From contig CAYIBK010000002.1 in assembly GCA_964361645.1 (NCBI GenBank), forward strand, positions 1 through 60,715: a stretch of 60,715 nt of DNA, in the 5' to 3' direction. Each line of letters starts with the position of its first letter. Position 1 is the first letter of the stretch. A program made the position numbers and the translations under genes. Origin of the DNA: an uncultured Gammaproteobacteria bacterium. Its GTDB lineage: Bacteria > Patescibacteriota > Patescibacteriia > 2-01-FULL-39-33. Below the pieces are notes generated by a model. That model did not search any database and was not told where the DNA came from. It saw only the letters and a list, made by a program, of their open reading frames with translations. Below, one piece after another: positions 1-60,715 of this stretch.

Positions 1-1
1 T

Positions 2-94
2 AGTCAGATCGCCAATCATGTGATCGGCGAATTCCTGACTCGTGCTGCCGAAGCTATTTTTGGCGGTTTCGCCAAACTAATGAAACGCTACTAA
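2..94 (+). CDS. 3' end of an unidentified CDS entering the window (...GGFAKLMKRY*)
   Basis: Frame is open from the window edge to TAA at 92-94. It shares the visibly elevated G+C of 120-1370. Confidence 0.3.
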   Translation, partial: SQIANHVIGEFLTRAAEAIFGGFAKLMKRY

Positions 95-119
95 ACTAAC
101 TTCTCAAAGGAGAATCTTC

Positions 120-1370
120 ATGAACTGGCAGAAAATTGTGCTTTTCGCGTTTGCGTTGTCGATTGCGTTCACCTATGCTCCGATGATCACTCTGGTCGCC
201 GGAGGCATTATCCTCGCCATTTACAATCGCGAGGAGATCAAGAACTTGGCCGGCAAAAGCGTCAGCTTCGCCCAAGTCTTGTTTCTGGGATTTGCCATTG
301 CGGTGGCAGTCCAGGCGGTTCTAACCATTATCTTCGGCGCGAGCTTTGATTCACTGGTGCAAGCCGGCGGACTCTTTGCAGCTCTGAAGAACACGGATGC
401 CATTCAAGGCGCCGTGGCCAAAGAAGTGTTCGCGCTGATCATTGTGTTTTGCGCGACTTATTTGGTAGTGAGTTCACCCACACCTCAACGCTGGGTATTT
501 AAGTGGGCGATCGGCTTGTCGTTGATTGCTATTATGTTCCAATGTTGGAACAACTCCCTGTTGGTCGGCTCCAAAGATCGGCACACTATGCGTCTAGCCG
601 CGTTGCGCGAGGAAATTCTCGCCAATATGGACAGTCGTATTAAGGGCGTCAACTCATCGTTAAGCCACGACACCGTGCTCAACGAGCACAGTGCCGAAAT
701 GCCGGCTTTCTACTACGCTACTTCAGACGCTTATCTCTATTCGCAAGAGGGAGATGGTGTCAAGCGTGGCGAACAAGTGGCAGTCGGTAGTCGTTGGTTT
801 CATCTAATGGACGGTGAGACGATCATCGACAAAGCGACAGGCGTCGTTTACGAGCCTGTTGCTAGTTACGACGATGAGACCAAGCATGGTTGGCTGCGGG
901 TGGACGCGATGAGCAAATCGCCAACGGCTAAAAAAGCTGTGGCGGTTTCTGCTCCTACACCTATAGTCGCTACTCCAACATCGTCGCCCGTAATCCAAAA
1001 GCCGGTTGTCACTCTGCTTAAGGCAACTAAAGCAGAAACAGTGGCATTGGTTCAGGAGCAGGCAGTGGAAAAGAGTGGCAACCAAATTACAGTGAAAACT
1101 GGAGAATGGGTTGCTACCGGTTTTGCTCCTCATGATGATGTCCGTATTGAATTAGGGAGATTTGAAACCATCGAAGACGTTTCTAGATTAGAGGCGAGAA
1201 TCGCTGGCGGTTTTATACCCAGCGATTTAAATCCCAAGCAAACCGACGATGGTCGTTGGTGCGCGGTACTAAATTTCGCGACTGGTGGTAGCAATCTCGC
1301 TCGTCACCAAATTGAATTAAGACTCAAGTACGGACTGCCGCTTAACGTGGTTGTCCAAAAAATCATGTAG
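120..1370 (+). CDS. hypothetical membrane protein (multi-TM N-terminal third, soluble C-terminal part)
   Basis: 416-aa ORF with AAGGAG upstream of the ATG. Several hydrophobic helices lie in the first ~160 aa, followed by an Ala/Pro/Thr/Val linker. No family recognised. G+C is visibly higher than the rest of the window. Confidence 0.6.
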   Translation: MNWQKIVLFAFALSIAFTYAPMITLVAGGIILAIYNREEIKNLAGKSVSFAQVLFLGFAIAVAVQAVLTIIFGASFDSLVQAGGLFAALKNTDAIQGAVAKEVFALIIVFCATYLVVSSPTPQRWVFKWAIGLSLIAIMFQCWNNSLLVGSKDRHTMRLAALREEILANMDSRIKGVNSSLSHDTVLNEHSAEMPAFYYATSDAYLYSQEGDGVKRGEQVAVGSRWFHLMDGETIIDKATGVVYEPVASYDDETKHGWLRVDAMSKSPTAKKAVAVSAPTPIVATPTSSPVIQKPVVTLLKATKAETVALVQEQAVEKSGNQITVKTGEWVATGFAPHDDVRIELGRFETIEDVSRLEARIAGGFIPSDLNPKQTDDGRWCAVLNFATGGSNLARHQIELRLKYGLPLNVVVQKIM

Positions 1371-1402
1371 TTCTTTCGGCCCACAAGGGCCACAACAAAT
1401 TA

Positions 1403-1436
1403 AAGGTCACCCCTCAAAAGGTGGCCTTATTTTTTT
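1403..1436 (+). terminator. rho-independent terminator after 120-1370
   Basis: Stem aaggtcacc / ggtggcctt followed by a T-run. Confidence 0.6.
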
Positions 1437-1449
1437 GTTTTAATTATTT

Positions 1450-1617
1450 GTCATTGCGAAGAATGAAGCAATCCCACTTGTATTTCACTTCAGATTGCTT
1501 CACTTGCTTGAGCTCCCTCGCAATGACAGGTGGCGTCATTGCGACCCCGCACTTGATGCGGGGGAAGCAATCTCATAACTCTAGATGTCATTGCGAAGAA
1601 TGAAGCAATCTCATAGG
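1450..1617. repeat. cluster of four miniature palindromic repeat units (family A: GTCATTGCGA...GAAGCAATC)
   Basis: Units at 1450-1476, 1492-1529 (inverted), 1536-1576 and 1587-1617. The same family occurs at 19776-19883 and 33259-33372. The 1421-1603 ORF is an artefact of these repeats. Confidence 0.8.
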
Positions 1618-1787
1618 ATAATATACGAGATTATTAATATTATCTTAAGTTTATTAAGTACCGCTTACTACGATGATTATTATTGACAACTAACAGGATA
1701 TTTGCTAAGATATTTAGTTGTACATTTAATAATCAAAACCAACCTTTATTAGGTTGATAACAAGACCAAGAAAGGACCAAGAAAATA

Positions 1788-2591
1788 ATGTCTCGTAACA
1801 GCATTGATCCTTATATAGGTATCACCGATTTTACCGATAAATCACAAGTAGAAGCTATGCTGGCTGTTTTAAAAAGAGTCAGCAGTAAACATCTAATCAG
1901 AAAATTGGGCGTGGGCGTGATGATGAGCCGTAAAACCTTAAATGGTTTGCCCTCGCGTTTTAGTGAAGTGTTTCCTGCTAAGGAAAAAATTGCCGATATA
2001 TTTGTTGATGATCCACTAGCTTACAATGTTTTGCATTACGCCGATTATGAAGGCATTGATGTTTTGGAAAATTTAACCAAAGCAGTCAAATGGGGCGGTC
2101 CTAATTTGCACGCTATCCAACTTGATATGATTTGGCCTGACTGTATGAGTATTTTGAAATTCAAGTGGGGAGGGCAGTCACAGATTGATTTGATTCTACA
2201 AATAAATCCCTCAGCCATGAAGCAGGTTAATTATGAGACAAGATGTTTGGCTGATTCTCTAGATGTTTATCATGAAGAACTCTCCGCTGTTTTATTGGAT
2301 ATGAGCATGGGGCAGGGCAAACCAATGTCTTGGCTTGATCTTCTGCCTCATTTGGCCTATCTCAATCAAAGAAATCCGGGCCTAGGATTGGCGGTAGCCG
2401 GAGGACTTGGGCCCGATTCCTTGAACTTAGTGAAGCCATTGGTTGATTGCTTTGTGCCGGAAATCAGCATTGATGCACAAGGCAAATTAAGACCAAGTGG
2501 CAGTTATTTGGATCCAATTGATTGGCAGATGGCCGAAGAATATCTTGTTCGAGCAATGGAAATTTTTCAAAGAAGGCTACATCAAATCTAA
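1788..2591 (+). CDS. TIM-barrel-like protein with a phosphoribosylanthranilate isomerase (TrpF)-like motif pattern
   Basis: 267-aa ORF. It has N-terminal IGITDF, central AIQLD and C-terminal AVAGGLGPDS...ISIDAQGKLR, which resemble the CGIT / QLHG / AGGL...DvsSG pattern of PRAI. Assignment is from memory of motifs only. Confidence 0.5.
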   Translation: MSRNSIDPYIGITDFTDKSQVEAMLAVLKRVSSKHLIRKLGVGVMMSRKTLNGLPSRFSEVFPAKEKIADIFVDDPLAYNVLHYADYEGIDVLENLTKAVKWGGPNLHAIQLDMIWPDCMSILKFKWGGQSQIDLILQINPSAMKQVNYETRCLADSLDVYHEELSAVLLDMSMGQGKPMSWLDLLPHLAYLNQRNPGLGLAVAGGLGPDSLNLVKPLVDCFVPEISIDAQGKLRPSGSYLDPIDWQMAEEYLVRAMEIFQRRLHQI

Positions 2592-2604
2592 AAGGAAAAA
2601 AGAA

Positions 2605-3099
2605 GTGCTAGCAATCGGTTTGTTTGGGACTTGTGGAAAAAGTAAATGGCGTGATCAATTTATGAAAAGGTATCGTGAACTGGGCATTGATTTTTTCAAT
2701 CCCCAAGTTGACGATTGGCAACCAGAAATGGCAGTAGAAGAAGCTAATCATTTAGCTGAAGATGCTGTGATCTTGTTTCCGGTAACCGGAGAGACTTATG
2801 CCTCCGGCTCGTTGGCAGAAGTGGGTTTTTCTATTCTTAATGCCATCAAACTTGATGATCGTCGCGATTTTGTGATTATGATCGAGATGCAACTTGATGA
2901 ATCTTTGGACAATACGGACATGCGCAAAGAATCTCTTCGTTCCAGAGCTTTGGTAGTTCAGCATTTGAAAAAATTGCGACTGACCAATGTCTACATTGTT
3001 GATACTCTAGAGCAAATGTTAGAAATTAGCCTTGAACTTTATGAAGCGGCCGCAATCAGAGAACCACTTCGTGATTTCAATCCGCAAAATAAAGTCTGA
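2605..3099 (+). CDS. nucleoside 2-deoxyribosyltransferase-like protein
   Basis: LAIGLFGTCGKSKWRDQF...FFNPQVDDW...VILFPVTGETYASGSLAEVGF is typical of this Rossmann-like family. The ORF-track start (2497) overlaps the upstream gene. An in-frame GTG at 2605, preceded by aaaggaaaaaag, is preferred. Confidence 0.6.
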   Translation: MLAIGLFGTCGKSKWRDQFMKRYRELGIDFFNPQVDDWQPEMAVEEANHLAEDAVILFPVTGETYASGSLAEVGFSILNAIKLDDRRDFVIMIEMQLDESLDNTDMRKESLRSRALVVQHLKKLRLTNVYIVDTLEQMLEISLELYEAAAIREPLRDFNPQNKV

Positions 3100-3188
3100 T
3101 CTTTTAATAACAAAATAACAAAACAAAAAAACAACACTCCCACCTAATGGCGGGAGTTTTTTAATTGTTGTTATTTTATAGCTTAAGA

Positions 3189-3443
3189 CTAGTCCTTGAT
3201 TTTATTAAATAGTAGCGCAAACAAACCAACTGCCAAAAAAGCAACTATATTCCAGATAATCAAGCCACTAATAAAAGTGGTTATAGTTATTATACTTTGC
3301 CCCAAAGCAACATCAGAATGCAGGGCATAGCGCATGAAAATTTCTCGTGAGGTTGGAAATAAAGCCACACCAGCGAAGCAGACGATATAAACAATACTAG
3401 TCCAAGCACCAGTAGCTTTAAGGAGATGTTTAGTATTTATCAT
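3189..3443 (-). CDS. small membrane protein (3 predicted TM segments), unknown function
   Basis: 84-aa hydrophobic ORF. Confidence 0.5.
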   Translation of the reverse strand: MINTKHLLKATGAWTSIVYIVCFAGVALFPTSREIFMRYALHSDVALGQSIITITTFISGLIIWNIVAFLAVGLFALLFNKIKD

Positions 3444-3452
3444 AAATGTTTC

Positions 3453-3587
3453 TTATTTTTTATTAATATATTTCCACAAAGCGGCAATACCTAAAATTAG
3501 CAAAACCACGATTAAAATATAAGTCACCCAGGCAAAAAGCATCATACTGCTTCCGCCCACGCCACTCATTAAGCTGTAATTCATCAT
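3453..3587 (-). CDS. 44-aa hydrophobic mini-protein (MMNYSLMSGVGGSSMMLFAWVTYILIVVLLILGIAALWKYINKK)
   Basis: Not in the ORF track (<60 aa). Strong GGAGGGGG Shine-Dalgarno about 8 nt upstream of the ATG. Single TM helix. Sits directly upstream of 3189-3443 on the same strand. Confidence 0.4.
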   Translation of the reverse strand: MMNYSLMSGVGGSSMMLFAWVTYILIVVLLILGIAALWKYINKK

Positions 3588-3944
3588 ATTCTTTCACCCC
3601 CTCCTTAATTTATTTAGTAACTGCCTCCATTTTTATTTTATAGCGCTCGGCGCATTTCTCGCAATATTGCAGTTGGTTTATTTTTTGGGTTTTTTTGGTA
3701 ACCTCAAACAACTTGTGGGATTCCGCTCCACAATTTTGGCAATATCTGGGCTCACCGGTTATAAATTTATTTTTTTTATCCTTTTTGATGTATTTGTCTT
3801 AAATAGGTTAAATTTATTCTCTCAATATCATTAATATGATTTTTAATAGATCAATTTAATATTATCATAAAATGTTATAAAAGTCAATAAAAATAACAAA
3901 AAAATCATCTTATTTAAAGACGATTTTTATTGAATACACCTTGT

Positions 3945-4445
3945 TTATTGAGTAATAACATTAATATCTTTGGGTAGACTTTCTAAAATAATGCCCAGAT
4001 CAAGTTTAGAATAATCATTGCCCGCCAGATTTAGGGTTTTTAAATTTTTAAGGTTGCCCAGCTCATAAGGCAAGCCGGTTAATTTATTATTGGATAGATT
4101 GAGTGTTTGCAAATTGGACAGTTGGCCCATTTCTGCCGGTATGCCAGTCATGAGGTTGTTGCTTAGATTCAGTATTTTTAATTTTTTTAGACTCTTTATT
4201 TCGGCTGGCAGGGCGCCGGAAAGTTGGTTATTGGATAAATCAAGTTCTTCTAAATCATTAAGATTTAAAACATAAGAAGGCAATTTGTTTAATTGCTTAT
4301 TGCTTAAATTAAGTTTACTGGTTATTACCTCGGATTCTTGGCTATCTTGGTTGCTAGAAGGTTGGTCGTATTGGGTGTTGATTATCTTACAGCCCGAGAG
4401 TAATAAAGGAGCAATAATGGCTATGGTTAAAGTAATTATTTTCAT
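3945..4445 (-). CDS. leucine-rich-repeat lipoprotein
   Basis: Signal peptide with lipobox LLLSGC. About five tandem LxxLxLxxNxL repeats (LEELDLSNNQLSG, LKILNLSNNLMTG, LQTLNLSNNKLTG, LKTLNLAGN). Confidence 0.85.
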   Translation of the reverse strand: MKIITLTIAIIAPLLLSGCKIINTQYDQPSSNQDSQESEVITSKLNLSNKQLNKLPSYVLNLNDLEELDLSNNQLSGALPAEIKSLKKLKILNLSNNLMTGIPAEMGQLSNLQTLNLSNNKLTGLPYELGNLKNLKTLNLAGNDYSKLDLGIILESLPKDINVITQ

Positions 4446-4495
4446 ATGTTTAGTTAGTTAATATTATTATGTTATTATAACAGAAAATAATTATT

Positions 4496-5197
4496 TTACG
4501 ATATGGGCGTATCAATAAGCAAAAGTTTTGTATTTTCGTTTACTTCCAGCTGTATATTATTCGTATCTTCAATTTCAATGGAATCCCTTTTATTTAAAAT
4601 TTCATTTTCAATTTTAGCCGATCCTTCAATCACCAGTATGAAAGCGCCTCTTGGGGGGCTAGTTTCAAATGACAGTTTGATGGCTTGATTAAAATCACTC
4701 AGCCAGATAGAGGCGTCTTGATAGATAAATAAAGTATCTGGGTTTTTATCACCCGCTACTATTTTTACCAGTTTATTTTTTTCTAGATTAAAGGTTTTAG
4801 TTTTGTGTCTTGGTTCTACATTTTCTTGGCTAGTTTCAATCCAAATTTGAAAAAGTTTAAGATCTTTGGTTTTTGAATGATTATATTCAGAATGTTGGAT
4901 TCCAGAGCCCGCTGACATCACTTGAATTTGGCCAGGGGCAATAACTTCTTCTGAGCCAGTACTGTCTTTGTGGGCTAGCTCGCCAGAAAGGGGGATGGTG
5001 ATTATTTCCATATTATCGTGGGGGTGGGTGTCAAAGCCGGCACCCGGAGCAATAATGTCATCATTTAAGACACGAATTTTTCCAAAGCCCATGCGAGCAG
5101 GATTGTAGTAATCGGCAAAACTAAAACTATATTTGGTTTTGAGCCAATCATAATTAGCCCCACCCCTTTCATTAGCTAAATGAATATTTTTATTCAT
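4496..5197 (-). CDS. pirin-family cupin protein
   Basis: GFDTHPHDNMEIITIPLSGELAHKDSTG and the SAGSGIQHSEYN motifs are characteristic of pirin/YhhW. Confidence 0.85.
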   Translation of the reverse strand: MNKNIHLANERGGANYDWLKTKYSFSFADYYNPARMGFGKIRVLNDDIIAPGAGFDTHPHDNMEIITIPLSGELAHKDSTGSEEVIAPGQIQVMSAGSGIQHSEYNHSKTKDLKLFQIWIETSQENVEPRHKTKTFNLEKNKLVKIVAGDKNPDTLFIYQDASIWLSDFNQAIKLSFETSPPRGAFILVIEGSAKIENEILNKRDSIEIEDTNNIQLEVNENTKLLLIDTPIS

Positions 5198-5365
5198 TAT
5201 TGTTTATAATGTTGCTTCTAATTTAGCAATTGTTGGCTGTTCAATTTTTTTAAACTTTTCCATATGTTATAATCATACAAAAAAATAATCTCTTTAGCAA
5301 TTTTTAATTTTTAGTAGTATAATATTTAATATTGATTAAGCTTATAAATTTATTAATGTAAAAAT

Positions 5366-5998
5366 ATGGACATTAGAAACACCCCCAAACAACATATAAT
5401 AGTGGGCGTTTTCTCTTTGGGTTTGGTGGCAGTTTTTAATTTATTACTTCAAATTCAATGGTCAACTGCTTTTGCTCGAGCTTCATATATACTCTTGTTT
5501 TTGGTGATGATTATTGGACCACTGATGCGTTTTAAAAAGCCAACAGATAGTGGCTCACCATTAATTGTGCCCTGGAGTTGGCGTGGCGAGTTAGGTATTT
5601 GGTTTACTCTAATGGGCTTAGCTCATTTTATATTTGTTTTAACTGAAAGGCCATTCAATAGCTTAATCAGAATTGGTGGGTCTGGTTTTGGTTTAGCTAA
5701 TTTACTTGGGTTGGTGGCTTTAATCTGGGCCACAGCTTTAATGATTACCTCTCTTAATAGGGTTATAATGTACTTGGGTATTATGTCATGGAAATGGTTG
5801 CATAGCTTTACTAATGTGGTTTTCTATTTGGTTTCAGCACATTTTATTTACTTTCAGTTTTTTTCTACCTACGGCAATATTGGTCCGGATTGGTTTGGGT
5901 ATATGGCAGTCACTATGGCGGGGATAGTGATTATTCTTCAATTATCAGCCTTTACTTTATCGGTTAAAAAATATAGAAGTGAAGCAATAAAGAAATAA
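5366..5998 (+). CDS. polytopic membrane protein, unknown function
   Basis: 210-aa ORF with about 6 hydrophobic helices. No motif confidently recognised. Confidence 0.55.
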   Translation: MDIRNTPKQHIIVGVFSLGLVAVFNLLLQIQWSTAFARASYILLFLVMIIGPLMRFKKPTDSGSPLIVPWSWRGELGIWFTLMGLAHFIFVLTERPFNSLIRIGGSGFGLANLLGLVALIWATALMITSLNRVIMYLGIMSWKWLHSFTNVVFYLVSAHFIYFQFFSTYGNIGPDWFGYMAVTMAGIVIILQLSAFTLSVKKYRSEAIKK

Positions 5999-6072
5999 AT
6001 TTTAGATTTTTATTAAATCAAAAACAATTTATGGTATTTTTATTTATGTGTGGGCCAGTAGACTAGAGCATA

Positions 6073-6465
6073 ATGTTTTTTGTGGAAAATAATGGGGAGT
6101 TATTAAGCGACCAAGAATTTTTAGAGCAAAAAAGAGAAACCCTTAAAGATATGGAAGCTATCAGAGAAAAAATGGGCGATATAGACCAACATAATCAAAA
6201 CTGGTTTAATAGATGTGTTGATTATGTGGAATTTATCAAAAATTTGAATTTAAAATTTGAAAATGGCTCGCCAGAGGTAAAAAGAGAGATTTTTCAATTC
6301 GTTCACTATAACCCGAATATAACAGCTAAAGTATTGGCAAATAACGAGGTTTTACCTCATAAATTTGTTGTTGAATACAATAACCGTAAGCGTGCCACTA
6401 TAACCGTATTTAACCCTTTAAAATCAAAACAAAAAGACGCTTACGCGCCTTTAAGTTTCTTAATG
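6073..6465 (+). pseudogene. possible C-terminal remnant of a large serine recombinase/integrase
   Basis: It has coiled-coil-like EFLEQKRETLKDMEAIREKMG and a tail ...FENGSPEVKREIFQFV..NPNI, resembling the C-terminal tails of large serine recombinases (from memory). No catalytic N-terminal domain is present. The ORF reads through into the tRNA-Asp gene on the other strand. Confidence 0.35.
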
Positions 6466-6539
6466 CGGAGACGAAGGGACTTGAACCCTCGGCCTCTTCC
6501 GTGACAGGGAAGCGCTCTAACCAGCTGAGCTACGTCTCC
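6466..6539 (-). tRNA. tRNA-Asp (GTC)
   Basis: GGAGACGTAGCTCAGCTGGTTAGAGCGCTTCCCTGTCACGGAAGAGGCCGAGGGTTCAAGTCCCTTCGTCTCCG. Cloverleaf is canonical with discriminator G. CCA is not encoded. Confidence 0.9.
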
Positions 6540-6570
6540 AGATTTTAAATTGCGTTTTAAATCAATGTTT

Positions 6571-6692
6571 TTATTCGACCTTACGGTCGAAGTGCTCTAA
6601 CCAACTGCCCGTTTCGCGTCGGCGCTAGCCGAGGCGGAAGCCCTGCCCGCCATTGGCTACGCCTCAGGCGTTGGCAGGCGGGTACGTCTCCA
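6571..6692 (-). pseudogene. interrupted tRNA 5'-half pseudo-copy with a GC-rich ~75-nt insertion
   Basis: TGGAGACGTA is identical to the 5' end of tRNA-Asp and is followed by a GC-rich insert. Next come GCAGTTGGTTAGAGCAC (D-arm-like) and a TTCGAC-CGTAAG-GTCGAA hairpin. There is no T-arm or 3' acceptor strand. Confidence 0.4.
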
Positions 6693-6729
6693 GAAACCGC
6701 CTTTGAGGCGGTTTTATTTTTTGAGAAAG

Positions 6730-7074
6730 TTATTTTACTTTGGCCACAATTTTAGCAAACACACTTGGCTCTTTTCTGGCTAATTCTGATAAAACTTTTC
6801 TATCTAATTCAATTTTAGCTTTTTTAAGTCCGCCTATGAATTTACTATAAGAGATCCCATGTTCTCTAACGGCGGCATTAAGTTGAATTTGCCACAAACC
6901 TCTCATGGTTCTTTTTTTGGCTCTTCTGTCTCTAAAAGCGTAAGCATCAGCTTTAGTGACAGCGGTTTGGGCAATTTTGATTAATTTTTTTCTACCCCAT
7001 TTAAATCCCTTGGCTCTTTTTAAAATATTTCTTCGGCTTTTGGTGTGCATCACACCTCTTTTTACTCTCGGCAT
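6730..7074 (-). CDS. rplT: 50S ribosomal protein L20
   Basis: MPRVKRGVMHTKSRRNILKRAKGF..., classical L20 N-terminus. Gene order is infC-rpmI-rplT. Confidence 0.97.
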   Translation of the reverse strand: MPRVKRGVMHTKSRRNILKRAKGFKWGRKKLIKIAQTAVTKADAYAFRDRRAKKRTMRGLWQIQLNAAVREHGISYSKFIGGLKKAKIELDRKVLSELARKEPSVFAKIVAKVK

Positions 7075-7085
7075 ATGAAATTTAG

Positions 7086-7186
7086 TTATAAAGTTATTAA
7101 AGTATAAAGTTATAAAGTTGATTTGATTAAAATTTATAAAATTAATAAAAAACTTTTAACTTTATAAACTTTCAAACTTTTAACTT
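7086..7186. repeat. AT-only imperfect palindrome built from AAAGTT / AACTTT units (rplT-rpmI spacer)
   Basis: Left arm is ttataaagttattaaagtataaagttataaagtt; right arm is aacttttaactttataaactttcaaacttttaactt. Confidence 0.7.
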
Positions 7187-7382
7187 AACTATAAGGCATC
7201 AATTTCTTGATGTTCTTCTGGTCGGCTTTAGCGATTTGCGCGTCTCTTCTCTTGTTGCGCTTTACTCTTCCAGATTCTCTAGCATTGAAATGGTCTTGTC
7301 CGCCGGTTCTTTTCAGAACCTTGCCTTTTTTGGTTATTTTAAACCTTTTGGCGACGGCTTGTTTAGTTTTCATTTTTGGCAT
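7185..7382 (-). CDS. rpmI: 50S ribosomal protein L35
   Basis: MPKMKTKQAVAKRFKITKKGKVLKR, classical L35. Confidence 0.95.
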   Translation of the reverse strand: MPKMKTKQAVAKRFKITKKGKVLKRTGGQDHFNARESGRVKRNKRRDAQIAKADQKNIKKLMPYS

Positions 7383-7389
7383 AATCTTT

Positions 7390-7480
7390 AAGATTTCAGA
7401 TTTTAGATTTAAGATTTCAGATTTTTATTTTTCTGTAAAATACAACTTTAATCTGTAATTTGAAATTTGGAATCTGTAAT
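7390..7480. repeat. AT-rich imperfect palindrome built from AGATTT(C/T)AGATT / AATCTG units (rpmI-infC spacer)
   Basis: aagatttcagattttagatttaagatttcagattt faces aatctgtaatttgaaatttggaatctgtaat. Confidence 0.65.
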
Positions 7481-7498
7481 TATTATTTAATATTATTT

Positions 7499-8059
7499 TT
7501 ATAAAGTTAATATGGCTGATAATTTACTGCCTAGTTTTTTAATATCTTGTTCCAGCTTCATTTCCTTGCCGGTTAATTTTCCTCTAGTTCTTACAATCAT
7601 CTTATTGATTATTTCCTTGGCTAAATCAACATGCTGGTGCTCTCTGCCCCTAAGTTGCAGTTCAATTCTTACTTTATTGCCATCAGTTAAAAATTTTACC
7701 GCTTGGTCCACTCGCAAATCCAAATCATGATCACTAATACGGCTAGAAGTTTTTATGGTTTTTAACTCTGATACTTTTTGTCTGGCCTTGTGTTTTCTTT
7801 CCTGTTTTTCTTTTTGATATTTATAACTGCCGTAATTCATTATTTTGCAAATAGGCGGATCAACTAAAGGGGACACCTCCACCAAATCCAAATCTCGGGA
7901 TTTGGCAATTTCCAAAGCTTCATATTTGGAGATGATGCCCAAGTTTTGTCCGTTTTCGTCTATAACGACTAATTTTGGTGCAAAAATTTTCTCATTAATC
8001 TTGAGTTCTTTAATAGTGCTTGGCGTTTGCTGCCGACTACCTCTAAATGATCTTCGCAT
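7499..8059 (-). CDS. infC: translation initiation factor IF-3
   Basis: INEKIFAPKLVVIDENGQNLG...LDLVEVSP...PPICKIMNYGSYKYQ, typical IF-3 N- and C-domains. Confidence 0.95.
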   Translation of the reverse strand: MRRSFRGSRQQTPSTIKELKINEKIFAPKLVVIDENGQNLGIISKYEALEIAKSRDLDLVEVSPLVDPPICKIMNYGSYKYQKEKQERKHKARQKVSELKTIKTSSRISDHDLDLRVDQAVKFLTDGNKVRIELQLRGREHQHVDLAKEIINKMIVRTRGKLTGKEMKLEQDIKKLGSKLSAILTL

Positions 8060-8140
8060 TAATTTGTATTATTTAAAATTTATGATTTAAAATTGCAGAT
8101 TGTTTATTTTAAATTTGAAATCTTTAATCTGAAATCGTTT

Positions 8141-8530
8141 TGGTGGAGATGAGGAGTAATGAGCTCCTGTCTGGAAGTAAATCAAAAGCTAGTTTACAAG
8201 ATTAGTTCTTTTATTTTTAGCCAAATCCTTTTTAAAGAACAAAACAGATCTGGCTTTATTCGAAATGGTTTAAATATGTTTATTCGAATAGACAAACATA
8301 TCTGTCCTAGAGATATAACACCGCTTCTTACCTACCTAGGCGTAAGTAGGGCGATGGCTGTCGGACAATTAAGCCACAGCAGGAGCGAAAGTAAATCCGC
8401 CAAAAGCAGATTTTACTTTGCTTAAAAAGTTGTTTGCACTTATGTGCTTTGGCATTTAGTTTGCGAGCAAATACCAATCTCGTCTTGCCAACTTCAAATT
8501 TAAGGCCTTCCATCGAAACAATACATCCCC
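8141..8530 (-). ncRNA. ssrA: tmRNA (SsrA)
   Basis: The 5' GGGGATG pairs with the 3' CATCTCCACCA, including a G3:U70 pair (alanine identity) and an encoded CCA. The gene lies next to smpB. In-frame tag GCA AAC AAC ... GCT GTG GCT TAA (8437 down to 8369) gives ANNFLSKVKSAFGGFTFAPAVA. Confidence 0.85.
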
Positions 8531-8551
8531 TTAGTTGTGATAGTTTTATAA

Positions 8552-9028
8552 CTATCCCAATCTTTGTTTTAATGTCCGCTGTATTTCCCTGTCAGCTTCC
8601 CGTTTCTTGATAGTTTCTCTTTTATCAATCTTGGTTTTGCCTCTAGCTAGGGCAATATCAGCTTTTATTAATCCTTTCTTAGTATATACATTTATTGGTA
8701 TAATTGTCAAGCCTTTTTGCTTATTTTTACCTATCAGCGAACTGATTTCTTTTTTGTGTAAAAGAAGCTTTCTTTTTCTATTTGGATCATATTTTTCTTG
8801 CGCGCTTTTGGCTGGCTTGTAGGGTGTGATGTAGGACTTGATTAGCCAAATCTCGCTCTGGGCATCAATAGTCACATAAGACCCTTTTAAACTCATCTGG
8901 CCTAGTTTAGCCGCCTTTACTTCCGGCCCGCTCAAAACCAGGCCGGCTTGATATGTTTCTAATATTTCATAATTGAATAACCCATCTTTATTTGTGGCTA
9001 TTGTTTTATTTTCCTTGCCATTTATCAT
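8552..9028 (-). CDS. smpB: SsrA-binding protein SmpB
   Basis: NKDGLFNYEILETYQAGLVLSGPEVKA...GSYV, typical SmpB. Confidence 0.95.
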   Translation of the reverse strand: MINGKENKTIATNKDGLFNYEILETYQAGLVLSGPEVKAAKLGQMSLKGSYVTIDAQSEIWLIKSYITPYKPAKSAQEKYDPNRKRKLLLHKKEISSLIGKNKQKGLTIIPINVYTKKGLIKADIALARGKTKIDKRETIKKREADREIQRTLKQRLG

Positions 9029-9103
9029 CTTATTGACTTTGTCTTTTGTATTAAAGTATAATTTATATATAAAGTTAACTAAAATTAACTCATTTATAGG
9101 AAA

Positions 9104-10162
9104 ATGGCAAATCCAGAATTACCAAAAAAAATCACTTTTGATATTTCAATTTTAGCACTATTCAAATTATCAGTTTTGTTTCTGATAATCTTTTTCCTCT
9201 TTTTTGTGAGGGATGTGATTTTGATTGTTTTTGTGGCTTTGATTTTAGCCTCAGCTTTAGACCCATGGATTGATTTTATGCAGAAGCATAAAATACCGCG
9301 CGGTTTCGGAATTTTGATAATATATTTGATCGTGGTATTAATAGTGGCCGGAACAATTTATTTGATTATACCACCAATCGCCGTTGAAATTAAAGGCCTA
9401 GCTAAAGATTTTCCCATGTATTGGGAAAAAATTTCTGGTAATATAGAAAATTTTCGCAGTTATTCCGATAGTCATGGCTGGACAGAAAATATTCAAAAAT
9501 CATTGGATGATTTTCAATCTAATATTGGCGCTCTGGGGCTAGCGGCTGGCGGCATATTTAATACTTTTTTTGCTTTCTTGGGTGGCATAGTGTCTATACT
9601 GATAGTGGCGGTTTTAACTTTTTATTTGACCGTGGAAGAACATGCCATGAAAAGGGTTTTAAGATCACTAGTGCCAGTTAAATATCAGCCTTATGTTACT
9701 CATTTAGTTAACAGAATCCAGGAAAAAATCGGTATGTGGCTTCGTGGACAATTAATTTTGTCTTTAATAATTTTTGTTTTAGTTTGGTTTGGTTTGAGCA
9801 TCTTAGGGATAAAATATGCTCTAGTTTTAGCTTTGTTTGCTGGCGTAACAGAACTCATTCCTTATCTGGGCCCATTTATCGGAGCGATTCCCGCTGTTTT
9901 TATCGCTCTAACTCAATCCCCAGCTCTAGCTATTGGAGTAATTGTTATTTATGTTATAATTCAACAGTTGGAAAATCATATTATAGTTCCCAAGGTCATG
10001 CAGAAAGCCGTGGGCTTAAATCCAATCATAACCATTGTTTCAATGATGATCGGCTTTAAATTAGCCGGTATCTTAGGGATTGTTATAGCTATTCCAGTGG
10101 CTACCGCTATCAGCATTGCTTTAAATGATGTCTTGGAAATAAAAGAAGAAATAAAAGAATAA
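9104..10162 (+). CDS. AI-2E family (PerM/UPF0118) transporter
   Basis: Eight-TM profile. GVTELIPYLGPFIGAIPAVFIAL...IIQQLENHIIVPKVM is the family signature. Confidence 0.85.
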   Translation: MANPELPKKITFDISILALFKLSVLFLIIFFLFFVRDVILIVFVALILASALDPWIDFMQKHKIPRGFGILIIYLIVVLIVAGTIYLIIPPIAVEIKGLAKDFPMYWEKISGNIENFRSYSDSHGWTENIQKSLDDFQSNIGALGLAAGGIFNTFFAFLGGIVSILIVAVLTFYLTVEEHAMKRVLRSLVPVKYQPYVTHLVNRIQEKIGMWLRGQLILSLIIFVLVWFGLSILGIKYALVLALFAGVTELIPYLGPFIGAIPAVFIALTQSPALAIGVIVIYVIIQQLENHIIVPKVMQKAVGLNPIITIVSMMIGFKLAGILGIVIAIPVATAISIALNDVLEIKEEIKE

Positions 10163-10256
10163 ATAATTTACTAACTAATAAGTTTTTTGTGAACGCGGAA
10201 TAGAATTTATTGATAAATATTATTCTGCCATTTACAAAAAACCAAAGGAAAAAATA

Positions 10257-10820
10257 ATGGCTTACAAAAAAAGAGACGGTCGTCAGGTCTCAGAAATCAT
10301 CCCTGATGAACAAGATGAAATGAATCCAGGAGCGCAGGATTTTGCTTATTCTGGCAAAGGCGGAGGCGGAGTATTAAAATTCATTATTATCGCTTTGATT
10401 ATTATTATCATCTTGGTTGGCGGTTGGTATGTCTTGGACAATTATACCAATATCAATTTACCAGGCATGAGTTCTAATAGTCAAAACTCATCCAAGGGTT
10501 GGCAGGCAATATTTTTGTCCAACGGCCAAGTTTACTTTGGCAAGGTTGAAAAAATAAACAATCGAGATTTAGTTTTAACTGACATTTATTATTTACAAGT
10601 AGTGACTAAGCCCTTGCAACAAAGCCAAGAGACACCACCACCAACTACTCCAACTCAACAAGAATTGACTCTAGCTAAATTAGGCAACGAGTTGCATGGT
10701 CCAGTTGATCGCATGGTTATTAATAGGGATCAGATACTATTAACCGAAGAATTAAAAGAAGATTCTAAAGTGGTTACAGCTATCACCGCTTATTTGACCG
10801 AGCAGGCCAATAAGAAGTAA
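10257..10820 (+). CDS. hypothetical single-pass membrane protein
   Basis: 187-aa ORF with AAAGGAAAAAA upstream and one TM helix (FIIIALIIIIILVGGWYVL). Confidence 0.6.
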   Translation: MAYKKRDGRQVSEIIPDEQDEMNPGAQDFAYSGKGGGGVLKFIIIALIIIIILVGGWYVLDNYTNINLPGMSSNSQNSSKGWQAIFLSNGQVYFGKVEKINNRDLVLTDIYYLQVVTKPLQQSQETPPPTTPTQQELTLAKLGNELHGPVDRMVINRDQILLTEELKEDSKVVTAITAYLTEQANKK

Positions 10821-10925
10821 AAATCATTGATTTGTATCACTTAAAGGGGCGTGGAAAAACACGCTCTTTTATGTTACAATAAATTAAGATAAGATATTGT
10901 CAGTTAAGATCTAATTTATTTTGTT

Positions 10926-11666
10926 ATGCCAATCAATACCACCAAAATTTTCAATGATGGGGGTGAATATATCACTCTTTTTGATTTGTCTAAATCGCAA
11001 AAATACAGCTTGGAATACTTGCTTAATCAGGCTAGTTGTGGCCAACTAAAATCTTTCAAGATGGGTGATGAGTGGCTGACCACCATGGATTGGTTTAATG
11101 ATTATAAAAAAGCTATTAAATATGCCATTCAAATTGAAATAGCCGATAAAGATATTGATCACAAAAAAGATTGGGTTGATTTCGTGAGAGTAGATAATTT
11201 CCGTCTAAGATTTATACCCCAAATGTTTTTATTGCTTATTATTTTCTCCTTCTTTTCTTTTTCTTTAAGCTGGCTGGCCAATTCTTCCGGTGGGCAAAAG
11301 TTTGCTCTAGCAACTAATAATTTAGTGGAAAAGAAATATATCGCGGATAATTATTTCTTGTATTATACCTATCAAGTTTATAATTATAATTCCCACTATC
11401 TTTCTTATATGGTTGATAATTCCCTAGACTCCATTGGCTTGCTGGCTAATTCTCTAATATCCCTTGGCCAGAACACAGCTTATGTGGCCTTAGTAATTGA
11501 TCAAAATATTAGCCCCTATAAGATATCAGATGAGATTATTACCGATAAAATAAATAAGTTGGCTAAAGCCCTTAAAAACCAATACCAAGCCGTGGCCGGT
11601 GTTAGCTCGGTCAAGACTCAAATATACTTTGACGATTGGCAGAAATCCCTAAAATCGGGCAATTGA
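10926..11666 (+). CDS. membrane protein with N-terminal excisionase/MerR-like HTH
   Basis: EYITLFDLSKSQKYSLEYLLNQASCGQLKSFKMGDEWLTTMDWFNDY resembles the HTH_17-type DNA-binding motif and is followed by a TM helix. Functional call is tentative. Confidence 0.5.
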   Translation: MPINTTKIFNDGGEYITLFDLSKSQKYSLEYLLNQASCGQLKSFKMGDEWLTTMDWFNDYKKAIKYAIQIEIADKDIDHKKDWVDFVRVDNFRLRFIPQMFLLLIIFSFFSFSLSWLANSSGGQKFALATNNLVEKKYIADNYFLYYTYQVYNYNSHYLSYMVDNSLDSIGLLANSLISLGQNTAYVALVIDQNISPYKISDEIITDKINKLAKALKNQYQAVAGVSSVKTQIYFDDWQKSLKSGN

Positions 11667-11769
11667 TTCATTAGTTGTCAAAATCTAATTTTTTAGTTAA
11701 GATGGCTTAATTAACCCCAGTTAATAGCCATTATTTAAATGGATCAATAAATTATTTCAAAACATTTTT

Positions 11770-13143
11770 ATGTCTTCAAGAAACGATGATTTAATGCAGA
11801 AAATAGTCTCATTTTGTAAAAGAAGAGGGTTTGTTTTCCCTTCATCAGAAATTTATGGCGGTTTTGCCAATTCTTATAGTTATGGCCCCTATGGCACAGA
11901 ATTAAAAAACAACATCAAAAAATTGTGGTGGAAGACTTTTGTCCAAGATCGAGAGGATATTGTTGGCTTAGACGGTCCAATCATGCTTAACCCTAAACTC
12001 TGGGAAGCTTCTGGGCACACTAGCGGTTTTAATGATGCTATGGTGGATTGCAAGGAATGCAAAAAAAGATTTCGCGCCGATCATCTGGTGGCGGAAGCCA
12101 CTGGGCGTAATTTGGAAGGTGATCTCAAAGCCATGTCTGATATTTTAAAAGACGAGAAAGTAAAATGTCCTAATTGTGGTAAATCCAACTGGACTGAAGC
12201 CAGAAATTTTAACATGATGTTTAAAACCGAAATGAACGGCATTGATGAGCCGGTTTATCTTCGGCCCGAAACAGCTGGAGCTATTTTTGTGGATTTCAAA
12301 AATGTGCTTGATTCCATGAGAGTTAAGATTCCTTTTGGCATTGCGCAAATAGGCAAAGCTTTCAGAAATGAGATCATTGCTGGTAATTTTATTTTTCGTC
12401 TGCGCGAATTTGAGCAGATGGAAATAGAATATTTTATTGATCCAGAAGCCGAGTGGGAGCCGTTATTTGAAAAATGGCTCAAAACCCAAGAAGAATTTGT
12501 CATGGCTTTGGGTGCTAAGGCGGAAGATTTAAAAAGATATGAGCATCCAAAAGAAAAATTGTCTCATTATTCTAAAAAAACAGTTGATATTGAATATAAT
12601 TTCCCTTTCGGTTTCAGTGAGCTTTACGGTTTAGCTCATCGAGGTGATTTTGATTTATCCCAGCATGCCAAATTTTCTGGAGAGGATCTTAGTTATTTGG
12701 ATCAGGTAAATAATCGAAAATATATCCCTCATGTTTTAGAACCAACTTTTGGCGTCGATAGGAGTGTTTTAGTGGCTCTTATATCTGCTTACACCGAAGA
12801 AGCAGTGGGCGAAGAATCGCGAGTTGTTTTGAAATTTCCCAAGAATATCGCTCCAATTAAAATAGCTATTTTCCCCCTATTAAAAAATAAGGCCGATTTA
12901 GTGAATAAGGCCAAGGAATTTTTTGATTCGCTTAAAGGGGAGTTTATGTGTGAATTTGATGATAATGGCAATATCGGTAAAAGATACAGGCGCCAAGATG
13001 AGATTGGCACACCTTATTGTGTGACAGTTGATTTTGATACTTTGGATAATAATACCGTCACTGTCCGAGATCGTGACAGCATGGCGCAGGAGAGAATATC
13101 AATAGATAATCTCAAGGAATATTTCACTAAAAATCTTAATTAA
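11770..13143 (+). CDS. glyQS: glycine--tRNA ligase (homodimeric type)
   Basis: FVFPSSEIYGG...YSYGPYG, YLRPETAGAIF, FRNEI..GNFIFRLREFEQMEIEYF, EPTFGVDR. Confidence 0.95.
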   Translation: MSSRNDDLMQKIVSFCKRRGFVFPSSEIYGGFANSYSYGPYGTELKNNIKKLWWKTFVQDREDIVGLDGPIMLNPKLWEASGHTSGFNDAMVDCKECKKRFRADHLVAEATGRNLEGDLKAMSDILKDEKVKCPNCGKSNWTEARNFNMMFKTEMNGIDEPVYLRPETAGAIFVDFKNVLDSMRVKIPFGIAQIGKAFRNEIIAGNFIFRLREFEQMEIEYFIDPEAEWEPLFEKWLKTQEEFVMALGAKAEDLKRYEHPKEKLSHYSKKTVDIEYNFPFGFSELYGLAHRGDFDLSQHAKFSGEDLSYLDQVNNRKYIPHVLEPTFGVDRSVLVALISAYTEEAVGEESRVVLKFPKNIAPIKIAIFPLLKNKADLVNKAKEFFDSLKGEFMCEFDDNGNIGKRYRRQDEIGTPYCVTVDFDTLDNNTVTVRDRDSMAQERISIDNLKEYFTKNLN

Positions 13144-13147
13144 AATA

Positions 13148-13498
13148 GTGATGAGAGAAAGAGATTTAATTAAACCGGAAACATTCGTTACTATTTTGCA
13201 GGAGATTGAGAGCCTAATTGAGCAATCACCGGAGAAAGTAGAAGCTGAATTTTTAAGGACAGCCAATACCTGGCTGGATTGCTTTGTTAGCCGCTTATTT
13301 TCTCTTGAAACTTATCTGAATATAGAAAGTGCTAAAGCAGAAATAGGCAGTGACAGGGATTATCAGAAGACTCTGGGCCGATTGGAAGAGTTAAAAGAAA
13401 AAATAGACTTATTGAAAGAACAATATCCCACCCAAGATACAATTCCCCCCGATGAAATCAAAGAGGAATTATTTGAAAGTTTAAAAAATATAATTTAA
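13148..13498 (+). CDS. hypothetical acidic helical protein
   Basis: 116-aa ORF tightly packed between glyQS and the M16 peptidase gene. Start could be GTG 13148 or ATG 13151. Confidence 0.5.
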   Translation: MMRERDLIKPETFVTILQEIESLIEQSPEKVEAEFLRTANTWLDCFVSRLFSLETYLNIESAKAEIGSDRDYQKTLGRLEELKEKIDLLKEQYPTQDTIPPDEIKEELFESLKNII

Positions 13499-13501
13499 AG
13501 A

Positions 13502-14758
13502 ATGCATAAAAAAATATTATTGCCTAATAAAGTTAGGTTGGTTATTGCACCGCTCAAAGAAACACAAACGACCAATTTGTTGGTTTTGGTTAAGGTGGGT
13601 AGCAGGCAGGAAGATAAAAAAGTTAGTGGTGGTTCTCATTTTATCGAACATTTGATGTTTAAGGGTACCAAGAAACGCCCAACTGCTTTGGACATATCCA
13701 AAGAATTAAACGGTGTGGGAGCGGAGTTTAACGCTTTTACCGGCAAAGATCATACTGGCTATTATATTAAATCAGATGCCAAGCATTTATCACTCTCCAT
13801 TGATGTTTTATCCGACATGCTACTTAATTCTCAATTTGATATCAAAGAAATGGAGAGGGAAAGGGGAGTTATTGTAGAAGAAATAAATATGTATGAAGAT
13901 AATCCCATGATGTATGTTGATGATCTATTAGAACAAATTATGTATAGCGGTCATCCACTTGGGGTTTCTGTTGCTGGTACCAGAGAATCAGTAAAAAAAA
14001 TGACTAGAGCTGATTTAATTGGTTATAAAAATAAATTTTATAGTGGTAGTCATATTGTGATTTGTTTGGCGGGTAATTTTAAGGAAGGCCATATTGGGGA
14101 ATTAAAGAGTAAGTTTAAATTTAAATCGACCGCTAAAATTTTTCCTCTCAATAAGATAAGCATTAAGCAAAAGACGCCCAAAGTAGCTTTAAAATTCAAA
14201 GAAACCGAGCAAACTCAAATTGCCCTGGGCTTTCCAGCTTATTCCTATTCTGATAAACGGATTTATGCCCTTCAACTGCTTTCTATAATTTTAGGAGGTA
14301 ACATGAGCTCCAGATTATTCTTGCAAGTTAGGGAAAGAAACGGCTTAGCTTATTTTATTAGATCATATTTGAGTGTTTACGAAGACACTGGCGCTTTAAT
14401 TATTCAATCAGGTTTGGATAAATCACGAGTGGAGAGCGCTATAAAATTAATTATTTCGGAGCTTAAGAAAATTACCAAAGGAGTTTCGGCTGAAGAATTA
14501 ACCAGAGCCAAAGAATATATATATGGTAAAACATCTCTGGATTTAGAAGATACTTCACATATTTCCCAGTGGTACGGCCAGCAGGAATTGATGCTGGGCC
14601 GTATATTAACACCACCAGAAAAAAAGCAAAAAATAGCTGCGGTTACTAGAGGTGATATTATAGCTGTAGCCAAAGATGTTATAAATATAAATCGTGCCAG
14701 TTTAGCTGTTATTGGGCCCTTTAAGAATGAGGCTACATTTAAAAATCTTTTAAAGTAA
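13502..14758 (+). CDS. M16 (pitrilysin) family zinc peptidase
   Basis: Inverted zinc motif HFIEHLMFKGT (HxxEH) and a downstream EINMYEDNP glutamate region. Confidence 0.9.
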   Translation: MHKKILLPNKVRLVIAPLKETQTTNLLVLVKVGSRQEDKKVSGGSHFIEHLMFKGTKKRPTALDISKELNGVGAEFNAFTGKDHTGYYIKSDAKHLSLSIDVLSDMLLNSQFDIKEMERERGVIVEEINMYEDNPMMYVDDLLEQIMYSGHPLGVSVAGTRESVKKMTRADLIGYKNKFYSGSHIVICLAGNFKEGHIGELKSKFKFKSTAKIFPLNKISIKQKTPKVALKFKETEQTQIALGFPAYSYSDKRIYALQLLSIILGGNMSSRLFLQVRERNGLAYFIRSYLSVYEDTGALIIQSGLDKSRVESAIKLIISELKKITKGVSAEELTRAKEYIYGKTSLDLEDTSHISQWYGQQELMLGRILTPPEKKQKIAAVTRGDIIAVAKDVININRASLAVIGPFKNEATFKNLLK

Positions 14759-14761
14759 GAT

Positions 14762-16039
14762 ATGCGAATAGGCATTGATTGCCGAACAATATTAAATGTC
14801 TCGGGCGGTGAAAGGGCTGGAGTTGGCCATTATACTTATTATTTAGTTAAAAATCTTTTATTGGTGGATAAAAAAAATGAATATGTTTTGTTTTTTGATA
14901 GTCGCTTTAAAGATATTAAAGAATTTCAAAAATATAGCCATGTAACCATTAAATTTTTCCCCTTTTATCAATATAAAAAATATTTACCCATTATTTACTC
15001 GCAAATAATAACCAGTATTATTTTAAATAAGGAGAATCTTGATCTTTTCCATTCACCGGCTAATATTGTTCCTCTTTACTACCGCAGAAAATCAGTTGTA
15101 ACTCTGCACGACTTAGGTATTTACAAATATCCTCAATTTTTTCCTAAAAAATTTTTCAATCATCAGTTATTTTCCAAGAAAATATTAGTGCCCAGTTCTT
15201 TAAAGAAAACGGCTAAAATAATCGCTGTTTCTAAAAATACCAAAAAAGATATTATTGAAGAATTTAAAATTCCAGAAGAAAAAATAGAAGTAATTTATGA
15301 AGGAGTTTTAGATAATAAAGAAATCTGCGCCAATATAAATAGTTTTAATGATGTTGCTCAAAAATACGGCATTAACGACCAATTTATTCTATTTATCGGT
15401 ACGATTGAACCGCGCAAAAATATAACTAATTTAATCAAAGCTTTTCGCAGTTTACGCTTGGTTTATAATTCACCCATTGGGGATTACCAGCTTATTATCG
15501 CCGGTAATCAGGGTTGGAATGATCAGTTGATTTATAAGGCTGTTTCTGATGCCAATGCCAGTATTTTGGGTATTAAAGAAAAAAGAACGGCCGTAGAAAG
15601 GCGACATAATCTTGATCAAAGATTAAAAACAGCAGATTTTTTAAAAAGAAGAAGTGGTCAGGAAAGAAGACAAAACCAGCCAATCAAATATATAGGTTAT
15701 GTTTCTCATGATGAAAAGACGGCTCTGCTTTGTAAAACCAAATGTTTCGTTTTCCCTAGTTTTTATGAGGGCTTTGGTCTACCTGTTTTAGAAGCGATGA
15801 ATTTAGGAGTACCAGTGATTACTTCTAATGTCAGTTCACTTCCAGAGATTACCGGCAGTGAGGGAGCGGTTTTAATTGATCCAAATAAAGAATCGGAAAT
15901 TGTCGAAGCTCTGCAAAGAGTGGTTACTGACAAAGCTCTTGGTGACTCACTAATAACTGAAGGGCGTCAAAGGTCTAACTATTTTAATTGGAAAAAATGC
16001 GCCAAAGAAACTTTAGCAGTCTATAATTCCCTTAAATAA
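14762..16039 (+). CDS. GT4-family glycosyltransferase
   Basis: C-terminal FPSFYEGFGLPVLEAMNLGVPVITSNVSSLPEI is the EX7E motif region of GT-B/GT4 enzymes. Confidence 0.9.
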   Translation: MRIGIDCRTILNVSGGERAGVGHYTYYLVKNLLLVDKKNEYVLFFDSRFKDIKEFQKYSHVTIKFFPFYQYKKYLPIIYSQIITSIILNKENLDLFHSPANIVPLYYRRKSVVTLHDLGIYKYPQFFPKKFFNHQLFSKKILVPSSLKKTAKIIAVSKNTKKDIIEEFKIPEEKIEVIYEGVLDNKEICANINSFNDVAQKYGINDQFILFIGTIEPRKNITNLIKAFRSLRLVYNSPIGDYQLIIAGNQGWNDQLIYKAVSDANASILGIKEKRTAVERRHNLDQRLKTADFLKRRSGQERRQNQPIKYIGYVSHDEKTALLCKTKCFVFPSFYEGFGLPVLEAMNLGVPVITSNVSSLPEITGSEGAVLIDPNKESEIVEALQRVVTDKALGDSLITEGRQRSNYFNWKKCAKETLAVYNSLK

Positions 16040-16076
16040 AAAATCTCCCTAAGCTAGGGAGATTTTTAGATTATAA

Positions 16077-16577
16077 TTAAGCAATCAGATAAATAGTCCA
16101 AGTTATAGCCGTTAAAATTATTATTTGCATTAATACCCCGTATTGTAGCGGTAGATCAAAATCTATCTTATTAACTAGTAGATTATGATTCTTATTGTGT
16201 AATCTAAAAAACCATTTAATAGCTCTAAATTCTTTAAGTTTATAAAAGGCTACAGTAAAGTCTGGAATGATACTGCCGACCATTGCCCAAATAACATTAT
16301 CGGCTCGAGTGAATTCAAAATTTTTAAATAGAAATATTAAAAATAGCGCCAACATTAAACTGTCTATGCTACCATATATAGCCATGAATTTAAGTTCACC
16401 TTTTTCTTGTAGAAACTTAAGTCTTTGGCCCCAGAATTTTTTGCCCATTTGTGAATCTCCGTGAGGTATAATATCTAGGATAAAATGCGACAATACACCG
16501 GCTAAAAAAGCCAAAAATGGGTTTGGTATGCTTTTGCCGATAATTACTGCTGCCGCAGCATGAACAGTAATAAACAT
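16077..16577 (-). CDS. polytopic membrane protein with an H-x3-D-x2-PH motif (possible membrane hydrolase)
   Basis: 166-aa hydrophobic ORF containing SHFILDIIPHGD. Function not established. Confidence 0.5.
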   Translation of the reverse strand: MFITVHAAAAVIIGKSIPNPFLAFLAGVLSHFILDIIPHGDSQMGKKFWGQRLKFLQEKGELKFMAIYGSIDSLMLALFLIFLFKNFEFTRADNVIWAMVGSIIPDFTVAFYKLKEFRAIKWFFRLHNKNHNLLVNKIDFDLPLQYGVLMQIIILTAITWTIYLIA

Positions 16578-16656
16578 ATATTTAAAGTTAAAAGTAATAA
16601 GCTAAAATCTATTATAGCAGATTTGGGGAAATAAAAAAATGGCTAAAGCCATTTTT

Positions 16657-16730
16657 TGTGCCGAAGGAGCAGAAACGTTTACCAAACGGCTTCTGCGTAA
16701 CTCCACATATTGCTGTATACAATTTTAGGA
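16657..16730 (-). pseudogene. degenerate 3' fragment of a tRNA-Leu-like gene
   Basis: Shares gtgccgaaggag and cacatattgct(g/a)tacac with the intact tRNA-Leu at 17568-17652. The T-arm is replaced by a longer hairpin. A TAA-type anticodon-loop remnant is present but there is no 5' half. Confidence 0.45.
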
Positions 16731-16925
16731 ACAAAAACAGCTTTAACTGTTTTCTGGTGCAGTATTATAAAGATAGTCCGAATGCATTTTGCCGCCTGCG
16801 GCGGTGAGGAAGTCCCCTCGCGAAAATCCGGAAAGGCGGTGGAGCCGCACCGCTGGTAATTTCAAGTTTTTTTTGGCGGCATATAGATTCGAGTGCGCAG
16901 ATCACATACAACAGCTCTTTAGAAT

Positions 16926-17552
16926 TCAATCTGAACTCGCTTCTTTCCCGGCAGTAGAATTATCGCCTCGGTATGCCCGTGTCAGCTTTTCGGTTTCTGG
17001 AGTGATTTCGATTCGAGGAGCAATTACAACATATCTCGAACCAGCAAATTTTGCGCGAAAATCTTTCATCCAACCATGATGACTCAAAACACCACTCGAA
17101 TCGAAACCGACGATAGAAATACCACTTCTGTCAAAACTGCCGGAAATGAGAAATGTCCAATATGTCTGGTCGGGAAAAACGCCGAACAAGAATTTGAATG
17201 TAGCCGCAAAAGCGAGATATCGGCGAAAATCCATGCCGTGCAAACCTTCGTCAGCGTAAACACGTTCGGCAAATTGTGCACTTTTATAAATGAGTTCCGG
17301 TGTTTTACTGGCACTGGTAATGAACCACTGGTCTTCTTTGGTCATTACATTTCGTATCATTTTCTCATTTTCAAAATCAACATTCGTTTTTATGCCAAAT
17401 AATTTGCACAATTCATCTATTGATAAATTTGCGGGCAAATATACCAATAACTCATTGGTTTTATTTAACTCTGTAATTTCTTTCTCTGTAAAAGGACAGG
17501 GAGAAATTTGTACGTTCCCATATAAAGTTCTGATTTGGTTTATGGAATTCAT
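16926..17552 (-). CDS. hypothetical protein (208 aa) within a tRNA-flanked islet
   Basis: The track ORF (to 17597) overlaps the tRNA-Leu 3' end, so the internal ATG at 17552 (MNSINQIRTLYG...) is preferred. G+C is visibly higher than in neighbouring genes. No family recognised. Confidence 0.55.
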   Translation of the reverse strand: MNSINQIRTLYGNVQISPCPFTEKEITELNKTNELLVYLPANLSIDELCKLFGIKTNVDFENEKMIRNVMTKEDQWFITSASKTPELIYKSAQFAERVYADEGLHGMDFRRYLAFAATFKFLFGVFPDQTYWTFLISGSFDRSGISIVGFDSSGVLSHHGWMKDFRAKFAGSRYVVIAPRIEITPETEKLTRAYRGDNSTAGKEASSD

Positions 17553-17567
17553 AAAAATTTTCCTTTC

Positions 17568-17652
17568 TGGTGCCGAAGGAGAGACTCGAACTCTCACATA
17601 TTGCTATACACGATTTTGAGTCGTGCGCGTCTACCAGTTCCGCCACTTCGGC
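17568..17652 (-). tRNA. tRNA-Leu (CAA)
   Basis: GCCGAAGTGGCGGAACTGGTAGACGCGCACGACTCAAAATCGTG + long variable arm + GAGAGTTCGAGTCTCTCCTTCGGCACCA. CCA is encoded. Confidence 0.9.
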
Positions 17653-17667
17653 ATAAAATTTATCTAG

Positions 17668-17739
17668 TAGCAGGGGCGGGAGTTGAACCCGCGACCAACG
17701 GCTTATGAGTCCGATGCTCTACCACTGAGCTACCCTGCC
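17668..17739 (-). tRNA. tRNA with CAT anticodon (elongator Met or Ile2)
   Basis: GGCAGGGTAGCTCAGTGGTAGAGCATCGGACTCATAAGCCGTTGGTCGCGGGTTCAACTCCCGCCCCTGCTA. D- and T-loops are canonical. The anticodon stem has T27:T43 and A31:G39 mismatches. Confidence 0.8.
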
Positions 17740-17759
17740 ATACATACTAGTTTAAAGCA

Positions 17760-17817
17760 AAAAGTTGAAAGTTAAAAGTAAATACTTTATAGACTTTCAA
17801 CTTTTTAAACTTTTAAC
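17760..17817. repeat. AT-only imperfect palindrome of AAAGTT / AACTTT units between two tRNA genes
   Basis: aaaagttgaaagttaaaagt faces actttatagactttcaactttttaaacttttaac. Confidence 0.65.
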
Positions 17818-17824
17818 TAACTTG

Positions 17825-17896
17825 TTGCGGAGGTGGGATTCGCACCCACGACCTCCAGGTTATGGGCCTGGCGAGCTGCTACTGCTCTACCCCGCA
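17825..17896 (-). tRNA. initiator-like tRNA (CAT) with non-canonical loops
   Basis: TGCGGGGTAGAGCAGTAGCAGCTCGCCAGGCCCATAACCTGGAGGTCGTGGGTGCGAATCCCACCTCCGCAA. The GAGC/GCTC D-stem gives A11:U24 as in bacterial tRNA-fMet. However it has C33, no GG in the D-loop and a T-loop of TGCGAAT. Confidence 0.7.
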
Positions 17897-18003
17897 CAAG
17901 ACAGTGTATCATATAAATTCAATTTTGGCAAGGTGTAACTTAAATAATACTTTTATAAATAAGTTCATTATTTGTTTATATAGGCAGTTAAATACACATT
18001 TAA

Positions 18004-18039
18004 GATCCCTCGGCTTCGTTTTACTTCGCTCGGGATGAC
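18004..18039. repeat. miniature palindromic repeat, family B (GTCATCCCGAGCG...CGAGGGATC), inverted copy
   Basis: gatccctcggcttcgttttacttcgctcgggatgac. A second copy is at 57836-57881. Confidence 0.75.
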
Positions 18040-18113
18040 ATTTTAAATGATGCGTGTAAAAACACGCTTAGATATTTTGAATAGTCATTATTTTAATGTT
18101 ATAATAAAATTAT

Positions 18114-18881
18114 ATGGGACAAGTAATTTCTGTGGTAAATCAAAAAGGTGGAGTTGGCAAAACTACTACCGCTGTTAATCTGGCCGCTTACTTAAGTCAA
18201 TTAGGTAAGTTTGTTTTATTAATTGATTTAGATCCACAAAGCAATGCCACTTCCAATTTAGGTGTCTCTAAAGATTTAGATAAAGGAGTTTATGAGGTTT
18301 TAACTGGTCCGCATTCTTTTAGGGAAGTGATGGTTGATACCATTCATGAGTATTACAAACTTATTCCAGCCACAGTTTCTTTAGCTGGGGCCGGTGTAGA
18401 ATTTGTTAATTTAGATCGGCGTGAATTTAGGCTTTATGATAATCTGCTAGAAATTAGAAATGATTTTGATTACATCATAATTGATTGTCCGCCATCTTTA
18501 GGACTTTTAACTATTAATGGATTGGTGGCTTCTGATCAAGTTCTTATTCCTGTTCAAGCAGAATATTTTGCTCTAGAAGGTTTAGGGCAGTTAATTTCCA
18601 CTATTAGCCTTATTCAAGAAAATATTAAACCAGAGTTGGATATTTTGGGGGCAGTTTTAACTATGTATGATAAAAGATTTAAATTAGCCAATGATGTTTT
18701 AATGGAACTTTATAGATATTTTCCTAATAAAATATTTAGATCAGTTATTCCTCGTAATATTCGTTTATCAGAAGCGCCCAGTCATGGCAAAACTATTTTA
18801 GCTTATGATCCAAAATCAAAAGGAGCTAAAGCTTATGAGAGATTAGCCAGGGAATTCGTTTATCATACTAGTCCATATTAA
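18114..18881 (+). CDS. parA: ParA/Soj chromosome-partitioning ATPase
   Basis: Deviant Walker A motif NQKGGVGKTTT, plus DCPPSLG and VIPRNIRLSEAPSHG. Confidence 0.93.
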   Translation: MGQVISVVNQKGGVGKTTTAVNLAAYLSQLGKFVLLIDLDPQSNATSNLGVSKDLDKGVYEVLTGPHSFREVMVDTIHEYYKLIPATVSLAGAGVEFVNLDRREFRLYDNLLEIRNDFDYIIIDCPPSLGLLTINGLVASDQVLIPVQAEYFALEGLGQLISTISLIQENIKPELDILGAVLTMYDKRFKLANDVLMELYRYFPNKIFRSVIPRNIRLSEAPSHGKTILAYDPKSKGAKAYERLAREFVYHTSPY

Positions 18882-18893
18882 TATAAAATTATT

Positions 18894-19769
18894 ATGCAAA
18901 AAACATCTGGCCTTGGCCGGGGATTAGGATCTTTAATCCCTAATAAAAAATCAGTTAAAGAAATACTTGGCACCGAAAGTGAAGTGACTGGTATTTTAGA
19001 TACTAGAGAAAAAATTTCAGAGTTGCCGGTTGATAAAATCACCCCCAATCCACATCAGCCTCGAGTTAGTTTTGGGGAAGAAGATTTGCAAGAATTAGTT
19101 GAGTCTATCAAAGAGCACGGGGTTATCCAACCCTTGATTGTTAGTAAAACCTCTTCCGGCTGGCAATTGATCGCTGGAGAGCGAAGACTACGCTCGGCTA
19201 AATTGGCCGGCTTAAACACAGTGCCAGCTATTGTTCGTGAAATGAACGAACAAAAAAAAATGGAAGTGGCTTTAATAGAAAACTTGCAGCGCAAGAATCT
19301 TAATGCCTTGGAAACTGCTTTCGCTTATCAAAAATTAATAGATGAATTCAATCTTACCCAAGAGCAATTAGCCAAACGCGTCGCCAAAAGTCGTAGTGCC
19401 GTGGCCAATACTTTAAGGATTTTAACAGTGATAGATGAGGTTAAAGAAGCGATTAAAAATGGCCACATTTCCGAAGGCCATGCCAGAGTTTTAGCTGGTT
19501 TGCCCAAAGAAGATCAATCACTGACACTTAAAATAATCATTTCTGAAAGTTTAAATGTGCGTGAAACAGAAAAAGCTGGTAAGCAAATTGTAGTTCAAAA
19601 ACATCTTAGGAAAGTGTCTTTTAATCCAGAGCTTAAAGCTAAAGAAGAATTACTCCAATCAACCTTAGGCACTAAAGTAGAAATAAAAAAATTTGGCTCA
19701 ACTGGCCAGATAATTATAAAATTCTTCTCGGAAGAAGAATTAAAAGGTATTATTGATAAAATTGTTTAA
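18894..19769 (+). CDS. parB: ParB/Spo0J partition protein
   Basis: GLGRGLGSLI, NPHQPR, GVIQPLIV and LIAGERRLRSAKLAG boxes. Confidence 0.93.
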   Translation: MQKTSGLGRGLGSLIPNKKSVKEILGTESEVTGILDTREKISELPVDKITPNPHQPRVSFGEEDLQELVESIKEHGVIQPLIVSKTSSGWQLIAGERRLRSAKLAGLNTVPAIVREMNEQKKMEVALIENLQRKNLNALETAFAYQKLIDEFNLTQEQLAKRVAKSRSAVANTLRILTVIDEVKEAIKNGHISEGHARVLAGLPKEDQSLTLKIIISESLNVRETEKAGKQIVVQKHLRKVSFNPELKAKEELLQSTLGTKVEIKKFGSTGQIIIKFFSEEELKGIIDKIV

Positions 19770-19775
19770 CAAGAT

Positions 19776-19883
19776 GTCATTGCGAGGAGTCCCCGTGAAG
19801 ACGGGGAAGCAATCCCATAGATAAAAAATGAGTGTTAAAAAAATGGGATTGCTTCAGTCGCTTAAACTTCTTCGCAATGACAG
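19776..19883. repeat. inverted pair of family A miniature repeats
   Basis: gtcattgcgaggagtccccgtgaagacggggaagcaatcccatag (19776-19819) faces atgggattgcttcagtcgcttaaacttcttcgcaatgacag (19843-19883). Confidence 0.8.
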
Positions 19884-19892
19884 TTTTTTAAT

Positions 19893-21461
19893 CTATAGTT
19901 TTTTTGTTTTGTCTCGCATTTTACCAGAATAGCTGGTGATTGGCTGTGATGGTGAATTGGTATCGAATTGATTTTTTTTGTTGGGATTAATACCACGGAA
20001 GATGGTGCGTGATTTATTTAAAGCTGATCTGATTTTATTTTTAGCCATAGAAGTCTTAACGTTTTCCAGCCAATCCATGCCCGGCATTTTGCGGTTTTTG
20101 TCAGTTATAATTTCTATAATGTCGCCACTTTTTAATTTTGAATTCAAACTAACCAAGTGATCATTAACTCTGGCGCCCACACATTGATTGCCGATGGAAG
20201 AGTGGACATGATAAGCAAAATCAATCGGAGTTGATTCTTCGGGCAAATCGATAACATCACCAGTAGGAGTAAAAACAAAAATTCTGTTTTGGAAGATATC
20301 CAATTTAATATCGTTTAAAAATTGCTCGTTATCTTGGATTTGTTTTTGCCACTTAACTAGTTCTTCTATCCATTTAATACTTTTTTTATTAATACCACCT
20401 TTGTTTTCTTTGTAGTTCCAGTGGGCAGCAATGCCAAATTCTGCTTCTTCGTGCATATCCGTGGTTCTAATTTGGAATTCAACAATTTCTCCGTTTTCGG
20501 TAAAAACAGTAGTATGGAGAGATTGGTAGCCATTAGGCTTGGGCTGAGCAATGTAATCCTTAACGCGCCCCGGCATCGGCCGATAAAGATTATGCAAGAC
20601 ACCTAAAGCCGAATAGCAATCTGCTACGCTCGGCACAATTATTCTTAAGGCAATTAAATCGTAAATCTTGGACAGATCACGGTTAATCGGCGGACGGAGT
20701 AATTTTTTATATAAGCTATATAAATGCTTAGTTCGCCCATGAATGGAGATATTTTTTAAGGTGATACCGCTGTCTAATAATTTTTTAGCTACTCTCTTTT
20801 TTACTTTTTCCAAGTATCTTTCTTTCTCTTTATATTTTTTGGGTAGTATTTCCATGATCCATTTGTAATCGATCGGATAAACATATTTAAATGATAAATC
20901 TTCCAATTCGCCTTTTATTTTACCAATGCCCAAGCGATCGGCAATGGGTGCATAAATTTCCAGTGATTCTCTGGCAATCCTAATTTGTTTTTCTGGTGGC
21001 AAGAACTCTAAAGTTTTTAAATTATGGATGCGATCGGCGAATTTAATCAGGATAACCCTAATGTCATTGCTCATGGCTACAAACATCCTTCTTAAATTTT
21101 CGGCGTATCTTTCCATACCGCGGTATTTGAGAGCGCCTAATTTGGTAATGCCAGCTACTAAGCTGGCTACTTCTTTGCCAAAATTCTTCTTGATATCTTC
21201 AATAGTAATGGCAGTGTCTTCTGGGACATCATGAAGCAAGCCGGCAATGATAGTTGGTATATCCATTTTTAATTCCGCCAAAAATTGAGCGGTGGCTAAT
21301 GGATGGATGATGTAATCATCTCCTGATCGGCGTTTTTGTTCTTGGTGGGCATTATAAGCGAATTCGTAGGCTAACTTAACCATATCCAAATCTTCATTAG
21401 GATATTTTTCGCCCAAGGTTTTTAATAATTTTTCAAATTCTTGCTTGGCATCTGTTGTCAT
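19893..21461 (-). CDS. rel: bifunctional RelA/SpoT-family (p)ppGpp synthetase/hydrolase, no ACT domain
   Basis: HD domain (HPLATAQFLAE...HDVPEDT), synthetase motifs (YQSLHTTV, EFQIRT) and TGS (FVFTPTGDVIDLP). The track start is 21515. ATG 21461 is preferred because a TTGCCT-17-TATACT promoter lies inside the longer ORF. Confidence 0.9.
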   Translation of the reverse strand: MTTDAKQEFEKLLKTLGEKYPNEDLDMVKLAYEFAYNAHQEQKRRSGDDYIIHPLATAQFLAELKMDIPTIIAGLLHDVPEDTAITIEDIKKNFGKEVASLVAGITKLGALKYRGMERYAENLRRMFVAMSNDIRVILIKFADRIHNLKTLEFLPPEKQIRIARESLEIYAPIADRLGIGKIKGELEDLSFKYVYPIDYKWIMEILPKKYKEKERYLEKVKKRVAKKLLDSGITLKNISIHGRTKHLYSLYKKLLRPPINRDLSKIYDLIALRIIVPSVADCYSALGVLHNLYRPMPGRVKDYIAQPKPNGYQSLHTTVFTENGEIVEFQIRTTDMHEEAEFGIAAHWNYKENKGGINKKSIKWIEELVKWQKQIQDNEQFLNDIKLDIFQNRIFVFTPTGDVIDLPEESTPIDFAYHVHSSIGNQCVGARVNDHLVSLNSKLKSGDIIEIITDKNRKMPGMDWLENVKTSMAKNKIRSALNKSRTIFRGINPNKKNQFDTNSPSQPITSYSGKMRDKTKKL

Positions 21462-21590
21462 ATTGAGAAGTATATTGTATTTTTTTGATTTAGGCAAAAT
21501 ATTGACAAAAGACAAAAAATGATATAGTCTTATATTAGAAATAAAGTTCTTTAATTAAATCAAAAACCAAGGAAAAGGAAGGGGAAAGCC

Positions 21591-21914
21591 ATGGATTCTG
21601 AAAAGACGCCAAAATTAGCAGATATTACTCCAGTTCGTGATCTAAGAGACATTTTTAATTTTCGAGGAATATCATTAGATATCATTTTACAAGCTATGGC
21701 TATGGGTATTATTGTGGGTAGAGCCTTGCCTAAAGACCACCATACTCGCTATGTGGATGATTATATTGACGAAGTTAAGGCTAATATTATGGCGAAGGTC
21801 GGTACCAGGATTCCCTGTTCAAATCATCCTCTAACCCAAGAAGAGGCCAAAGCAATTTTCCTATTTTTTGGCACTCGAGAAACAATGGCATTATTCTCTA
21901 ATTGCCTTTTATAG
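21591..21914 (+). CDS. hypothetical protein
   Basis: 107-aa ORF with GGAAGGGGAAAG upstream, followed by a hairpin terminator (21925-21947). Confidence 0.5.
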   Translation: MDSEKTPKLADITPVRDLRDIFNFRGISLDIILQAMAMGIIVGRALPKDHHTRYVDDYIDEVKANIMAKVGTRIPCSNHPLTQEEAKAIFLFFGTRETMALFSNCLL

Positions 21915-21957
21915 TCAAAACTAAAAACCACCCTAAGGTGGTTTTTTAAAATGAATA

Positions 21958-24159
21958 TTATGGTTTACATTCTCTATTGGTGCATTTAGTATTGCCATTT
22001 TTATCTTCGCTCATAGGGTAACCGCATTTTTCGCATTTTTGATCAAGTGGTTTATTCCAGCTGGCAAAATCACACTTGGGATAATTAGAACAGCCGTAAA
22101 ATAATCCTTTCTTGCTTCTTTTGGTAACCACATCACCATCTTTACACTTAGGGCATTTCATATTCAAATCCTTAGGCGCTTCATTTTTGATGTATTTGCA
22201 TTTGGGGTAATTAGAACAACCTTTGAATTCGCCGTAGCGACCGGTTCTAAGTACTAAATTAGCTCCGCATTCCGGGCATTTTTCGTCTAATTTTTGTGGC
22301 TCCGGTCTTTCTTCTAATTGGCCGTTGGCTAAAATCTTTTTAGTATTCTTACAGGCAGGATAATTAGAACAGGCTAAGAATTTGCCGAAACGTCCCACTT
22401 TAATTACCATCGGCGAGCCGCATTTCTCGCATTTGTCATCGGTTTTTTCCTCGGTGAGTTCTTTTTTAGTTAGCTCTTTTTCTTTGGTCATAAGATTTTT
22501 ATTAAAGGGTTCGTAAAATTCTTTAATTACCGGTTGCCATTTTCTTTTGCCCTCGGAGATATCATCAAAATAATTTTCCATTTTGGCGGTAAAATCATAA
22601 TCAACTATTTCCGAGAAATGCTCAACTAGCAGATCATTTACCAGCAAAGCTATTTCGGTTGGCTTGAGGCGTCGGTTTTCTATTCTTTCAGCATAACCTC
22701 TTTCAATAACTGTGGCAATAGTTGGGGCATAAGTTGAAGGCCGCCCAATGCCTTTTTCTTCCAATGTTTTTACTAGGCTGGCATCGGAATATCTAGCTGG
22801 TGGTTGGGTAAATTTTTGAGCCGGGACCAGGGCTATTAATTTAGCTTTTTCATCCTTCTCCATTTCTGGCAATATTTCATCTTTAGTGGTGGTGGGATAT
22901 ATTTTTAAGAAGCCATCAAATTTAATCACCTGGCCGCTAACTCTAAAAGTATATTTGTCATCTTTAGTGTTAACATCAATAGAAGTAGCTTCCAGTTTAG
23001 CGCTAGACATTTGGCTGGCCACTGCCCTTTGCCAAATTAACTGATAAAGTTTAAACTGTTGATCGTTAAGGGAATCTTTAATTGATTCTGGCGATCTAAA
23101 AGCCGAAGTGGGGCGGATAGCTTCGTGGGCTTCCTGAGCTCCTTTGCTTTTAGTTTTGAATTCTTTGGAGTTTAAATATTCTTTACCCAATTTATCATTT
23201 ATATAATCAGCCGCTTCACTAGAAAATTTCTTTGATAAATTAGTGGAATCAGTTCTCATGTAAGTTATAAGTCCCACCGAATCTCCATTTAATTCAACGC
23301 CTTCATAGAGTTTCTGAGCTATCATCATAGTTTGCTTAGCCGAAAAATTCAATCTTCTATTAGCTTCTTGTTGTAGGGTAGAAGTGGTAAATGGCGCACT
23401 AGGGTTTCGCTTCACTTCTTTTTTGCTGGCTTCGGCAATATAATAATCTTGCGCTTCTAATTTTTTCTTTAAGTCGCTAGCCTCCGCCTCTGATTTAATA
23501 GCTAATTTATCCAAAGTCTGGTCATCAATTTTTTGCAGCTTAGCTATAAAGTCTTCATTTTTTGAGGTTTTAAAATTGCCAGCTATTTCCCAATACTCCT
23601 CAATGTTAAAATTTTGTATTTCTCTTTCTTTTTCCACTATCAATCTAACAACTACCGATTGAACTCGTCCGGCACTAAGTCCGCGAGCCACCTTTTTCCA
23701 TAAGAAGGGGGAGAGTTTGTAACCAACCAAGCGGTCTAAAATTCTTCTGGCCTGCTGGGAATCAACCATATTAATATCAATTGTCCTAGGATTCTTTAGG
23801 GCTTCACTAATGGCCTCTTCGGTTATTTCATGGAAGGTTATTCTTTTGGTGTCTTTGATGGGCGTTTTAAAGATCTGGGCTAAATGCCAAGAAATAGCCT
23901 CGCCTTCGCGGTCTTCGTCAGTGGCAAAGTAGATTCTATCGGCTTTTTTAGCCAAATCGCTTAATTCCTTAACTCTTTTTTTAGCTTTAGTGGGTATAGT
24001 GTAGCTTGGCTCAAAATTATTATCGACATCAACACCCAGTTTGCTGGCTGGCAAATCTCGGATATGGCCAAAAGAAGATTCTACTTTAAAATCTTTGGAT
24101 AAAAATTTCGAAATCGTTTTAGCTTTGGTGGGTGATTCGACTATAACTAAATTCTTCAT
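21958..24159 (-). CDS. topA: DNA topoisomerase I with four C-terminal zinc ribbons
   Basis: Toprim domain (LVIVESPTKAKTI, DEDREGE), the active-site region YMRTDS and repeated CxxC...CxxC ribbons. The start is taken at MKNLVIVESP (24159), which avoids overlap with dprA. Confidence 0.95.
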   Translation of the reverse strand: MKNLVIVESPTKAKTISKFLSKDFKVESSFGHIRDLPASKLGVDVDNNFEPSYTIPTKAKKRVKELSDLAKKADRIYFATDEDREGEAISWHLAQIFKTPIKDTKRITFHEITEEAISEALKNPRTIDINMVDSQQARRILDRLVGYKLSPFLWKKVARGLSAGRVQSVVVRLIVEKEREIQNFNIEEYWEIAGNFKTSKNEDFIAKLQKIDDQTLDKLAIKSEAEASDLKKKLEAQDYYIAEASKKEVKRNPSAPFTTSTLQQEANRRLNFSAKQTMMIAQKLYEGVELNGDSVGLITYMRTDSTNLSKKFSSEAADYINDKLGKEYLNSKEFKTKSKGAQEAHEAIRPTSAFRSPESIKDSLNDQQFKLYQLIWQRAVASQMSSAKLEATSIDVNTKDDKYTFRVSGQVIKFDGFLKIYPTTTKDEILPEMEKDEKAKLIALVPAQKFTQPPARYSDASLVKTLEEKGIGRPSTYAPTIATVIERGYAERIENRRLKPTEIALLVNDLLVEHFSEIVDYDFTAKMENYFDDISEGKRKWQPVIKEFYEPFNKNLMTKEKELTKKELTEEKTDDKCEKCGSPMVIKVGRFGKFLACSNYPACKNTKKILANGQLEERPEPQKLDEKCPECGANLVLRTGRYGEFKGCSNYPKCKYIKNEAPKDLNMKCPKCKDGDVVTKRSKKGLFYGCSNYPKCDFASWNKPLDQKCEKCGYPMSEDKNGNTKCTNRECKP

Positions 24160-24169
24160 TTTAATATTT

Positions 24170-25288
24170 TTAATTTTTGATATAATTCTTGCCCCCAATA
24201 TCTTTTATTAGGCCTTTTATTTCCATCATCGTTAAAGTGCTCAAGAGGACATTAATATTAAGTTTACTCATATTTTTTATTTTGTCAATGTGTAGTGGTT
24301 CGCGAGATAATAAATCCAAGACTATTTTTTCCTCTTCGTTGTCAACTTTTAATTCAGTTTTTAGGGTTTTAAAAACTGTTTGGATATTTAATTCTTGTAG
24401 GATATCATCGGCGTTGGTGATGAGTTTGGCACCCTGTTTGATAAGGTTATTAGTACCCTGGGAGTTGGTGCTATAAATACTTCCCGGGATAGCCAAGATG
24501 TCTCTATTTTGATCTAGGGCATATTTGGCGGTAATAAGCGCGCCGGAATTTATTGGTGCCTCAATCACCAGCACGGCTCTAGATAATCCAGAAATAATCC
24601 TATTTCTCATAGGGAAGGTAAATTTGGTTGGGTTGGTGCCAATGGGGTATTCAGCTATGATTCCTCCGCCGGAATTTATTATTTTATCGGCGATGTATCT
24701 GTTGCTAGAAGGGTAAACGCATTGCCGATTTACACCCGATCCCAGTACCGCCACTGTTTTGCCTAAAGCATCTAAACAGGCCTTATGAGAGATGGCATCA
24801 ATGCCAAAAGCCAAGCCAGATATAATGGTGATCCCGTCTTTAGCTAATTGGCTAACTATTTCTTCTGTAATTTGTTTTCCATAACTGGAAAATTTTCGAG
24901 TGCCGACCACAGCTAGGCAATTATTTTTTAAAAAATCCAGTGATCCTTGATAATATAAAATCGGTGGGGGATTGAATATTTCTTTTAAATTGGCTGGGTA
25001 ATTGTCATCGGTTAAAATAACCGCTTTGACATTTTCTTTATCCATTAATTCCATTTCTGCTTCTAGATCTATTTCCTGCCGGCTTATTATTATTTCATTG
25101 ATTAAATTTTCATCTAAACCAGCGGATTTTAATTGATTGTAATTAGCTTGCCAAGCCATTTCCATATCAATAAAAAAATCGATCAGTTTTTTAAAATTAA
25201 CGGGACCGATTTTCTGGATTTTAGAATAAGCCACCCAATATTTAAGGCGGTTATTTGTCTTTTGACTTATATTTTTTAATTCCTCCAC
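24170..25288 (-). CDS. dprA: DNA-processing protein DprA
   Basis: AVVGTRKFSSYG...SGLAFGIDAISHKA...PMRNRIISGLS, plus a C-terminal winged-helix region. Confidence 0.92.
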   Translation of the reverse strand: MEELKNISQKTNNRLKYWVAYSKIQKIGPVNFKKLIDFFIDMEMAWQANYNQLKSAGLDENLINEIIISRQEIDLEAEMELMDKENVKAVILTDDNYPANLKEIFNPPPILYYQGSLDFLKNNCLAVVGTRKFSSYGKQITEEIVSQLAKDGITIISGLAFGIDAISHKACLDALGKTVAVLGSGVNRQCVYPSSNRYIADKIINSGGGIIAEYPIGTNPTKFTFPMRNRIISGLSRAVLVIEAPINSGALITAKYALDQNRDILAIPGSIYSTNSQGTNNLIKQGAKLITNADDILQELNIQTVFKTLKTELKVDNEEEKIVLDLLSREPLHIDKIKNMSKLNINVLLSTLTMMEIKGLIKDIGGKNYIKN

Positions 25289-25524
25289 CTTATAAAATCA
25301 TTAATATAATTAATATTGACAAAGATAGGTTGATGTGATAATGTCTGATGTTGAGAGCAGATAATAGGTATTATTCTGTCTGCTAGTTGATAGATCTGGT
25401 TATCCCCCTCCTGGTGACTTGATTTATCGCCAAATTATGATTTACTTTTTATGAGTATTGTCATATACTAGTAGGCAGTATAGTATCTATTATTATTTTT
25501 ATTATTTTGTACTTTTAAACCAAA

Positions 25525-25600
25525 GCGGGGGTAGCCAAATCGGTAAGGCGGGAGTCTGCAAAGCTCTTAATTGCCGGTTCAAGTCCGGCCCCTCGCTCCA
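25525..25600 (+). tRNA. tRNA-Cys (GCA)
   Basis: GCGGGGGTAGCCAAATCGGTAAGGCGGGAGTCTGCAAAGCTCTTAATTGCCGGTTCAAGTCCGGCCCCTCGCTCCA. Discriminator is U73 and CCA is encoded. Confidence 0.9.
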
Positions 25601-25615
25601 AACCATTCTCATTAT

Positions 25616-25705
25616 GAGGGGGTGGATTTCTGGTGATTTAAACAGACGGCGTGGTCGTTTAAATCACTAGTGAAATCTTCTTGAGAGAACAAAAGGCATC
25701 CCCTC
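25616..25705 (+). other. structured spacer between tRNA-Cys and tRNA-Pro (possible small RNA or processing element)
   Basis: Nested helices: GAGGGG...CCCCTC, GGATTTC...GAAATC, and a perfect 11-bp stem GTGATTTAAAC-N13-GTTTAAATCAC. Confidence 0.3.
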
Positions 25706-25717
25706 GCCAATATTTTA

Positions 25718-25793
25718 CGGAATATAGCTCAGCTCGTAGAGCGCTCTGCCAGGGGCAGAGAGGTCGATGGTCCAAATCCATCTGTTCCGACCA
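25718..25793 (+). tRNA. tRNA-Pro-like, anticodon AGG, non-canonical loops
   Basis: CGGAATATAGCTCAGCTCGTAGAGCGCTCTGCCAGGGGCAGAGAGGTCGATGGTCCAAATCCATCTGTTCCGACCA. C1:G72, A73 and G37 fit a Pro tRNA. The anticodon loop CCAGGGG gives C33 and A34. The D-loop lacks GG and the T-loop is TCCAAAT. Confidence 0.7.
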
Positions 25794-25810
25794 AATATAT
25801 TTTAAAGAGT

Positions 25811-25897
25811 GCCCGAATGGTGGAACTGGCAGACACAACGGACTTAAAATCCGTTGGCCTTATGGCCGTGTGGGTTCAAATCTCACTTCGGGTACCA
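25811..25897 (+). tRNA. tRNA-Leu (TAA)
   Basis: GCCCGAATGGTGGAACTGGCAGACACAACGGACTTAAAATCCGTT + long variable arm + GTGGGTTCAAATCTCACTTCGGGTACCA. Confidence 0.9.
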
Positions 25898-25905
25898 AAT
25901 TTTGA

Positions 25906-25986
25906 GCGGGCGTAGCTTAGTTGTAAAGCACTTAGTAGCTGACTTGTCAGTTACTAGGGTCGTTGTTTCAAACACAACCGCTCGCT
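25906..25986 (+). tRNA. tRNA-like gene with an extended 13-bp anticodon hairpin; identity undetermined
   Basis: The acceptor (GCGGGCG/CGCTCGC), D-arm (GCTT/AAGC) and T-arm (GTTGT-TTCAAAC-ACAAC) are tRNA-like. The anticodon region CTTAGTAGCTGAC-TT-GTCAGTTACTAGG is 9 nt too long and offers no 7-nt loop. CCA is not encoded, unlike its four neighbours. Confidence 0.5.
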
Positions 25987-26002
25987 CTAAATCTTTTACA
26001 GT

Positions 26003-26078
26003 ATCCGCGTAGCTCAGTGGATAGAGCTGCAGCCTTCTAAGCTGTAGGTCGCGAGTTCAAATCTCGCCACGGATACCA
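26003..26078 (+). tRNA. tRNA-Arg (TCT)
   Basis: ATCCGCGTAGCTCAGTGGATAGAGCTGCAGCCTTCTAAGCTGTAGGTCGCGAGTTCAAATCTCGCCACGGATACCA. There is one C:A mismatch in the acceptor stem. Confidence 0.85.
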
Positions 26079-26102
26079 TTTTCAATTCCATCCCCGTGAT
26101 TT

Positions 26103-26669
26103 TTAATTGTATTTGTTCATTGCGCTTTCGGGCGAAACACCGACCACTTCTTCAACTGCTGAAGTGGTTTTTTTTATTATCTCTTTTATTTTTGATGATT
26201 GAAGCAAACCAATTTTTGTTAGAACATAATCAGCACTGCCGATTTTTTCTTTTTTAGGAGTTGATATGCCGATTCTTATTCTGATAAAATCTTGAGTTTT
26301 TAAATGTTGGATGATGGATTTAACTCCATTATGTCCGCCAGCCGAAGAATCTCCAACTATTTTTATTCGGCCAAATGGCAAATCAATATCATCATGAATT
26401 ATAATAATATCAGTTGGTTTAATTTTGTAATATTTTGTTAGAGCGCCAATTGCCAGGCCTGAATTGTTCATAAAAGTTTGCGGTTTGGCTAAAATAGCTT
26501 TTTGTTTTTTTATTTCTCCTGTAGCAATTTCGGCCTGGAATTTTTTTTCTTTTTTAAAATTTTCAAATTTAAAAGCATTAGCTATATTATCTAAAGCTAA
26601 AAATCCGATATTGTGCCAAGTTTTTAAATACTCTTTGCCTGGATTACCCAAGCCAACTATAAGTTTCAT
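26103..26669 (-). CDS. pth: peptidyl-tRNA hydrolase
   Basis: MKLIVGLGNPGKEYLKTWHNIGF...GGHNGVKSI. Confidence 0.95.
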   Translation of the reverse strand: MKLIVGLGNPGKEYLKTWHNIGFLALDNIANAFKFENFKKEKKFQAEIATGEIKKQKAILAKPQTFMNNSGLAIGALTKYYKIKPTDIIIIHDDIDLPFGRIKIVGDSSAGGHNGVKSIIQHLKTQDFIRIRIGISTPKKEKIGSADYVLTKIGLLQSSKIKEIIKKTTSAVEEVVGVSPESAMNKYN

Positions 26670-28111
26670 AATTTTTTATTTCTTTTTTGGGACAAGCCTA
26701 TGGATCTTCTTTTAGCGATGTTGTCTTCTTTACCATATTTTTTATTTTCTTTTGATTCAATTAAGACATTCCATTTTTTAGTTTCCATATGTAGTGGCGT
26801 ACCCAAAATCTTGAATTTTTCTCTGATATTATTTTGCAAAAATCTTAGATAAGAAAAATGCAATATGGCCGGATCATTAACATAGATTAAAAATCGAGGT
26901 GGATTAGTGCCTATCTGCTCTATCTTATAGATATAAGGATTTTTCAAGCCCCGGCCTCTGGAGGGACGATGACGGCTGATTTGATATTTTAAGAACTTAT
27001 CCAATTGGCTGTTGGAAATTTGTATTTGTTTTGATTTTTGGATATCAATTATCATATCCAATATTTTTCTGGTTCGGATCTCATCTTTGGCGGAGACGAA
27101 AATAATAGGAGCCCACCATAAATAAGGAAATTGATTGTAGTAATAATCAACATATTGGTTGATGGTGTTGGTGTCTTTTTCTGGTATCAGATCCCATTTA
27201 TTGGCCACAATAATAATTGATTTTCCGCTTTCTAATATTTCTTGGGTTACTTTTTTATCCAATGAATCTATTTTTTTCTGGGCTTCGGTTACAAAAACCA
27301 CCACATCAGCAGAATTGATAGTATCAAAAGATTTATCAATTGATTTTCTTTCTAGTGTTTTATGGCCAACTTTGCTTCTTCTAACAATGCCAGCGGTATC
27401 AATTAGCCTAAAATCATTTTCTTTATAAGAAAATTCTATGTCGTGAGATTCTCTAGTGGTGTGGGCGATATCAGTGACAATCACTCTTTCTTCACCCAAG
27501 ATAGAATTTAAAATGGATGATTTGCCCACATTAGGTTTACCCACAAGAGCCACTTTAATTTCTTTATTTTTTCTCTCATGGCTTGTTTTTTTTCTTTTTG
27601 GCAGACGGCCGATTAATAAATCAAGCAAATCGCCGCAACCAGATCCGTTAGCGGCAGAAATCATATTGGGATCGCCCAAATTAAGAGAGTATAAATCTCC
27701 AGCCATCTGGTGATATTTAAGTGAGTCAGCTTTATTGCCCACTAAAACCACTTTATTCTTTTTGCCATTTTTAATTATCTCTCTGGCTAATTCCCTGTCC
27801 ATGGGCATTACTCCGGCTTTTATATCAATCAAAAATAATATCAAATCAGCACCTTCAATGGCCTTGTAGGCTTGTTTGACGATATTGGTTTCAATTTTGC
27901 CCGCTTGGTTTTTTTCTATATCCAAGCCACCGGTGTCTATTAGGATAAAATCTTTTCCTTGCCAGGAAACTTTATCGATATTTCGATCGCGGGTGGTGCC
28001 AGATATTGGAGAAACAATCGCTTTGTTTTTTTCTACGAAGCGATTAAAGAGAGTTGATTTGCCAACATTGGCCCGGCCTACGATAGCAATTTGTGGTAAT
28101 GATGTTTTCAT
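26666..28111 (-). CDS. der: ribosome-biogenesis GTPase Der (EngA), tandem G domains plus KH-like domain
   Basis: Two P-loops (GRANVGKST, GKPNVGKSS), DTGG/DTAG and NKAD/NKWD motifs. There is a 4-nt overlap with pth. Confidence 0.95.
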   Translation of the reverse strand: MKTSLPQIAIVGRANVGKSTLFNRFVEKNKAIVSPISGTTRDRNIDKVSWQGKDFILIDTGGLDIEKNQAGKIETNIVKQAYKAIEGADLILFLIDIKAGVMPMDRELAREIIKNGKKNKVVLVGNKADSLKYHQMAGDLYSLNLGDPNMISAANGSGCGDLLDLLIGRLPKRKKTSHERKNKEIKVALVGKPNVGKSSILNSILGEERVIVTDIAHTTRESHDIEFSYKENDFRLIDTAGIVRRSKVGHKTLERKSIDKSFDTINSADVVVFVTEAQKKIDSLDKKVTQEILESGKSIIIVANKWDLIPEKDTNTINQYVDYYYNQFPYLWWAPIIFVSAKDEIRTRKILDMIIDIQKSKQIQISNSQLDKFLKYQISRHRPSRGRGLKNPYIYKIEQIGTNPPRFLIYVNDPAILHFSYLRFLQNNIREKFKILGTPLHMETKKWNVLIESKENKKYGKEDNIAKRRSIGLSQKRNKKL

Positions 28112-28263
28112 AATAATTATAGTATCGCAAATAATTCATCTTGGCAATCTAAAACTACTATTTTTATGGTATTACTTGGCAAATAAGTTATTGCCATTTT
28201 TAAGTGAAGGTGTTAAAGTTATAAATGAATGGAAATAAACAAATAAAAAATCACCAATAATAA

Positions 28264-29619
28264 TTGTTTATGAATACAAAAAAACAAACAACCAGGCCCA
28301 CAGAATTAATGGGTTATCACGGTATATCCGCAGAACAATCGGCACCGGAAGACCAAGAATTAGTTCTAGATCATATGTTGGAGCAGATTTTAAATAGCAA
28401 AGCGGCTATTAAAGTTAATGAAGGCAATAAAGGTATTATTTTAGAATTAGATACTACTAATTTGCCCAATGAAGCGAATGATTATTTTTTGGTTGATTTA
28501 GCAGACGATGGCGAAGAAGATGAAACAATAGCAGTTAAACTTCTTAAAATATATGCTGGCACTGAAGGCAGGGATGAATATGATTTGCAGAAAAAAGCTA
28601 GGCGAGTTCTTAAGGCAGAAAAAATAAAAGGTGTCAGGGTGCCCAAGCCGAGAAATTTTCGCGAATTAACGATTCAAAACGATGAAGTGATCAAACATTT
28701 AGAATCAATGGGCATTAAAATAGGTTTAGATGGCATAGTGGAAATAATTTCCATGGATTTTGTTCCTGGTCGGGATTTAGCCACGATTATGTATGAAGCC
28801 TATGTTAGGAATCATAAGGCTGATTTTCAAAAAGCCTACCCTGATTTAGAATTGGAAGATTATTTAAAACAAATTAATATTAATGATTTGATTAATTTAG
28901 TGCATCGTTTGGCGGGCGTTAAAAATAAATATAGTAATTTTGATGATTCACCAGAAGCCGCCCAAGAAAGAAATGAAATTGACAAAATTATCAGTCAAAA
29001 TGTTATTCATCAAGGTTTAATCACCAAAGATCAGGCTCAAGCGCTACTCTCAGCTGTTAACGCTTTGCATAAGCACGGAATTTATCATCGTGATCTTCAT
29101 CCGCGCAATATTATGATTACCGATGATGGCGAGATGGAAATTATTGATTTTGGTTCTGCTACGGAAATTAATCCTAATGATAAATTAGACCTAAAATCAG
29201 TTTATCGATTTAAAGGTGAACCAGATAGGCATTATCATCATGATGATGAAATTGTTACTTTAGCTGGCAAACTAGCTATAACCGAAACCGATATCGAGCA
29301 AAAATCCATGAAAGATATAGTAGATCTTATAAGTAGATTATCAGCCAATAAACCAAAAATTTGGGCTGATTTTATATCTGTTATCCCAGAAGGTGATGAT
29401 CTCAATAAGCTCATTGATGTTTATGCACCGTTATTTGGTAGTGATCTTGATCGCAATGTTAAAATTGCTCTGCTACTGGAAATATCCAACCACGGCCGGC
29501 AGGAAGAAGTTAGAAAATATTTAAGAGGTCTAATTGAAGCAGAAAGCACTAAGCGTAAACATTCTCGTTCTGATTTTTGGATCCAACGGTATAAATCTCT
29601 TCTAGATTTTTTATCTTAA
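28264..29619 (+). CDS. eukaryotic-like protein kinase-fold protein
   Basis: Catalytic loop YHRDLHPRNIMI, IIDFGSA (DFG) and an upstream IAVKLLK lysine motif. The start may be ATG 28270 instead of TTG 28264. Confidence 0.75.
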   Translation: MFMNTKKQTTRPTELMGYHGISAEQSAPEDQELVLDHMLEQILNSKAAIKVNEGNKGIILELDTTNLPNEANDYFLVDLADDGEEDETIAVKLLKIYAGTEGRDEYDLQKKARRVLKAEKIKGVRVPKPRNFRELTIQNDEVIKHLESMGIKIGLDGIVEIISMDFVPGRDLATIMYEAYVRNHKADFQKAYPDLELEDYLKQININDLINLVHRLAGVKNKYSNFDDSPEAAQERNEIDKIISQNVIHQGLITKDQAQALLSAVNALHKHGIYHRDLHPRNIMITDDGEMEIIDFGSATEINPNDKLDLKSVYRFKGEPDRHYHHDDEIVTLAGKLAITETDIEQKSMKDIVDLISRLSANKPKIWADFISVIPEGDDLNKLIDVYAPLFGSDLDRNVKIALLLEISNHGRQEEVRKYLRGLIEAESTKRKHSRSDFWIQRYKSLLDFLS

Positions 29620-29714
29620 ATACTATTGACAGATTATTATAATAATGCTATTTTCTAATTTGTAGCACTTTGAAACAAATAATAGTAGATGACAAAGAAT
29701 AGGGAGCGGCAAGC

Positions 29715-30758
29715 TTGGAACCAAAGTTGGAAGAGGCAATTATCGAACTCACCAGATCGTGCAATCTAAGGTGTCTGCACTGCGGTTCTGATTGCGGTGA
29801 TGGGCAAGAAGAAAGAACAGAATTGGATTATCTGGAGTGGATTAAAATCATCCAAGATTTAAAAGATTTTGGTCTTAATAAAATTGTTTTCTCTGGCGGT
29901 GAACCCACCATCCGCCATGGCTTCGTCCAGCTGATGGAATATTGCCATAAGATTGGTTTTAAGTTTGGCTTTATTTCCAATGGTTTTTTATTCACACCAA
30001 GCCTAATTGAAGCCCTAGAAAAATACAAACCCTTTGCTGCTGGCATCAGTCTAGACGGGTTGCACAAAACCCACAACCAAATTAGGCAAAGTGAAGTTAG
30101 TTGGTCTAACGCTTTAGGCTCAATTGGCGAACTGCAAAGATTGCAGATCCCGGTTTGTATTTCCACCACCATCAATCGCTTAAATCACAGCGAGTTGCTG
30201 AACTTGGCTCATTTTTTGAATTTCTTAGAAATAAGCATGTGGCAGGTGCAACTTTCAATGCCCAGCGGTCGCATGAGAGATCATTCTGATTTATTGATCG
30301 ACGAAGCAATTTTTAAATCAGTCTGTTTGGATCTAATTAAAATCAGAAAGCTTTATCCCGCGATTCGAGCTCAAGGAGCTGATTGTTTTTGTTTGGCTTC
30401 GGCCGGTTTAATTAGAGAAGGTGGTTGGCCCGGATGTGGCGCTGGCGTTTCTTCCATTGGTATTGATACCTATGGCAATGTTATGCCTTGTCTTTCTATG
30501 AGGGATTATCCCACTTGCGGTAATTTACTAGAAAAATCCATGGCTGAAATCTGGCATTCCAAGGCCTTTGATTTTAATCGTCAGTTCCAATCAACAGATT
30601 TGGGCGAAAATTGCTCTAACTGTTCTTATGGTGTAGAATGCCGAGGAGGTTGTAATAGCCAGTCGCTGGCTTACTCTGGCAATTTGCACAATTCACCTTT
30701 CTGTTTTTATCGCAGTTTTTCTACCAATCCACAACCAAGAGGAGATGGTGTCCTATGA
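29715..30758 (+). CDS. radical SAM enzyme with C-terminal SPASM domain (peptide-modifying type)
   Basis: CNLRCLHC (CxxxCxxC) lies near the N-terminus. The SPASM cysteines are CGAGVSSIGIDTYGNVMPC (C-x12-G-x4-C) and CSNCSYGVECRGGC (C-x2-C-x5-C-x3-C). Start is TTG, preceded by AGGGAG. Confidence 0.88.
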   Translation: MEPKLEEAIIELTRSCNLRCLHCGSDCGDGQEERTELDYLEWIKIIQDLKDFGLNKIVFSGGEPTIRHGFVQLMEYCHKIGFKFGFISNGFLFTPSLIEALEKYKPFAAGISLDGLHKTHNQIRQSEVSWSNALGSIGELQRLQIPVCISTTINRLNHSELLNLAHFLNFLEISMWQVQLSMPSGRMRDHSDLLIDEAIFKSVCLDLIKIRKLYPAIRAQGADCFCLASAGLIREGGWPGCGAGVSSIGIDTYGNVMPCLSMRDYPTCGNLLEKSMAEIWHSKAFDFNRQFQSTDLGENCSNCSYGVECRGGCNSQSLAYSGNLHNSPFCFYRSFSTNPQPRGDGVL

Positions 30759-31279
30759 GCAACGTGCTATCCATTGTTCGAGGTGATATGGTTCGCCACA
30801 AAGTGAATGTGCTTTTACCAGGCGAACTAGAAGTTAAAATGCTCTATCTTCTAATGATTTCAGCTGAAACCAACACAGTTGAGGATTTTCAAAAAACTTT
30901 TAGTGGACAAATTACTCACTTACATCTAAGGTTAGCCAAAAAGATTTGGGGCGATAAGAAAAAGCAGAATACTTACGGCGTCTTTTTTGATGATGAGATG
31001 AAAATGGTTTTTGCTTTCAATCGTCTTTTTGCGGATTTTCAAAAAAAGGGTTTATCAACTTCTGGTGACGGTCTGGTTGTTTATCGTGATTTGGATGAGT
31101 TGATTGAAAAGGCTATAGGTGACATCAATAAGCCACAAGTTTGCTCTGATTTCGAGCAAGAACCCGGTATTGGCCCAGTTCCGCATTTTCCGCCATATCA
31201 TCATAATCCATTTCATGGTGGCCACGACATATTAGTTCGTTATTCTATCCCCGATCCCAGTGGGGACAAACCAGAATAA
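30755..31279 (+). CDS. hypothetical protein translationally coupled to the rSAM gene; His/Pro-rich C-terminal tail
   Basis: ATGA start/stop overlap with 29715-30758. The tail is GIGPVPHFPPYHHNPFHGGHD. No family recognised. Confidence 0.6.
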   Translation: MSNVLSIVRGDMVRHKVNVLLPGELEVKMLYLLMISAETNTVEDFQKTFSGQITHLHLRLAKKIWGDKKKQNTYGVFFDDEMKMVFAFNRLFADFQKKGLSTSGDGLVVYRDLDELIEKAIGDINKPQVCSDFEQEPGIGPVPHFPPYHHNPFHGGHDILVRYSIPDPSGDKPE

Positions 31280-31290
31280 TATCCAATCAC

Positions 31291-31319
31291 AAGCGAGAGC
31301 AATCTCGCTTATTTTTTTT
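31291..31319 (+). terminator. rho-independent terminator after 30755-31279
   Basis: aagcgaga-gcaa-tctcgctt followed by a T8 run. Confidence 0.7.
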
Positions 31320-31346
31320 GACAGAGTATATTTATTGTGTTATCTA
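31318..31346 (+). promoter_or_regulatory. sigma70-like promoter for the Cys-rich mini-protein genes
   Basis: TTGACA, 17-nt spacer, TATCTA. It lies inside the N-terminal extension of track ORF 31318-31596. Confidence 0.5.
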
Positions 31347-31404
31347 TTTAGTTAAGTACTTTTTAAAACATCAACCAAAATATTACCATAAAAGGGGATT
31401 AAAG

Positions 31405-31596
31405 ATGTTCTATTGTCGCGAGTCCAATTGTCCGGGTCATAAAATAATCGGCCAGGCCTGCACGCCCCGTCTTAGGTTTTGCGGTAAAATAAATTGCCCC
31501 GGACATTATGATTATAGAAACTGTTTGACCGTGCCTTATTTTTGCGGTTCAATTGGATGCCTAGGCCATCAAAATATCCAAGATCATTGCTCTTAA
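31405..31596 (+). CDS. 63-aa Cys/His-rich mini-protein with three tandem C-x4-C-x2-H-x5-6-C units
   Basis: MFYCRESNCPGHKIIGQACTPRLRFCGKINCPGHYDYRNCLTVPYFCGSIGCLGHQNIQDHCS. AAGGGG lies 8-9 nt upstream of the internal ATG at 31405. Confidence 0.6.
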   Translation: MFYCRESNCPGHKIIGQACTPRLRFCGKINCPGHYDYRNCLTVPYFCGSIGCLGHQNIQDHCS

Positions 31597-31640
31597 TTAT
31601 TCAAATTAGAAAGATCAGTAATCAACCAAGGAGACTTTCC

Positions 31641-31817
31641 ATGGCTTGTAGAGAATGCAATTTGGCTTCCGGTTTTCCAGAAAAATATAGGAGTTGGATT
31701 TTGTGTTGCCGGTGTAGAGGCATAGGCGAAGTAATTAAAGTAAAAAATGACCAAGAAATTGCTGTTAAGTGCCAGCATTGTAAGGGCACGGGAGTTTGCG
31801 CTAAAAAAATAAATTAA
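31641..31817 (+). CDS. 58-aa zinc-finger mini-protein with two DnaJ-type CxxCxGxG motifs
   Basis: MACRECNLASGFPEKYRSWILCCRCRGIGEVIKVKNDQEIAVKCQHCKGTGVCAKKIN. AAGGAG lies 7 nt upstream of ATG 31641. Confidence 0.6.
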   Translation: MACRECNLASGFPEKYRSWILCCRCRGIGEVIKVKNDQEIAVKCQHCKGTGVCAKKIN

Positions 31818-31838
31818 TTTTTATTTCTCAATGATTAA

Positions 31839-31867
31839 CCCCAGACTAAATTGTTTGGGGATTTTTA
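31839..31867 (+). terminator. rho-independent terminator after the mini-protein pair
   Basis: ccccagac-taaatt-gtttgggg followed by attttt. Confidence 0.6.
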
Positions 31868-32086
31868 TTTGCCTAAAGTAGTGGTATAATTAAGTAAGTC
31901 AATCTTGCCAGGAGGCAGTATCTATCTTCAACTAGCTCACCATGGCGAAAAATTTATCCCAAATTTTTAATCCCGATGATTTTTATATTGTTAGGATTTT
32001 TTATTGTTCTTAAATCAGTTGGTCTCGCTTACAATAGATAAGTTATTTTGCTATAATTAAACTATTAAAAAAATAATCCCAAACCC

Positions 32087-32923
32087 ATGGATCCTCTAAA
32101 TGAAACACCTTTAGTATCTCCGCCCCAGCCGGATTATACCTATACCGGTCCAGAACAGATTGATTATAAGGATAGGCAAATTCATCACGAAAGAAAAAAA
32201 CGACATTGGCAGAGATGGGTTTTCTACGCCATTCTTTCGGTGGTCTTCTTGGGTATGACTGCTTATATTGTTTATGTCTATAATCAAAATACTAAATTAG
32301 TAAACGATATCACCTCGGCCAATCAAAGCTTAAGAATCACCACTCAAAATTTAAGTGATTCCGAAAAGCAATCTCTAGAAAGACAGAAAAAAGTTTCTGA
32401 TTTGGAAAAATCACTAGCCGATAATCAAACCATCTTAGATCAGAAGACAGCTGATTTACAATTAGCCACCGAGGCGCAAACAGAACTTATCAGCAAATAT
32501 CAAAATTTTAAAATTCAACTAGGTTCGGCTGATGCCAATATTTATTCTTTCTTGGTTAATTATAGCACCGGCGTAACAGTGCAAAATTTAGCTAAGATTC
32601 CTTTGGCCGATTATAATTTGGGCGGGGTAGACACCGATGACGATGGCTTGTCTAATACTATTGAATTAGCACTGGGCACCGATATCAATAAGAAGGATAC
32701 CGATGGTGATGGCTTTGATGATAAAGCAGAAATATTAACCGGCTATAACCCATTAGGCACTGGCAAATTACCCATTGATCCAACTTTTGTGGCTTTAAAT
32801 AAAGGTTTGATTTTAATACAAATAGAGCAAGACAAAGAAGCTTGGTATGTTAATCCCAAAGATGGCAAGCGTTACTTCTTGGGTAGTCCAGCTGATGTTT
32901 TACAAGCTATAGAAAAATTATAA
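32087..32923 (+). CDS. membrane-anchored coiled-coil protein with thrombospondin type-3-like Ca-binding repeats
   Basis: One TM helix, a Q/K/L-rich coiled segment, then DTDDDGLSNTIELALGTDINKKDTDGDGFDDKAEILTGYNPLG. Confidence 0.75.
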   Translation: MDPLNETPLVSPPQPDYTYTGPEQIDYKDRQIHHERKKRHWQRWVFYAILSVVFLGMTAYIVYVYNQNTKLVNDITSANQSLRITTQNLSDSEKQSLERQKKVSDLEKSLADNQTILDQKTADLQLATEAQTELISKYQNFKIQLGSADANIYSFLVNYSTGVTVQNLAKIPLADYNLGGVDTDDDGLSNTIELALGTDINKKDTDGDGFDDKAEILTGYNPLGTGKLPIDPTFVALNKGLILIQIEQDKEAWYVNPKDGKRYFLGSPADVLQAIEKL

Positions 32924-33008
32924 ATTTTATTGCCAAAACGGTTAAATAAAATAAAAAGTGATAACTAAGTTATCACTTTTTATGTGCATTAGTGTTATAA
33001 TATAAATC

Positions 33009-33296
33009 ATGTACTACCTCTATATCCTAAAATGCGCCGATAAGACGCTCTATGCCGGCATCACCACTAATATCAAAAGAAGACTGGCCGAACACAATTC
33101 CTCGGCCTTGGGTGCTAAATATACGCGTGTCAGGCGACCGATGAAATTGGTTTATAATAAAAAATTTAAAAATAGATCATTAGCTTTGCGGGCCGAAGCT
33201 AAAATTAAGAAATTATCACGTCTAGAAAAATTAGAACTGATATTAAATAAACGGTATTGTCATTGCGATGGAGTGGAGCGGAAGAAGCAATCTTAA
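33009..33296 (+). CDS. GIY-YIG nuclease family protein (UPF0213/YhbQ-like)
   Basis: MYYLYILKCADKTLYAGITTNIKRRLAEHN, the classical GIY-x-YIG and R..H motifs. The last ~12 codons are supplied by a family A repeat. Confidence 0.85.
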   Translation: MYYLYILKCADKTLYAGITTNIKRRLAEHNSSALGAKYTRVRRPMKLVYNKKFKNRSLALRAEAKIKKLSRLEKLELILNKRYCHCDGVERKKQS

Positions 33297-33460
33297 GTGA
33301 TATAAACATGGGATTACGGAGTCTGTCCTGAGTGGTGTAAACATGGGATTGCTTCGTCCCTCGCAATGACAGTAGAATGGGTCCCGCATCAAGTGCGGGA
33401 TGACAACGGGAGGTGGTCGGGATGACAAGGGAATGGGTGCTGGGATGACAGATGGGAGAT
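33259..33460. repeat. composite repeat field: family A units, a CCCGCATCAAGTGCGGG hairpin, and three GGGATGACA at 22-23-nt spacing
   Basis: Family A units at 33259-33297 and 33343-33372 (inverted). The hairpin at 33383-33399 is the reverse complement of the one at ~1546-1562. GGGATGACA occurs at 33397, 33419 and 33442. Confidence 0.8.
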
Positions 33461-33530
33461 GGTTTGGATTAAACCACCCCCCAACCCCTCCTTTGAAAGG
33501 AGGGGATGAGAAAAATAAATAATAAATCAT

Positions 33531-34082
33531 ATGAGAAAAATAATTTTAATCATCTATCTTGTTGTATTGATAGTTTTAACTATTTTTGTAGTTATAACTC
33601 ATGGCGTAAATAAGAAAGGATGGTCTGATTTAGAAGTTAAAGAAATTACCAATTTTGAAGAATGTGCCCTAGCTACTCAAATTGTAATGGAAAGTTATCC
33701 CAGACAATGCCGATTTAACAATCAAACTTTTATGGAAGACATCGGTAACGAATTAGATAAAGCGGATTTAATTAGAATTAATAATCCTCGGCCCAATCAA
33801 AAAATTAATAACCCCATTACCATAACTGGTGAAGCTAGAGGCAATTGGTTTTTTGAGGCCAGTTTTCCGGTGCGTTTGTATGATGATAATAATAATCTTT
33901 TGGGCAGTGGCATTGCCCAAGCTCAAGGGGATTGGATGACTACTGATTTTGTGCCGTTTTCTGTCTCGATGCAGTTTAGCGCTCCTCAAACGCCAAAAGG
34001 TTTATTAATTTTGCAAAAAGACAATCCATCTGGTTTGCCGGAAAACGATGATCAATTAAAGGTGCCGGTGTTTTTTCAATAA
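33531..34082 (+). CDS. secreted/membrane-anchored protein with a Gmad2-type Ig-like domain
   Basis: N-terminal TM/signal anchor. INNPITITGEARGNWFFEASFPVRLYDDNNNLLG matches the Gmad2 Ig-like pattern (from memory). Confidence 0.6.
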   Translation: MRKIILIIYLVVLIVLTIFVVITHGVNKKGWSDLEVKEITNFEECALATQIVMESYPRQCRFNNQTFMEDIGNELDKADLIRINNPRPNQKINNPITITGEARGNWFFEASFPVRLYDDNNNLLGSGIAQAQGDWMTTDFVPFSVSMQFSAPQTPKGLLILQKDNPSGLPENDDQLKVPVFFQ

Positions 34083-34128
34083 AATATAAGTTATAATTAA
34101 ATAGTTGATAAACAAAATTATAAATACT

Positions 34129-34935
34129 ATGAATGAGAAAAGATTTCCTGGTCGTAGTGTGGAAATAGAACCAAAAATAGATCCGAAACTGGAAAGACAA
34201 CTTTTAGAAGATCAAGAAGCTAATAGCTTGGACGATGAATTTGATAAATATGAGGAATATGATTTAGAAACTCCAGCGGAGATGATAACTGAACTAAAGG
34301 GTTATAAGCCGGCTCAACCGGATTATTCTAAGCCGCCGAAATTGGAATTGGCTGATATGTTAAATGAAGAAGGCGAAGTGGTTGATTTTAGCCAAGCTAA
34401 AAGTTATCACGAACTCATGGAGATGATTACCCGAGAAGGCAAAATTAAAAATCAATTAGGCCAAGAGTTGTCAGCTGAAACTGTTATTAATTTGATTTAT
34501 AAATTAACTTATCAAGATTTAAAAAATTATCAAAGAGAAGATTGGACCAACATCACTTTGCGCCATAAATTAAGAGAAACGGTGGCCAAATTAATTTATG
34601 AATACAAGGAGACCGATGAATTTAGGGCTTTGGCCGGTTTGGATCTAAGCCGAGCCATTACAGTGGATGAGGTGATTGGACTAGTGGAGGTCAAAAAAAG
34701 ATTAATTGATGCCCAAGGAAATTATGTTAGCTCTGATATTGTAGTTAGTAACATTAAAGCGAATCTCCTCCACTTACTTCCAGAATCGATACGTTTTAAA
34801 ATTATAGAAATAAATAAAAGTGAAAACGGAGAACATCTGTCTAAACTACCCGAAAAATATAAAACACCAATACCTCCGGTCTCATTTTTTAGCCGTTTAG
34901 GAAATACCTTTTCAAAATTAAAATTTTGGAAATAA
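34129..34935 (+). CDS. hypothetical acidic protein
   Basis: The track ORF starts at TTG 34105. ATG 34129 (MNEKRF...) is preferred. No family recognised. Confidence 0.55.
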   Translation: MNEKRFPGRSVEIEPKIDPKLERQLLEDQEANSLDDEFDKYEEYDLETPAEMITELKGYKPAQPDYSKPPKLELADMLNEEGEVVDFSQAKSYHELMEMITREGKIKNQLGQELSAETVINLIYKLTYQDLKNYQREDWTNITLRHKLRETVAKLIYEYKETDEFRALAGLDLSRAITVDEVIGLVEVKKRLIDAQGNYVSSDIVVSNIKANLLHLLPESIRFKIIEINKSENGEHLSKLPEKYKTPIPPVSFFSRLGNTFSKLKFWK

Positions 34936-35006
34936 TATTTAATCTTTTTAAATGGATCTGATTAATTAAAAAAATCGCCACTAGTGGCGATTTTATGATT
35001 GGGAGT

Positions 35007-36572
35007 TTAATTTCTGCCCAAAATTATCAGGAAGTTAGCGCTAGAACTAATAGCCACAGGAACACTAGAAATCACACCAACTCCATAAATTTTAGCTAAT
35101 TCGCTAGCTGTGCCAGGGTTTTTACCCTTAGATAAATCATAAATTAAAGTTTTGGCGTAATCATGATTATCGGCATTGCCAGCTTTGATAACCTCAAATC
35201 CTTTTTTCTCCAACTCCGCCTGTTGCTTATTAGCATAGCCAGTTGTCCAAGTGCCGTTTCTAATTTCGATAGTGGCTCCTTCTGTTTTGTAATCAGCTAG
35301 TGGCGCCAGTGGCAAGGTGCTAGTGGCTTTTATTTCTGGTTCTGGCTCGGTTTTTATATCGGTCGTGGTCGTTGTTGGTTGATTGCCACCGGTTAAATTA
35401 GTTGGCTGGCTATTATTTTTTACCGCTATTGTCGTGCCGGTGGTAGAGAAAATATTTTGCCATAAGTTTTTAATCTCGCTAAAATTACCATCATTGGGTA
35501 TTAGCACATAAGCTTCGTTTACAATTTGTGAGTGAACCAATCCGCCGCTGGCATCTGACAGGGTGTGATTGATTATTTTGCTAGTATCAACATCTTTGGC
35601 CATTTGAGCCAACTTGAGTATTTGCCAAATTTCTAGATTAGTATTGATATGCTCGTTGTAAGCGGTTAAAAGGCTGTTGATTTTTTTAGGATTTAAAATA
35701 GTGCTGAAACTAAAGACTTTTTCTTTTAGCGCGGCCAAGATTTTTTGCTGTCTTTTGGACCTGGCGAAATCAGATCCTTCACCACCTAGAGCATGACGGG
35801 ACCTGGCGTATTTTAAAGCTAGAGCGCCATCCATATGTTGCTGGCCTTGTTTGATATTTAATACTTCATAACGGTTTTCAATCGGAAAAATATCCTCTTT
35901 GCCTCGAATGGGGTATTGCGGATCAATTAAATTTCTATCTACATAAATATCCACTCCGCCGAATTCATCAATCAGTCTTTCAAAACCAGAAAAATCAACA
36001 GTCACATAATAATCTATCTTACTATCAAGTAATTCGCCCAAAGCACTGGCCATTTCCCGTCCGCCACTGCCACTTTCTTTGGCTTCAGCATAAGCATTAA
36101 TAGCATTTACTTTCATCCAATTATAATTGGTAGTTTTAACACTTAAATCTCGGGGGATGGATAACATAGCCACTTGGTTGGTGCTAGGTTTGAATGATCC
36201 TAAGATTATGGTATCAGCCAAAGTGCCACCCTCGTGGCCGCTGCCTCCCATGCCGATTAATAAGATATTGATACGATCGTTATTTTCTCCCAGCAATTCT
36301 TTGCTACCCGCTCCTATCAATTTGCCCATTTGCTGCAATAGATTTAATTTGGATAGATTTTTAATTAGATTTTCATCAGAAAAAACTATGGAAGACGAAA
36401 AAACTGCCAATAATATTACTATCACTATAATAACACTGGCAATTAATTTTTTGAGGTTGTATTTTCTTTTGGGTCGATGATGTTGTTTTTTTTCTGAAAT
36501 TTGTGCTATTTCGGAAATTTTTATTTCTGCCTTATCTTCATCTGATAATAAGTTAATCTTGACTTTTTCCAT
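35007..36572 (-). CDS. LytR-CpsA-Psr (LCP) family protein with C-terminal LytR_C-like domain
   Basis: INILLIGMGGSGHEGGTLADTIILGS...LSIPRDL...FSGFERLIDEFGGVDI core. N-terminal TM anchor. Confidence 0.9.
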   Translation of the reverse strand: MEKVKINLLSDEDKAEIKISEIAQISEKKQHHRPKRKYNLKKLIASVIIVIVILLAVFSSSIVFSDENLIKNLSKLNLLQQMGKLIGAGSKELLGENNDRINILLIGMGGSGHEGGTLADTIILGSFKPSTNQVAMLSIPRDLSVKTTNYNWMKVNAINAYAEAKESGSGGREMASALGELLDSKIDYYVTVDFSGFERLIDEFGGVDIYVDRNLIDPQYPIRGKEDIFPIENRYEVLNIKQGQQHMDGALALKYARSRHALGGEGSDFARSKRQQKILAALKEKVFSFSTILNPKKINSLLTAYNEHINTNLEIWQILKLAQMAKDVDTSKIINHTLSDASGGLVHSQIVNEAYVLIPNDGNFSEIKNLWQNIFSTTGTTIAVKNNSQPTNLTGGNQPTTTTTDIKTEPEPEIKATSTLPLAPLADYKTEGATIEIRNGTWTTGYANKQQAELEKKGFEVIKAGNADNHDYAKTLIYDLSKGKNPGTASELAKIYGVGVISSVPVAISSSANFLIILGRN

Positions 36573-36727
36573 TATTTTTTATAAGTTTAATTTTCTTGGT
36601 AGTGAATTAATCAACATATCTTATATTGTAGTTTATTAGTTGATATTTGACAAGGTTTTATGTTATAGCAAAACTTGCAAAATATCACTTTAGATGCTAT
36701 AATCTATATTAGTATCATATTAAAAAA

Positions 36728-37360
36728 GTGGATAATTCTTCTGATTACAATTCAAACACTGGTCAATACTCATTTGGTGCTCCTCCAAAGAGCCGTTTTC
36801 AAAAGACCTTGGAGTTTATTTGGGAAATGGCAAAGATAACTTTCATTTCCTTGGTTATAATTATACCGATTCGATATTTTCTAATTCAGCCGTTTTATGT
36901 TAAGGGCGCTTCCATGGAACCCAACTTCCATGATCATGAATATTTGATTATTGATGAAATCAGCTATCGTTTCAACGAACCCCAAAGAGGGGATATAGTG
37001 GTTTTTAAATATCCTAGGGATCCCAGACAATTCTTTATCAAAAGAGTTATTGGTTTACCGGGCGAAACAGTTAAAATTGAAAATGGCCTTATCTTTATAA
37101 CTTCGGTGGACGGCCAGGCCAACACTTTAAAAGAAGATTATCTTAGTAGTGAAGTAGAAACTTTGTTACCTGTAAGCGGTTACGGAGAGGTGAAATTAAA
37201 AGATGATGAGTATTATTTGATGGGAGACAATAGGAGTCAGAGTCTTGATTCCAGAGTCTTTGGCCCGGTTAAATCCGATTTCATAATCGGCCGAACCTGG
37301 ATCAGGGGGTGGCCCTTTAATAAATTAACGTTATTTGCTACGCCGGAATATGGATTCTAA
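36728..37360 (+). CDS. lepB: signal peptidase I
   Basis: GASMEPNF (catalytic Ser), FIKRVIGLPGE (catalytic Lys box) and GDNRSQSLDSR. Confidence 0.92.
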   Translation: MDNSSDYNSNTGQYSFGAPPKSRFQKTLEFIWEMAKITFISLVIIIPIRYFLIQPFYVKGASMEPNFHDHEYLIIDEISYRFNEPQRGDIVVFKYPRDPRQFFIKRVIGLPGETVKIENGLIFITSVDGQANTLKEDYLSSEVETLLPVSGYGEVKLKDDEYYLMGDNRSQSLDSRVFGPVKSDFIIGRTWIRGWPFNKLTLFATPEYGF

Positions 37361-37380
37361 ATTAAATACGCAATTATAAT

Positions 37381-38889
37381 ATGTCGAGAAAAAAAATAAT
37401 TGAGCCAAAGAAGCCTAATAAAAATATAGATAAAAAAGTTATTACCGAAATAAAAAAAACCAAAAAATCTAAAAAAGATCTAGCTACTGTTACTGGTATG
37501 CGCGATATTCTTCCGCAGGATCAGAAATATTGGGAAAAAGTAAGAGAAGTGGCCAAACAGATTTCTAAAGATTATGGCTACGAAAGGATTGATACGCCGA
37601 TTTTAGAATATTCCGAGTTGTTTGTCAGGGGAGTTGGCGCTGGGACCGATATTGTAGAAAAAGAAATGTTTTCCTTTGTTGATCAGGGCGGAGATAATTT
37701 AGTTTTGCGGCCAGAAGGCACGGCTTCGGTGGTTAGAGCCTATATTCAACACGGCATGTTAAACCAAACTCAGCCGGTAAAATTTTTTTACATTGGTCCG
37801 TTATTTCGACACGAAAAACCGCAATCGGGCAGATATAGGCAATTCTTTCAATTTGGTTTTGAAGCTATTGGCGAAGAAAATCCTGCTCTTGATGCCCAAT
37901 TAATACTAATGGGTTGGAATTCTTTAAATGATTTGGGCATTGAATCGGTTATTCAGGTTAATAGTATTGGTTGCAAGGAATGCCGGGAAGAGTATAAGAA
38001 AGCTTTGATTAAGTATTATAAAACCAAAACCAAACTTTTATGTGAAAGCTGCAAAACCAGGATAACTAAAAATCCTTTGCGTCTTTTGGATTGTAAGGAG
38101 GAGGGTTGTAGGGGCGTAAGAGAAAATGCTCCGCAGATATTGGATTATCTAGATGATGCTTGCAAAGATCATTTTATGAAGGTAGTTGGTTATTTGGATG
38201 AGCTTGATTTACCTTATATTTTAAATCCTTATTTAGTTAGAGGACTTGATTATTATTCTAGAACCATATTTGAATATTGGGCTATTGATGATACCGAAGG
38301 CAAAAATGCTTTAGGTGGTGGTGGCAGATACGACAGCTTGGTAAAAATTTTAGGTGGTCGTGAAGATACCCCAGCTTGCGGTTTGTCTATGGGTGTAGAT
38401 AGAATCGTGGCTAAAATGAGAGAGAAGAATATTGAAGTATCAGAAGAAAGAATTGATGTCTTTGTGGCTCAACTGGGCGATGCGGCTAAGAAAAAAGCCA
38501 TGGTGATGTATGAGAATCTTAGAAAAAACAGCGCCTTTACGGTTTCACAGGCTTTCCATAAAGATAGTCTTAAAAAACAGTTGGAAATAGCCAACAAAAT
38601 GAGAGTGAAATTCACTTTGATTATTGGCCAAAAGGAAGTTGGCGATGGCACGATCATGCTAAGAGATATGCAGGGCGGTGTTCAGGAAGTGATTGATTTT
38701 AATAAGATTGAAAGAGAATTAAAGAAGAGATTGGAAAAGTATAATGAAGGAGCAGTTATTGATTTAACCCAAAATGAAGAGGGTGAAAGCAAAACCGAAA
38801 TGTCTGGCAATGTTTCTAAAAGCATCGAAAACTTGGAAGATGAAATAGAAGATGTTGAGGTGATAGAGAAACTGGACTTAGAAGAATAA
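37381..38889 (+). CDS. hisS: histidine--tRNA ligase with a Lys-rich N-terminal and an acidic C-terminal extension
   Basis: GMRDILP, LRPEGTASVVRAY, FRHEKPQSGRYRQF and GGGGRYD motifs. Confidence 0.95.
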   Translation: MSRKKIIEPKKPNKNIDKKVITEIKKTKKSKKDLATVTGMRDILPQDQKYWEKVREVAKQISKDYGYERIDTPILEYSELFVRGVGAGTDIVEKEMFSFVDQGGDNLVLRPEGTASVVRAYIQHGMLNQTQPVKFFYIGPLFRHEKPQSGRYRQFFQFGFEAIGEENPALDAQLILMGWNSLNDLGIESVIQVNSIGCKECREEYKKALIKYYKTKTKLLCESCKTRITKNPLRLLDCKEEGCRGVRENAPQILDYLDDACKDHFMKVVGYLDELDLPYILNPYLVRGLDYYSRTIFEYWAIDDTEGKNALGGGGRYDSLVKILGGREDTPACGLSMGVDRIVAKMREKNIEVSEERIDVFVAQLGDAAKKKAMVMYENLRKNSAFTVSQAFHKDSLKKQLEIANKMRVKFTLIIGQKEVGDGTIMLRDMQGGVQEVIDFNKIERELKKRLEKYNEGAVIDLTQNEEGESKTEMSGNVSKSIENLEDEIEDVEVIEKLDLEE

Positions 38890-38974
38890 TAAATAATAAG
38901 TTATAATTAATGAGATAGTTACACAACTATTCTAACTATCTCAAATAACTCATAGAAAGAGAGGTGAAATCACA

Positions 38975-39217
38975 GTGGCGGAAGTTAAAAGAAAAAAGGG
39001 TGAGACATTTGAAGCTTTGGTTAGAAGATTCAGCAAGAAGATTCAGCAAAGCGGCAGATTGATTCAATCCAGAAAAATTAGATATTACGAACCAGGCAAA
39101 AATAAAACAGCTATCAGATCAGCTGCTGCTAGAAGGCAGGAAATATCTGAGAAAAGAGAATATTTAAAGAAAATTGGAAAATTAGTTGACGAAAAGGAAA
39201 GAGATAATAGAAGATAA
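38975..39217 (+). CDS. rpsU: 30S ribosomal protein S21
   Basis: GTG start with AGAGAGG upstream. VKRKKGETFEALVRRFSKKIQQSGRLIQSRKIRYYE. Confidence 0.92.
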   Translation: MAEVKRKKGETFEALVRRFSKKIQQSGRLIQSRKIRYYEPGKNKTAIRSAAARRQEISEKREYLKKIGKLVDEKERDNRR

Positions 39218-39222
39218 TAGAT

Positions 39223-39291
39223 AGTTATAAAGTTTAAAGTTCATAAAGTTCATAAAGTTAAAGAAATCAATTTTTGACTTTATGACTTTCT
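39223..39291. repeat. AT-rich imperfect palindrome of (C/T)ATAAAGTT / GACTTTAT units after rpsU
   Basis: agttataaagtttaaagttcataaagttcataaagttaaag faces tgactttatgactttct. Confidence 0.65.
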
Positions 39292-39312
39292 AAGGTTTAA
39301 TCAGCCATTACT

Positions 39313-39771
39313 ATGTCTTTAGCCGAAAATATAAATCAAGATTTTTTAATCGCCTTCAAGGGCAAACAAGATACTGTTGTCTCCACCTTAAGAATGCTTA
39401 AGGCTTCTTTAACCAACAAGGAAATAGAAAAAAAATTGCCCAAGGGAGAAAATTTATCCGATGAAGATATCGTCTCCGTAATTAAATCAGAAATAAAAAA
39501 AAGAAAAGATTCATCCCTATCTTATAGCCAAGCCAGTAGAAGCGATTTATCAGAAAAAGAAGATAAAGAAGCGGCCATCTTGGAAAAATATTTGCCTCAG
39601 CAGATGTCTGATGATCAAGTAAAAGATATTGTCGTAAAAATCATTAAAGATACCGGAGCTTCTAGCCCGACTGATTTTGGCAAGGTAATGGGAGCGGTTA
39701 TGGCTCAAACCAAGAATCAGGCGGATGGCCAGATGGTTTCTAAAATTGTCAAAGAAGAATTGGCAAAATAA
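39313..39771 (+). CDS. GatB/YqeY domain protein
   Basis: LKASLTNKEIEK...SVIKSEIKKRKDS...LEKYLPQQMSDDQV...FGKVMGAVMAQTKNQADG. Confidence 0.85.
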   Translation: MSLAENINQDFLIAFKGKQDTVVSTLRMLKASLTNKEIEKKLPKGENLSDEDIVSVIKSEIKKRKDSSLSYSQASRSDLSEKEDKEAAILEKYLPQQMSDDQVKDIVVKIIKDTGASSPTDFGKVMGAVMAQTKNQADGQMVSKIVKEELAK

Positions 39772-39808
39772 AATCAAATAAGAAAACTAAAATAAATTAA
39801 CATGCTTT

Positions 39809-42730
39809 ATGTTTAGGACACGACTTTCATCCCTGCAGAAGTCGAGAGTCGCCAAAAGATTGCTCTTGGCATCTTTCTTGGCGATTTTTTTATATTTTAT
39901 TTTACCGCAAGTCGGTTTAGCCCAAGTGGCCAATCCTAATCGTTTTGGTTTAGCTGATGCAGCCAGTATTGGTTTGCCTCAAAATGATTTAAAAGTAGCC
40001 ATTGTCAGGATTGTCCAGATACTCTTGGGATTTTTGGGCATCATAGCAGTGATTATGATTCTCTACGGCGGTTTTGTTTGGATGACTTCCGGCGGTGATC
40101 CGGCCAAAATTGAAAAAGCCAAAAAAATATTAATCAATACTGTTATTGGCATAATTATTATTTTGTCAGCTTACATTATCACGGCTTTCATTATTATGGC
40201 TTTGATGGGTGCTGGCGGTGGCGGCGGAGGCTGGGGACCAGGTGGCGGCGGTCGTGATGATTGGGGCCGTTGGGGCATTGGCATGGGGCCAATTGAAAGT
40301 GTTTATCCATCTCCTGGACAAGTGGATGTGCCGATTAATACTGCTATTGCGGTTACTTTCAAAGAAACGATCAACCCCCAAACAATTTGCGGCGCTGGTG
40401 TTTGTAATGGCCTAGATACTAAAATGATCAACACCGAAATTTGCCAAGTTGATAACAACGGTGTTTGCAAGCCGGAGGGCGATGAATTTGCTGCCCAAGT
40501 TTTTGTTGACAGTGTGGTAAAAAGCAATGACAATAAAACATTTACTATTATCCCCAATAAATATTTAGGTTTTGAAGATTTTCAAAACCGAAGATTTAAA
40601 GTAACTTTAAAATCAGGCATAGAAACTGTGGCCGAACCAAATAAATCTGTTTTTAATAATTTATTCAATAAAGAATATGCTTGGCAATTTACCACCAACG
40701 GTGAGTTAGATCTTGATCCGCCGGAGATTATTGATTTAGTTGGCGTTTATCCTTATCCGGATGATCAAATAGATATTTATGGAGTAGCCTCGGGCCCAAC
40801 ACCAACTAAGTTTTCTGTGGCGGTTACCCCAGCTAATATTCAATTAGAAGTTTTAGCCTCATTTGTCAGTAATGCTACCAAAACAGCCGGACCAACCAAT
40901 ATTGTGGGTACGCTTTCTGGAAATTATGGTGGAACCGGCACAGGAGTAGTGACAGTCAGAGTTGATTCTGGAACAGGAGAAATAAAAACTACTTGGCCTG
41001 GAGCTATGGGCACATTTAATAGTGGTCAATTTGATCCCACTGGCGCCACTTTAAATATTGGCCCCTACGGTTTGGTTTTTAATGTTAATGGAGTAGTGGC
41101 TCGCGGTGATATTTGGACTTTTAATGTCATAGCCCATATAGAAGGCGATAAATTGCAACTAAAAGATGGCAATAGTGTGCTTAAAACTTATATTTTTGGC
41201 ACCGATATTCCTAACCCCAATAATTTTGATGATAAATTAATCACAGATACTAGCTTATTTGAAGCTTGCGGTGTAAGTTGCATTCAAACTAAACAAACCG
41301 GAGCCGCTACTGCCAAATATAATTTGAATTTTACCGGTGATAACGGATTTATTGTTACCAAAACCAGTGGTTTGGATCAGCAACCCAATAGAGAAGTAAA
41401 AGGACTTCGGGATGCTTATAAAAATACCATTATTCAAATAAATTTTAATGAGGCTATAAATCCCTCCACTATCGCCGATAATATTTTAGTCGAAAGAGTG
41501 GGCACAGGCACAGTTATCGGCTATATAGTGGAAATTTCCAATCAATACAGGACAGTGGAATTAGTCGCTCCAGATGAATGTGGCACCAATAGTTGCGGCG
41601 ATAAAATATTTTGCTGGCCGGTTAATGGCGATTCACAACAATATATAGTAAGGGTTTCATCGGCCACTTTAATGGATGGCAGTGATCCCAAGTGTGCGGC
41701 TTGGGGTGGGACAAACGATGGTCATGGCCGTTGCGTTAAGGATGTTGATAACAAAAAAGTTTTTTATCCTCTATCTCCGCCCATGGATGGAATCATAGAT
41801 ATGAGTTTTAATTCCTTAAACGGCAGTTTTGATATTTATCAATATAACAATAAGACTATGGGCATCGCCCAAGGTAAATCTGGCGATGGCAATGGTCATT
41901 CCGGCCGTCCCGGCTATGAATTAAATAGCAATATACAGTGTTTGCCCGGCGCTTGTGACACTCCTGGTTCAAGAGTGATTACTTACGGATCATCAACTCC
42001 TGTTTATGGAGTGAGCGGGTACGGAGATAATTTTTTCTGGTCATTTTATGTTTCCAGTGAAATAGATAAAAAAGCTCCGTTAGTTAGAACCGATTCGCCT
42101 GTGGGTGATGAAAATATTAGTAGCTCGGAATCAAAAGTTTATTTTTATTTTGACAGGTTAATGCGCAGTTCCACTTTAAAGCCAGGTTGGAATTACGGTT
42201 CCACCGCTAAAGAAAGATCGGTTAGATATTTGATTTTACAAACCATTAGCCAATCGGCTTTGCCCGTTGGTTATTGGGCGTCTAAAGAAGATTTGGATTC
42301 AAACTTTGATGGTTGGGCTGATTATACCAGGGCTAAATTGGCTCATAATGATTTTGATCTAGCTACTAAATATGGCCCGTTGGCCGGATCTGGCGCGGAG
42401 TCGCTTAGCCAGAATTGCTTTTTGCCTAGCGCTGGCCCAGAAGAAGCGGCTAAAGCCGGACAAGAATGTGTTTATAATGGCGATGCTCTGTCTTTAGGTT
42501 GTGCCGATGTTTCATCTACTAATCCCGCTTCTTACGGCTATTTAAATTGTAATGAAATAAAAGATGCCAAAGAATGTGTTTCGGCAGATAATTTTTGCAA
42601 AGTTTTATATTATAAAGCAGATGACGCTACCACTGATTTGGGTGGTAGTTGGATCATAACCAAAGATCATCCCACAGCAGGAGATGGCAGCACTGGCTGT
42701 TGTTTTGGCACTTGTGTACCAAAACCATAA
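39809..42730 (+). CDS. 973-aa surface protein: TrbC/VirB2-like two-helix pilin-type N-terminal module, Gly-rich linker, repeated SbsA/Big_5-like Ig modules
   Basis: The N-terminus LLGFLGIIAVIMILYGGFVWMTSGGDPAKIEKAKKILINTVIGIIIILSAY is paralogous to that of the next gene. It is followed by GAGGGGGGWGPGGGG and then Ig-like signatures (VDVPINTAIAVTFKETINP, IIQINFNEAINPSTI). Confidence 0.85.
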   Translation: MFRTRLSSLQKSRVAKRLLLASFLAIFLYFILPQVGLAQVANPNRFGLADAASIGLPQNDLKVAIVRIVQILLGFLGIIAVIMILYGGFVWMTSGGDPAKIEKAKKILINTVIGIIIILSAYIITAFIIMALMGAGGGGGGWGPGGGGRDDWGRWGIGMGPIESVYPSPGQVDVPINTAIAVTFKETINPQTICGAGVCNGLDTKMINTEICQVDNNGVCKPEGDEFAAQVFVDSVVKSNDNKTFTIIPNKYLGFEDFQNRRFKVTLKSGIETVAEPNKSVFNNLFNKEYAWQFTTNGELDLDPPEIIDLVGVYPYPDDQIDIYGVASGPTPTKFSVAVTPANIQLEVLASFVSNATKTAGPTNIVGTLSGNYGGTGTGVVTVRVDSGTGEIKTTWPGAMGTFNSGQFDPTGATLNIGPYGLVFNVNGVVARGDIWTFNVIAHIEGDKLQLKDGNSVLKTYIFGTDIPNPNNFDDKLITDTSLFEACGVSCIQTKQTGAATAKYNLNFTGDNGFIVTKTSGLDQQPNREVKGLRDAYKNTIIQINFNEAINPSTIADNILVERVGTGTVIGYIVEISNQYRTVELVAPDECGTNSCGDKIFCWPVNGDSQQYIVRVSSATLMDGSDPKCAAWGGTNDGHGRCVKDVDNKKVFYPLSPPMDGIIDMSFNSLNGSFDIYQYNNKTMGIAQGKSGDGNGHSGRPGYELNSNIQCLPGACDTPGSRVITYGSSTPVYGVSGYGDNFFWSFYVSSEIDKKAPLVRTDSPVGDENISSSESKVYFYFDRLMRSSTLKPGWNYGSTAKERSVRYLILQTISQSALPVGYWASKEDLDSNFDGWADYTRAKLAHNDFDLATKYGPLAGSGAESLSQNCFLPSAGPEEAAKAGQECVYNGDALSLGCADVSSTNPASYGYLNCNEIKDAKECVSADNFCKVLYYKADDATTDLGGSWIITKDHPTAGDGSTGCCFGTCVPKP

Positions 42731-42745
42731 TTTTTTTGTGTAACT

Positions 42746-45700
42746 ATGAGATCAAAAAATCCAATTAAAAAAATTATTCTATCAATGCTTATGGTTTTGA
42801 TAGTAATTGGTATTTTTGGTTTTTTGGGCTTGGCTTTGGCTCAAGAGCCGGATAGGTTTGGTTTGGAAAGTGCTACTGGCGTGGGCTTGCCCCAAACCGA
42901 TTTAAGAATTGCCATTATTAATATCATCAGGTTTATTTTAGGATTCTTAGGCATTATTGCGGTGATAATTATTCTCTGGGGCGGTTATCTTTGGATGACT
43001 TCAGGCGGTGATCCCAGTAAAATAGAGAAGGCCAAAAAAACTTTAGTTTCGGCGGTTATTGGTTTGGTAATTATATTATCGGCTTTCATTATCGCTTCTT
43101 TTGTAATTAATTCTCTTCAAGGAGTTTTGTGTCAGGGTGATAATTGTGCCACCGAGTCTTGTCCTACCCCCCCTTGCACGCCAACTTGTCCCAACCCTCC
43201 TTGCACGCCAGGATCCTCTAATCAATTTACTTATATTAATAAATTCAAAGACGATTCCATTCCTTGGGTTAGAACTATTGGCCCATCTTTTTCTGGCGTG
43301 GCCAAAATGCCCGCTAGCGCCACCTTAGAAGTAGGTGGTTATGCCAAAAATAAAGACGGCACTATTGTTAGTATGGAATTATTTACTGCTCCCTCAACTA
43401 CTCCGCCAATTGTTTTTGTGGCTCAAAGTCCATTTACTGATGTGCAAAGTGATCAAGAAGTAGTGGATAATGTTTTTGCTTCTTGGAATTCACTCGCTTA
43501 TGCCATTAATAATCAATATCGGGCCAAAATATCAGCTCTGCTTTCTGGTAATAGAACCATTGAATCTCGAGTAATTAAAACTATTGTCAAACCTCTACAT
43601 TGTTTTAATAACATCCAAGATCAAGGTGAAACCGGCATTGATTGCGGTGGTGATCCAGTTGTCTTAGGCGATGATTATTGCGGTGCTTGCGACGGCGGAC
43701 CTTGCGTTGATGATAGTGATTGTGATGGCGGAGCTTGTTTGCCTGACGGCACTTGTGCCTTCCCTCCTTTTATTTCCAGCATTGTTCCAGACAATGGAGC
43801 TAAAAATAATTACATCACTATTTGGGGAAGCCATTTTGGCGATAGTCCCGGATCGGTAATGCTGATAAAAGATGATGTTATAATGGCCTTTGCCAATGTT
43901 AATACTAATCCTGATTGTATCAATGGCTGGAATGATACCCAGATAATTTTTGAAGTTCCGGATATTGCTTTAGATAGTTATGAAGTTATGGTGGAAAGTA
44001 ATATTGGTTTAACCAGTAACACTAAAGAGTTTGAAGTTAACGAAATCTCCCGCCCGGGAATTTGTTCGGTTAATCCTAATTATGGCATTAATCCGGATCC
44101 TCTAGAAATTGTGGGTAATAGTTTCCCTACTGCTCCCGATGGCCAAGTTTATTGGAATTTCAAACCCGACATTTTTTCTAGTCCATCAGTTACTTGGATT
44201 AATGGCACTCATGCCAGTGATATAGTGCCAGAGAGTGGCGTGGGCACCACCAGCATTAGAATTTATAATGGCGTAGAATATAGTAATTATTATAAATTTA
44301 TAATCAGCCGAGGGGAAATAGGCGATCCCTGTGGTACGCCTGGTGAAACAGTTTGTTCGGCAGAGAATGTTTGTAACACTGGGTTATTTTGTGATCCCAA
44401 TCAGGGTTGTACTTGCCAGGTAGTGGTAAATGCTTGCGAGCCAGGAGCCGAAAGAGATTGTGAAATTGATGGTGAAACTTGTGTCACTAAAGAATTTTGT
44501 CCAGCTAGTGGCAATTGGGACGATGCTGTTTGTACCAAAGTAGATCCAGCTTGCGTATCGGGAGTAACGGTTGAACCAGCCACTCAATCAATTTTTGCTT
44601 GGGCCTTTGTCTATGGTAATGGTTATGGCTTTAAGCCACCACAAGTTATAGAAGATTGTAGCCGTGTTAGAGAATGTTATCCCAATCAGAAATTGCCTAG
44701 CCCGGCTCCGTGGTATGAGGGTGTGGGCGCCACCGAAGGTTGGGATCCGGTTATTCATCCGAATTTATCAATTGAAGATCCCAAAGCTTGTATTAATTCC
44801 ACTATCTCCGCTCGGTTTACGCAGAAGATGAATGAGCAATCAGTCAAAGATTATGTTAAGGTTTTTAGATGCACCAGTAGGGATGGCACGGATTGCACTC
44901 CGGTTAATGGTGAAGTGCAAGTTTATCCTACTGAAGAAGGAGTTAGGGATTATTTTCAATTCGGCAGCCCGACTATAAACAATCCCACAGATTTCATTGC
45001 TAATTCTTGGTATAAAATTGTTTTAACTAAAGGTATCAAAAGCATATTTAATGTAGAAATGGATACTAGCACCCAGGTTGTTAGTAATCGTTTTTGTAAT
45101 GTGGCTGGTATAACTGATGCTGTTTATTGCTGGAATTTTCAAACCAGAGAAACCAATACCTATTGTGATCCAGGTTGTCCGGAATGTAATCCAGATCCCA
45201 AGACTTTGAATTATTATTTTCAGACTCAGCAATTTACTACTGCTGTTATCAGCGACGATAATGTTTGTCTAATGATCGATCCCTGGGCTTATAATTGGAA
45301 TTGGTTTTCAGAAAATGAAGACAAGGTTATGATCACTAATAATGGCGGTATACCTCAGCAAATAGGTACTGCTTACGGCGAAAATTACAATATCTTTCCG
45401 GGATTTACCAAGGTGTATGCCGAGCTCACTTTAACCGAACAAAACGATTATTGTCGGGTGACGACTGATTTTACCAATCCAGTTGTGATGGAATCTCCCT
45501 TCTGTACTCGGGGCATTATCCAAAGCCCCACTCCTTGGATTAATTCCAAGGATGCTTGTCGCAATGCGCTGGTAGCTGCCAGATTTAGCCGTGATATGCA
45601 CGATGAAAGCTTAACTCTTAATACCATTACGGGATTAATAGAAAATGACGCCAATGCTAAAAATGGCAATATTATTGTAGAAGAATGCGATCATAGCGAA

Positions 45701-48700
45701 AATTTTGAAGACGCTTTTCCGGCTTGTGAAAGTATTAAAATAGCCGAAGCTACTAGTTTAAGAATATTCACTTACAGCCATGATGTGGATATCCAAGGGT
45801 TGTTAGCTGGCGACACTAGTTTTGGCGCTGGCTTAGCTGAGGGGTTTGTGATTGATGTCAATAAAAAAGACATTGGCGGAAAACCAACAGCCGATGAATA
45901 TCTGGCTTCCGATATGTGGTATCGTGTTATTATTTTAGGCGGTCCAGAAGGTGTGGGCGGAGCCGATAATACCGGCGATGGCATTCCCGATGGTGTCTTA
46001 CTAACCAAAAATAGTATTACCGAGCAAGTTAGAGATGGTTGGGATTATAACGGAGATGGTTTTAATGATTACTACTGGGTTTTCAAAACTAGTACTCATG
46101 CTTGTGATGTTAGTGATGTTCAAGTTACTCCAGTAGAAAATTTCTTGGAATTCACCGATCAAACTAGCCAATACGACGCCTTCCCTCAAGCTAGTAACTG
46201 TAATCTTTTAGCTCGTTGTTTGCTTAATTGGACTTGGCGATCATTGATCGAACTGGGCGATACGGCGGTGTCAGAGAGCGGCGAGGTTATTGCTTCCATC
46301 ACTAAATTAGAAGTCCAAGTCGGAATTTGTGGCGCCTTTGATGACAATACAATAGATCCAGTTCAAACTGCCACTGCTCATTTAGATGGTGATACTAATA
46401 TTAGAGCCGATGAGCCAGGAGGAAAATGGGGCTATGGCCATTTGCAAGTTGGTTATGGCCAGTTGGCAGTTATAAAATATAGTCCCAAGAATTTGACTCA
46501 TTTTGAAGATAGAAGGGTTGATGTTGATTTTAATATTGATGCTAAGATGAGTTCAATTAAATTCAATGATAACACCAGATTATACAAATGCACCGATGCT
46601 AAGGCTTATTATAAATTCAATAACAGTATTGTGGATAGTTCTGGCAACAAATACGACTCCACCAACAAAAGTATTTCGTATACCACTGGCTATTTCGGTT
46701 CAGCGGCCAATTTCAGAGGCAATGCCAATCAATATATTCAAATAAAAGATGATAATAATAATTTAAAAATTGCTAATGCCTTAACCATTTCTGCTTGGGT
46801 AAGGCCAACCGCTCCGACTAGCCCACTAGGTCGGGTGGTAGTTTCCAATTATTATTGGGATTTAAATCCTGCCAACCAGCGTGGAATTTTATTGGGTGAT
46901 CAATGGGGTTGTTCTGGTGATAGTTGTGTGCCAACTGATGAATTTCAATTTATGGTTTATGATGCCACTGGTAATAATGCCGTTGCTTCCAAACCAGATT
47001 TCTTTAAGGATAATTTAAATAAATGGACTCATGTGGTGGGTGTTTACGAACTGGGTGTTGCGGTTAGGTTGTATATCAATGGAGTGTTAGCGGCTCAAGA
47101 CATCACCGCCGTGCCAGCCGCTATTGCTTATAATCTAAATTTGCCCACCAGAATTGGTGCGCGCGCCGACAATTCCGGACAAGGTATGTGGAACGGCCAA
47201 ATTGATGATTTAAGGCTTTACAATAAAATTCTAACACTTAATGATATTAAGGCTTTATATACCAGCAGTAGCGAGTGTCCGGCTATTGGCTTGGTTTCTA
47301 AAACATTGGATCCTATTTTGCCCCCCGTGCCTATTGAGGCTGGGCCAGAATTATCCAGAAAGATAACTGCCCGATCATCAGCTGATTATCAAGTGGGTGC
47401 AGAATACAGAATGATTTTAAAAGGCGGGCCAAATGGATTGATAGCTTGGAACAATAACGAGTTAAGTAGGTTGAATTTCAATAGCACCGGCGAAACTGGT
47501 GGGGAAGAATGTGAAGCCAATATTTATCCTTGGACAGAACAAGCCGGCATTTGCACTAATACTTGTCTTTTAAGTCCTTCTTTTGATTTATGCAGTGTTT
47601 CGGGCGGACGGTTTGCTCAGTGCCAAAATACCGTACCCGATTCAAATTCCGATTATTGTAATAATAATTGCTATAATCTGGGCAATAATAACACCGCTTC
47701 TTGTGGTAATAGTGTTGTTGAAACTACCAAAGAAGAATGTGATGATGGCAATGCCAATAATAATGATGGTTGTTCTAATGTGTGTTTATGGGAAGGATCA
47801 GATGATAGTTGGGGCTCAATTTGCGGTAATGGCCGAACTGAAAATGGCGAGAATTGTGACGATGGCAATACTAATAATGGCGATGGTTGTTCTAGTATTT
47901 GTTTAAAGGAGGCCGCTCGTCCCAGTGGTTCCTCGGCCAATATTCCAGTCTGTGGCAATGGCACTAAAGAACGGGGGGAGGATTGCGATGATAGCAATAC
48001 CACTGCCGGTGATGGCTGTTCCAATACTTGTTTACTAGAAGGCTCGGCTACTACTTGTGGCAATGGCCAGGTGGAAAACGGCCAAGCGGATAGTTTCTCT
48101 TGGACCTTTTCTGCTGTCAACGATCCGTCGGTAACTATTAGCATGAATAACTGCTCCAATGGTATTTGGCAGGTATTAGTCAAGCGCGGTGATATTGGTG
48201 CCGATAATATTTTTATTTGTAAAAGAGATGCTCTATCGATGTTAGACGATAATATTTGGGGCAAAATAATTTATAAGATAAAATTAGTTATTGCTAAATT
48301 CTTCGGTAATAGCGCGTCGGCTGTAGCCGGTGATGGTTGTGGAGTTGGTTATACTAAGGTTACTGATTTTGAGGAAACATTAGAGTATCTGAAACAAGAC
48401 AGCCATGTTTATACTTATGTCAAAGATGGCTACTGGGATGTAGACAAAAAATACAAGATTAATGTTTATGAAGGCACTTTTGATCCGGTTACCAATAATA
48501 TTCCGAAAGTGGCCCAAGAAGTGACCATTAAAGAGTATTGCAAGATTGATGATGTCAAAGTAGAAATTTGGCCTCGGGGCGAAGAAAGTTATAATGATAA
48601 TTTCTTTTGTGTAGGTGATGAATGTGGTCTCCATACTTCCAGCCTATACGATAATGATATTTCCTCTGATTCTAATTTAGATGCTCCAGTTGAGGATTAT

Positions 48701-51700
48701 GATTTTCCTTATGTAAAAATAAACGGCACTAATGTAACCGATCATAATTTAGCTAATAATCAGCATTTGTATTTGGCTTGGGCCATAAATAGTGTTGGTT
48801 ATTTGATTAAATCAGAAGGTGGCTTAAATTGGAGTGTGGCAGGACTACCAAAATTTGATTTGTCGGTTACTGATTTTGATCCTAATTCTAATTATTCCGG
48901 CGAGTGGCTTAATTTAAACAGCGCTAGGGTAGGTGCCATAGACGGGCAAGATGTTTTAACTGTTGGTGCTACCCAAAATCCTCCACCGGGCTTAGGTTTG
49001 GCTTCTACTAAAGCCAAGGATGTTAATATTAAGATATTTTTATGTTCTAATCCTTGGCCGGATCCGCAGAATTTCCCTTACCGTGACTCGGCTAATAATT
49101 GCGGAGCAACACCGTGTCCAAATACTAATTTTGAAGTTTATTATTGCCGTGATAATGGCGTGGTAGGCGAAGCTGAAGATTTACCCTCTTTAGATACCAG
49201 CACCATAGTTTATGGCGGAGATCCTTTTAAGAAAGAATTCTTGCTTCAAAGAGCTGATAAAAGCGATGCCGTGGGTATCAGAGTAGTAGCCAACGACAAC
49301 CATTATTCTCCATTGGTTTGGTATCGGGAAAATTTTGATCCCAACAGGCAAGGCAATCCTAAAAGTACCTCAGTTAATGGTTATGACGCTATTGCCGAGG
49401 GGCGAACTGTTTATGCTAATGCCATTAATATTGAACCTCCAGTGGCTAACAGAACCTTGTATCCTAATATTTATTTGATTTCTTACAGCGAGGGTGCAGA
49501 TAATGACACGCAAAATATTTTCCAGCAAATGGCTCGATTTATGAAGCTTAATGTGGGCTCAAATGAAGAAGGTGGTTTGCCGGGCATCAGCACTTGTCAG
49601 AATACCCCAGCTTATAAATGTTGGGACGGCAGTGATTGCGAAGCGGTTAACGCCGGTGCTTGTATGTCTGATAAAGGACAACTAACTCGCGATACTAGGC
49701 GCTTAGGCGATATTCAAGATATAAATTGGCTCTTAAATGATTATCAAAATCAAAAGCGTTGCAGTAATGATAAATTTATTACTTGCTATAGTAATGCCCA
49801 GTGTTATGGCGGCGGAACATGCGATTATTATTATCCCGATTTGCCTTCTGGCACGTATATTTCTGGTCGCAGTTTCAGCGTTTGGCCTTCTTGGCAAGCC
49901 ACTCTGGGCAATGTTTTGGATTCGGCCTTGCCCCTAGATCCCTTAAATGCCAGCTCTGGTTTTGATGGTTGTGATTCGCCCTATGACCCTGTAACTTGCT
50001 GGGATGAGATTACTAAGAAAATGCAATGTCCGACAGCCGCTAAAGTTTATTCTTATTTTGCCAATAATAATGGCGCCATCAAAAATATTTACGCTTTCAA
50101 AGAATTTAATCTTGGTTCGTGGCGTCCGGCTGATTGGGCGACAGTCAGGTTTATGAACGGCGATCCTTTCGCTTTAGCGGTTGAGAGTATTTGTCGTACA
50201 TTTTCTGGCACTTGCGGTAATGGCACCATTGAAGCTGGAGAAGATTGCAACAATTGTCCTTTTGATGTTGTTTGTCCTTCTGGTAATTCCTGTCGTCAAA
50301 CAGGCGCCTCTTGGGCTTGCACGCCGGATGCTTCTTTTATTGATTCCGATGGTGACACTATAGCCAATAAAAATGATAATTGTCCTTTTATCGCCAATAC
50401 CGATCAACTTGATACCGATGGTGACAAAGTGGGTGATGCTTGCGATAATTGTTTAAACATTAAAAATGGCTCTACCTCTTCTACAGTTACCTGTTTAGAC
50501 AAAGACAGTAATGGCAAATTAAGTCAGGTGGAAAAAGCTGTTTGCAATCAAAGCGACAAAGACAGTGATACAGTGGGTGATGCCTGCGATAATTGCCCTA
50601 ATGATTATAATAAAGACCAAAGCGTTAGGCCATGTCTTTTGCCGGGTTGCGGTGATGGCGTGGTGCAACCTGGGGAAGATTGCGATGACGGAGAAAATCC
50701 CCCCACCAATGCCGGAACTTGTAATGCCACTTGCAGTGCCCCTACTTTCTGCGGTGACGGCTTTATACAGAGTTTGAATGGCCAGGGCGTTAGTGAGGTT
50801 TGTGATGATAACAACGGCTTTTCTGGTGATGGTTGTTCTAATAAATGTGTTATAGAAACAGGTTGGGTTTGTGTGGGAGTGCCTACTAGTGTTTGCCATT
50901 TGCCTTTTTGTGGTGATGGTTTAAAAAAAGACACAGAAGTTTGTGATTGTGGCGACGGTGTGGGCCCATTAAGTGCGCCTTCTAAATGTGGCAATACTGG
51001 CATAGCTTATAATTATACTACTTACAATATACCTCCCACTGCTAATTTAAATACTTATTTTATTCCTTATTGGAATTTAACTCCGGTAAGTTGGCATTTT
51101 TGCAATAATGCTTGCAAGGATAGAACAGCTCTTCCACCTTATTGCAGTGACGGAGAATGGGATAATATTAATGAGCAATGTGAAGGTCAAAGTCCGACAG
51201 TTCCACCTACCCCCATTCCTAGTGATGGCTCGTTTGGCTGGGGCCGAGGCCTAAGCGCTACCGATCAGTGGGCCTGTAGTAATACTTGCACCGATACTGG
51301 CGGCTATTGTGGAGATGATATTAAAAATGGTCCAGAAATATGCGAGCCGGCTGAAGAGCCCTATGGCGAATTATGTGCTAATAATTGCACTTGGAAAGCT
51401 TGTCCGCCATACACTAGTAACAACATCACTCTTAGCGCTTTTACTGGCGTACCTCCTTCTGTTGAGGCTGATATGAGCGATGTGCCCACTTGTCTTTCAG
51501 CGGATAAAATTAAAGCTGATTTTTCTATTACCACAAGTGATCCCAGGGCCGTAATAGTATTTGTTAATGATTTATCAGGCAGTATGGACGGGGGTCCATT
51601 AAATACTTTAAAATCCAGTTTAACTGCTAAAATAGGAGATATCTTTACCGCTATTCCCAGTGCCAAGATTGGTTTAGTGAGTTTTTCTCAAACTGGCCGA

Positions 51701-52561
51701 AATGATGTGGGAAATCAATGTCCTAATTCTTTATGTGGTAGGAATAACATTGATGTCTTAACTGATATAATTTCTAATTACACCGCCAGTGGTGGTACTA
51801 ATCCCGCTGATGGCTTGGCTAAGGCTCAAGTAATCATTGACCCAGCAGCAGCACTTAATAAATTTGTCATTCTTATGGGTGATGGTGCTGCTAATACTGA
51901 TAAGTTTTGTAATATTAATGATGTTTGGCCCTCTTGCACTAGCACTAATTTAGGTTGGAAATTGGCTTGTTTCGGTAATCAATATCAACAAGATTGTAGT
52001 GGTGATCCTATTGCTACCACTCTTAAATTGGATTCGAAATTAAAAATATATTCTGTAGCTTATGGAGCAGAAGCTGATAAGGAAGCCCTGAATAGAATCT
52101 CATCTAATAATGGCGTCGGTAGTTGCGGCACTGGTTTTTGTCTGATGGGTAATGAAGGTGATTTAGACAACCTTTATATCAGTATTATTGATGAAATACA
52201 AAATAATTTAGCCATTGATTTTGAGATTAAGATAGGCAGTCAAACAACCAATTTTCATCTTAAGATGCCAATTTCTGGTCCGGGTGTTTTCAATAATCGC
52301 AACCTTGATTTACCCCCTGGCTTTTGCACTCCCACCACTAATAATAGAAAAGTTAAGGTTTTAGGCTATGGGTTTACTCTGTCTATGACTAATCTAAGAT
52401 TAAGCTATTGTCCTTATCATCCAGCCACCGCTTATGAAACTGGTGTGGCCAGTGGCAATGTGGCGGGAGATTTTGAAGAGACAAAACCAGCTAGTAAATT
52501 GTTTGATATTATAGCTATCATCAAGAATTTATTTTTTAATTTATTGAGCCAAATATTTTAG
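42746..52561 (+). CDS. 3271-aa giant surface protein: pilin-type N-terminal module + IPT/TIG + LamG + Cys-rich CGNG repeats + thrombospondin type-3 repeats + VWA domain
   Basis: Single uninterrupted ORF. Motif landmarks: IPT/TIG (PFISSIVPDNGAKNNYITIWGSHFG, ~43765-44320); LamG (LTISAWVRP...WTHVVGVYE...GQIDDLRLYNKILT, ~46600-47270); CGNGxxExGExCDDGNxxxGDGCSxxC x3-4 (47698-48085 and ~50211-50960); TSP3 (DSDGD...NDNCPFIANTDQLDTDGDKVGDACDNC, 50341-50625); VWA MIDAS (VNDLSGSMDG...GGTNPADGL...MGDGAAN, ~51540-52200). Confidence 0.9.
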   Translation: MRSKNPIKKIILSMLMVLIVIGIFGFLGLALAQEPDRFGLESATGVGLPQTDLRIAIINIIRFILGFLGIIAVIIILWGGYLWMTSGGDPSKIEKAKKTLVSAVIGLVIILSAFIIASFVINSLQGVLCQGDNCATESCPTPPCTPTCPNPPCTPGSSNQFTYINKFKDDSIPWVRTIGPSFSGVAKMPASATLEVGGYAKNKDGTIVSMELFTAPSTTPPIVFVAQSPFTDVQSDQEVVDNVFASWNSLAYAINNQYRAKISALLSGNRTIESRVIKTIVKPLHCFNNIQDQGETGIDCGGDPVVLGDDYCGACDGGPCVDDSDCDGGACLPDGTCAFPPFISSIVPDNGAKNNYITIWGSHFGDSPGSVMLIKDDVIMAFANVNTNPDCINGWNDTQIIFEVPDIALDSYEVMVESNIGLTSNTKEFEVNEISRPGICSVNPNYGINPDPLEIVGNSFPTAPDGQVYWNFKPDIFSSPSVTWINGTHASDIVPESGVGTTSIRIYNGVEYSNYYKFIISRGEIGDPCGTPGETVCSAENVCNTGLFCDPNQGCTCQVVVNACEPGAERDCEIDGETCVTKEFCPASGNWDDAVCTKVDPACVSGVTVEPATQSIFAWAFVYGNGYGFKPPQVIEDCSRVRECYPNQKLPSPAPWYEGVGATEGWDPVIHPNLSIEDPKACINSTISARFTQKMNEQSVKDYVKVFRCTSRDGTDCTPVNGEVQVYPTEEGVRDYFQFGSPTINNPTDFIANSWYKIVLTKGIKSIFNVEMDTSTQVVSNRFCNVAGITDAVYCWNFQTRETNTYCDPGCPECNPDPKTLNYYFQTQQFTTAVISDDNVCLMIDPWAYNWNWFSENEDKVMITNNGGIPQQIGTAYGENYNIFPGFTKVYAELTLTEQNDYCRVTTDFTNPVVMESPFCTRGIIQSPTPWINSKDACRNALVAARFSRDMHDESLTLNTITGLIENDANAKNGNIIVEECDHSENFEDAFPACESIKIAEATSLRIFTYSHDVDIQGLLAGDTSFGAGLAEGFVIDVNKKDIGGKPTADEYLASDMWYRVIILGGPEGVGGADNTGDGIPDGVLLTKNSITEQVRDGWDYNGDGFNDYYWVFKTSTHACDVSDVQVTPVENFLEFTDQTSQYDAFPQASNCNLLARCLLNWTWRSLIELGDTAVSESGEVIASITKLEVQVGICGAFDDNTIDPVQTATAHLDGDTNIRADEPGGKWGYGHLQVGYGQLAVIKYSPKNLTHFEDRRVDVDFNIDAKMSSIKFNDNTRLYKCTDAKAYYKFNNSIVDSSGNKYDSTNKSISYTTGYFGSAANFRGNANQYIQIKDDNNNLKIANALTISAWVRPTAPTSPLGRVVVSNYYWDLNPANQRGILLGDQWGCSGDSCVPTDEFQFMVYDATGNNAVASKPDFFKDNLNKWTHVVGVYELGVAVRLYINGVLAAQDITAVPAAIAYNLNLPTRIGARADNSGQGMWNGQIDDLRLYNKILTLNDIKALYTSSSECPAIGLVSKTLDPILPPVPIEAGPELSRKITARSSADYQVGAEYRMILKGGPNGLIAWNNNELSRLNFNSTGETGGEECEANIYPWTEQAGICTNTCLLSPSFDLCSVSGGRFAQCQNTVPDSNSDYCNNNCYNLGNNNTASCGNSVVETTKEECDDGNANNNDGCSNVCLWEGSDDSWGSICGNGRTENGENCDDGNTNNGDGCSSICLKEAARPSGSSANIPVCGNGTKERGEDCDDSNTTAGDGCSNTCLLEGSATTCGNGQVENGQADSFSWTFSAVNDPSVTISMNNCSNGIWQVLVKRGDIGADNIFICKRDALSMLDDNIWGKIIYKIKLVIAKFFGNSASAVAGDGCGVGYTKVTDFEETLEYLKQDSHVYTYVKDGYWDVDKKYKINVYEGTFDPVTNNIPKVAQEVTIKEYCKIDDVKVEIWPRGEESYNDNFFCVGDECGLHTSSLYDNDISSDSNLDAPVEDYDFPYVKINGTNVTDHNLANNQHLYLAWAINSVGYLIKSEGGLNWSVAGLPKFDLSVTDFDPNSNYSGEWLNLNSARVGAIDGQDVLTVGATQNPPPGLGLASTKAKDVNIKIFLCSNPWPDPQNFPYRDSANNCGATPCPNTNFEVYYCRDNGVVGEAEDLPSLDTSTIVYGGDPFKKEFLLQRADKSDAVGIRVVANDNHYSPLVWYRENFDPNRQGNPKSTSVNGYDAIAEGRTVYANAINIEPPVANRTLYPNIYLISYSEGADNDTQNIFQQMARFMKLNVGSNEEGGLPGISTCQNTPAYKCWDGSDCEAVNAGACMSDKGQLTRDTRRLGDIQDINWLLNDYQNQKRCSNDKFITCYSNAQCYGGGTCDYYYPDLPSGTYISGRSFSVWPSWQATLGNVLDSALPLDPLNASSGFDGCDSPYDPVTCWDEITKKMQCPTAAKVYSYFANNNGAIKNIYAFKEFNLGSWRPADWATVRFMNGDPFALAVESICRTFSGTCGNGTIEAGEDCNNCPFDVVCPSGNSCRQTGASWACTPDASFIDSDGDTIANKNDNCPFIANTDQLDTDGDKVGDACDNCLNIKNGSTSSTVTCLDKDSNGKLSQVEKAVCNQSDKDSDTVGDACDNCPNDYNKDQSVRPCLLPGCGDGVVQPGEDCDDGENPPTNAGTCNATCSAPTFCGDGFIQSLNGQGVSEVCDDNNGFSGDGCSNKCVIETGWVCVGVPTSVCHLPFCGDGLKKDTEVCDCGDGVGPLSAPSKCGNTGIAYNYTTYNIPPTANLNTYFIPYWNLTPVSWHFCNNACKDRTALPPYCSDGEWDNINEQCEGQSPTVPPTPIPSDGSFGWGRGLSATDQWACSNTCTDTGGYCGDDIKNGPEICEPAEEPYGELCANNCTWKACPPYTSNNITLSAFTGVPPSVEADMSDVPTCLSADKIKADFSITTSDPRAVIVFVNDLSGSMDGGPLNTLKSSLTAKIGDIFTAIPSAKIGLVSFSQTGRNDVGNQCPNSLCGRNNIDVLTDIISNYTASGGTNPADGLAKAQVIIDPAAALNKFVILMGDGAANTDKFCNINDVWPSCTSTNLGWKLACFGNQYQQDCSGDPIATTLKLDSKLKIYSVAYGAEADKEALNRISSNNGVGSCGTGFCLMGNEGDLDNLYISIIDEIQNNLAIDFEIKIGSQTTNFHLKMPISGPGVFNNRNLDLPPGFCTPTTNNRKVKVLGYGFTLSMTNLRLSYCPYHPATAYETGVASGNVAGDFEETKPASKLFDIIAIIKNLFFNLLSQIF

Positions 52562-52711
52562 AATGTAAATTTGACAAAATTATTGTATAATATAATTAGC
52601 CTATATTTATCCCCACACCTATCTCATAATATCCCACAACTTATTGCGGGAATGAATAGGCATTATAAAATCCTTCCAGTGGGGGGTGTCTAATATCCCA
52701 TCCAGGAAGGT

Positions 52712-53500
52712 GTGGGGATTTATTTTAAATTTATGTTTGATCAAAATCCCATCGCACCATCAGGCCCAGTGCCGGGTGAACCCAAAAGACAAGTCCCTCC
52801 GCCAGCTAATTTGCCAGGAACCCCTCAACCACCGCAAGTGGAAGATATTTTTTTGAAAACAGAAATACCTTCATCGGCTAAGATTTCTAGGCCAATACAG
52901 CCAGGCCAAGCTTCACAGATGCAGGTGAGCGGCGATGTTTTTGGCGGTAGGTCAGTCTGGGGCAATAAGGTTTTGTTGATAGTTTTGTCCTTGATTGGTT
53001 TGGCTATAATTGGCGGTGTGGTTTGGGCAGCGGTTAGTTTTTTCTCTGGTAGAGAAGAAATTGTTAATACTAATTTAAATACTAATCTTAACACCAACAT
53101 AAACACCAACACAGAAATCAATACCAATACCGAAATTAATGAGAATGTTAACACTAATACTGATGTCAACACCAACACCAACACCAATACTAATGCTAAT
53201 GAGAATGTTAATACCAATGAGAATACTAATGCCAATATAAATACCAACACCAATGTTCCTCTAGGCAAAGACAGCGATAATGATGGTTTAAGTGATGAAG
53301 AGGAAAAGCAGTTGGGCACCAATCCCAGTAATTTTGATACTGATGGCGATGGCCTAACCGATAGGGTGGAAGTTAGGATTTATCATACTGATCCATTAAA
53401 AAAGGATACCGATGGCGATAGCTATAATGATGGTGATGAAGTGGTTAATGGCTTTGATCCTACCAAGGGTGGTGGTGCTAGGCTATTTGATGTGCCTTAA
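52712..53500 (+). CDS. membrane-anchored protein with an Asn/Thr microsatellite linker and TSP3-like Ca-binding repeats
   Basis: Pro-rich N-terminus, one TM helix, a (NTN/NEN)n tract, then DSDNDGLSDEEEKQLGTNPSNFDTDGDGLTDRVE...DTDGDSYNDGDE. The start may be ATG 52733 rather than GTG 52712. Confidence 0.7.
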   Translation: MGIYFKFMFDQNPIAPSGPVPGEPKRQVPPPANLPGTPQPPQVEDIFLKTEIPSSAKISRPIQPGQASQMQVSGDVFGGRSVWGNKVLLIVLSLIGLAIIGGVVWAAVSFFSGREEIVNTNLNTNLNTNINTNTEINTNTEINENVNTNTDVNTNTNTNTNANENVNTNENTNANINTNTNVPLGKDSDNDGLSDEEEKQLGTNPSNFDTDGDGLTDRVEVRIYHTDPLKKDTDGDSYNDGDEVVNGFDPTKGGGARLFDVP

Positions 53501-53568
53501 TTAATAAAAAATAAAACCAGCCCACCAATGGGCAGGTAAAAAATTAAAAATTAGAAATTAATTTAAAT

Positions 53569-54618
53569 ATGTTTGGTTCAAAGAAAAATAATATTATGTC
53601 CCCCAATGCCACTTCTTCAAAAGAAGAGGTTTATGTTATGCCCGAAAAATTTCATCCGCAAAAATCACAGCAATCATCCAATAAAACATTAGCGATTGTT
53701 ATTATTATCTTGTTGTTAATAGCGGTTTCTGCTGGATCTTATTTTATGTATAACATGTGGCAAAACAATCAGAATCAAACCAATCAAAATGTAGCTATTG
53801 TCAACCTCAACACCAATGCCAATGAGAATATTAATACCAATGAAAATAGGAATTTGAATAATAATGAAAATATTAATACCAATGAAAACGTTAATGCTAC
53901 CACCACTTTGAATCTCAATGCTAACGACAATAGCAATAGCAATACTAATACCAACATCACTATCGATGAATTGGTTCCGCCTACACTTAGTGGTGATGCT
54001 GATAAAGACGGCCTGACTGATTTAGAAGAAGCTTTAATCGGTACTTCGCCCAGTTCACCGGATTCAGATTTGGACGGCTATATAGACAGTGAAGAGTTAA
54101 TTAGCGGTTATAATCCGATAATTAATCCCAATGGTGGCAAGCCATTTCGTTTAGCTGAAGCCGCCTTCATTAGTAAATTATCCACTAATTTCCCGGCTAA
54201 TAATTTTCAAACTTTATATATTAAAGGCTGGTCTGTTAGCTTGATTGAGGCCCTGCACGAAGCCAGAATAATCACTGGCACAGGGGAGATGATAAAAATT
54301 TCTGTCATAAACAATGATGATCAGATTTCAGCGGCTAATTGGTATCTATTTAATCATCCGCAAATTGCCCTAAGCCAATTGAGTAATTTGGAGTTTGGTA
54401 ATTTTAAAGGCGTGCGTTCACCCAACGGCTTATCTGTTTATATTACCGATCAAACTAGGTCTAAGATTTATGCTTTTGAATATGATTTAGATACTACGTC
54501 TGAATTCCGCTACCCCTCAATATTTGAAATGATCATTAGAAATTTCCAATTAATCAATGAGCCAATTAACACCAATACCAATACTAATTCATCAACTGCT
54601 ACTTCTACCGGGCTTTAA
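53569..54618 (+). CDS. membrane-anchored protein with an Asn-rich tract, TSP3-like repeats and a C-terminal globular domain
   Basis: One TM helix, an NxNxNEN tract, DADKDGLTDLEEALIGTSPSSPDSDLDGYIDSEELISGYNP, then a ~170-aa unassigned domain. Confidence 0.7.
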   Translation: MFGSKKNNIMSPNATSSKEEVYVMPEKFHPQKSQQSSNKTLAIVIIILLLIAVSAGSYFMYNMWQNNQNQTNQNVAIVNLNTNANENINTNENRNLNNNENINTNENVNATTTLNLNANDNSNSNTNTNITIDELVPPTLSGDADKDGLTDLEEALIGTSPSSPDSDLDGYIDSEELISGYNPIINPNGGKPFRLAEAAFISKLSTNFPANNFQTLYIKGWSVSLIEALHEARIITGTGEMIKISVINNDDQISAANWYLFNHPQIALSQLSNLEFGNFKGVRSPNGLSVYITDQTRSKIYAFEYDLDTTSEFRYPSIFEMIIRNFQLINEPINTNTNTNSSTATSTGL

Positions 54619-54627
54619 AACCAGACT

Positions 54628-55116
54628 ATGCTATTATTTGAAGTTAGCAAACAAACTAATATTTCGATTTCAGGCAAATGGCTTAGTGAGATAGCCAAAG
54701 CTTTCGATCAAGAAAAAAAATTAAAGGGCAAATGGTATTTTTCTTTGGCTTTTGTTGATAGTAAAACCATCAAACGTCTCAATAAGATATATCGAGGTAA
54801 AAATAAAATAACCGATGTTCTGAGTTTTGAGGAGGATTTCAAAAATTTTGTTGATTTGCCCATAGATAGAAAATATTTAGGTGAGATTGTCATTTGTGTG
54901 CCTCAAGCCAAAAAACAAGCTAAGGATATCAAGTGCAGTTTAAATAAAGAGATAGCTAGATTATTGGTGCACGGCCTAGCTCACTTATCTGGTTATGATC
55001 ATGAAAGGAATGGGCTAAAGGCAGCGGATAGGATGCTACGCTTTGAAAAAAGAATACTGGTAAAATTAAAAATTTGGAGTATATTTAAATTTGAGGAGGA
55101 GCCAATCGATTGTTGA
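54628..55116 (+). CDS. ybeY: rRNA maturation endoribonuclease YbeY
   Basis: Zinc motif HGLAHLSGYDHE (HxxxHxxxxxH). Confidence 0.9.
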   Translation: MLLFEVSKQTNISISGKWLSEIAKAFDQEKKLKGKWYFSLAFVDSKTIKRLNKIYRGKNKITDVLSFEEDFKNFVDLPIDRKYLGEIVICVPQAKKQAKDIKCSLNKEIARLLVHGLAHLSGYDHERNGLKAADRMLRFEKRILVKLKIWSIFKFEEEPIDC

Positions 55117-55206
55117 AATTAACACTGAACACATTTTTTATTCAATTGTTCACTTATTAACATTTGAGGTGAACAGTTTTTTTTACTATAATTAAAGTAA
55201 CTTGAA

Positions 55207-55275
55207 GTTTACCCTATTAAGCAGGCAACTTCGTCGCCAAAAATAATTCCATAATTTTTACTTAATAGGGTTAAC
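55207..55275 (+). repeat. ~70-nt palindromic element, family C, copy 1 (upstream of ftsA)
   Basis: gtttaccctattaag-caggcaacttcgtcgcc-aaaaataattccataattttta-cttaatagggttaac. The same-orientation homologue lies at 57912-57980. Confidence 0.75.
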
Positions 55276-55302
55276 TATCAATTTCTAGTTTAATATAAAT
55301 CC

Positions 55303-56553
55303 ATGCTTAGAGATAATCTAATAACCGGTTTGGATATCGGTTCTACTGCCATTAGAGTGGTAGTGGGCCAGAAGTCCAAGGGTGAAGAAAAATTGAAAAT
55401 CATTGGGGCAGTTGAAGTTCCAGCTCAAGGTATAAGCAAAGGCGTTGTTACCAGTGTTGAGGATGCTGTTTCTTCAATTTCTTCGGCTTTGGAAAAAGTT
55501 GAAAGAATGATCGGTCAGCCTATTGAACATGCTTGGGTGGGTATATCAGGCAGTCATATAATTGATCAGGAAAGCAAAGGAGTGGTAGCAGTTTCAAAAG
55601 CTGACGGCGAGATTAGAGAAGAGGATGTAGAAAGAGTTATTGAAGCGGCTCAAGCTATCGCCACTCCCCCCAACTACGAAATACTCCATGCTATTCCTAA
55701 AAGTTTTACCGTTGATTCTCAAACTGGCATTAAAGATCCAATTGGTATGAATGGTATCAGGTTGGAAGTTGAAACTCAGATTATTCAAGGACTCATTTCA
55801 CAAATTAAAAATCTAACCAAATGTATCTATAGAACCGGAATTGATATTAATGATCTAGTTCTTTCTATCTTAGCTACTTCGGAAAGTGTTTTAACCAATC
55901 GTCAAAAAGAATTAGGAGTGGTAGTGGTTAATTTGGGAGGTGCGACATCCAGCATGGCTGTTTTTGAAGAAAATGATGTTTTACACACGGCCATTTTACC
56001 CATTGGTTCAGATTATGTTACCAACGATATTGCCTTGGGTTTGAAAATTTCCATTGATGCGGCTGAAAAAATAAAAATCCGGGAAGGCAGTTGTTTGCCG
56101 GAACAATTTAGGAAAAATGATTTTATTAAATATTCGGAATTAGGCGCTATTGAGGATGGCGATTTTAGCCAAAAAGAAGTGGCAGAGATAATACAAGCCA
56201 GAATAGAAGAAATAATGGAGAGCGTTGACAAGGAATTGAAAAAAATAGGCAAATCTGGTATGTTGCCAGCTGGAGTTGTTTTAACTGGCGGCGGAGCTAA
56301 ATTAGAGGGTATTGTGGAAGTGGCAAAAAATATTTTGCGCCTGCCTGCTTCTATAGGTAATCCTCAAGAGTTGGTTTCAAATATTGGCAAGGTGAGTGAT
56401 TTATCTTTCACTACAGCCATTGGTTTGGTTTTATGGGGCAGCCAACTTCAGACTCGTGGTAGGCGAGGTGGAAAAATACCATCACAAATCGGCGGTAGTA
56501 TAGAGGGGATAACTAAGAAAGTAATAAAGTGGTTTAAAAATATATTACCGTAA
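55303..56553 (+). CDS. ftsA: cell division protein FtsA
   Basis: GLDIGSTAIRVVVG, the actin-like ATPase fold pattern, and VLTGGGAKLEGI. Confidence 0.95.
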   Translation: MLRDNLITGLDIGSTAIRVVVGQKSKGEEKLKIIGAVEVPAQGISKGVVTSVEDAVSSISSALEKVERMIGQPIEHAWVGISGSHIIDQESKGVVAVSKADGEIREEDVERVIEAAQAIATPPNYEILHAIPKSFTVDSQTGIKDPIGMNGIRLEVETQIIQGLISQIKNLTKCIYRTGIDINDLVLSILATSESVLTNRQKELGVVVVNLGGATSSMAVFEENDVLHTAILPIGSDYVTNDIALGLKISIDAAEKIKIREGSCLPEQFRKNDFIKYSELGAIEDGDFSQKEVAEIIQARIEEIMESVDKELKKIGKSGMLPAGVVLTGGGAKLEGIVEVAKNILRLPASIGNPQELVSNIGKVSDLSFTTAIGLVLWGSQLQTRGRRGGKIPSQIGGSIEGITKKVIKWFKNILP

Positions 56554-56618
56554 ATTAATTATTTAGATCTGCCAATAGGCAGTAATTAAAAATTAACAAT
56601 TAACAATTTTATAATTAT

Positions 56619-57803
56619 ATGCCAGAAGTAAGATTGGAAGTAGAACCATTCGCTAAAATTAAAGTCATAGGTGTTGGAGGATCAGGTGGCTCAGCTATCA
56701 ATCGCATGATTTCATCTAAAATAAAGGGAGTTGAATTCATCGCCATCAATACCGATGTTCAGGCTTTGCATCATAACGATGCCAGGCATAAGCTTCATAT
56801 TGGCGAAGCCACCACCAAAGGATTGGGAGCCGGTATGGACCCTAATGTTGGCTTTCAAGCTGCCCAAGAGAGCATTAATGATCTTAGAGATATCCTCAAG
56901 GGCGCTGATATGGTTTTTATTACTTGTGGTTTAGGCGGTGGCACAGGCACTGGTGCTTCCCCGGTTGTAGCCCAGGTGGCCAAAGAGATTGGCGCCTTGG
57001 TGGTAGCGGTGGTTACTAAGCCCTTTGCTTTTGAGGGTGCTCAAAGAAGAGAGATAGCCGAAAGAGGCTATAAAGAGCTAGAACCTAGGGTTGATACTAT
57101 TATCACTATTCCTAATGATAAAATCTTACAAATTATTGATAAAAAAACATCTCTTTTAGATGCTTTCAAAACTGTTGATGATGTTCTGCGCCAAGGCATA
57201 CAAGGAATTTCTGAAGCGATTACCATTCCCGGTATTATTAATGTGGATTTTGCTGATGTGAAGGCGATTATGAATAATTCTGGTTCAGCTTTGATGGGTA
57301 TAGGAGAGGCAACTGGAGAAAATCGAGCCGTTAGCGCTGCTAAAAAAGCCATTTCTTCTCCACTCTTGGATATTTCTATTGATGGCGCTAGAGGGGTTAT
57401 GTTTATTTTAACTGGCGGTCCTAATTTAACTATGAATGAAGTTAATGATGTTGGCTCTATCATAGCTGAAAGCGTTGATACTAATGCCAAGATAATTTTT
57501 GGCACAGTTATAGACGAAAATATGAAGGATAAAGTTAGGGTTACGGTAGTGGCTACTGGTTTTGATGATAATAGACCAGTTTCTACCCGCTCTACATCAC
57601 TAGAAGAACCTAAATACCATGTCAGCCGACTTTTTTCCAAGAAAAATATTGATGACAGAATTGAAGAGGCCAAAAAATCCATTGAACAACCAAGAGAAGA
57701 AGTTTCTAAACCAGTTATGTCAGAACCAAAGTCTAATAAGCGGGTAGTTTCAGAAGAAGATGATTTGGAAATACCGGCTTTTATTCGTCGTAAAATGAAG
57801 TAA
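56619..57803 (+). CDS. ftsZ: cell division protein FtsZ
   Basis: [17 protein letters not shown], the tubulin signature [13 protein letters not shown], and a C-terminal [12 protein letters not shown] peptide. Confidence 0.97.
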
Positions 57804-57806
57804 TAA

Positions 57807-57913
57807 AGCAAGTTTCTACTTGCGTCAATAAGAATGTCATCCCGAGCGACTTTTGCCGTAGGCAAAAAAAGTCGAGGGATCTAGCAAGTTTCTACTTACG
57901 TCAATAAAAATGT
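57807..57913. repeat. 31-nt direct repeats flanking a family B miniature palindromic repeat
   Basis: agcaagtttctacttgcgtcaataagaatgt (57807-57837) and agcaagtttctacttacgtcaataaaaatgt (57883-57913) bracket gtcatcccgagcgacttttgccgtaggcaaaaaaagtcgagggatc (57836-57881). Confidence 0.8.
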
Positions 57914-57980
57914 TTACCCCGTTAAGTAGGCAATTTCGTTGCCAAAAATCCTTTCAAGATTTTTTACTTAACAGGGTAAA
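57912..57980 (+). repeat. ~70-nt palindromic element, family C, copy 2 (downstream of ftsZ)
   Basis: gtttaccccgttaag-taggcaatttcgttgcc-aaaaatcctttcaagatttttta-cttaacagggtaaa. Confidence 0.75.
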
Positions 57981-58018
57981 TACCGATTAAAGCCAGAGGA
58001 ATCTAATTTTTAATTCTG

Positions 58019-58042
58019 CTCCCCAAGGGGAGTGGTTTTTTT
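58019..58042 (+). terminator. rho-independent terminator
   Basis: CTCCCC-aa-GGGGAG followed by tgg and a T7 run. Confidence 0.6.
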
Positions 58043-58092
58043 ATCCACAGCAGTATCAATATACTCACAAAAATACCTCTAAAAGTGATTTT

Positions 58093-58121
58093 TTGACACC
58101 CCCTTGGGGTGGGGGTATAAT
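58093..58121 (+). promoter_or_regulatory. consensus sigma70-type promoter upstream of nrdD
   Basis: TTGACA, an exactly 17-nt spacer (cccccttggggtggggg), then TATAAT. About 125 nt lie between the -10 box and the nrdD ATG. Confidence 0.6.
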
Positions 58122-58247
58122 TAAAGAATACTGGAGGGAAAAATAGTTTGAAATAGATCTATGGTTTGCAAATTATTTGTTTTCGCAAAACGCTCAGGGT
58201 CTATTTTTTCTTTTTAATCTTAGCAATAAATCACTATAAAAGTTGAT

Positions 58248-60293
58248 ATGGAGACTCAAATCAAGCAAATCAAAAAAAGAGATGGCACTATAGTCGATTT
58301 TGATCAGGCCAAAATAACTCAAGCTATTTATAAGGCCTTGAAAGCGGTTAATCGCGATGATCAGGACTTATCTTTCGAATTATCGGAAAAAGTTGTCAAT
58401 ATTTTAAATAACAAATTTCACCATCGTTCTGTACCAGCCATTGAAGAAATTCAGGATATTGTAGAAGAGGTTTTAATTAAAGAAGATTTGGTTAAAGCAG
58501 CTAAGTCTTACATTATTTATCGCGAACAACATGCCAGGTTGAGGGATTTGAAGAAAATGGTTAATTCCAACGATATTATTGACGGTTATTTGAAACAATT
58601 GGATTGGCGGGTTAAAGAAAATGCCAATATGAGTTATTCCCTTCAGGGTTTGAACAATCATGTCGCTTCAGCCATAAGTTCCCATTATTGGCTCAATAAA
58701 ATTTATCCCTTAGAAATCAGGGATGCTCATGTTGATGGCAGTTTGCATCTTCATGATTTACAGCTTTTGGCTGTTTATTGTTGTGGTTGGGATCTCCAGC
58801 AATTAATGAGAGTTGGTTTTGGGGGCGTCAATGGCAAGGTTAGCAGTAAGCCAGCCAAGCATTTCAGAGTGATATTGGGGCAGGTAGTTAATTTCTTTTA
58901 TACCTTACAGGGCGAGGCGGCTGGCGCTCAAGCTTTTGCTAATTTTGATACTCTACTGGCGCCATTTATCAGATACGACCATCTTGATTACAAAGGGGTT
59001 AAGCAAGCTATCCAAGAATTTGTTTTTAATGTTAATGTTCCAACTCGTGTTGGTTTTCAAACGCCTTTTACTAATTTAACTTTTGATTTGATTTGTCCTT
59101 CTACTTTAGCCAACGAAAATATAATTATTAGTGGCTTGCCACAAAAAGAAACTTATAAAGAATTTCAAGAGGAGATGAATATAATTAATCGTGCTTTTGC
59201 GGAAGTGATGATGGAGGGCGATGCCAAAGGGCGGGTATTTACTTTTCCCATTCCAACTTATAACATCTCCAAAGATTTTGATTGGAATAATGAACTTTTA
59301 AATCCTATTTGGGAGATGACGGCTAAATACGGCATTCCTTATTTTGCTAACTTTGTAAATAGCGATATGAAAGCGGAGGATGCCAGAAGTATGTGTTGCC
59401 GTTTGCGTTTAGATAATAGGGAACTGCGAAAAAGGGGCGGTGGCATCTTTGCGGCCAATCCTATGACCGGTTCAATTGGTGTAGTGACTATCAATATGTC
59501 TCGTATTGGCTATTTATCAGAAACTAAAGATGTTTATTTTAGCCGTTTAGGACAAACCATGGATTTAGCTAGGCAAAGCTTAAAGTTAAAGAGAGCTATT
59601 TTAGAGAATTTTACCGAGAGCGGATTATATCCTTATAGTAAATTTTATCTTGGTGATATAAAAGACAGATTTGGAGAGTATTGGAAAAATCATTTTAATA
59701 CCATTGGTATTAATGGTATGAATGAATCAGTTCTTAATTTTATGAATCGGCCGCTTAGCACCGAGGAGGGCCATGAATTTGCAGAAAAAGTTATGGATTT
59801 TATGTTGCAAAGATTGGGTAAATATCAGGAAGAAGATGACGAGCTTTATAATTTAGAAGCCACACCGGCCGAGGGTGCTACTTATCGTTTTGCTAAGAAA
59901 GACAAAGAATTATATCCCGATATAATAGTAGCCAATGAAGATGCTTATAAAGAAAAAGGGGCTGCTCCTTATTATACTAATTCCACTCATTTACCCGTGG
60001 GTTATAGCGATGATATTTTTGATGTTTTAGAAAAACAAGATTTACTCCAAACCAAGTATACTGGGGGCACAGTGGTTCATGGTTTTATCGGAGAAAAAAT
60101 GCCCAACATTGAAAGCACAAAAAACTTAGTCAAGAAAATCGCCGAAAATTTTCATTTGCCTTATTATACTCTAACACCGACATTTTCAATTTGTCCTAAG
60201 CATGGCTATTTGTCGGGCGAGCACGAATTTTGTCCTATATGTGATGAAGAAATAGGCTATATTCGTGAACAAGAAGAACACTTGCCTATTTAG
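58248..60293 (+). CDS. nrdD: anaerobic ribonucleoside-triphosphate reductase NrdD, main body (ATP-cone + barrel + zinc site), lacking the glycyl-radical motif
   Basis: N-terminal ATP-cone (IKKRDGTIVDFDQAKITQAI), core motifs (MCCRLRLD, NLEATPAEG) and C-terminal CPKH...CPIC. The ORF stops before any RVxGY motif. Confidence 0.9.
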   Translation: METQIKQIKKRDGTIVDFDQAKITQAIYKALKAVNRDDQDLSFELSEKVVNILNNKFHHRSVPAIEEIQDIVEEVLIKEDLVKAAKSYIIYREQHARLRDLKKMVNSNDIIDGYLKQLDWRVKENANMSYSLQGLNNHVASAISSHYWLNKIYPLEIRDAHVDGSLHLHDLQLLAVYCCGWDLQQLMRVGFGGVNGKVSSKPAKHFRVILGQVVNFFYTLQGEAAGAQAFANFDTLLAPFIRYDHLDYKGVKQAIQEFVFNVNVPTRVGFQTPFTNLTFDLICPSTLANENIIISGLPQKETYKEFQEEMNIINRAFAEVMMEGDAKGRVFTFPIPTYNISKDFDWNNELLNPIWEMTAKYGIPYFANFVNSDMKAEDARSMCCRLRLDNRELRKRGGGIFAANPMTGSIGVVTINMSRIGYLSETKDVYFSRLGQTMDLARQSLKLKRAILENFTESGLYPYSKFYLGDIKDRFGEYWKNHFNTIGINGMNESVLNFMNRPLSTEEGHEFAEKVMDFMLQRLGKYQEEDDELYNLEATPAEGATYRFAKKDKELYPDIIVANEDAYKEKGAAPYYTNSTHLPVGYSDDIFDVLEKQDLLQTKYTGGTVVHGFIGEKMPNIESTKNLVKKIAENFHLPYYTLTPTFSICPKHGYLSGEHEFCPICDEEIGYIREQEEHLPI

Positions 60294-60437
60294 CTTTTTA
60301 GGTATTGGGTTGTAGATTAGTTTATTTATTTCTATAATATATACATATATACATAATCAATCAATTAAAATTTAATTAATTATTTTGTGGTTAATTAGTT
60401 TATATACTAATAAGCTACAAGCTAAAAAACTAATATT

Positions 60438-60596
60438 ATGGAGGAGAACAAAAATAAGGAATTTAAAAGACAACCCTGTGAAGTCTATTCCCGAGTGGTA
60501 GGTTATATCAGGCCAGTGGCTTCTTGGAATCCAGGCAAGCAATCAGAATATAAAGATCGAATGACTTACAGCGTTTGCCAAGGCCAGAGTGCTTAA
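60438..60596 (+). CDS. stand-alone 52-aa NrdD C-terminal glycyl-radical segment
   Basis: MEENKNKEFKRQPCEVYSRVVGYIRPVASWNPGKQSEYKDRMTY... contains the canonical NrdD SRVVGY...W N.GK motif. No obvious SD lies upstream of the ATG. Confidence 0.65.
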   Translation: MEENKNKEFKRQPCEVYSRVVGYIRPVASWNPGKQSEYKDRMTYSVCQGQSA

Positions 60597-60605
60597 TTTT
60601 AATTT

Positions 60606-60715
60606 ATGTTAATCGGCGGATTACAACCCGTAACTCTATTGGATTATCCGCAAAAAGTGGCAGCGATTATATTTACTATTGGTTGTAATATGCGCTGTCC
60701 TTTTTGTTATAATCC
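60606..60715 (+). CDS. nrdG: anaerobic RNR activating radical SAM protein NrdG (5' part, truncated by the window end)
   Basis: MLIGGLQPVTLLDYPQKVAAIIFTIGCNMRCPFCYN... has the CxxxCxxC cluster and lies directly downstream of nrdD. Confidence 0.85.
   Translation, partial: MLIGGLQPVTLLDYPQKVAAIIFTIGCNMRCPFCYN

Follow-up and report, generated by a model that had tools for sequence, protein, structure and literature searches.

A rare family of tandem Cys-Cys-His-Cys mini-proteins, met beside a radical SAM/SPASM gene, with a putative metal-knuckle role

The described systems that come closest to the short repeat protein of this study are metal-binding modules on the one side and Cys-rich precursor peptides on the other. 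The retroviral-type CCHC zinc knuckle (PF00098) has the ligand spacing C-x2-C-x4-H-x4-C, and the MYT1/NZF-type C2HC (CCHHC) finger (PF01530) has the spacing C-x4-C-x4-H-x7-H-x5-C. MYT1 fingers are eukaryotic DNA-binding domains with the sequence C-P-x-P-G-C-x-G-x-G-H, in which four residues stand before the His; their tail is longer, and they have a further His. SmtA and BmtA (PF02069) are small cytoplasmic Cys/His-rich proteins, and SmtA holds one Zn4 cluster in a single fold. The precursors of the SCIFF, ranthipeptide and CefA systems are short and rich in Cys, and they adjoin a radical SAM (rSAM) enzyme with a SPASM domain. For proteins built from repeats, fixed spacing within the units, free linkers between them and conservation of the ligands only are, as in zinc fingers and knuckles, the mark of small metal-binding modules that fold on their own.

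The window, that is the whole stretch of 60,715 nucleotides of DNA that was analysed, belongs to a Patescibacteria-type genome of 37% GC from Hainich groundwater. A sequence-only reading of it had pointed to a Cys-rich repeat protein encoded next to an rSAM/SPASM gene and had offered two explanations, a repetitive precursor for the neighbouring SPASM enzyme or a set of three CCHC zinc knuckles, with a leaning towards the latter. The pattern of conservation across the relatives of this protein favours the knuckles, and the precursor explanation is not supported. The mini-gene, its family and the neighbouring rSAM locus are described below in order to place the protein among the systems named above.

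The mini-gene and its transcription unit

The mini-gene and the elements around it are given here in the order of their positions.

31291..31319, plus strand: intrinsic-terminator-like hairpin AAGCGAGA-GCAA-TCTCGCTT followed by T8 (hairpin 31291-31310), from the terminator scan and the RNA fold
31318..31346, plus strand: possible promoter (TTGACA, 17 nt, TATCTA), as read from the sequence
31392..31397, plus strand: Shine-Dalgarno-like AAGGGG, 7 nt 5' of ATG 31405, from the sequence
31405..31596, plus strand, stop codon included: gene of the 63-aa repeat mini-protein with three C-x4-C-x-G-H-x5-6-C units, from the translation
31414..31461, plus strand: unit 1, C4-RESN-C9-P-G-H12-KIIGQA-C19, from the sequence
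31480..31524, plus strand: unit 2, C26-GKIN-C31-P-G-H34-YDYRN-C40, from the sequence
31543..31590, plus strand: unit 3, C47-GSIG-C52-L-G-H55-QNIQDH-C62, from the sequence
31641..31817, plus strand: 58-aa Cys-rich ORF resembling the DnaJ central domain, with CxxC, two CxxCxGxG and its own AAGGAG ribosome-binding site
31839..31870, plus strand: terminator-like hairpin (31839-31860) and T-run closing the two-gene unit, from the terminator scan

The open reading frame 31405-31596 is translated into the 63-aa protein MFYCRESNCPGHKIIGQACTPRLRFCGKINCPGHYDYRNCLTVPYFCGSIGCLGHQNIQDHCS, which contains nine Cys (residues 4, 9, 19, 26, 31, 40, 47, 52 and 62) and four His (residues 12, 34, 55 and 61), the same numbers as in the sequence-only reading. 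The three tandem units described there, which begin at C4, C26 and C47 with a period of 21-22 aa, were likewise recovered by translation. In the six-frame translation of the window, which amounts to 121,426 codons, the motif was confined to this one frame. When the peptide was shuffled 10^6 times with its Cys, His and Gly content kept, one unit arose 1577 times, two units arose once and three units never, and the three-unit pattern is no effect of composition. Unit 2 has a short loop of five residues before its last Cys, comparable to HYDDRNC in the relative P0124, while the Leu that follows the second Cys in unit 3 occurs in 6 of the 72 units of the family described below. A tandem repeat was not detected at the DNA level, and the three units are 32-35% identical to each other. 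Units that have diverged this far do not stem from a recent duplication; together with the missing DNA repeat, this indicates that the periodicity is old and has been maintained by selection on few residues.

A longer frame of 92 aa, which starts at TTG 31318 and might have been the conserved unit instead, was rejected. Its start codon lies inside the T-run of the terminator hairpin, the BLASTP alignments with the relatives mostly start at or near the Met of the 63-aa form, so that homology is essentially confined to the 63 aa, and the relative L146 has the N-terminus MFYC, matching the start of the window protein; for these reasons the longer frame does not represent the conserved unit. Both the 63-aa and the 92-aa sequence are absent from a collection of 15 billion proteins in which the flanking 174-aa and 58-aa proteins are present, and from the absence of the mini-protein it follows that its gene has never been called. 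In a second assembly from the same population (L166, 99.8% identical), the peptide is identical and the region is likewise uncalled. The mini-gene is a concrete case of a conserved small protein that is missed by gene callers in the genome-reduced Patescibacteria.

The hairpin at 31291-31310 folds with -11.6 kcal/mol (z = -4.0), and 0 of 200 shuffled sequences fold as well. It is predicted to end the operon of the rSAM enzyme and its 174-aa partner, and in this way to separate the mini-gene from the rSAM gene. The TTG of the TTGACA hexamer in the possible promoter is also the putative start codon of the 92-aa frame, and the promoter scan was silent at 31318..31346, since the final T is missing from the second hexamer. 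Nothing convincing was found upstream of the mini-gene in the way of an operator-like palindrome. On its other side, the 58-aa ORF does have a gene call in the public data; it reaches 17.8 bits with Pfam PF00684, for which the cut-off is 32.7, and stays below the thresholds of the NCBIfam DnaJ models. The mini-gene and this ORF are probably co-transcribed, bracketed by the two predicted terminators, and such a small operon would encode two putative zinc mini-proteins.

The repeat family and its conservation

A word-indexed homologue search with the 63-aa peptide gave no match. Nine true relatives, 64-184 aa long, came from an exhaustive phmmer search, which covered 1.84 billion representatives. 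The best phmmer match, P0121 (E 3e-24), was rejected, as in this repetitive protein of 729 aa only PGH...CLTVPYF is aligned and the first two Cys are lacking. Seven further members were added via a profile of three-unit segments (alignment A2). In addition, a back-translated DNA pattern for [FY]CGxxGCPGH was scanned against the JGI metagenomes. It gave 68 matches with four multi-unit members, of which two correspond to proteins with an identifier of their own (L106 = P0131 and L126 = P0137) and two are new, namely L129 with eight units and L146 with five units in DNA of 36% GC. The remaining matches are single-unit and mostly due to chance or eukaryote-like.

The resulting census comprises 20 proteins with 72 units. 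The repeat frame is therefore conserved in other genomes, and no neighbour family is shared by the ten family loci that were compared with the window region. The unit consensus is [FYH][YF]-C-G-x-[P/L]-G-C-P-G-H-x6-C. The order Cys-Cys-His-Cys is common to all 72 units and the spacing C-x4-C-x-G-H-x6-C is found in 63 of them, the last loop having 5 to 8 residues across the family. In an alignment of 36 units, invariance is limited to the columns C, C, G, H and C; the aromatic residue preceding the first Cys is also conserved across the 72 units of the 20 proteins. The number of units ranges from two to eight per protein, the linkers between them from 3 to 72 aa with 6 aa as the commonest length, and the number of Cys outside the units from zero to three per protein. 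In half of the family (10/20) the first Cys is preceded by no more than 8 aa, and in 11 of the 20 proteins no more than 5 aa follow the last one. The observation that the window protein shows no obvious leader, its first Cys being residue 4, thus extends to ten of the 20. P0135 has a signal-peptide-like N-terminus and P0130 a hydrophobic C-terminal tail. Tandem paralogues of the repeat genes are present in L007/L008 and in L162.

At least one other member belongs to the Patescibacteria, as P0126 (PLX26779.1) comes from Candidatus Parcubacteria; the other family loci span 34-59% GC, which indicates that the family is scattered. Fourteen loci of family members, representing ten independent contexts and 87.7 kb, were fetched, and the gene contexts of the relatives gave no consistent functional hint. 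An arsenic or redox context at L007 was considered and rejected, since the Acr3-like transporter reaches 84 bits against a cut-off of 283 and the FMN reductase stays far below its cut-off. The neighbouring genes in L158 and L006 have no match in Pfam or PHROGs.

The searches of curated collections were negative. No NCBIfam family was matched by the window peptide at E <= 1, and Pfam gave no match, either for the window protein at E <= 1 or for ten relatives at E <= 10. The profiles of zinc fingers, zinc knuckles and metallothioneins did not match the family, and neither did PHROGs or PADLOC. Sequence and profile searches of the PDB yielded nothing relevant (one irrelevant match at E <= 10). 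A scan of viral contigs gave 33 pattern matches with 0 confirmed family members, and tblastn found no match to the family in phage and plasmid collections. The literature held nothing relevant on the motif, on Cys-every-fifth or leaderless SPASM peptides, or on radical SAM RiPPs of Patescibacteria. The repeat family is rare and has no entry in any curated library searched; with so sparse a distribution, its practical value is modest.

The mini-gene is very probably a real gene and a member of this conserved family. The opposite explanation, a chance ORF in the intergenic stretch that separates the 58-aa zinc-finger ORF from the partner gene, could appeal to its shortness and to the fact that the gene callers left it uncalled in every public assembly. 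However, its stop-to-stop frame has 129 codons in DNA in which stops make up 6.3% of the codons, a Shine-Dalgarno-like site is present, none of the 10^6 shuffles reproduced the three units, and the same residues are kept by 19 relatives in unrelated genomes of 34-59% GC. A chance origin is thus extremely improbable and effectively refuted.

The neighbouring radical SAM locus and the rival explanations

The following genes of the window are needed for the comparison of the rSAM loci.

29715..30758, plus strand: radical SAM/SPASM enzyme of 347 aa, from Pfam PF04055 and PF13186
30755..31279, plus strand: conserved rSAM partner of 174 aa, with homologues directly 3' of rSAM genes
35007-36572, minus strand: gene of a LytR-like protein

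The rSAM enzyme reaches no NCBIfam family at its cut-off (PapB, 67 bits against 340). About 60 orthologues with 42-58% identity were found, and the few that have source names come from Patescibacteria or unclassified bacteria. In the eight orthologous loci that were inspected (L001, L002/3, L004/5 and L010-L014), a homologue of the 174-aa partner lies directly downstream of the rSAM gene in five cases (L001, L002/3, L004/5, L010 and L011). The partner proteins have 150-175 aa, and their alignment (A4) shows a conserved domain of about 115 aa at the N-terminus, then a variable Pro/Gly-rich stretch and, after the Gly-rich stretch, the C-terminal motif [RK]-Y-[SA]-x-x-[ED], in which Tyr163 is invariant. 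Two of the other loci carry an ORF 3' of the rSAM gene without detectable homology to the partner, in which a motif similar to that of the partner is present, as three copies of KYGPxEP in L012 and as RKYWSPP in L014. Judging from this arrangement, the 174-aa neighbour is likely to be the better candidate for the cognate partner of the rSAM enzyme, as its substrate or its recognition protein, and with its invariant Tyr motif it hints at a distinct rSAM system, so far uncharacterised.

The locus L001 is syntenic with the window over dprA, pth, der, one unrelated gene, the rSAM gene and the partner gene. In L001 no more than about 50 nt lie between the partner gene and the convergent gene of a LytR-like protein, which leaves no space for a mini-gene. 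In the window, the LytR-like gene lies 3.7 kb further on, and from this difference it is deduced that the mini-gene sits in a variable insertion.

According to one rival explanation, the rSAM/SPASM enzyme acts on the mini-protein as a leaderless substrate with several cores, in which Cys residues would be cross-linked in the manner of ranthipeptides or sactipeptides and the 174-aa partner would possibly serve as a recognition protein in trans. It is an attractive proposal, as the mini-gene shares the strand of the rSAM-partner pair and lies only 126 bp 3' of it, its product is Cys-rich and repetitive, and the enzyme carries a SPASM domain. Furthermore, relatives weakly match the CefA "Cys-every-fifth" RiPP model NF038108 (E 0.008-0.056, 13-16 bits with a cut-off of 30), and the tandem paralogues in L007 and L162 are a feature also of RiPP precursors. 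However, outside the window the two families do not occur together in the loci compared. The motif is absent in any frame from the eight orthologous rSAM loci (0/8), and absent in all frames from 85 rSAM-bearing loci (L001-L005 and L010-L089). Conversely, the 14 loci of family members contain no homologue of the rSAM enzyme, of its partner or of the 58-aa zinc-finger ORF in tblastn and, for the rSAM enzyme, in a profile HMM search, so that 0 of the 10 independent loci hold an rSAM or partner homologue. In an all-against-all BLASTP of ten of the 14 loci and the window region, the repeat proteins were the sole shared genes, and the Parcubacteria member P0126 has no rSAM gene within 10 kb on either side. 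The repeat-peptide family and the rSAM family do not co-occur outside the window among the loci compared. A strong terminator is predicted between the two operons, the rSAM enzyme has a different conserved neighbour with the invariant C-terminal Tyr motif, and the enzyme itself stays below every curated maturase family cut-off. The window peptide matches no RiPP-precursor model at E <= 1 and has no leader peptide, with its first Cys at residue 4 and its last at residue 62 of 63. The substrate explanation is thus unsupported on four independent grounds, namely rSAM loci without the motif, family loci without the rSAM gene, the predicted terminator and the enzyme's own partner, and so is the first explanation of the sequence-only reading, a precursor for the SPASM enzyme. 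We consider it highly improbable, and the same slim chance is given to the form of it in which the enzyme, in this genome, would modify the three units in trans as three cores of a RiPP-like system that works without a leader peptide and with the 174-aa partner as a stand-alone recognition protein. The mini-protein is very probably independent of the rSAM enzyme. A tempting misassignment is corrected in this way, since a Cys-rich peptide encoded beside an rSAM/SPASM gene is here probably not the substrate of that enzyme.

Two further explanations do not depend on the rSAM gene. The protein could be a secreted disulfide-rich or otherwise modified peptide, similar to a bacteriocin or toxin, in its precursor or mature form and with the processing enzymes encoded elsewhere in the genome; the tandem paralogues of L007/L008 and L162, the signal-peptide-like start of P0135, the hydrophobic tail of P0130 and the place of several relatives among ORFan genes (L006, L158) are in line with this. 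It is nevertheless decidedly unlikely, because the window protein, like most members, lacks a signal peptide or leader, the family loci have no transporter, protease or modifying enzyme in common, and there is no match in the phage and plasmid collections, PHROGs or PADLOC, while an odd number of Cys (three) per unit and an invariant His favour metal ligation over disulfides. The other explanation retains the metal and changes the architecture: a metallothionein-like multinuclear thiolate cluster would extend across the units for the storage of Zn, Cu(I) or Cd, or the protein would hold an Fe or Fe-S site. With nine Cys and four His in 63 aa, the composition is near that of SmtA (nine Cys in 56 aa), there is a local resemblance to YYCSEACADGH of SmtA, and the commonest linker of 6 aa would let the units pack together. 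Against one cluster stand the linkers of 3-72 aa and the presence of two to eight units, as such variability argues for autonomous units, and also an hhalign probability of 4.8% to SmtA and the lack of a Pfam metallothionein match. This explanation is regarded as unlikely.

The metal-knuckle reading and comparison with known systems

What we favour is that the mini-protein consists of three independent Cys3-His metal knuckles, probably for zinc, with a metal-buffering or ligand-binding role; its probability is roughly 60%. Each module of 16-18 residues, [F/Y]-C-x4-C-P-G-H-x5-6-C, would fold alone around one thiophilic metal, most likely Zn(II), with Cys1, Cys2, His and Cys3 as the ligands of a tetrahedral S3N site. 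In the proposed site, the C-P-G-H turn would act as a classical C-P-x-C zinc knuckle in which the His is the second ligand. The site would be completed by Cys1, four residues before the turn, and by Cys3, six residues after it, and the aromatic residue before Cys1 may pack against the site. The whole protein would then resemble three metal beads on a short string, with mononuclear sites, and its metal-dependent role may be to buffer or store zinc or another soft metal, or to bind nucleic acid or protein as a knuckle array.

An AlphaFold2 (AF2) model built on the alignment A2 has a mean pLDDT of 72 and contains isolated beta-bridges only, between residues 2 and 12 in unit 1, 23-24 and 34-35 in unit 2, and 45 and 55 in unit 3. 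The bridge is found at the same place in every unit, where it connects the residue before Cys1 to the His region, and in the model this recurrence fits a knuckle hairpin closed by a putative metal site. A Foldseek search of the model against the PDB gave 0 analogues, and the AF2 confidence is only moderate. Both points count against the knuckles, and so do the missing matches to zinc-finger, zinc-knuckle and metallothionein profiles, the uninformative gene contexts of the relatives, and the short distance to the rSAM operon together with the tandem paralogues.

We would place it at about even odds that C-x4-C-P-G-H-x6-C is a metal-binding fold that is autonomous and has not been described before, and that serves several Patescibacteria, and uncultured organisms known from metagenome contigs alone, to buffer zinc or a soft metal or to bind a ligand in an array. 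If the units bind metal, they constitute tandem Cys3-His mini-domains of a new prokaryotic class, as neither a curated family nor a solved structure shows their spacing and C-P-G-H turn. To our knowledge, the spacing C-x4-C-x2-H-x6-C corresponds to no zinc-site family, and the profile searches brought up none, which also counts against the knuckles.

Among the known systems, the SCIFF, ranthipeptide and CefA precursors share with the mini-protein the short length, the Cys content and the place beside an rSAM/SPASM gene, and its C-x4-C corresponds to "Cys every fifth". The mini-protein differs from them in having no leader, no rSAM co-occurrence, a predicted terminator between the transcription units and no model match at threshold, and we know of no invariant His and Gly in these precursors. 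SmtA and BmtA are similar in size and Cys content, and in SmtA a stretch YYC-x3-C-x2-G-H resembles [FY][FY]C-x4-C-x-G-H of the family. However, SmtA has its single cluster in one fold, whereas the mini-protein is composed of repeated, putatively autonomous units; besides the hhalign probability of 4.8% mentioned above, SmtA has no profile or PDB sequence match with the family.

The MYT1/NZF-type finger is alike in the C-x4-C start, in the Gly before the second Cys and in the G-H that follows. KCPTPGCDG was aligned by hhalign with YCxxxGCPG over the first 9 columns only, at a probability of 9%. The mini-protein lacks a second His at the spacing that these fingers require, and it has no Pfam match; the resemblances to MYT1 and SmtA are too weak for membership in either family. 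The retroviral-type zinc knuckle shows the same Cys-Cys-His-Cys order, a similarly small module (14-18 residues), an aromatic residue beside the first Cys, tandem copies with variable linkers, and conservation of the ligands and a Gly. In contrast to it, the family has the spacing C-x4-C-x2-H-x5-8-C without a profile match, its tight turn is C-P-G-H, from the second Cys to the His, instead of C-x2-C, and its host range is prokaryotic.

Unit expansion and tandem paralogues in the mini-protein family

Repeat genes of the family were found elsewhere in the following forms:
L129, 615-1163 (+): family member with eight units
L007, 6001-6809; L008, 4089-4897; L162, 1124-1728: tandem paralogous repeat genes

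The eight-unit protein consists of a higher-order repeat whose copies are nearly identical and combine three kinds of unit (HxxSWEKC, HVLPGQSC and HALITQSC). This shows that its units were expanded recently, whereas those of the mini-protein in the window have diverged. P0124 forms one tandem pair with P0127, and L162 carries another pair of ORFs. Downstream of its tandem genes, L007 has three genes that score below the family cut-offs: one for an SBF/Acr3-like transporter, one for an FMN reductase and one that is TauE-like.

Single units of the form FCGVEGCPGHRxGRTERC occur on five contigs (L095, L104, L108, L137 and L154) within a conserved, eukaryote-like-looking ORF (…KAHYNEYYAVKLARKLMNAEED…). 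These may represent an unrelated protein with one C-x4-C-P-G-H-x6-C site, or chance matches.

The variable island around the mini-gene

The mini-gene is located in the following surroundings:
about 31280-35000: stretch with the mini-gene, the 58-aa ORF and four further ORFs
31641-31817 (+): Cys-rich 58-aa ORF with one CxxC and two CxxCxGxG motifs
32087-32923: TSP3-repeat membrane protein
33009-33296: GIY-YIG-like ORF

Two unannotated ORFs complete the stretch. All of it is missing from L001, a locus syntenic with the window; there, a LytR-like gene adjoins the partner gene of the radical SAM (rSAM) enzyme. This part of the window is a variable island. Within it, the 58-aa ORF begins 44 nt 3' of the mini-gene, with a predicted terminator beyond it, and was not found beside other members of the mini-protein family. 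Its product resembles the DnaJ central domain and gave a sub-threshold match to the Q-antiterminator-like phrog_6060 (E 1e-4).

Among the ordinary features of the window are a gene for tmRNA and two clusters of tRNA genes (8141-8530 (-), 17571-17896 (-) and 25525-26075 (+)).

The rSAM/SPASM enzyme and its neighbours

Two features precede the island:
28264-29619 (+): protein-kinase-like gene, 451 aa, directly 5' of the rSAM gene
29715-31279 (+): rSAM/SPASM gene and partner gene, also in L001, L002/3, L004/5, L010, L011, L012 and L014

The kinase-like gene is not kept in the orthologous rSAM loci, and in L001 an unrelated 181-aa gene occupies its position. The catalytic-loop region of its product matches LanKC/LanL kinase domains as well as the defence kinases MAD6 and PD-T4-6, in each case well under the family cut-offs.

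Directly 3' of the rSAM/SPASM enzyme lies the conserved partner of 150-175 aa, which gave no match in Pfam or NCBIfam. It consists of a conserved domain of ~115 aa, a Pro/Gly-rich linker and the C-terminal motif [RK]-Y-[SA]-x-x-[ED], in which the Tyr is invariant; L012 has three copies of KYGPxEP instead. Together, enzyme and partner look like an uncharacterised rSAM system, found here mostly in Patescibacteria, whose substrate appears to be a long-leader precursor or a protein.

What the first reader, a model, noticed from the sequence alone, without database searches (positions are those of the whole stretch)
42746..52561. 3271-aa mosaic surface protein combining eukaryote-like adhesion modules
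This is a single 9.8-kb ORF, about 16% of the window. After the pilin-like anchor and a CPTPPCTPTCPNPPCTPG linker, the following are recognisable. There is a CFNN..DQGETGIDCGG Cys-rich module and two IPT/TIG domains. There are several Ig-like (SbsA/Big_5-type) modules and a LamG/concanavalin-type lectin domain. Two blocks of CGNGxxExGExCDDGNxxxGDGCSxxC repeats are present (the 'Myxococcus cysteine-rich repeat' type), as are thrombospondin type-3 calcium-binding repeats. A C-terminal VWA domain has an intact MIDAS (DxSxS...T...D), and the protein ends in a hydrophobic tail. VWA, TSP3, LamG and IPT together form a ligand- and cell-binding repertoire, suggesting a host- or partner-cell attachment machine. 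It may act together with the neighbouring 973-aa paralogue and the TSP3-like proteins downstream.
Basis: partly seen in the sequence, partly recalled or inferred. Interest (0 to 1): 0.8.

Follow-up and report, generated by a model that had tools for sequence, protein, structure and literature searches.

The report
Giant pilin-anchored patescibacterial surface protein
This is a real 3,271-residue gene from an ultrasmall Patescibacteria bacterium; it encodes a membrane-anchored, cysteine-rich surface protein from a large, apparently undescribed family that sits in a conserved gene cassette beside the cell-division genes and probably mediates binding to a partner cell or surface.

Summary
The ORF at 42746..52561 (+) is real, with 3,271 codons and one terminal stop. 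Collinear orthologues of 52-68% identity exist in five other assemblies. One TIG domain is marginal. The second TIG and the Big_5 modules are weak. The 'hydrophobic tail' is amphipathic.

Three new points emerged.
1. The protein belongs to a family of 2,000-4,800-aa proteins in Parcubacteria-group Patescibacteria, and 116 of 119 homologues carry the same pilin-like N-terminus.
2. The gene lies in a deeply conserved cassette: SPase I-HisRS-S21-YqeY-[pilin+Big_5 protein]-[giant]-[TM-TSP3 protein]-[~350-aa protein]-YbeY-FtsA-FtsZ. This was seen in 7/7 annotated loci and 45/56 species genomes. It is not in a T4SS cluster.
3. The best-conserved part (aa 2091-2485) is a ~410-aa domain with no Pfam, PDB-sequence or significant PDB-fold match, found in 1,645 cluster representatives.

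The distal VWA end evolves fastest.

The best reading is a hairpin-anchored giant adhesin-like fibre. 'Eukaryote-like' is misleading, and the 973-aa neighbour is paralogous only in the anchor. I rate it a new variant of a known kind, of moderate interest.

The parts
42746..42841 (+). Signal peptide (aa 1-32): basic n-region, hydrophobic core, conserved ALA|Q signal-peptidase-I-type site
   Evidence: Alignment of 37 N-termini keeps 'ALAQ' at aa 30-33. Hydropathy segment aa 5-35. The model shows a helix at aa 6-31. Cleavage itself is inferred.
42842..43126 (+). VirB2-like pilin module (aa 33-127): short mature N-terminus, hydrophobic helix 51-84, basic loop SGGDPSKIEKAKK, hydrophobic helix 90-127
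   Evidence: Pfam T4SS_pilin PF18895, 45.1 bits against GA 26.6. TrbC gives 23 bits, below GA. NCBIfam Mbov_0395 pilin-like conjugal transfer protein, E 6e-9, below its cut-off. AF2 hairpin pLDDT is 90 or more. The loop has 4 K/R and there are none after helix 2.
43127..43219 (+). Pro/Thr/Cys-rich linker (aa 128-158) containing CPTPPCTPTCPNPPCTPG
   Evidence: Read directly. 80% mean identity among orthologues, the most conserved segment. TRF finds a 27-nt unit in 2 copies at 43158-43210.
43220..43591 (+). Unassigned post-linker domain (aa 159-282); variable across the family
   Evidence: No Pfam hit. Shared by only 27-45 of 119 homologues over aa 151-250.
43592..43765 (+). Cys-rich module HCFNN..DQGETGIDCGG..C (aa 283-340)
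   Evidence: 79% identity among orthologues. Present in about 108-116 of 119 homologues. No family model matched.
43766..44311 (+). Two tandem IPT/TIG-like Ig domains (aa 341-432 and 433-522)
   Evidence: Copy 1: Pfam TIG 21.4 bits against GA 20.9. Copy 2: hhalign to copy 1, probability 70%, E 4e-5, and Pfam TIG in 1 of 5 orthologues. PF01833 is precomputed in most homologues.
44312..46645 (+). Cys-rich knots and Big_5-like/unassigned beta-rich region (aa 523-1300)
   Evidence: Big_5 20.2 bits at aa 682-768, below GA 23.6. PF13205 is precomputed in most homologues. aa 523-950 is shared by about 86-102 of 119 homologues. No structure was predicted here.
46724..47248 (+). LamG/concanavalin-A-like jelly roll (aa 1327-1501); accessory module
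   Evidence: Pfam Laminin_G_3, 86.4 bits. Shared by only about 11 of 119 homologues.
47501..48085 (+). Cys-rich block 1 (aa 1586-1780) with 3-4 'Myxococcus cysteine-rich' repeats
   Evidence: TIGR02232 104 bits; DUF4215 51 bits, 3 stretches. Regex finds repeats at aa 1693 and 1736.
48086..49015 (+). Unassigned region (aa 1781-2090) including an amphipathic helix plus 'VAG' segment (about aa 1836-1862) that resembles the C-terminal tail
   Evidence: No Pfam hit. The tail HMM also hits this internal segment.
49016..50200 (+). Family-defining conserved domain of unknown function (aa 2091-2485); motifs DAxGxRV..N..HYSP..WY, K.KL.RD..RL.D, SGT[YF]..(9)..S.WPSWQ..LG..LG..LP.DP[LI]N
   Evidence: 72% identity among orthologues. 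Present in 106 of 119 homologues. 1,645 cluster representatives at E<=1e-3. AF2 pLDDT 88.8, pTM 0.88. No PDB fold match at E<=1e-3; the best has TM 0.19. BFVD gives only subdomain matches, the best at E 6e-4 and TM 0.21. No Pfam family in 36 members. No PDB sequence match.
50201..50635 (+). Thrombospondin type-3 calcium-binding repeats with Cys (aa 2486-2630)
   Evidence: phmmer against PDB: COMP 3fby E 2.9e-12, thrombospondin-2 1yo8 E 1.3e-10. Pfam TSP_3 24.2 bits against GA 25. NCBIfam MtsC-type E 3.5e-12. Three D-x-D-x-D..C motifs.
50636..50920 (+). Cys-rich block 2 (aa 2631-2725), Myxococcus-type repeats
   Evidence: DUF4215 31.1 bits (3 stretches); TIGR02232 46.7 bits.
50921..51550 (+). 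Unassigned Cys-rich region (aa 2726-2935)
   Evidence: No family hit. 18 Cys in aa 2701-2900.
51554..52114 (+). VWA domain with MIDAS-type residues (aa 2937-3123); fastest-evolving part
   Evidence: Pfam VWA 39.1 bits against GA 23.8. DLSGS at 2942, GGT at 3016, GDG at about 3047. D2942 and S2944 are invariant in orthologues. Only 41% identity among orthologues, against 53-80% in the regions up to aa 2890. Shared by about 17-24 of 119 homologues.
52196..52558 (+). C-terminal beta region ending ...NLRLSYCP (aa 3151-3225), then a lineage-specific tail: xVAG, 10-18 aa, amphipathic helix (aa 3226-3271)
   Evidence: Most homologues end at ...LSNLRIEYCAP. 11 of 120 carry the extra tail. Hydropathy maximum 1.54. 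No LPXTG-like motif.
39809..42730 (+). Cassette partner 1: 973-aa protein with the same pilin module plus Big_5 Ig-like domains
   Evidence: PF18895 42.3 bits and Big_5 44.2 bits. 52% identity to the giant over aa 9-134 only. An equivalent 580-1,048-aa gene lies immediately upstream of the giant in 7/7 loci.
52712..53500 (+). Cassette partner 2: 262-aa single-pass membrane protein with an Asn/Thr-rich linker and bacterial TSP3 repeats
   Evidence: TSP3_bac 78.4 bits. Sequence. A homologue lies downstream in 51 of 56 genomes.
53569..54618 (+). Cassette partner 3: 349-aa single-pass membrane protein with an Asn-rich linker, a TSP3-like DxDxDG stretch and an unassigned C-terminal domain
   Evidence: Sequence. 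No significant Pfam hit. A homologue lies downstream in 48 of 56 genomes.
36728..37360 (+). Signal peptidase I (S26), conserved upstream neighbour and candidate processing enzyme for the ALA|Q site
   Evidence: Peptidase_S26 155 bits. Present in the same position in all 7 annotated loci. A functional link is inferred only.
54628..57803 (+). Conserved downstream neighbours YbeY, FtsA and FtsZ (context, not part of the protein)
   Evidence: Pfam. Same strand and order in 45, 45 and 43 of 56 genomes. Intergenic gaps are 9-186 nt.

Best explanation
The gene encodes a giant cell-surface fibre of a monoderm Patescibacteria bacterium (a Candidatus Buchananbacteria relative). It is held in the cytoplasmic membrane by a VirB2-type pilin hairpin rather than by a sortase, lipid or single-pass anchor.

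Proposed working:
1. The precursor is exported by Sec and cut by signal peptidase I at the conserved ALA|Q site.
2. The two hydrophobic helices stay in the membrane. Their basic loop faces the cytoplasm, so the C-terminus, and with it about 3,140 residues, is outside.
3. A Pro/Thr/Cys linker carries the chain through the wall.
4. A stalk follows, made of Ig-like (TIG, Big_5-like) domains and disulfide knots (144 Cys, all extracellular) with calcium-binding TSP3 repeats. It projects a conserved ~410-aa domain of unknown activity and, at the far end, a fast-evolving VWA/MIDAS domain that binds a ligand on a partner cell or surface.
5. It acts as part of a four-gene envelope cassette: a second pilin-anchored Big_5 protein and two single-pass TSP3 membrane proteins. 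This cassette has been vertically inherited by Parcubacteria-group lineages between yqeY and ybeY-ftsA-ftsZ.

Shown: the ORF, the domain content, the sequence features from which the topology is inferred, family size, synteny and relative rates.
Inferred: cleavage, surface exposure, adhesion as the function, and cooperation of the four proteins.
For: - The ORF is intact and orthologues are collinear.
- PF18895 scores above the gathering score. There is a signal peptide with a conserved ALAQ, two hydrophobic segments and a basic loop with 4 K/R, and no K/R in the 40 residues after helix 2.
- All 144 Cys lie after aa 128.
- LamG, TSP3, Cys repeats and VWA with MIDAS residues are supported.
- 116 of 119 homologues of 2,000-4,800 aa share the N-terminal module, with Big_5, TIG, DUF4215 and VWA in their precomputed Pfam lists.
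- The accessory modules LamG and VWA are each present in a minority of homologues. The VWA end has 34-42% identity among orthologues, against 53-80% in the regions up to aa 2890. This fits a distal specificity-determining tip.
- The cassette is conserved in 7/7 annotated loci and in 45-51 of 56 species genomes.
- Literature: giant membrane proteins of CPR bacteria are thought to mediate host recognition (PMC8080830, PMC13059738, PMC4508563). T4SS-pilin-domain proteins are among the most highly expressed secreted genes in cultured Paceibacteria (PMC10936435).
Against: - There is no experimental datum for this family: no expression, localisation or binding data.
- The anchor has not been shown to stay in the membrane.
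- About 40% of the chain, including its best-conserved domain, has no assignable function, so the main activity may not be adhesion.
- Near-universal conservation and fixed position beside division and wall genes is unusual for host-specific adhesins, which are usually variable islands.
- VWA and LamG, the clearest binding modules, are missing from most family members.
Confidence: 0.55

Rival explanations
1. T4SS-pilus tip or minor pilin. The VirB2-like module is extracted from the membrane by the patescibacterial type IV secretion system and built into a conjugative-type pilus. With ~3,100 residues attached, it could only sit at the tip or at low stoichiometry, which would make the giant (and the 973-aa partner) pilus-borne adhesins. 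This would parallel VirB5 or PilY1-type tip adhesins.
For: - PF18895 membership, a weak TrbC/VirB2 match and a weak mycoplasma-ICE pilin match.
- Patescibacteria are the only monoderms with VirB2-like pilins. Their T4SS and pilin array are essential in Southlakia (PMC10633639, PMC12857230), and pilin genes are often multiplied and divergent (PMC12102498).
- Two tandem pilin-module genes occur here.
- From my own knowledge, not tested here: both ends of conjugative pilins lie on the pilus exterior and short C-terminal fusions to F-pilin are tolerated; VWA domains are typical of pilus-tip adhesins (PilY1, RrgA).
Against: - No VirB4, VirB6 or VirD4 gene lies in the 60.7-kb window or within 10 kb in 7 syntenic loci.
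- In class ABY1, T4SS loci are reported next to comF, recG and radA, a different neighbourhood (PMC12102498). That the lineages carrying this family belong to ABY1 is my own knowledge, not a tool result.
- A 3,100-residue extension is without precedent for a polymerising VirB2.
- Foldseek with the hairpin model returned only generic helical hairpins and no conjugative pilin. The PDB profile search found nothing.
Confidence: 0.17
2. Structural envelope scaffold. Together with the 973-aa pilin-Big_5 protein and the two TM-TSP3 proteins, the giant forms a calcium- and disulfide-stabilised surface layer or wall-spanning lattice. It would be needed for envelope integrity or division of these ultrasmall cells, not for partner recognition.
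For: - Near-universal, single-locus, vertically conserved cassette between SPase I/HisRS/YqeY and YbeY/FtsA/FtsZ, with LytR-CpsA-Psr adjacent.
- Short intergenic gaps suggest co-transcription with housekeeping genes.
- Big_5 is the SbsA-type Ig domain known from S-layer proteins (own knowledge).
- TSP3 calcium-binding repeats occur in three of the four cassette proteins.
- The most conserved parts are proximal or central, not the binding tip.
Against: - From my own knowledge, S-layer proteins are usually much smaller, Cys-poor and not anchored by a two-helix hairpin.
- The distal modules are swapped between lineages (LamG, VWA, Kazal, FG-GAP, Big_7) and evolve fast, which fits recognition better than lattice building.
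- There is no significant similarity to any solved S-layer protein; the hits have E about 0.8.
Confidence: 0.15
3. Surface-tethered enzyme or effector platform. The conserved ~410-aa domain is a catalytic or lipid/glycan-handling module, for example one acting on the partner's envelope. The rest of the protein positions it.
For: - The domain is the best-conserved large segment (72%) and the most widespread (1,645 representatives).
- It has invariant or nearly invariant polar and aromatic residues (R, D, E, N, W, Y).
- Weak subdomain fold resemblance to lipoprotein or lipid-binding alpha/beta folds: TP0453, RseB, Mog1-like and phage lipoproteins, at E 6e-4 to 0.4 and TM about 0.2.
- Giant genes of other ultrasmall predators have been linked to cell-wall degradation (bioRxiv 10.1101/2023.11.21.568195).
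Against: - There is no match to any enzyme family in Pfam, NCBIfam, PHROGs or PDB.
- The fold hits are below significance and cover about a third of the domain.
- No catalytic motif was recognised.
Confidence: 0.08
4. Artefact: a misassembled, chimeric or decaying ORF.
For: The source is a metagenome-assembled contig; the identical protein P0001 lies on a 71-kb NCBI contig. The gene contains repeated modules.
Against: - There is a single stop in 9.8 kb, with P about 1e-94 by chance.
- DNA repeats are short and diverged.
- Five independent orthologues are collinear end to end, with hundreds of invariant positions including most Cys.
- Synteny is identical across assemblies.
Confidence: 0.02

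Closest known systems
VirB2/TrbC/TraA conjugative pilins and the patescibacterial VirB2-like pilins (Pfam PF04956, PF18895; Wang et al. 2023 PMC10633639; Quinonero-Coronel et al. 2025 PMC12102498)
   Same: Signal peptide, two hydrophobic helices joined by a short basic loop, and a PF18895 score above threshold. Tandem, divergent copies occur, as in the reported pilin arrays. It is found in the only monoderm phylum known to have such pilins.
   Different: Those pilins are small (roughly 100-150 aa as precursors) and about 60% of them lie near virB4. Here the module is the N-terminal 4% of a 3,271-aa protein, is encoded between yqeY and ybeY/ftsA/ftsZ, and has no T4SS gene within reach. Polymerisation is unproven, and the fold search could not discriminate.
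Giant membrane or surface proteins of CPR bacteria (Vampirococcus lugosii PMC8080830; Absconditicoccaceae PMC13059738; OD1 '>1500 aa adhesin-like proteins' PMC4508563)
   Same: Very large, membrane-associated, adhesion-type domains in an ultrasmall bacterium presumed to be host-dependent. The presumed role is recognition and attachment.
   Different: Those reports list heterogeneous large proteins with WD40, PKD, integrin, fn3 and similar domains in other classes. None describes a VirB2-type anchor, this conserved ~410-aa domain, or a fixed syntenic cassette.
Pilus-tip and wall-anchored adhesins with VWA/MIDAS domains (PilY1 of type IV pili; RrgA and GBS104 of sortase pili). Own knowledge, not tested here.
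   Same: A distal VWA domain with an intact MIDAS motif on a long stalk of Ig-like domains.
   Different: There is no LPXTG or sortase signal and no type IV (PilA-type) prepilin motif. The anchor is N-terminal. The protein is 3-10 times longer.
Giant repetitive adhesins of diderm bacteria (RTX adhesins such as LapA, SiiE and MpIBP). Own knowledge.
   Same: A size of thousands of residues, calcium-stabilised extender domains and ligand-binding modules near the distal end.
   Different: There are no RTX nonapeptide repeats, no T1SS genes and no highly identical tandem extender repeats. It is a mosaic of distinct domains with very high Cys content.
Myxococcus cysteine-rich repeat proteins (TIGR02232/DUF4215) and MtsC-type TSP3 proteins; animal thrombospondin/COMP type-3 repeats
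   Same: CGNGxxExGExCDDGNxxxGDGCSxxC repeats at 104 bits. D-rich calcium-binding repeats align to COMP and TSP-2 at E 1e-10 to 1e-12.
   Different: These are short building blocks shared across bacteria and animals. They make up under 15% of the protein and say nothing about its origin. 'Eukaryote-like' reflects where the motifs were first named.

Membership tests
Pfam PF18895 T4SS_pilin (VirB2/TrbC-like pilins) | Profile match above the curated gathering score | tested here: met
   45.1 bits against 26.6 on the 400-aa segment, and 37.9 bits on the whole protein. The related models TrbC PF04956 (23 against 27.9) and NCBIfam Mbov_0395 pilin-like (35.4 against 40) fall below their cut-offs.
Pfam PF18895 T4SS_pilin (VirB2/TrbC-like pilins) | Cleavable signal peptide followed by two hydrophobic helices joined by a short positively charged loop | tested here: met
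   Hydropathy segments at aa 5-35, 52-88 and 96-129. ALAQ is conserved. AF2 helices at aa 6-31, 51-84 and 90-127. The loop has 4 K/R. Cleavage itself was not tested.
Pfam PF18895 T4SS_pilin (VirB2/TrbC-like pilins) | Small protein consisting essentially of the pilin module | tested here: not met
   About 3,140 residues follow the module. The same holds in 116 of 119 homologues of 2,000-4,800 aa.
Pfam PF18895 T4SS_pilin (VirB2/TrbC-like pilins) | Encoded in or next to a T4SS gene cluster (VirB4, VirB6, VirD4 and others) | tested here: not met
   There are no such genes in the window or within 10 kb in 7 syntenic loci. Whether a T4SS exists elsewhere in the genome is unknown.
Pfam PF18895 T4SS_pilin (VirB2/TrbC-like pilins) | Fold similarity to solved conjugative pilins | tested here: inconclusive
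   Foldseek against PDB returned only generic helical hairpins (E 0.4 or worse) and no pilin. The profile search against PDB sequences found nothing. Two-helix hairpins are not discriminating.
Pfam PF18895 T4SS_pilin (VirB2/TrbC-like pilins) | Assembles into an extracellular pilus | not testable with these tools
   This needs cryo-EM or cryo-ET, or biochemistry.
VWA domain with MIDAS | Profile match above threshold and the DxSxS...T...D metal-site residues | tested here: met
   VWA 39.1 bits against 23.8. DLSGS at 2942, GGT at 3016 and GDG at about 3047, at the expected spacings. D2942 and S2944 are invariant in orthologues. Metal and ligand binding were not tested.
LamG / concanavalin A-like (PF13385) | Profile match above threshold over the full domain | tested here: met
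   86.4 bits, profile positions 3-150 of 151.
Myxococcus cysteine-rich repeat (TIGR02232 / DUF4215) | Repeated CGNG..E.GE.CDDGN...GDGCS..C units above threshold | tested here: met
   TIGR02232 gives 104.1 and 46.7 bits against 20.8. DUF4215 gives 51.2 and 31.1 bits against 27.
Thrombospondin type-3 repeats | D-rich calcium-binding repeats with paired Cys | tested here: met
   phmmer against PDB: COMP 2.9e-12, TSP-2 1.3e-10. Three motifs at aa 2533, 2556 and 2604. Pfam TSP_3 is just below threshold at 24.2 against 25.
IPT/TIG Ig-like domains | Profile match above threshold (two copies claimed) | tested here: inconclusive
   Copy 1 is marginal at 21.4 against 20.9. Copy 2 has no Pfam hit in this protein, gives hhalign probability 70% to copy 1, and hits Pfam TIG in 1 of 5 orthologues. 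No structure was predicted for this region.
Big_5 (SbsA-type) Ig-like domains | Profile match above threshold (several copies claimed) | tested here: not met
   In the giant there is only one sub-threshold hit, 20.2 against 23.6. The criterion is met in the 973-aa neighbour at 44.2 bits and is listed for most homologues.
Sortase-anchored (LPXTG) Gram-positive adhesins | C-terminal LPXTG-type motif, hydrophobic segment and basic tail | tested here: not met
   There is no LPXTG-like motif in the last 100 aa. The tail is amphipathic, with a hydropathy maximum of 1.54.
RTX / T1SS giant adhesins | RTX nonapeptide repeats, a T1SS signal and transporter genes, and near-identical tandem extender domains | tested here: not met
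   There are no RTX or T1SS families among the Pfam hits. There are no long tandem repeats.
New family proposed here: giant pilin-anchored proteins of Parcubacteria-group Patescibacteria | N-terminal PF18895 module, CFNN-type Cys module, TIG/Big_5 region, DUF4215 repeats and the ~410-aa WPSWQ domain, in the yqeY...ybeY-ftsA-ftsZ cassette | tested here: met
   All elements are present in the query. The synteny is identical.

The most novel reading that the evidence does not exclude
The two tandem VirB2-module proteins may represent a new class of 'pilin-fused megaproteins'. In this reading a conjugative-pilin hairpin has been co-opted as the membrane-extraction or polymerisation handle for a giant appendage, either with the patescibacterial T4SS or independently of it. 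The appendage would be conserved across the Parcubacteria-group lineages that carry the family. Its unannotated ~410-aa domain would be a new fold that engages or breaches the partner cell's envelope. This would tie the unexplained essential T4SS-pilin biology of Patescibacteria to a concrete surface organelle.
Probability: 0.15. Interest if true: 0.8.

Novelty: new variant of a known kind. Interest (0 to 1): 0.55.

Why it matters
Patescibacteria make up a large share of bacterial diversity, and all cultivated members live attached to other cells. How most of them, especially the uncultured Parcubacteria-group lineages, contact their partners is unknown.

This gene is not a one-off mosaic. It represents a family with more than 1,600 cluster representatives that takes up about 1% of a ~1-Mb genome (a genome size typical of the phylum, from the literature). 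The family is inherited in a fixed place beside the division genes, uses the phylum's enigmatic VirB2-like pilin module as its anchor, and carries a confidently modelled domain with no known relative.

That gives three things:
- a concrete, phylogenetically broad candidate for the surface fibres seen on such cells;
- a genomic marker (the cassette) for comparative work;
- a defined domain for structural and binding studies.

If it were only another large adhesin, the finding would be ordinary. The anchor type, the synteny and the new domain lift it above that.

Tried and rejected
1. Exact-sequence look-ups of the window protein and of P0001 found no contig, and the cluster look-up gave no accession. 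The source organism is therefore inferred only from the closest orthologue, Candidatus Buchananbacteria at 68% identity.
2. Foldseek with the pilin-hairpin model was uninformative, returning generic hairpins. The PDB profile search with the pilin alignment was empty.
3. Foldseek (PDB and BFVD), Pfam on 36 members, PHROGs and the PDB profile search for the ~410-aa domain gave no significant relative. The weak TP0453, RseB, Mog1 and phage-lipoprotein resemblances cover about a third of the domain, so I did not build on them.
4. The promoter and terminator scan showed no excess over shuffles, so operon structure rests only on gene spacing.
5. The first genome scan with the full domain alignment failed for lack of a conserved 7-10-column stretch. 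I repeated it with a 13-sequence subalignment. That pattern ([ST][FYV]S[VTA]WPSWQ) samples only the closer part of the family, so 98 genomes is a lower bound.
6. I tested whether the C-terminal 'xVAG + amphipathic helix' tail is a shared sorting signal. It is present in only 11 of 120 homologues and in no other ORF of the window, so I rejected it as a general signal.
7. I considered and rejected horizontal transfer or eukaryotic origin. GC is 40-42% in the two big genes against about 35-37% in the flanks. Conserved vertical synteny and amino-acid composition (Gly, Cys, Asp, Pro) explain this better.
8. dN/dS was not computed. Orthologues are at most 70% identical, so synonymous sites are expected to be saturated. 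Per-region identity was used instead.
The Ig-like nature of those regions therefore rests on weak profile hits and on the homologues' precomputed Pfam lists.

Full report
THE OBSERVATION

The ORF 42746..52561 (+) is present exactly as described, with 3,271 codons and one terminal stop. With the gene's base composition a stop is expected every ~16 codons, and the chance of 3,271 stop-free codons is about 1e-94. No other frame across the region holds an ORF longer than 197 aa.

The gene has no long or near-identical DNA repeats. The longest internal repeats are 43-64 nt at 60-80% identity, which are the coding repeats of the Cys modules. Full-length collinear orthologues of 3,297-3,349 aa at 52-68% identity exist in independent assemblies, and hundreds of positions including most cysteines are invariant. 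Misassembly or pseudogenisation is therefore very unlikely.

An identical protein is in NCBI, called 13 residues shorter (P0001, 71-kb contig). The longer start is supported because the basic n-region is conserved in orthologues.

THE ORGANISM AND WINDOW

The window is low in GC (34-42%). It carries housekeeping genes: tmRNA/SmpB, IF3, ParAB, RelA, TopA, DprA, Der, Pth, HisRS, YbeY, FtsA, FtsZ, NrdD and eight tRNAs.

The closest orthologue lies on a Candidatus Buchananbacteria MAG (GCA_030650095.1). NCBI places this organism in the Parcubacteria group of the Patescibacteria group. No type IV secretion or type IV pilus machinery gene is in the window.

DOMAIN CONTENT

Supported by curated profiles:
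- T4SS_pilin PF18895, aa 59-120, 45 bits against a gathering score (GA) of 26.6.
- LamG_3, aa 1327-1501, 86 bits.
- Two blocks of Myxococcus-type Cys repeats: TIGR02232 at 104 and 47 bits, DUF4215 at 51 and 31 bits.
- TSP type-3 repeats: phmmer to COMP 2.9e-12 and TSP-2 1.3e-10; Pfam 24.2 against 25.
- VWA, aa 2937-3123, 39 bits against 23.8, with DLSGS, GGT and GDG at MIDAS spacing.

Also confirmed:
- The CPTPPCTPTCPNPPCTPG linker is real and is the most conserved segment among orthologues (80%).
- The CFNN...GETGIDCGG module is real and family-wide, but matches no model.

Weaker claims:
- The first TIG is marginal at 21.4 against 20.9.
- The second TIG is supported only by hhalign to the first (probability 70%, E 4e-5) and by one of five orthologues.
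- Big_5 is sub-threshold in this protein (20.2 against 23.6), although most homologues list PF13205 and PF01833.
- The 'hydrophobic tail' is an amphipathic helix below a transmembrane threshold. It follows a conserved xVAG motif. The tail occurs in only 11 of 120 homologues and in no other ORF of the window.

Roughly 40% of the chain has no family assignment.

THE ANCHOR

An alignment of 37 N-termini shows the following order:
- a basic n-region and a hydrophobic core;
- a nearly invariant ALAQ, which looks like a signal peptidase I site (AXA, own knowledge);
- about 20 residues of mature N-terminus;
- a hydrophobic helix, a short loop SGGDPxKIxKAKK, and a second hydrophobic helix.

AF2 models helices at aa 6-31, 51-84 and 90-127, with pLDDT of 90 or more in the hairpin. 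The loop carries four K/R, and the 40 residues after helix 2 carry none. By the positive-inside rule (established knowledge) the loop is cytoplasmic and the C-terminus is outside. All 144 cysteines lie after aa 128, which agrees with an extracellular ectodomain.

This is the architecture of VirB2/TrbC pilins. Direct links to bona fide VirB2 are weak, however. TrbC and the mycoplasma ICE pilin model score below their cut-offs, the PDB profile search found nothing, and Foldseek returned only generic hairpins.

THE FAMILY

The whole-protein search returned 254 relatives. The best 120 are almost all 2,000-4,800 aa proteins of Patescibacteria whose precomputed Pfam lists combine PF18895 with Big_5, TIG, DUF4215 and sometimes VWA, LamG, Big_7, Kazal or FG-GAP. 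116 of 119 have the pilin-like N-terminus.

Mapping BLAST coverage along the query gives two groups of segments:
- Family-wide core: the anchor, aa 251-950, the first Cys-repeat block (aa 1601-1800) and aa 2100-2750.
- Variable accessories: aa 150-250, the LamG region (only ~11 of 119), aa 1800-2050 and the whole C-terminus with VWA (~17-24 of 119).

Among close orthologues the C-terminal 380 residues are 34-42% identical, against 53-80% in the regions up to aa 2890.

A NEW CONSERVED DOMAIN

Residues 2091-2485 are 72% identical among orthologues and occur in 106 of 119 homologues at 26-78% identity. With a 36-sequence alignment, AF2 gives a confident model (pLDDT 88.8, pTM 0.88).

Searches for a relative of this domain:
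- Foldseek found no PDB match at E<=1e-3. The best is 3lyd at E 0.015 and TM 0.19, followed by TP0453, RseB and Mog1.
- BFVD gave two marginal subdomain matches to phage lipoproteins at E<=1e-3, the best at E 6e-4 and TM 0.21.
- No Pfam family is shared by the 36 members.
- PHROGs and the PDB profile search were empty.

An exhaustive HMM search of 1.84 billion cluster representatives found 1,645 proteins with this domain, 1,308 of them at E<=1e-30. Most of the best 150 are 3,000-4,100 aa with the domain about 1,850-2,600 residues in. A word-indexed profile search added shorter proteins of 600-850 aa on long contigs. Its function is unknown.

SYNTENY

This is the most informative result. In the window the order is:
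LytR-CpsA-Psr (-), signal peptidase I, HisRS, S21, YqeY, the 973-aa pilin+Big_5 protein, the giant, a 262-aa TM-TSP3 protein, a 349-aa TM protein, YbeY, FtsA, FtsZ, NrdD.
The gaps from yqeY to ftsZ are 9-186 nt.

The same order, with a 580-1,048-aa pilin+Big_5 gene directly upstream of the giant and TSP3_bac genes directly downstream, was found in all six other annotated loci. In several of these the giant is only 24-36% identical to the query by BLASTP.

A scan of one genome per species with a motif of the new domain found 98 genomes (a lower bound). They are titled Buchanan-, Falkow-, Kerfeld- and Kuenenbacteria, Parcubacteria group and Patescibacteria group. Many TPA MAGs in the list are titled 'uncultured Gammaproteobacteria', which I take to be mislabelling. 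Uhr- and Komeilibacteria appear.

Of 56 loci with enough downstream sequence, the following lie on the same strand and in the same order:
- p262-like: 51
- p349-like: 48
- YbeY: 45
- FtsA: 45
- FtsZ: 43

The 11 exceptions include second copies on the same contig. The cassette is therefore an old, vertically inherited, housekeeping-embedded unit. It is neither a mobile or variable island nor a T4SS cluster. A published survey places T4SS loci of class ABY1 next to comF, recG and radA (PMC12102498). That these lineages correspond to GTDB class ABY1 is my own knowledge, not a tool result.

THE NEIGHBOURS

The 973-aa protein shares only the anchor with the giant (52% over 126 aa; 70% DNA identity over 258 nt). 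The rest is unrelated, so 'paralogue' holds for the module only.

The 262- and 349-aa proteins each have a cytoplasmic N-terminus, one transmembrane helix, an Asn/Thr-rich low-complexity linker and TSP3-type calcium-binding repeats. Only these two genes in the window carry the pilin module.

HOW IT MOST LIKELY WORKS

Shown: the sequence features from which the topology is inferred, the domain set, the conserved partners, and the fast-evolving distal end.

Inferred: Sec export and SPase I cleavage; retention by the hairpin with the ectodomain outside; a disulfide- and calcium-stiffened stalk that presents the conserved 410-aa domain and a variable distal binding module (here VWA/MIDAS, with LamG mid-chain) to a partner cell or surface. 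The other three cassette proteins would form part of the same envelope assembly.

I give this 0.55. The rivals are:
- incorporation into a T4SS pilus as a tip or minor pilin (0.17);
- a structural envelope lattice (0.15);
- a tethered enzyme or effector platform centred on the unknown domain (0.08);
- an artefact (0.02).

The evidence for and against each is in the structured fields.

COMPARISON WITH WHAT IS KNOWN

That CPR bacteria encode giant, membrane-associated, adhesion-type proteins is established in outline (PMC4508563, PMC8080830, PMC13059738, PMC10221324).

That Patescibacteria have VirB2-like pilins, often in divergent arrays and essential in Southlakia, is also established (PMC10633639, PMC12102498, PMC12857230). 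PF18895-domain proteins are among the most highly expressed secreted genes in cultured Paceibacteria (PMC10936435), and PF18895 is the most abundant Pfam domain of freshwater-specific structure clusters (bioRxiv 10.1101/2025.04.23.650224).

In seven full-text searches and ten papers read I found no description of three things: pilin-module fusions to multi-thousand-residue ectodomains, this cassette, or the 410-aa domain. The library is limited to open-access papers and preprints, so absence of a description is not proof.

The label 'eukaryote-like' is not warranted. All modules have bacterial family models, and the gene is vertically conserved.

VERDICT

The protein is an already-deposited but unnamed member of a large, apparently undescribed family. 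As a kind, it is a new variant of the known giant-surface-adhesin theme, distinguished by a VirB2-type anchor, fixed synteny beside the division genes and a new conserved domain.

Interest is 0.55. A specialist would expect a big adhesin in such a genome, but would probably not expect the anchor type, the depth of conservation or the unassigned domain. The lack of cultured hosts for these lineages limits immediate testability.

Noticed in passing
window 52421-52558 (aa 3226-3271) and 48251-48331 (aa ~1836-1862): The C-terminal tail 'xVAG, 10-18 aa, amphipathic helix ...IKNLFFNLLSQIF' is conserved in 11 of 120 homologues. A look-alike segment sits inside the protein (NIWGKIIYKIKLVIAKFFGNSASAVAGDG). 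No other ORF in the window has it, and its role is unexplained (processing site, membrane-surface helix or intramolecular latch).
   Followed up: partly
window 25718-25793 (+): ARAGORN calls a tRNA-Pro with anticodon AGG, and Rfam confirms a tRNA at this position. An A34 tRNA other than tRNA-Arg(ACG) is uncommon in bacteria (own knowledge). It sits in a cluster Cys-Pro-Leu-Arg.
   Followed up: no
window 28264-31279 (+): A protein-kinase-like/ABC1-like gene (451 aa), a radical SAM/SPASM gene (347 aa) and an unassigned 174-aa ORF lie in tandem with overlapping or short gaps. This may be a small peptide-maturation cluster.
   Followed up: no
window 3945-4445 (-): A 166-aa leucine-rich-repeat protein (LRR_8, LRR_4), next to a pirin-like cupin.
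   Followed up: no
window 32087-34082 (+): More envelope-type genes lie outside the cassette: a 278-aa protein with a bacterial TSP3 repeat, and a 183-aa protein with a Gmad2 Ig-like domain.
   Followed up: no
window 53105-53255 and 53812-53961: Degenerate 18-24-nt tandem units encode Asn/Thr-rich (NTNxNTN...) linkers in both small TM-TSP3 cassette proteins. The two genes share the repeat family (14 copies, 61-78% identity).
   Followed up: partly
window 39800-52600 versus flanks; also 1-2000: GC is 40-42% across the two pilin-anchored genes against about 35-37% in the neighbouring genes. The first 2 kb of the window are at 46% and contain a 416-aa ORF with no Pfam hit. The former is probably due to amino-acid composition; the latter was not examined.
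   Followed up: partly
loci L062 and L064 (same 772-kb contig); proteins P0124, P0132, P0137: The ~410-aa domain also occurs in second copies outside the cassette and in much shorter proteins (about 600-850 aa) with TSP3 or LamG, so it is a mobile module within these genomes.
   Followed up: partly
locus titles (e.g. L011, L012, L029): Many species-representative MAGs that carry this Patescibacteria-type cassette are titled 'uncultured Gammaproteobacteria bacterium' (one 'Sideroxydans sp.'). One 2.6-kb contig with the domain is labelled Flavobacterium (P0133). These are probably mislabelled records.
   Followed up: no
window 38890-39312 (+), frame 2: An unlisted short ORF encodes ribosomal protein S21 (…VKRKKGETFEALVRRFSKKIQQSGRLIQSRKIRYYEPGKNK…). 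This completes the HisRS-S21-YqeY synteny seen in the other genomes.
   Followed up: yes

What the first reader, a model, noticed from the sequence alone, without database searches (positions are those of the whole stretch)
60230..60596. Split anaerobic ribonucleotide reductase: glycyl-radical motif on a separate 52-aa ORF
The 681-aa NrdD ORF contains the ATP-cone, the catalytic barrel and the C-terminal zinc site (CPKH...CPIC). It terminates (...EEIGYIREQEEHLPI*) before any RVxGY glycyl-radical motif. About 140 nt of very AT-rich DNA follows. After that, a 52-aa ORF begins (MEENKNKEFKRQPC-EVYSRVVGYIRPVASWNPGKQSEYKDR...). This is exactly the conserved NrdD C-terminal radical loop, and nrdG follows it directly. 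The enzyme is therefore either assembled from two polypeptides, analogous to free-standing glycyl-radical 'spare part' proteins such as GrcA/YfiD for pyruvate formate-lyase, or the gene is interrupted by an intervening sequence or a recent disruption. The tail of the large ORF (IGYIRE) resembles the true motif (VGYIRP), hinting at a duplication or insertion event at this point. The small ORF has no obvious Shine-Dalgarno sequence.
Basis: partly seen in the sequence, partly recalled or inferred. Interest (0 to 1): 0.6.

Follow-up and report, generated by a model that had tools for sequence, protein, structure and literature searches.

The report
Two-piece anaerobic ribonucleotide reductase (split NrdD)
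This ultra-small bacterium encodes its oxygen-sensitive DNA-precursor enzyme in two pieces, with the radical-carrying tip made as a separate 52-residue protein; this layout is the commoner one in its phylum, phages carry the small piece alone, and I found no paper describing it.

Summary
A 681-aa NrdD ORF (58248-60293) ends just after its zinc site. A 144-nt AT-rich spacer with eight in-frame stops follows, then a 52-aa ORF (60438-60596) carrying the RVVGY glycyl-radical loop, then nrdG.

It is not an artefact, pseudogene or intron. All 51 split loci examined have the same layout. Spacers run from overlap to 201 nt, in any frame, and many relatives have a canonical Shine-Dalgarno before the small ORF. 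In a 401-genome Patescibacteria sample, 69 radical-loop hits lie in short frames and 40 in one-piece genes. In 24 of 27 split-bearing relatives no class I/II reductase was found, so there the split enzyme is probably the only one.

Split forms carry a signature that one-piece forms lack: CxxC-D-x-E-x-G on the large chain and R-[QT]-x-C on the small chain. The large-chain tree rejects a single clade of split forms.

71 of 78 viral-contig loci hold the small chain without a large chain nearby. Five whole phage records checked, three of them estimated complete, hold only the small chain.

Earlier notes of this scan describe split NrdD in other phyla.

The parts
58093..58121 (+). Promoter-like site TTGACA-17-TATAAT ahead of nrdD; probable start of one transcript covering both chains and nrdG
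   Evidence: 12 of 12 consensus matches. No promoter-like or terminator-like site on the + strand between the two ORFs. This is a consensus match only; transcription was not tested.
58248..60293 (+). nrdD large chain (681 aa): ATP-cone, catalytic barrel and zinc site, but no glycyl-radical loop
   Evidence: ATP-cone aa 7-96; NRDD profile 1-533/562; PRK08270 2-652/684 at 1036 bits; the model's best fold matches are the solved NrdD structures.
59391..59402 (+). Finger-loop motif M382-C383-C384-R385 (catalytic cysteine pair)
   Evidence: S381 M382 C383 C384 are invariant in alignment A3. The double-cysteine MCCR type is as described in PMC9669993.
60192..60242 (+). Zinc-site motif C649-x2-H652-x9-C662-x2-C665
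   Evidence: C649, C662, P663 and C665 are invariant in A3 and H652 is nearly invariant. T. maritima NrdD binds Zn through a similar Cys/His/Cys/Cys motif, CxxxHx6CxxC (PMC4493059). Metal binding was not tested here.
60243..60290 (+). Large-chain tail D666-E-E-I-G670-YIREQEEHLPI; D-x-E-x-G is the signature of split forms
   Evidence: One search counted 49 tails: D at +1 in 49, G at +5 in 49, E at +3 in 46. L042 also fits by eye. D at +1 occurs in 0 of 19 one-piece relatives.
60294..60437 (+). Non-coding spacer: 144 nt, 17% G+C, 8 in-frame stops
   Evidence: No Rfam match. Fold z-score -1.5. Not repeated elsewhere in the genome. Spacers in relatives range from overlap to 201 nt and are not conserved.
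60438..60596 (+). nrdD small chain (52 aa): head MEENKNKEFK, signature R11-Q-P-C14, radical loop R19-V-V-G22-Y, C-terminal helix
   Evidence: R11 C14 E15 S18 R19 V21 G22 Y23 R25 P26 W30 K34 E37 R41 are invariant in 120 free-standing homologues. dN/dS is 0.03-0.19.
60501..60503 (+). Codon of Gly22, the predicted radical site
   Evidence: Read. It aligns with the invariant G of the RVxGY loop in one-piece NrdDs (G752 of the read-through chain).
60606..60715 (+). 5' part of nrdG (radical-SAM activase); it runs off the window into a 100-N scaffold gap
   Evidence: The first 36 aa are 91% identical to the complete 230-aa NrdG of a same-genus relative, which matches Pfam Radical_SAM at E 4.7e-26.

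Best explanation
This is a working class III ribonucleotide reductase made of two separately translated chains. The 681-aa chain supplies the ATP-cone, the catalytic barrel with the Cys383/Cys384 finger loop, and the zinc site. The 52-aa chain supplies only the glycyl-radical hairpin (Gly22) and the helix after it.

Inferred mechanism:
- All three genes are transcribed together from the promoter at 58093.
- The small ORF is initiated on its own ATG.
- NrdG abstracts a hydrogen from Gly22.
- The hairpin sits in the barrel next to the finger-loop cysteines, as the C-terminal domain does in one-piece NrdD.
- The cut lies in the 4-6-residue linker between the zinc site and the hairpin.
- The two new ends carry motifs found only in split forms (CxxC-D-x-E-x-G and R-[QT]-x-C). 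These probably hold the chains together.

What is shown: the gene layout, its conservation, purifying selection, independent start signals, likely status as the only reductase in many relatives, and free-standing small chains in phages.

What is inferred: physical assembly, radical formation on the small chain, and the role of the two motifs.
For: - The two ORFs tile the NrdD profiles end to end.
- All 51 split loci examined have a large ORF directly followed by a small ORF. Large-ORF stops are 41 TAA, 5 TAG and 5 TGA. Spacers run from -35 to +201 nt in all three relative frames. At least 15 loci have GGAGG-type SD sites 5-12 nt before the small ATG.
- In the phylum sample, 109 of 401 genomes have a hit. 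Of 112 hits, 69 lie in frames under 130 aa and 40 in frames of 600 aa or more.
- 180 free-standing 40-69-aa homologues exist in public protein sets.
- dN/dS of the small ORF is 0.03-0.19.
- Among 41 relatives, 26 of 29 NrdD-bearing genomes have no PF02867 (class I/II) match. 24 of these 26 are split, and several are 98-100% complete.
- The breakpoint signature is strictly tied to the split state.
- In the AlphaFold model of the read-through chain, the spacer-derived linker has pLDDT below 50. The small-chain part folds as a hairpin plus helix at block-mean pLDDT 74-88 over residues 741-770. Modelled alone, the small chain forms no hairpin.
- 71 of 78 viral-contig loci hold the small chain with no large chain within the roughly 4 kb fetched on each side, less at contig ends. 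In five whole viral records, three of them estimated complete, the NRDD profile matches only its tip.
- Three relatives carry a second, free-standing small ORF.
Against:
- The window's own genus also has a class I/II-type reductase (G000:C3:49682-51133). NrdD is therefore not essential in this particular genome, and one genus member has no radical-loop hit.
- nrdG is incomplete in this assembly because of a scaffold gap.
- Patescibacteria may also salvage deoxynucleosides, which weakens the 'only reductase, so it must work' argument.
Confidence: 0.85

Rival explanations
1. Assembly or sequencing artefact, or a recent strain-specific pseudogene: the gene is really continuous or is dead.
For: This assembly is a scaffolded MAG with many 100-N gaps, one of them immediately after the window. 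Reads could not be checked.
Against: The same layout occurs in 51 independently assembled loci and 180 database proteins. Both parts are under purifying selection. The motifs at the new ends are conserved, and real stop codons and many in-frame stops are present.
Confidence: 0.02
2. The two ORFs are rejoined at the RNA or translation level (self-splicing intron, ribosomal bypass, stop read-through) to give a one-piece NrdD.
For: In the window the two ORFs happen to share a frame. Phage T4 nrdD is known (my own knowledge) to carry a group I intron.
Against: - The spacer is 144 nt here but ranges from overlap to 201 nt in relatives. It is unconserved and falls in all three relative frames.
- The window's spacer has 8 in-frame stops.
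- Rfam finds no match and the fold z-score is -1.5.
- A conserved ATG and canonical SD sites precede the small ORF in many lineages.
- Phages and some genomes carry the small ORF far from any large chain.
Confidence: 0.03
3. The chains are ligated after translation (split-intein-like trans-splicing), so the mature enzyme is one chain.
For: Inteins do occur in this gene family: an intein with a LAGLIDADG domain sits at the catalytic Cys pair in several relatives. The small chain has an invariant Cys just before the conserved core.
Against: The extra tail (9-46 aa) and head (about 8-20 aa) are far too short for intein halves. They show no intein blocks or Pfam intein match. The residues before the Cys are R-[QT]-x and not H-N.
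Confidence: 0.03
4. The large chain works without the small chain, or is inactive, and the small ORF serves another partner or purpose.
For: Small chains occur alone in phages and as second copies in genomes. The window's genus has another reductase.
Against: The large chain lacks any radical glycine but keeps the finger-loop cysteines, zinc site and ATP-cone under strong constraint (dN/dS 0.01-0.08). The small ORF always sits between it and nrdG. Matching signature motifs appear on both new ends.
Confidence: 0.05

Closest known systems
One-piece class III ribonucleotide reductase NrdD with activase NrdG (phage T4 1H78, Thermotoga maritima 4COI/4U3E, Prevotella copri 8P23, Streptococcus thermophilus 9D3X)
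   Same: Same family and fold. It shares the ATP-cone, the MCCR finger loop, a Cys/His/Cys/Cys zinc motif like T. maritima's (PMC4493059), the RVxGY radical loop and the adjacent nrdG.
   Different: All solved and described enzymes carry the radical glycine on the same chain as the barrel. Here the chain is cut in the 4-6-residue linker after the zinc site, and the radical loop is a separate 52-aa protein. New conserved motifs appear at both ends.
GrcA/YfiD of E. coli and Y06I of phage T4: autonomous glycyl-radical cofactors for pyruvate formate-lyase
   Same: A small free-standing protein carrying a glycyl-radical loop that works with a barrel encoded elsewhere. A phage-borne version exists.
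   Different: GrcA is a spare for an intact enzyme that has its own glycine. It belongs to the PFL branch (Pfam Gly_radical), which the small chain here does not match. Here the small chain is the only glycine carrier. [quoted passage not shown]
Split class II ribonucleotide reductase NrdJa/NrdJb of Pseudomonas aeruginosa (PMC4520616)
   Same: A ribonucleotide reductase catalytic chain encoded as two consecutive genes (title and abstract).
   Different: It is a different class (B12-dependent, no glycyl radical) and a separate case with no radical-bearing small chain. I did not read the paper's body.
Interrupted reductase genes in phages: group I intron in T4 nrdD, and homing-endonuclease-split nrdA of Aeromonas phage Aeh1 (my own knowledge, not checked here)
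   Same: Reductase genes in pieces.
   Different: Those are interrupted by a mobile element (an intron or endonuclease gene). Here the spacer is short, variable, non-coding and has no RNA family match.

Membership tests
Class III ribonucleotide reductase NrdD (Pfam PF13597, NCBIfam PRK08270/NF006126) | Full-length match to the family profile | tested here: met
   Met only by the two ORFs together. PF13597 matches 1-533 and 531-562 of 562. PRK08270 matches 2-652 (1036 bits, cut-off 548) and 649-683 of 684.
Class III ribonucleotide reductase NrdD | C-terminal glycyl-radical loop RVxGY on the catalytic chain | tested here: not met
   The large chain ends 16 residues after the zinc site without the loop. 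The loop (R19-V-V-G22-Y23) is on the 52-aa ORF. This is the point of difference.
Class III ribonucleotide reductase NrdD | Finger-loop cysteine(s) and zinc-binding motif | tested here: met
   M382-C383-C384-R385 and C649-x2-H652-x9-C662-x2-C665 are invariant or nearly invariant in A3. This is by sequence only; metal binding was not tested.
Class III ribonucleotide reductase NrdD | Adjacent radical-SAM activase NrdG | tested here: met
   nrdG starts 9 nt after the small ORF. It is cut by a scaffold gap in this assembly and complete in relatives (230 aa, Radical_SAM E 4.7e-26).
Class III ribonucleotide reductase NrdD | Glycyl radical formation and NTP reduction | not testable with these tools
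   Needs anaerobic biochemistry (EPR, activity assay).
GrcA/YfiD autonomous glycyl-radical cofactor (Pfam PF01228 Gly_radical) | Match to the PFL-type glycyl-radical domain | tested here: not met
   The small ORF matches only PF13597 NRDD; no PF01228 hit at E up to 0.01.
GrcA/YfiD autonomous glycyl-radical cofactor | Acts as a spare beside a partner enzyme that has its own radical glycine | tested here: not met
   The partner large chain has no glycine loop. A GrcA-like situation does exist in one relative: L043 has a one-piece NrdD plus an extra 89-aa zinc-ribbon + radical-loop ORF.
Self-splicing intron (group I/II) interrupting nrdD | Conserved structured RNA between the exons | tested here: not met
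   No Rfam match at E up to 1. Fold z-score -1.5. Spacer length ranges from overlap to 201 nt and the sequence is unconserved.
Split intein | Intein N- and C-halves flanking the break | tested here: not met
   No intein domain on the large ORF. The tail and head are too short, and there is no H-N before the Cys.

The most novel reading that the evidence does not exclude
The small chain is a detachable, consumable radical subunit, in effect a 'beta subunit' for class III reductase. NrdG would activate it off the enzyme. It would dock through the D-x-E-x-G / R-x-x-C ends. After oxygen cleaves it at the glycine, a fresh chain would replace it without loss of the 681-aa body. Phages, and extra genomic copies, would supply their own small chain to keep or take over the host's reductase during infection.
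Probability: 0.25. Interest if true: 0.85.

Novelty: new variant of a known kind. Interest (0 to 1): 0.7.

Why it matters
Class III ribonucleotide reductase is described in the papers I read as a single chain that carries its own radical glycine. Large family surveys discarded proteins under 400 residues (PMC9531940), so they would have dropped the small chains and kept the large ones.

Several consequences follow if the two chains do assemble:
- The radical carrier of an essential enzyme is a separate roughly 6-kDa protein in much of a major bacterial phylum.
- Questions about activation and repair become directly testable. How does the activase reach the glycine? Can the radical carrier exchange? 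Is oxygen damage repaired by replacing only the small chain?
- Phage genomes that carry only the small chain suggest a very cheap way for a virus to act on host DNA-precursor supply.
- Annotation pipelines currently name the large chain as a complete reductase and often leave the small one unnamed.

Tried and rejected
- **Rfam scan of the region.** It gave only a chance microRNA hit inside nrdG.
- **Zinc-ligand idea.** I considered that the invariant Cys14 of the small chain is the fourth zinc ligand linking the chains. T. maritima NrdD uses Cys/His/Cys/Cys all on one segment and the same four ligands are present on the large chain here. The idea has no support and stays speculative.
- **Duplication remnant (IGYIRE).** Rejected from the alignment of 51 tails and 19 one-piece linkers.
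- **Alternative genetic code.** I considered that the break in L051 and its kin was a recoded stop. The stop there is TAA, and stops overall are mostly TAA.
- **Alignments for modelling.** The first two MAFFT alignments (A1, A2) misplaced the radical loop onto the large-chain tail or scattered the small chains. Only A3 (the read-through chain plus one-piece homologues) was correct and was used.
- **Structure models.** They return no coordinates, so inter-chain contacts could not be measured.
- **Spacer as a mobile element.** No repeat family was found in the genome.
- **Literature.** Five searches and eight papers read found no description of a split NrdD. The library holds open-access papers and preprints only.
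Full report
**What is there.** The + strand of 57800-60715 holds the following:
- a consensus promoter-like site at 58093-58121;
- a 681-aa ORF at 58248-60293;
- a 144-nt spacer with 17% G+C;
- a 52-aa ORF at 60438-60596;
- nine bases later, the start of nrdG at 60606.

The large ORF has an ATP-cone (aa 7-96). It matches Pfam NRDD positions 1-533 of 562 and NCBIfam PRK08270 positions 2-652 of 684, at 1036 bits. The small ORF matches NRDD 531-562 and PRK08270 649-683. The two ORFs therefore tile one NrdD profile with no loss. The large chain ends 16 residues after its zinc motif (C649-x2-H652-x9-C662-x2-C665). The small chain has an 11-residue head before the conserved core, which holds the loop R19-V-V-G22-Y23. 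Both ORFs lie in the same frame, but the spacer has eight in-frame TAA/TAG codons.

**Not an artefact, pseudogene or intron.** In twelve loci from the window's own family the layout is the same: large ORF, spacer, small ORF, nrdG. The spacers there are 4-144 nt, unconserved, and fall in all three relative frames.

I then sampled 401 genomes of the phylum. 109 had a radical-loop match. Of 112 matches outside the window, 69 lay in open frames under 130 aa, 40 in frames of 600 aa or more, and 3 in between. I fetched 60 of these loci. Every short-frame hit lay directly behind a large NrdD ORF.

Across the 51 split loci:
- the large-ORF stops are 41 TAA, 5 TAG and 5 TGA, so no alternative code explains them;
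- spacers run from a 35-nt overlap to 201 nt;
- at least 15 loci have a GGAGG-type Shine-Dalgarno 5-12 nt before the small ATG.

The window's family has no such site. In this genome only about 11% of long ORFs have GGAG upstream, so its absence is the rule.

Further points:
- Rfam finds nothing in the spacer.
- The spacer's fold is no better than shuffles, z -1.5.
- The spacer is not a repeat.
- No + strand promoter or terminator pattern lies between the ORFs.
- dN/dS of the small ORF is 0.03-0.19, against 0.01-0.08 for the 3' part of the large ORF.
- Public protein sets hold 180 free-standing 40-69-aa homologues. Where named, they come from Candidatus Buchananbacteria, Dojkabacteria, Parcubacteria and 'Patescibacteria group'.
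- The large chains are annotated simply as 'ribonucleoside triphosphate reductase'.

**It is probably functional.** Among 41 relatives, 29 have the radical loop and 14 have a class I/II large subunit (PF02867). Only three genomes have both, all in the window's genus (G000, G001 and G003). So 26 of 29 NrdD-bearing genomes show no other reductase, and 24 of those are split. Several are 98-100% complete. The two reductase types are almost complementary across the class. In the window's own genome a 790-aa-frame PF02867 gene exists at G000:C3:49682-51133, so here NrdD is one of two reductases.

**Where the cut is, and what is new at the ends.** One-piece relatives read ...CPxC-(4 or 6 residues)-EVYSRVVGY.... 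This holds inside the phylum and in Caldicellulosiruptor, Thermoanaerobacterium, Bathyarchaeia and others at 66-68% identity.

Split forms read ...CPxC-D-x-E-x-G-(Y)+variable tail, then stop. The small chain is Met + variable head + R-[QT]-x-C-EVYSRVVGY.

Counts:
- Of 49 tails counted, 49 have D at +1, 49 have G at +5 and 46 have E at +3. L042 also fits by eye.
- Of 51 small chains, 50 have R at -4 and C at -1.
- Of 19 one-piece linkers, 0 have D at +1 and 15 have the Cys at -1.

In 120 free-standing homologues, R11 and C14 are invariant. It is therefore not a duplication remnant. I read the two motifs as the likely inter-chain interface. That is inference.

**Structure models.** I translated through the spacer with TAA=G and TAG=S, so that the junk acts as a tether. 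I aligned this chain with 76 one-piece homologues (A3, checked by its invariant columns).

AlphaFold2 gave mean pLDDT 78.6. The tether (673-738) was below 50. The small-chain part formed a hairpin (745-750 and 753-756, with Gly at the tip) plus a helix (762-770), with 10-residue block means of 81, 74 and 88 over residues 741-770. Foldseek's best matches are the solved NrdDs.

The small chain modelled alone, with 120 homologues, gave pLDDT 70 and no hairpin. This fits a loop that folds only against the barrel. No coordinates are returned, so contacts are not shown.

**History.** In a maximum-likelihood tree of large chains with ten outside-phylum sequences, the window belongs to group A, which has 29 split rows. 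Holding group A together is not rejected (p-AU 0.58).

Group B is a second set of 8 split rows whose small chains read EVWTRVMGYHRP. It is sister to four one-piece Patescibacteria genes in another part of the tree. Forcing all split rows into one clade is rejected (delta lnL 239, p 1e-75). So is forcing A+B together (delta lnL 228).

A third case, L051, is cut inside the second CxxC (...GEHYEC...* / MESKCGKKTLVYSR). Since one-piece genes are the only form among the outside-phylum homologues compared here, I infer at least two, and probably three, fissions at or next to the same linker. Groups A and B have the same end motifs.

Caveats: the groups were named after seeing the sequences and the tree, the trees are quick searches, and the root is not inferred.

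**The small chain travels alone.** A scan of viral contigs found 78 loci. 71 of the 77 hits classified (in 78 loci) are small ORFs with no large chain within the fetched flank, about 4 kb on each side and less at contig ends. Of 52 distinct ORFs, 35 carry the R/C signature and 13 carry an N-terminal double-CxxC zinc ribbon. Only one locus has an nrdG-like gene.

In five whole viral records, three of them estimated complete and two with terminal repeats, the NRDD profile matches only its tip (positions 510 or 530 to 562), in frames of 48-87 aa. L074 has baseplate, adaptor, tail-terminator and tail genes around the small ORF.

Three relatives of the window (G007, G011, G018) have a second small ORF away from any large chain or nrdG. 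These copies make sense only if the small chain works in trans.

**Comparison with what is known.** Four searches gave only one-piece enzymes or unrelated matches. Reading the main reductase phylogeny and structure papers gave the same result.

[quoted passage not shown] One large survey removed all sequences under 400 residues.

The nearest precedents are GrcA/YfiD, which is a spare, belongs to the PFL branch and is not matched by the small ORF, and the split class II NrdJa/NrdJb of P. aeruginosa (PMC4520616).

Earlier notes of this scan report split NrdD in spirochaetes, proteobacteria, archaea, Caldisericota and phages, and also found no paper. I used them as leads. I re-tested the phage point and the literature point here.

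**Limits.** There are no reads, transcripts or proteins. Genome handles are anonymous. The library is open access only. nrdG in this assembly is cut by a 100-N scaffold gap right after the window.

Noticed in passing
G000:C2:60716-60815 (just past the window end; L001:1779-1878): A 100-N scaffold gap cuts nrdG after codon 36, and the rest of nrdG is not found anywhere in the assembly (tblastn). The assembly has many such gaps. Relatives have a complete 230-aa NrdG.
   Followed up: yes
G000:C3:49682-51133: The window's genome, and its genus (4 of 4 genomes), also encode a class I/II-type reductase large subunit (PF02867, 790-aa frame). Only one of the other 20 genomes of the family has a PF02867 match (G020, which has no radical-loop hit). 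One genus member (G002, 100% complete) has no NrdD radical-loop hit.
   Followed up: partly
window 60438-60449; L002-L012 small-ORF starts: All 12 small ORFs of the window's family start ATGGA(G/A)G... (Met-Glu-Gly/Glu-Glu). That start occurs in only 0.8% of long ORFs in this genome. It is SD-like sequence sitting on and after the start codon. No explanation found.
   Followed up: partly
L043:2952-3218 (G117:C2): A one-piece NrdD is followed 122 nt later by an 89-aa ORF with a double-CxxC zinc ribbon plus a radical loop nearly identical to the enzyme's own (Pfam NRDD 510-562). This is a true GrcA-like spare-part candidate for class III reductase.
   Followed up: partly
L039 (G384:C1:134734-140746): A one-piece nrdD (774-aa frame, long branch, loop reads VVGK instead of VVGY) sits in tandem with a split nrdD. 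The split gene's large chain appears to lack the ATP-cone.
   Followed up: no
L051 (G091:C1:731586-735696): A different breakpoint. The large chain ends ...GEHYECNQVLSSKSK (stop TAA) and the small chain starts MESKCGKKTLVYSRVVGY. The second zinc-ligand pair would therefore be shared between the chains. Four more genomes of that family (f66) also have short frames.
   Followed up: partly
L013:787-1776; also L017, L021, L032, L034, L055 and the 1003-1006-aa proteins P0133, P0144, P0173: Large chains of several lineages carry an insertion of about 330 aa (about 870 aa in L055). In L013, L017 and L021 it sits exactly between the two catalytic cysteines (C383|C384); the others were not placed precisely. 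In L013 it matches Intein_splicing (30 bits, under the cut-off) and LAGLIDADG_3 (27.6 bits, over the cut-off).
   Followed up: partly
L151 (G007:C3), L153 (G011:C43), L155 (G018:C35): These are second, free-standing small-chain genes in three relatives, away from any large chain or nrdG within the fetched flanks. They may be prophage-borne or spare copies.
   Followed up: partly
L073-L150 (IMG/VR contigs): 71 stand-alone NrdD-type radical-loop ORFs lie on viral contigs. One record (G440) has two copies. L074 carries its copy among tail and connector genes.
   Followed up: partly
window 60570-60593; alignment A4 columns 101-127: Many small chains end in a cysteine pair (CGC, or C-x3-4-C-A). This recalls the redox tails of class I/II reductases. 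The window has ...VCQGQSA where a near relative (P0004) has ...VCQGQCA.
   Followed up: no
L001:2606-2866 (G000:C2, about 1.8 kb past the window): An 86-aa GIY-YIG nuclease-domain ORF (Pfam E 5.7e-19) lies downstream of the gap.
   Followed up: no
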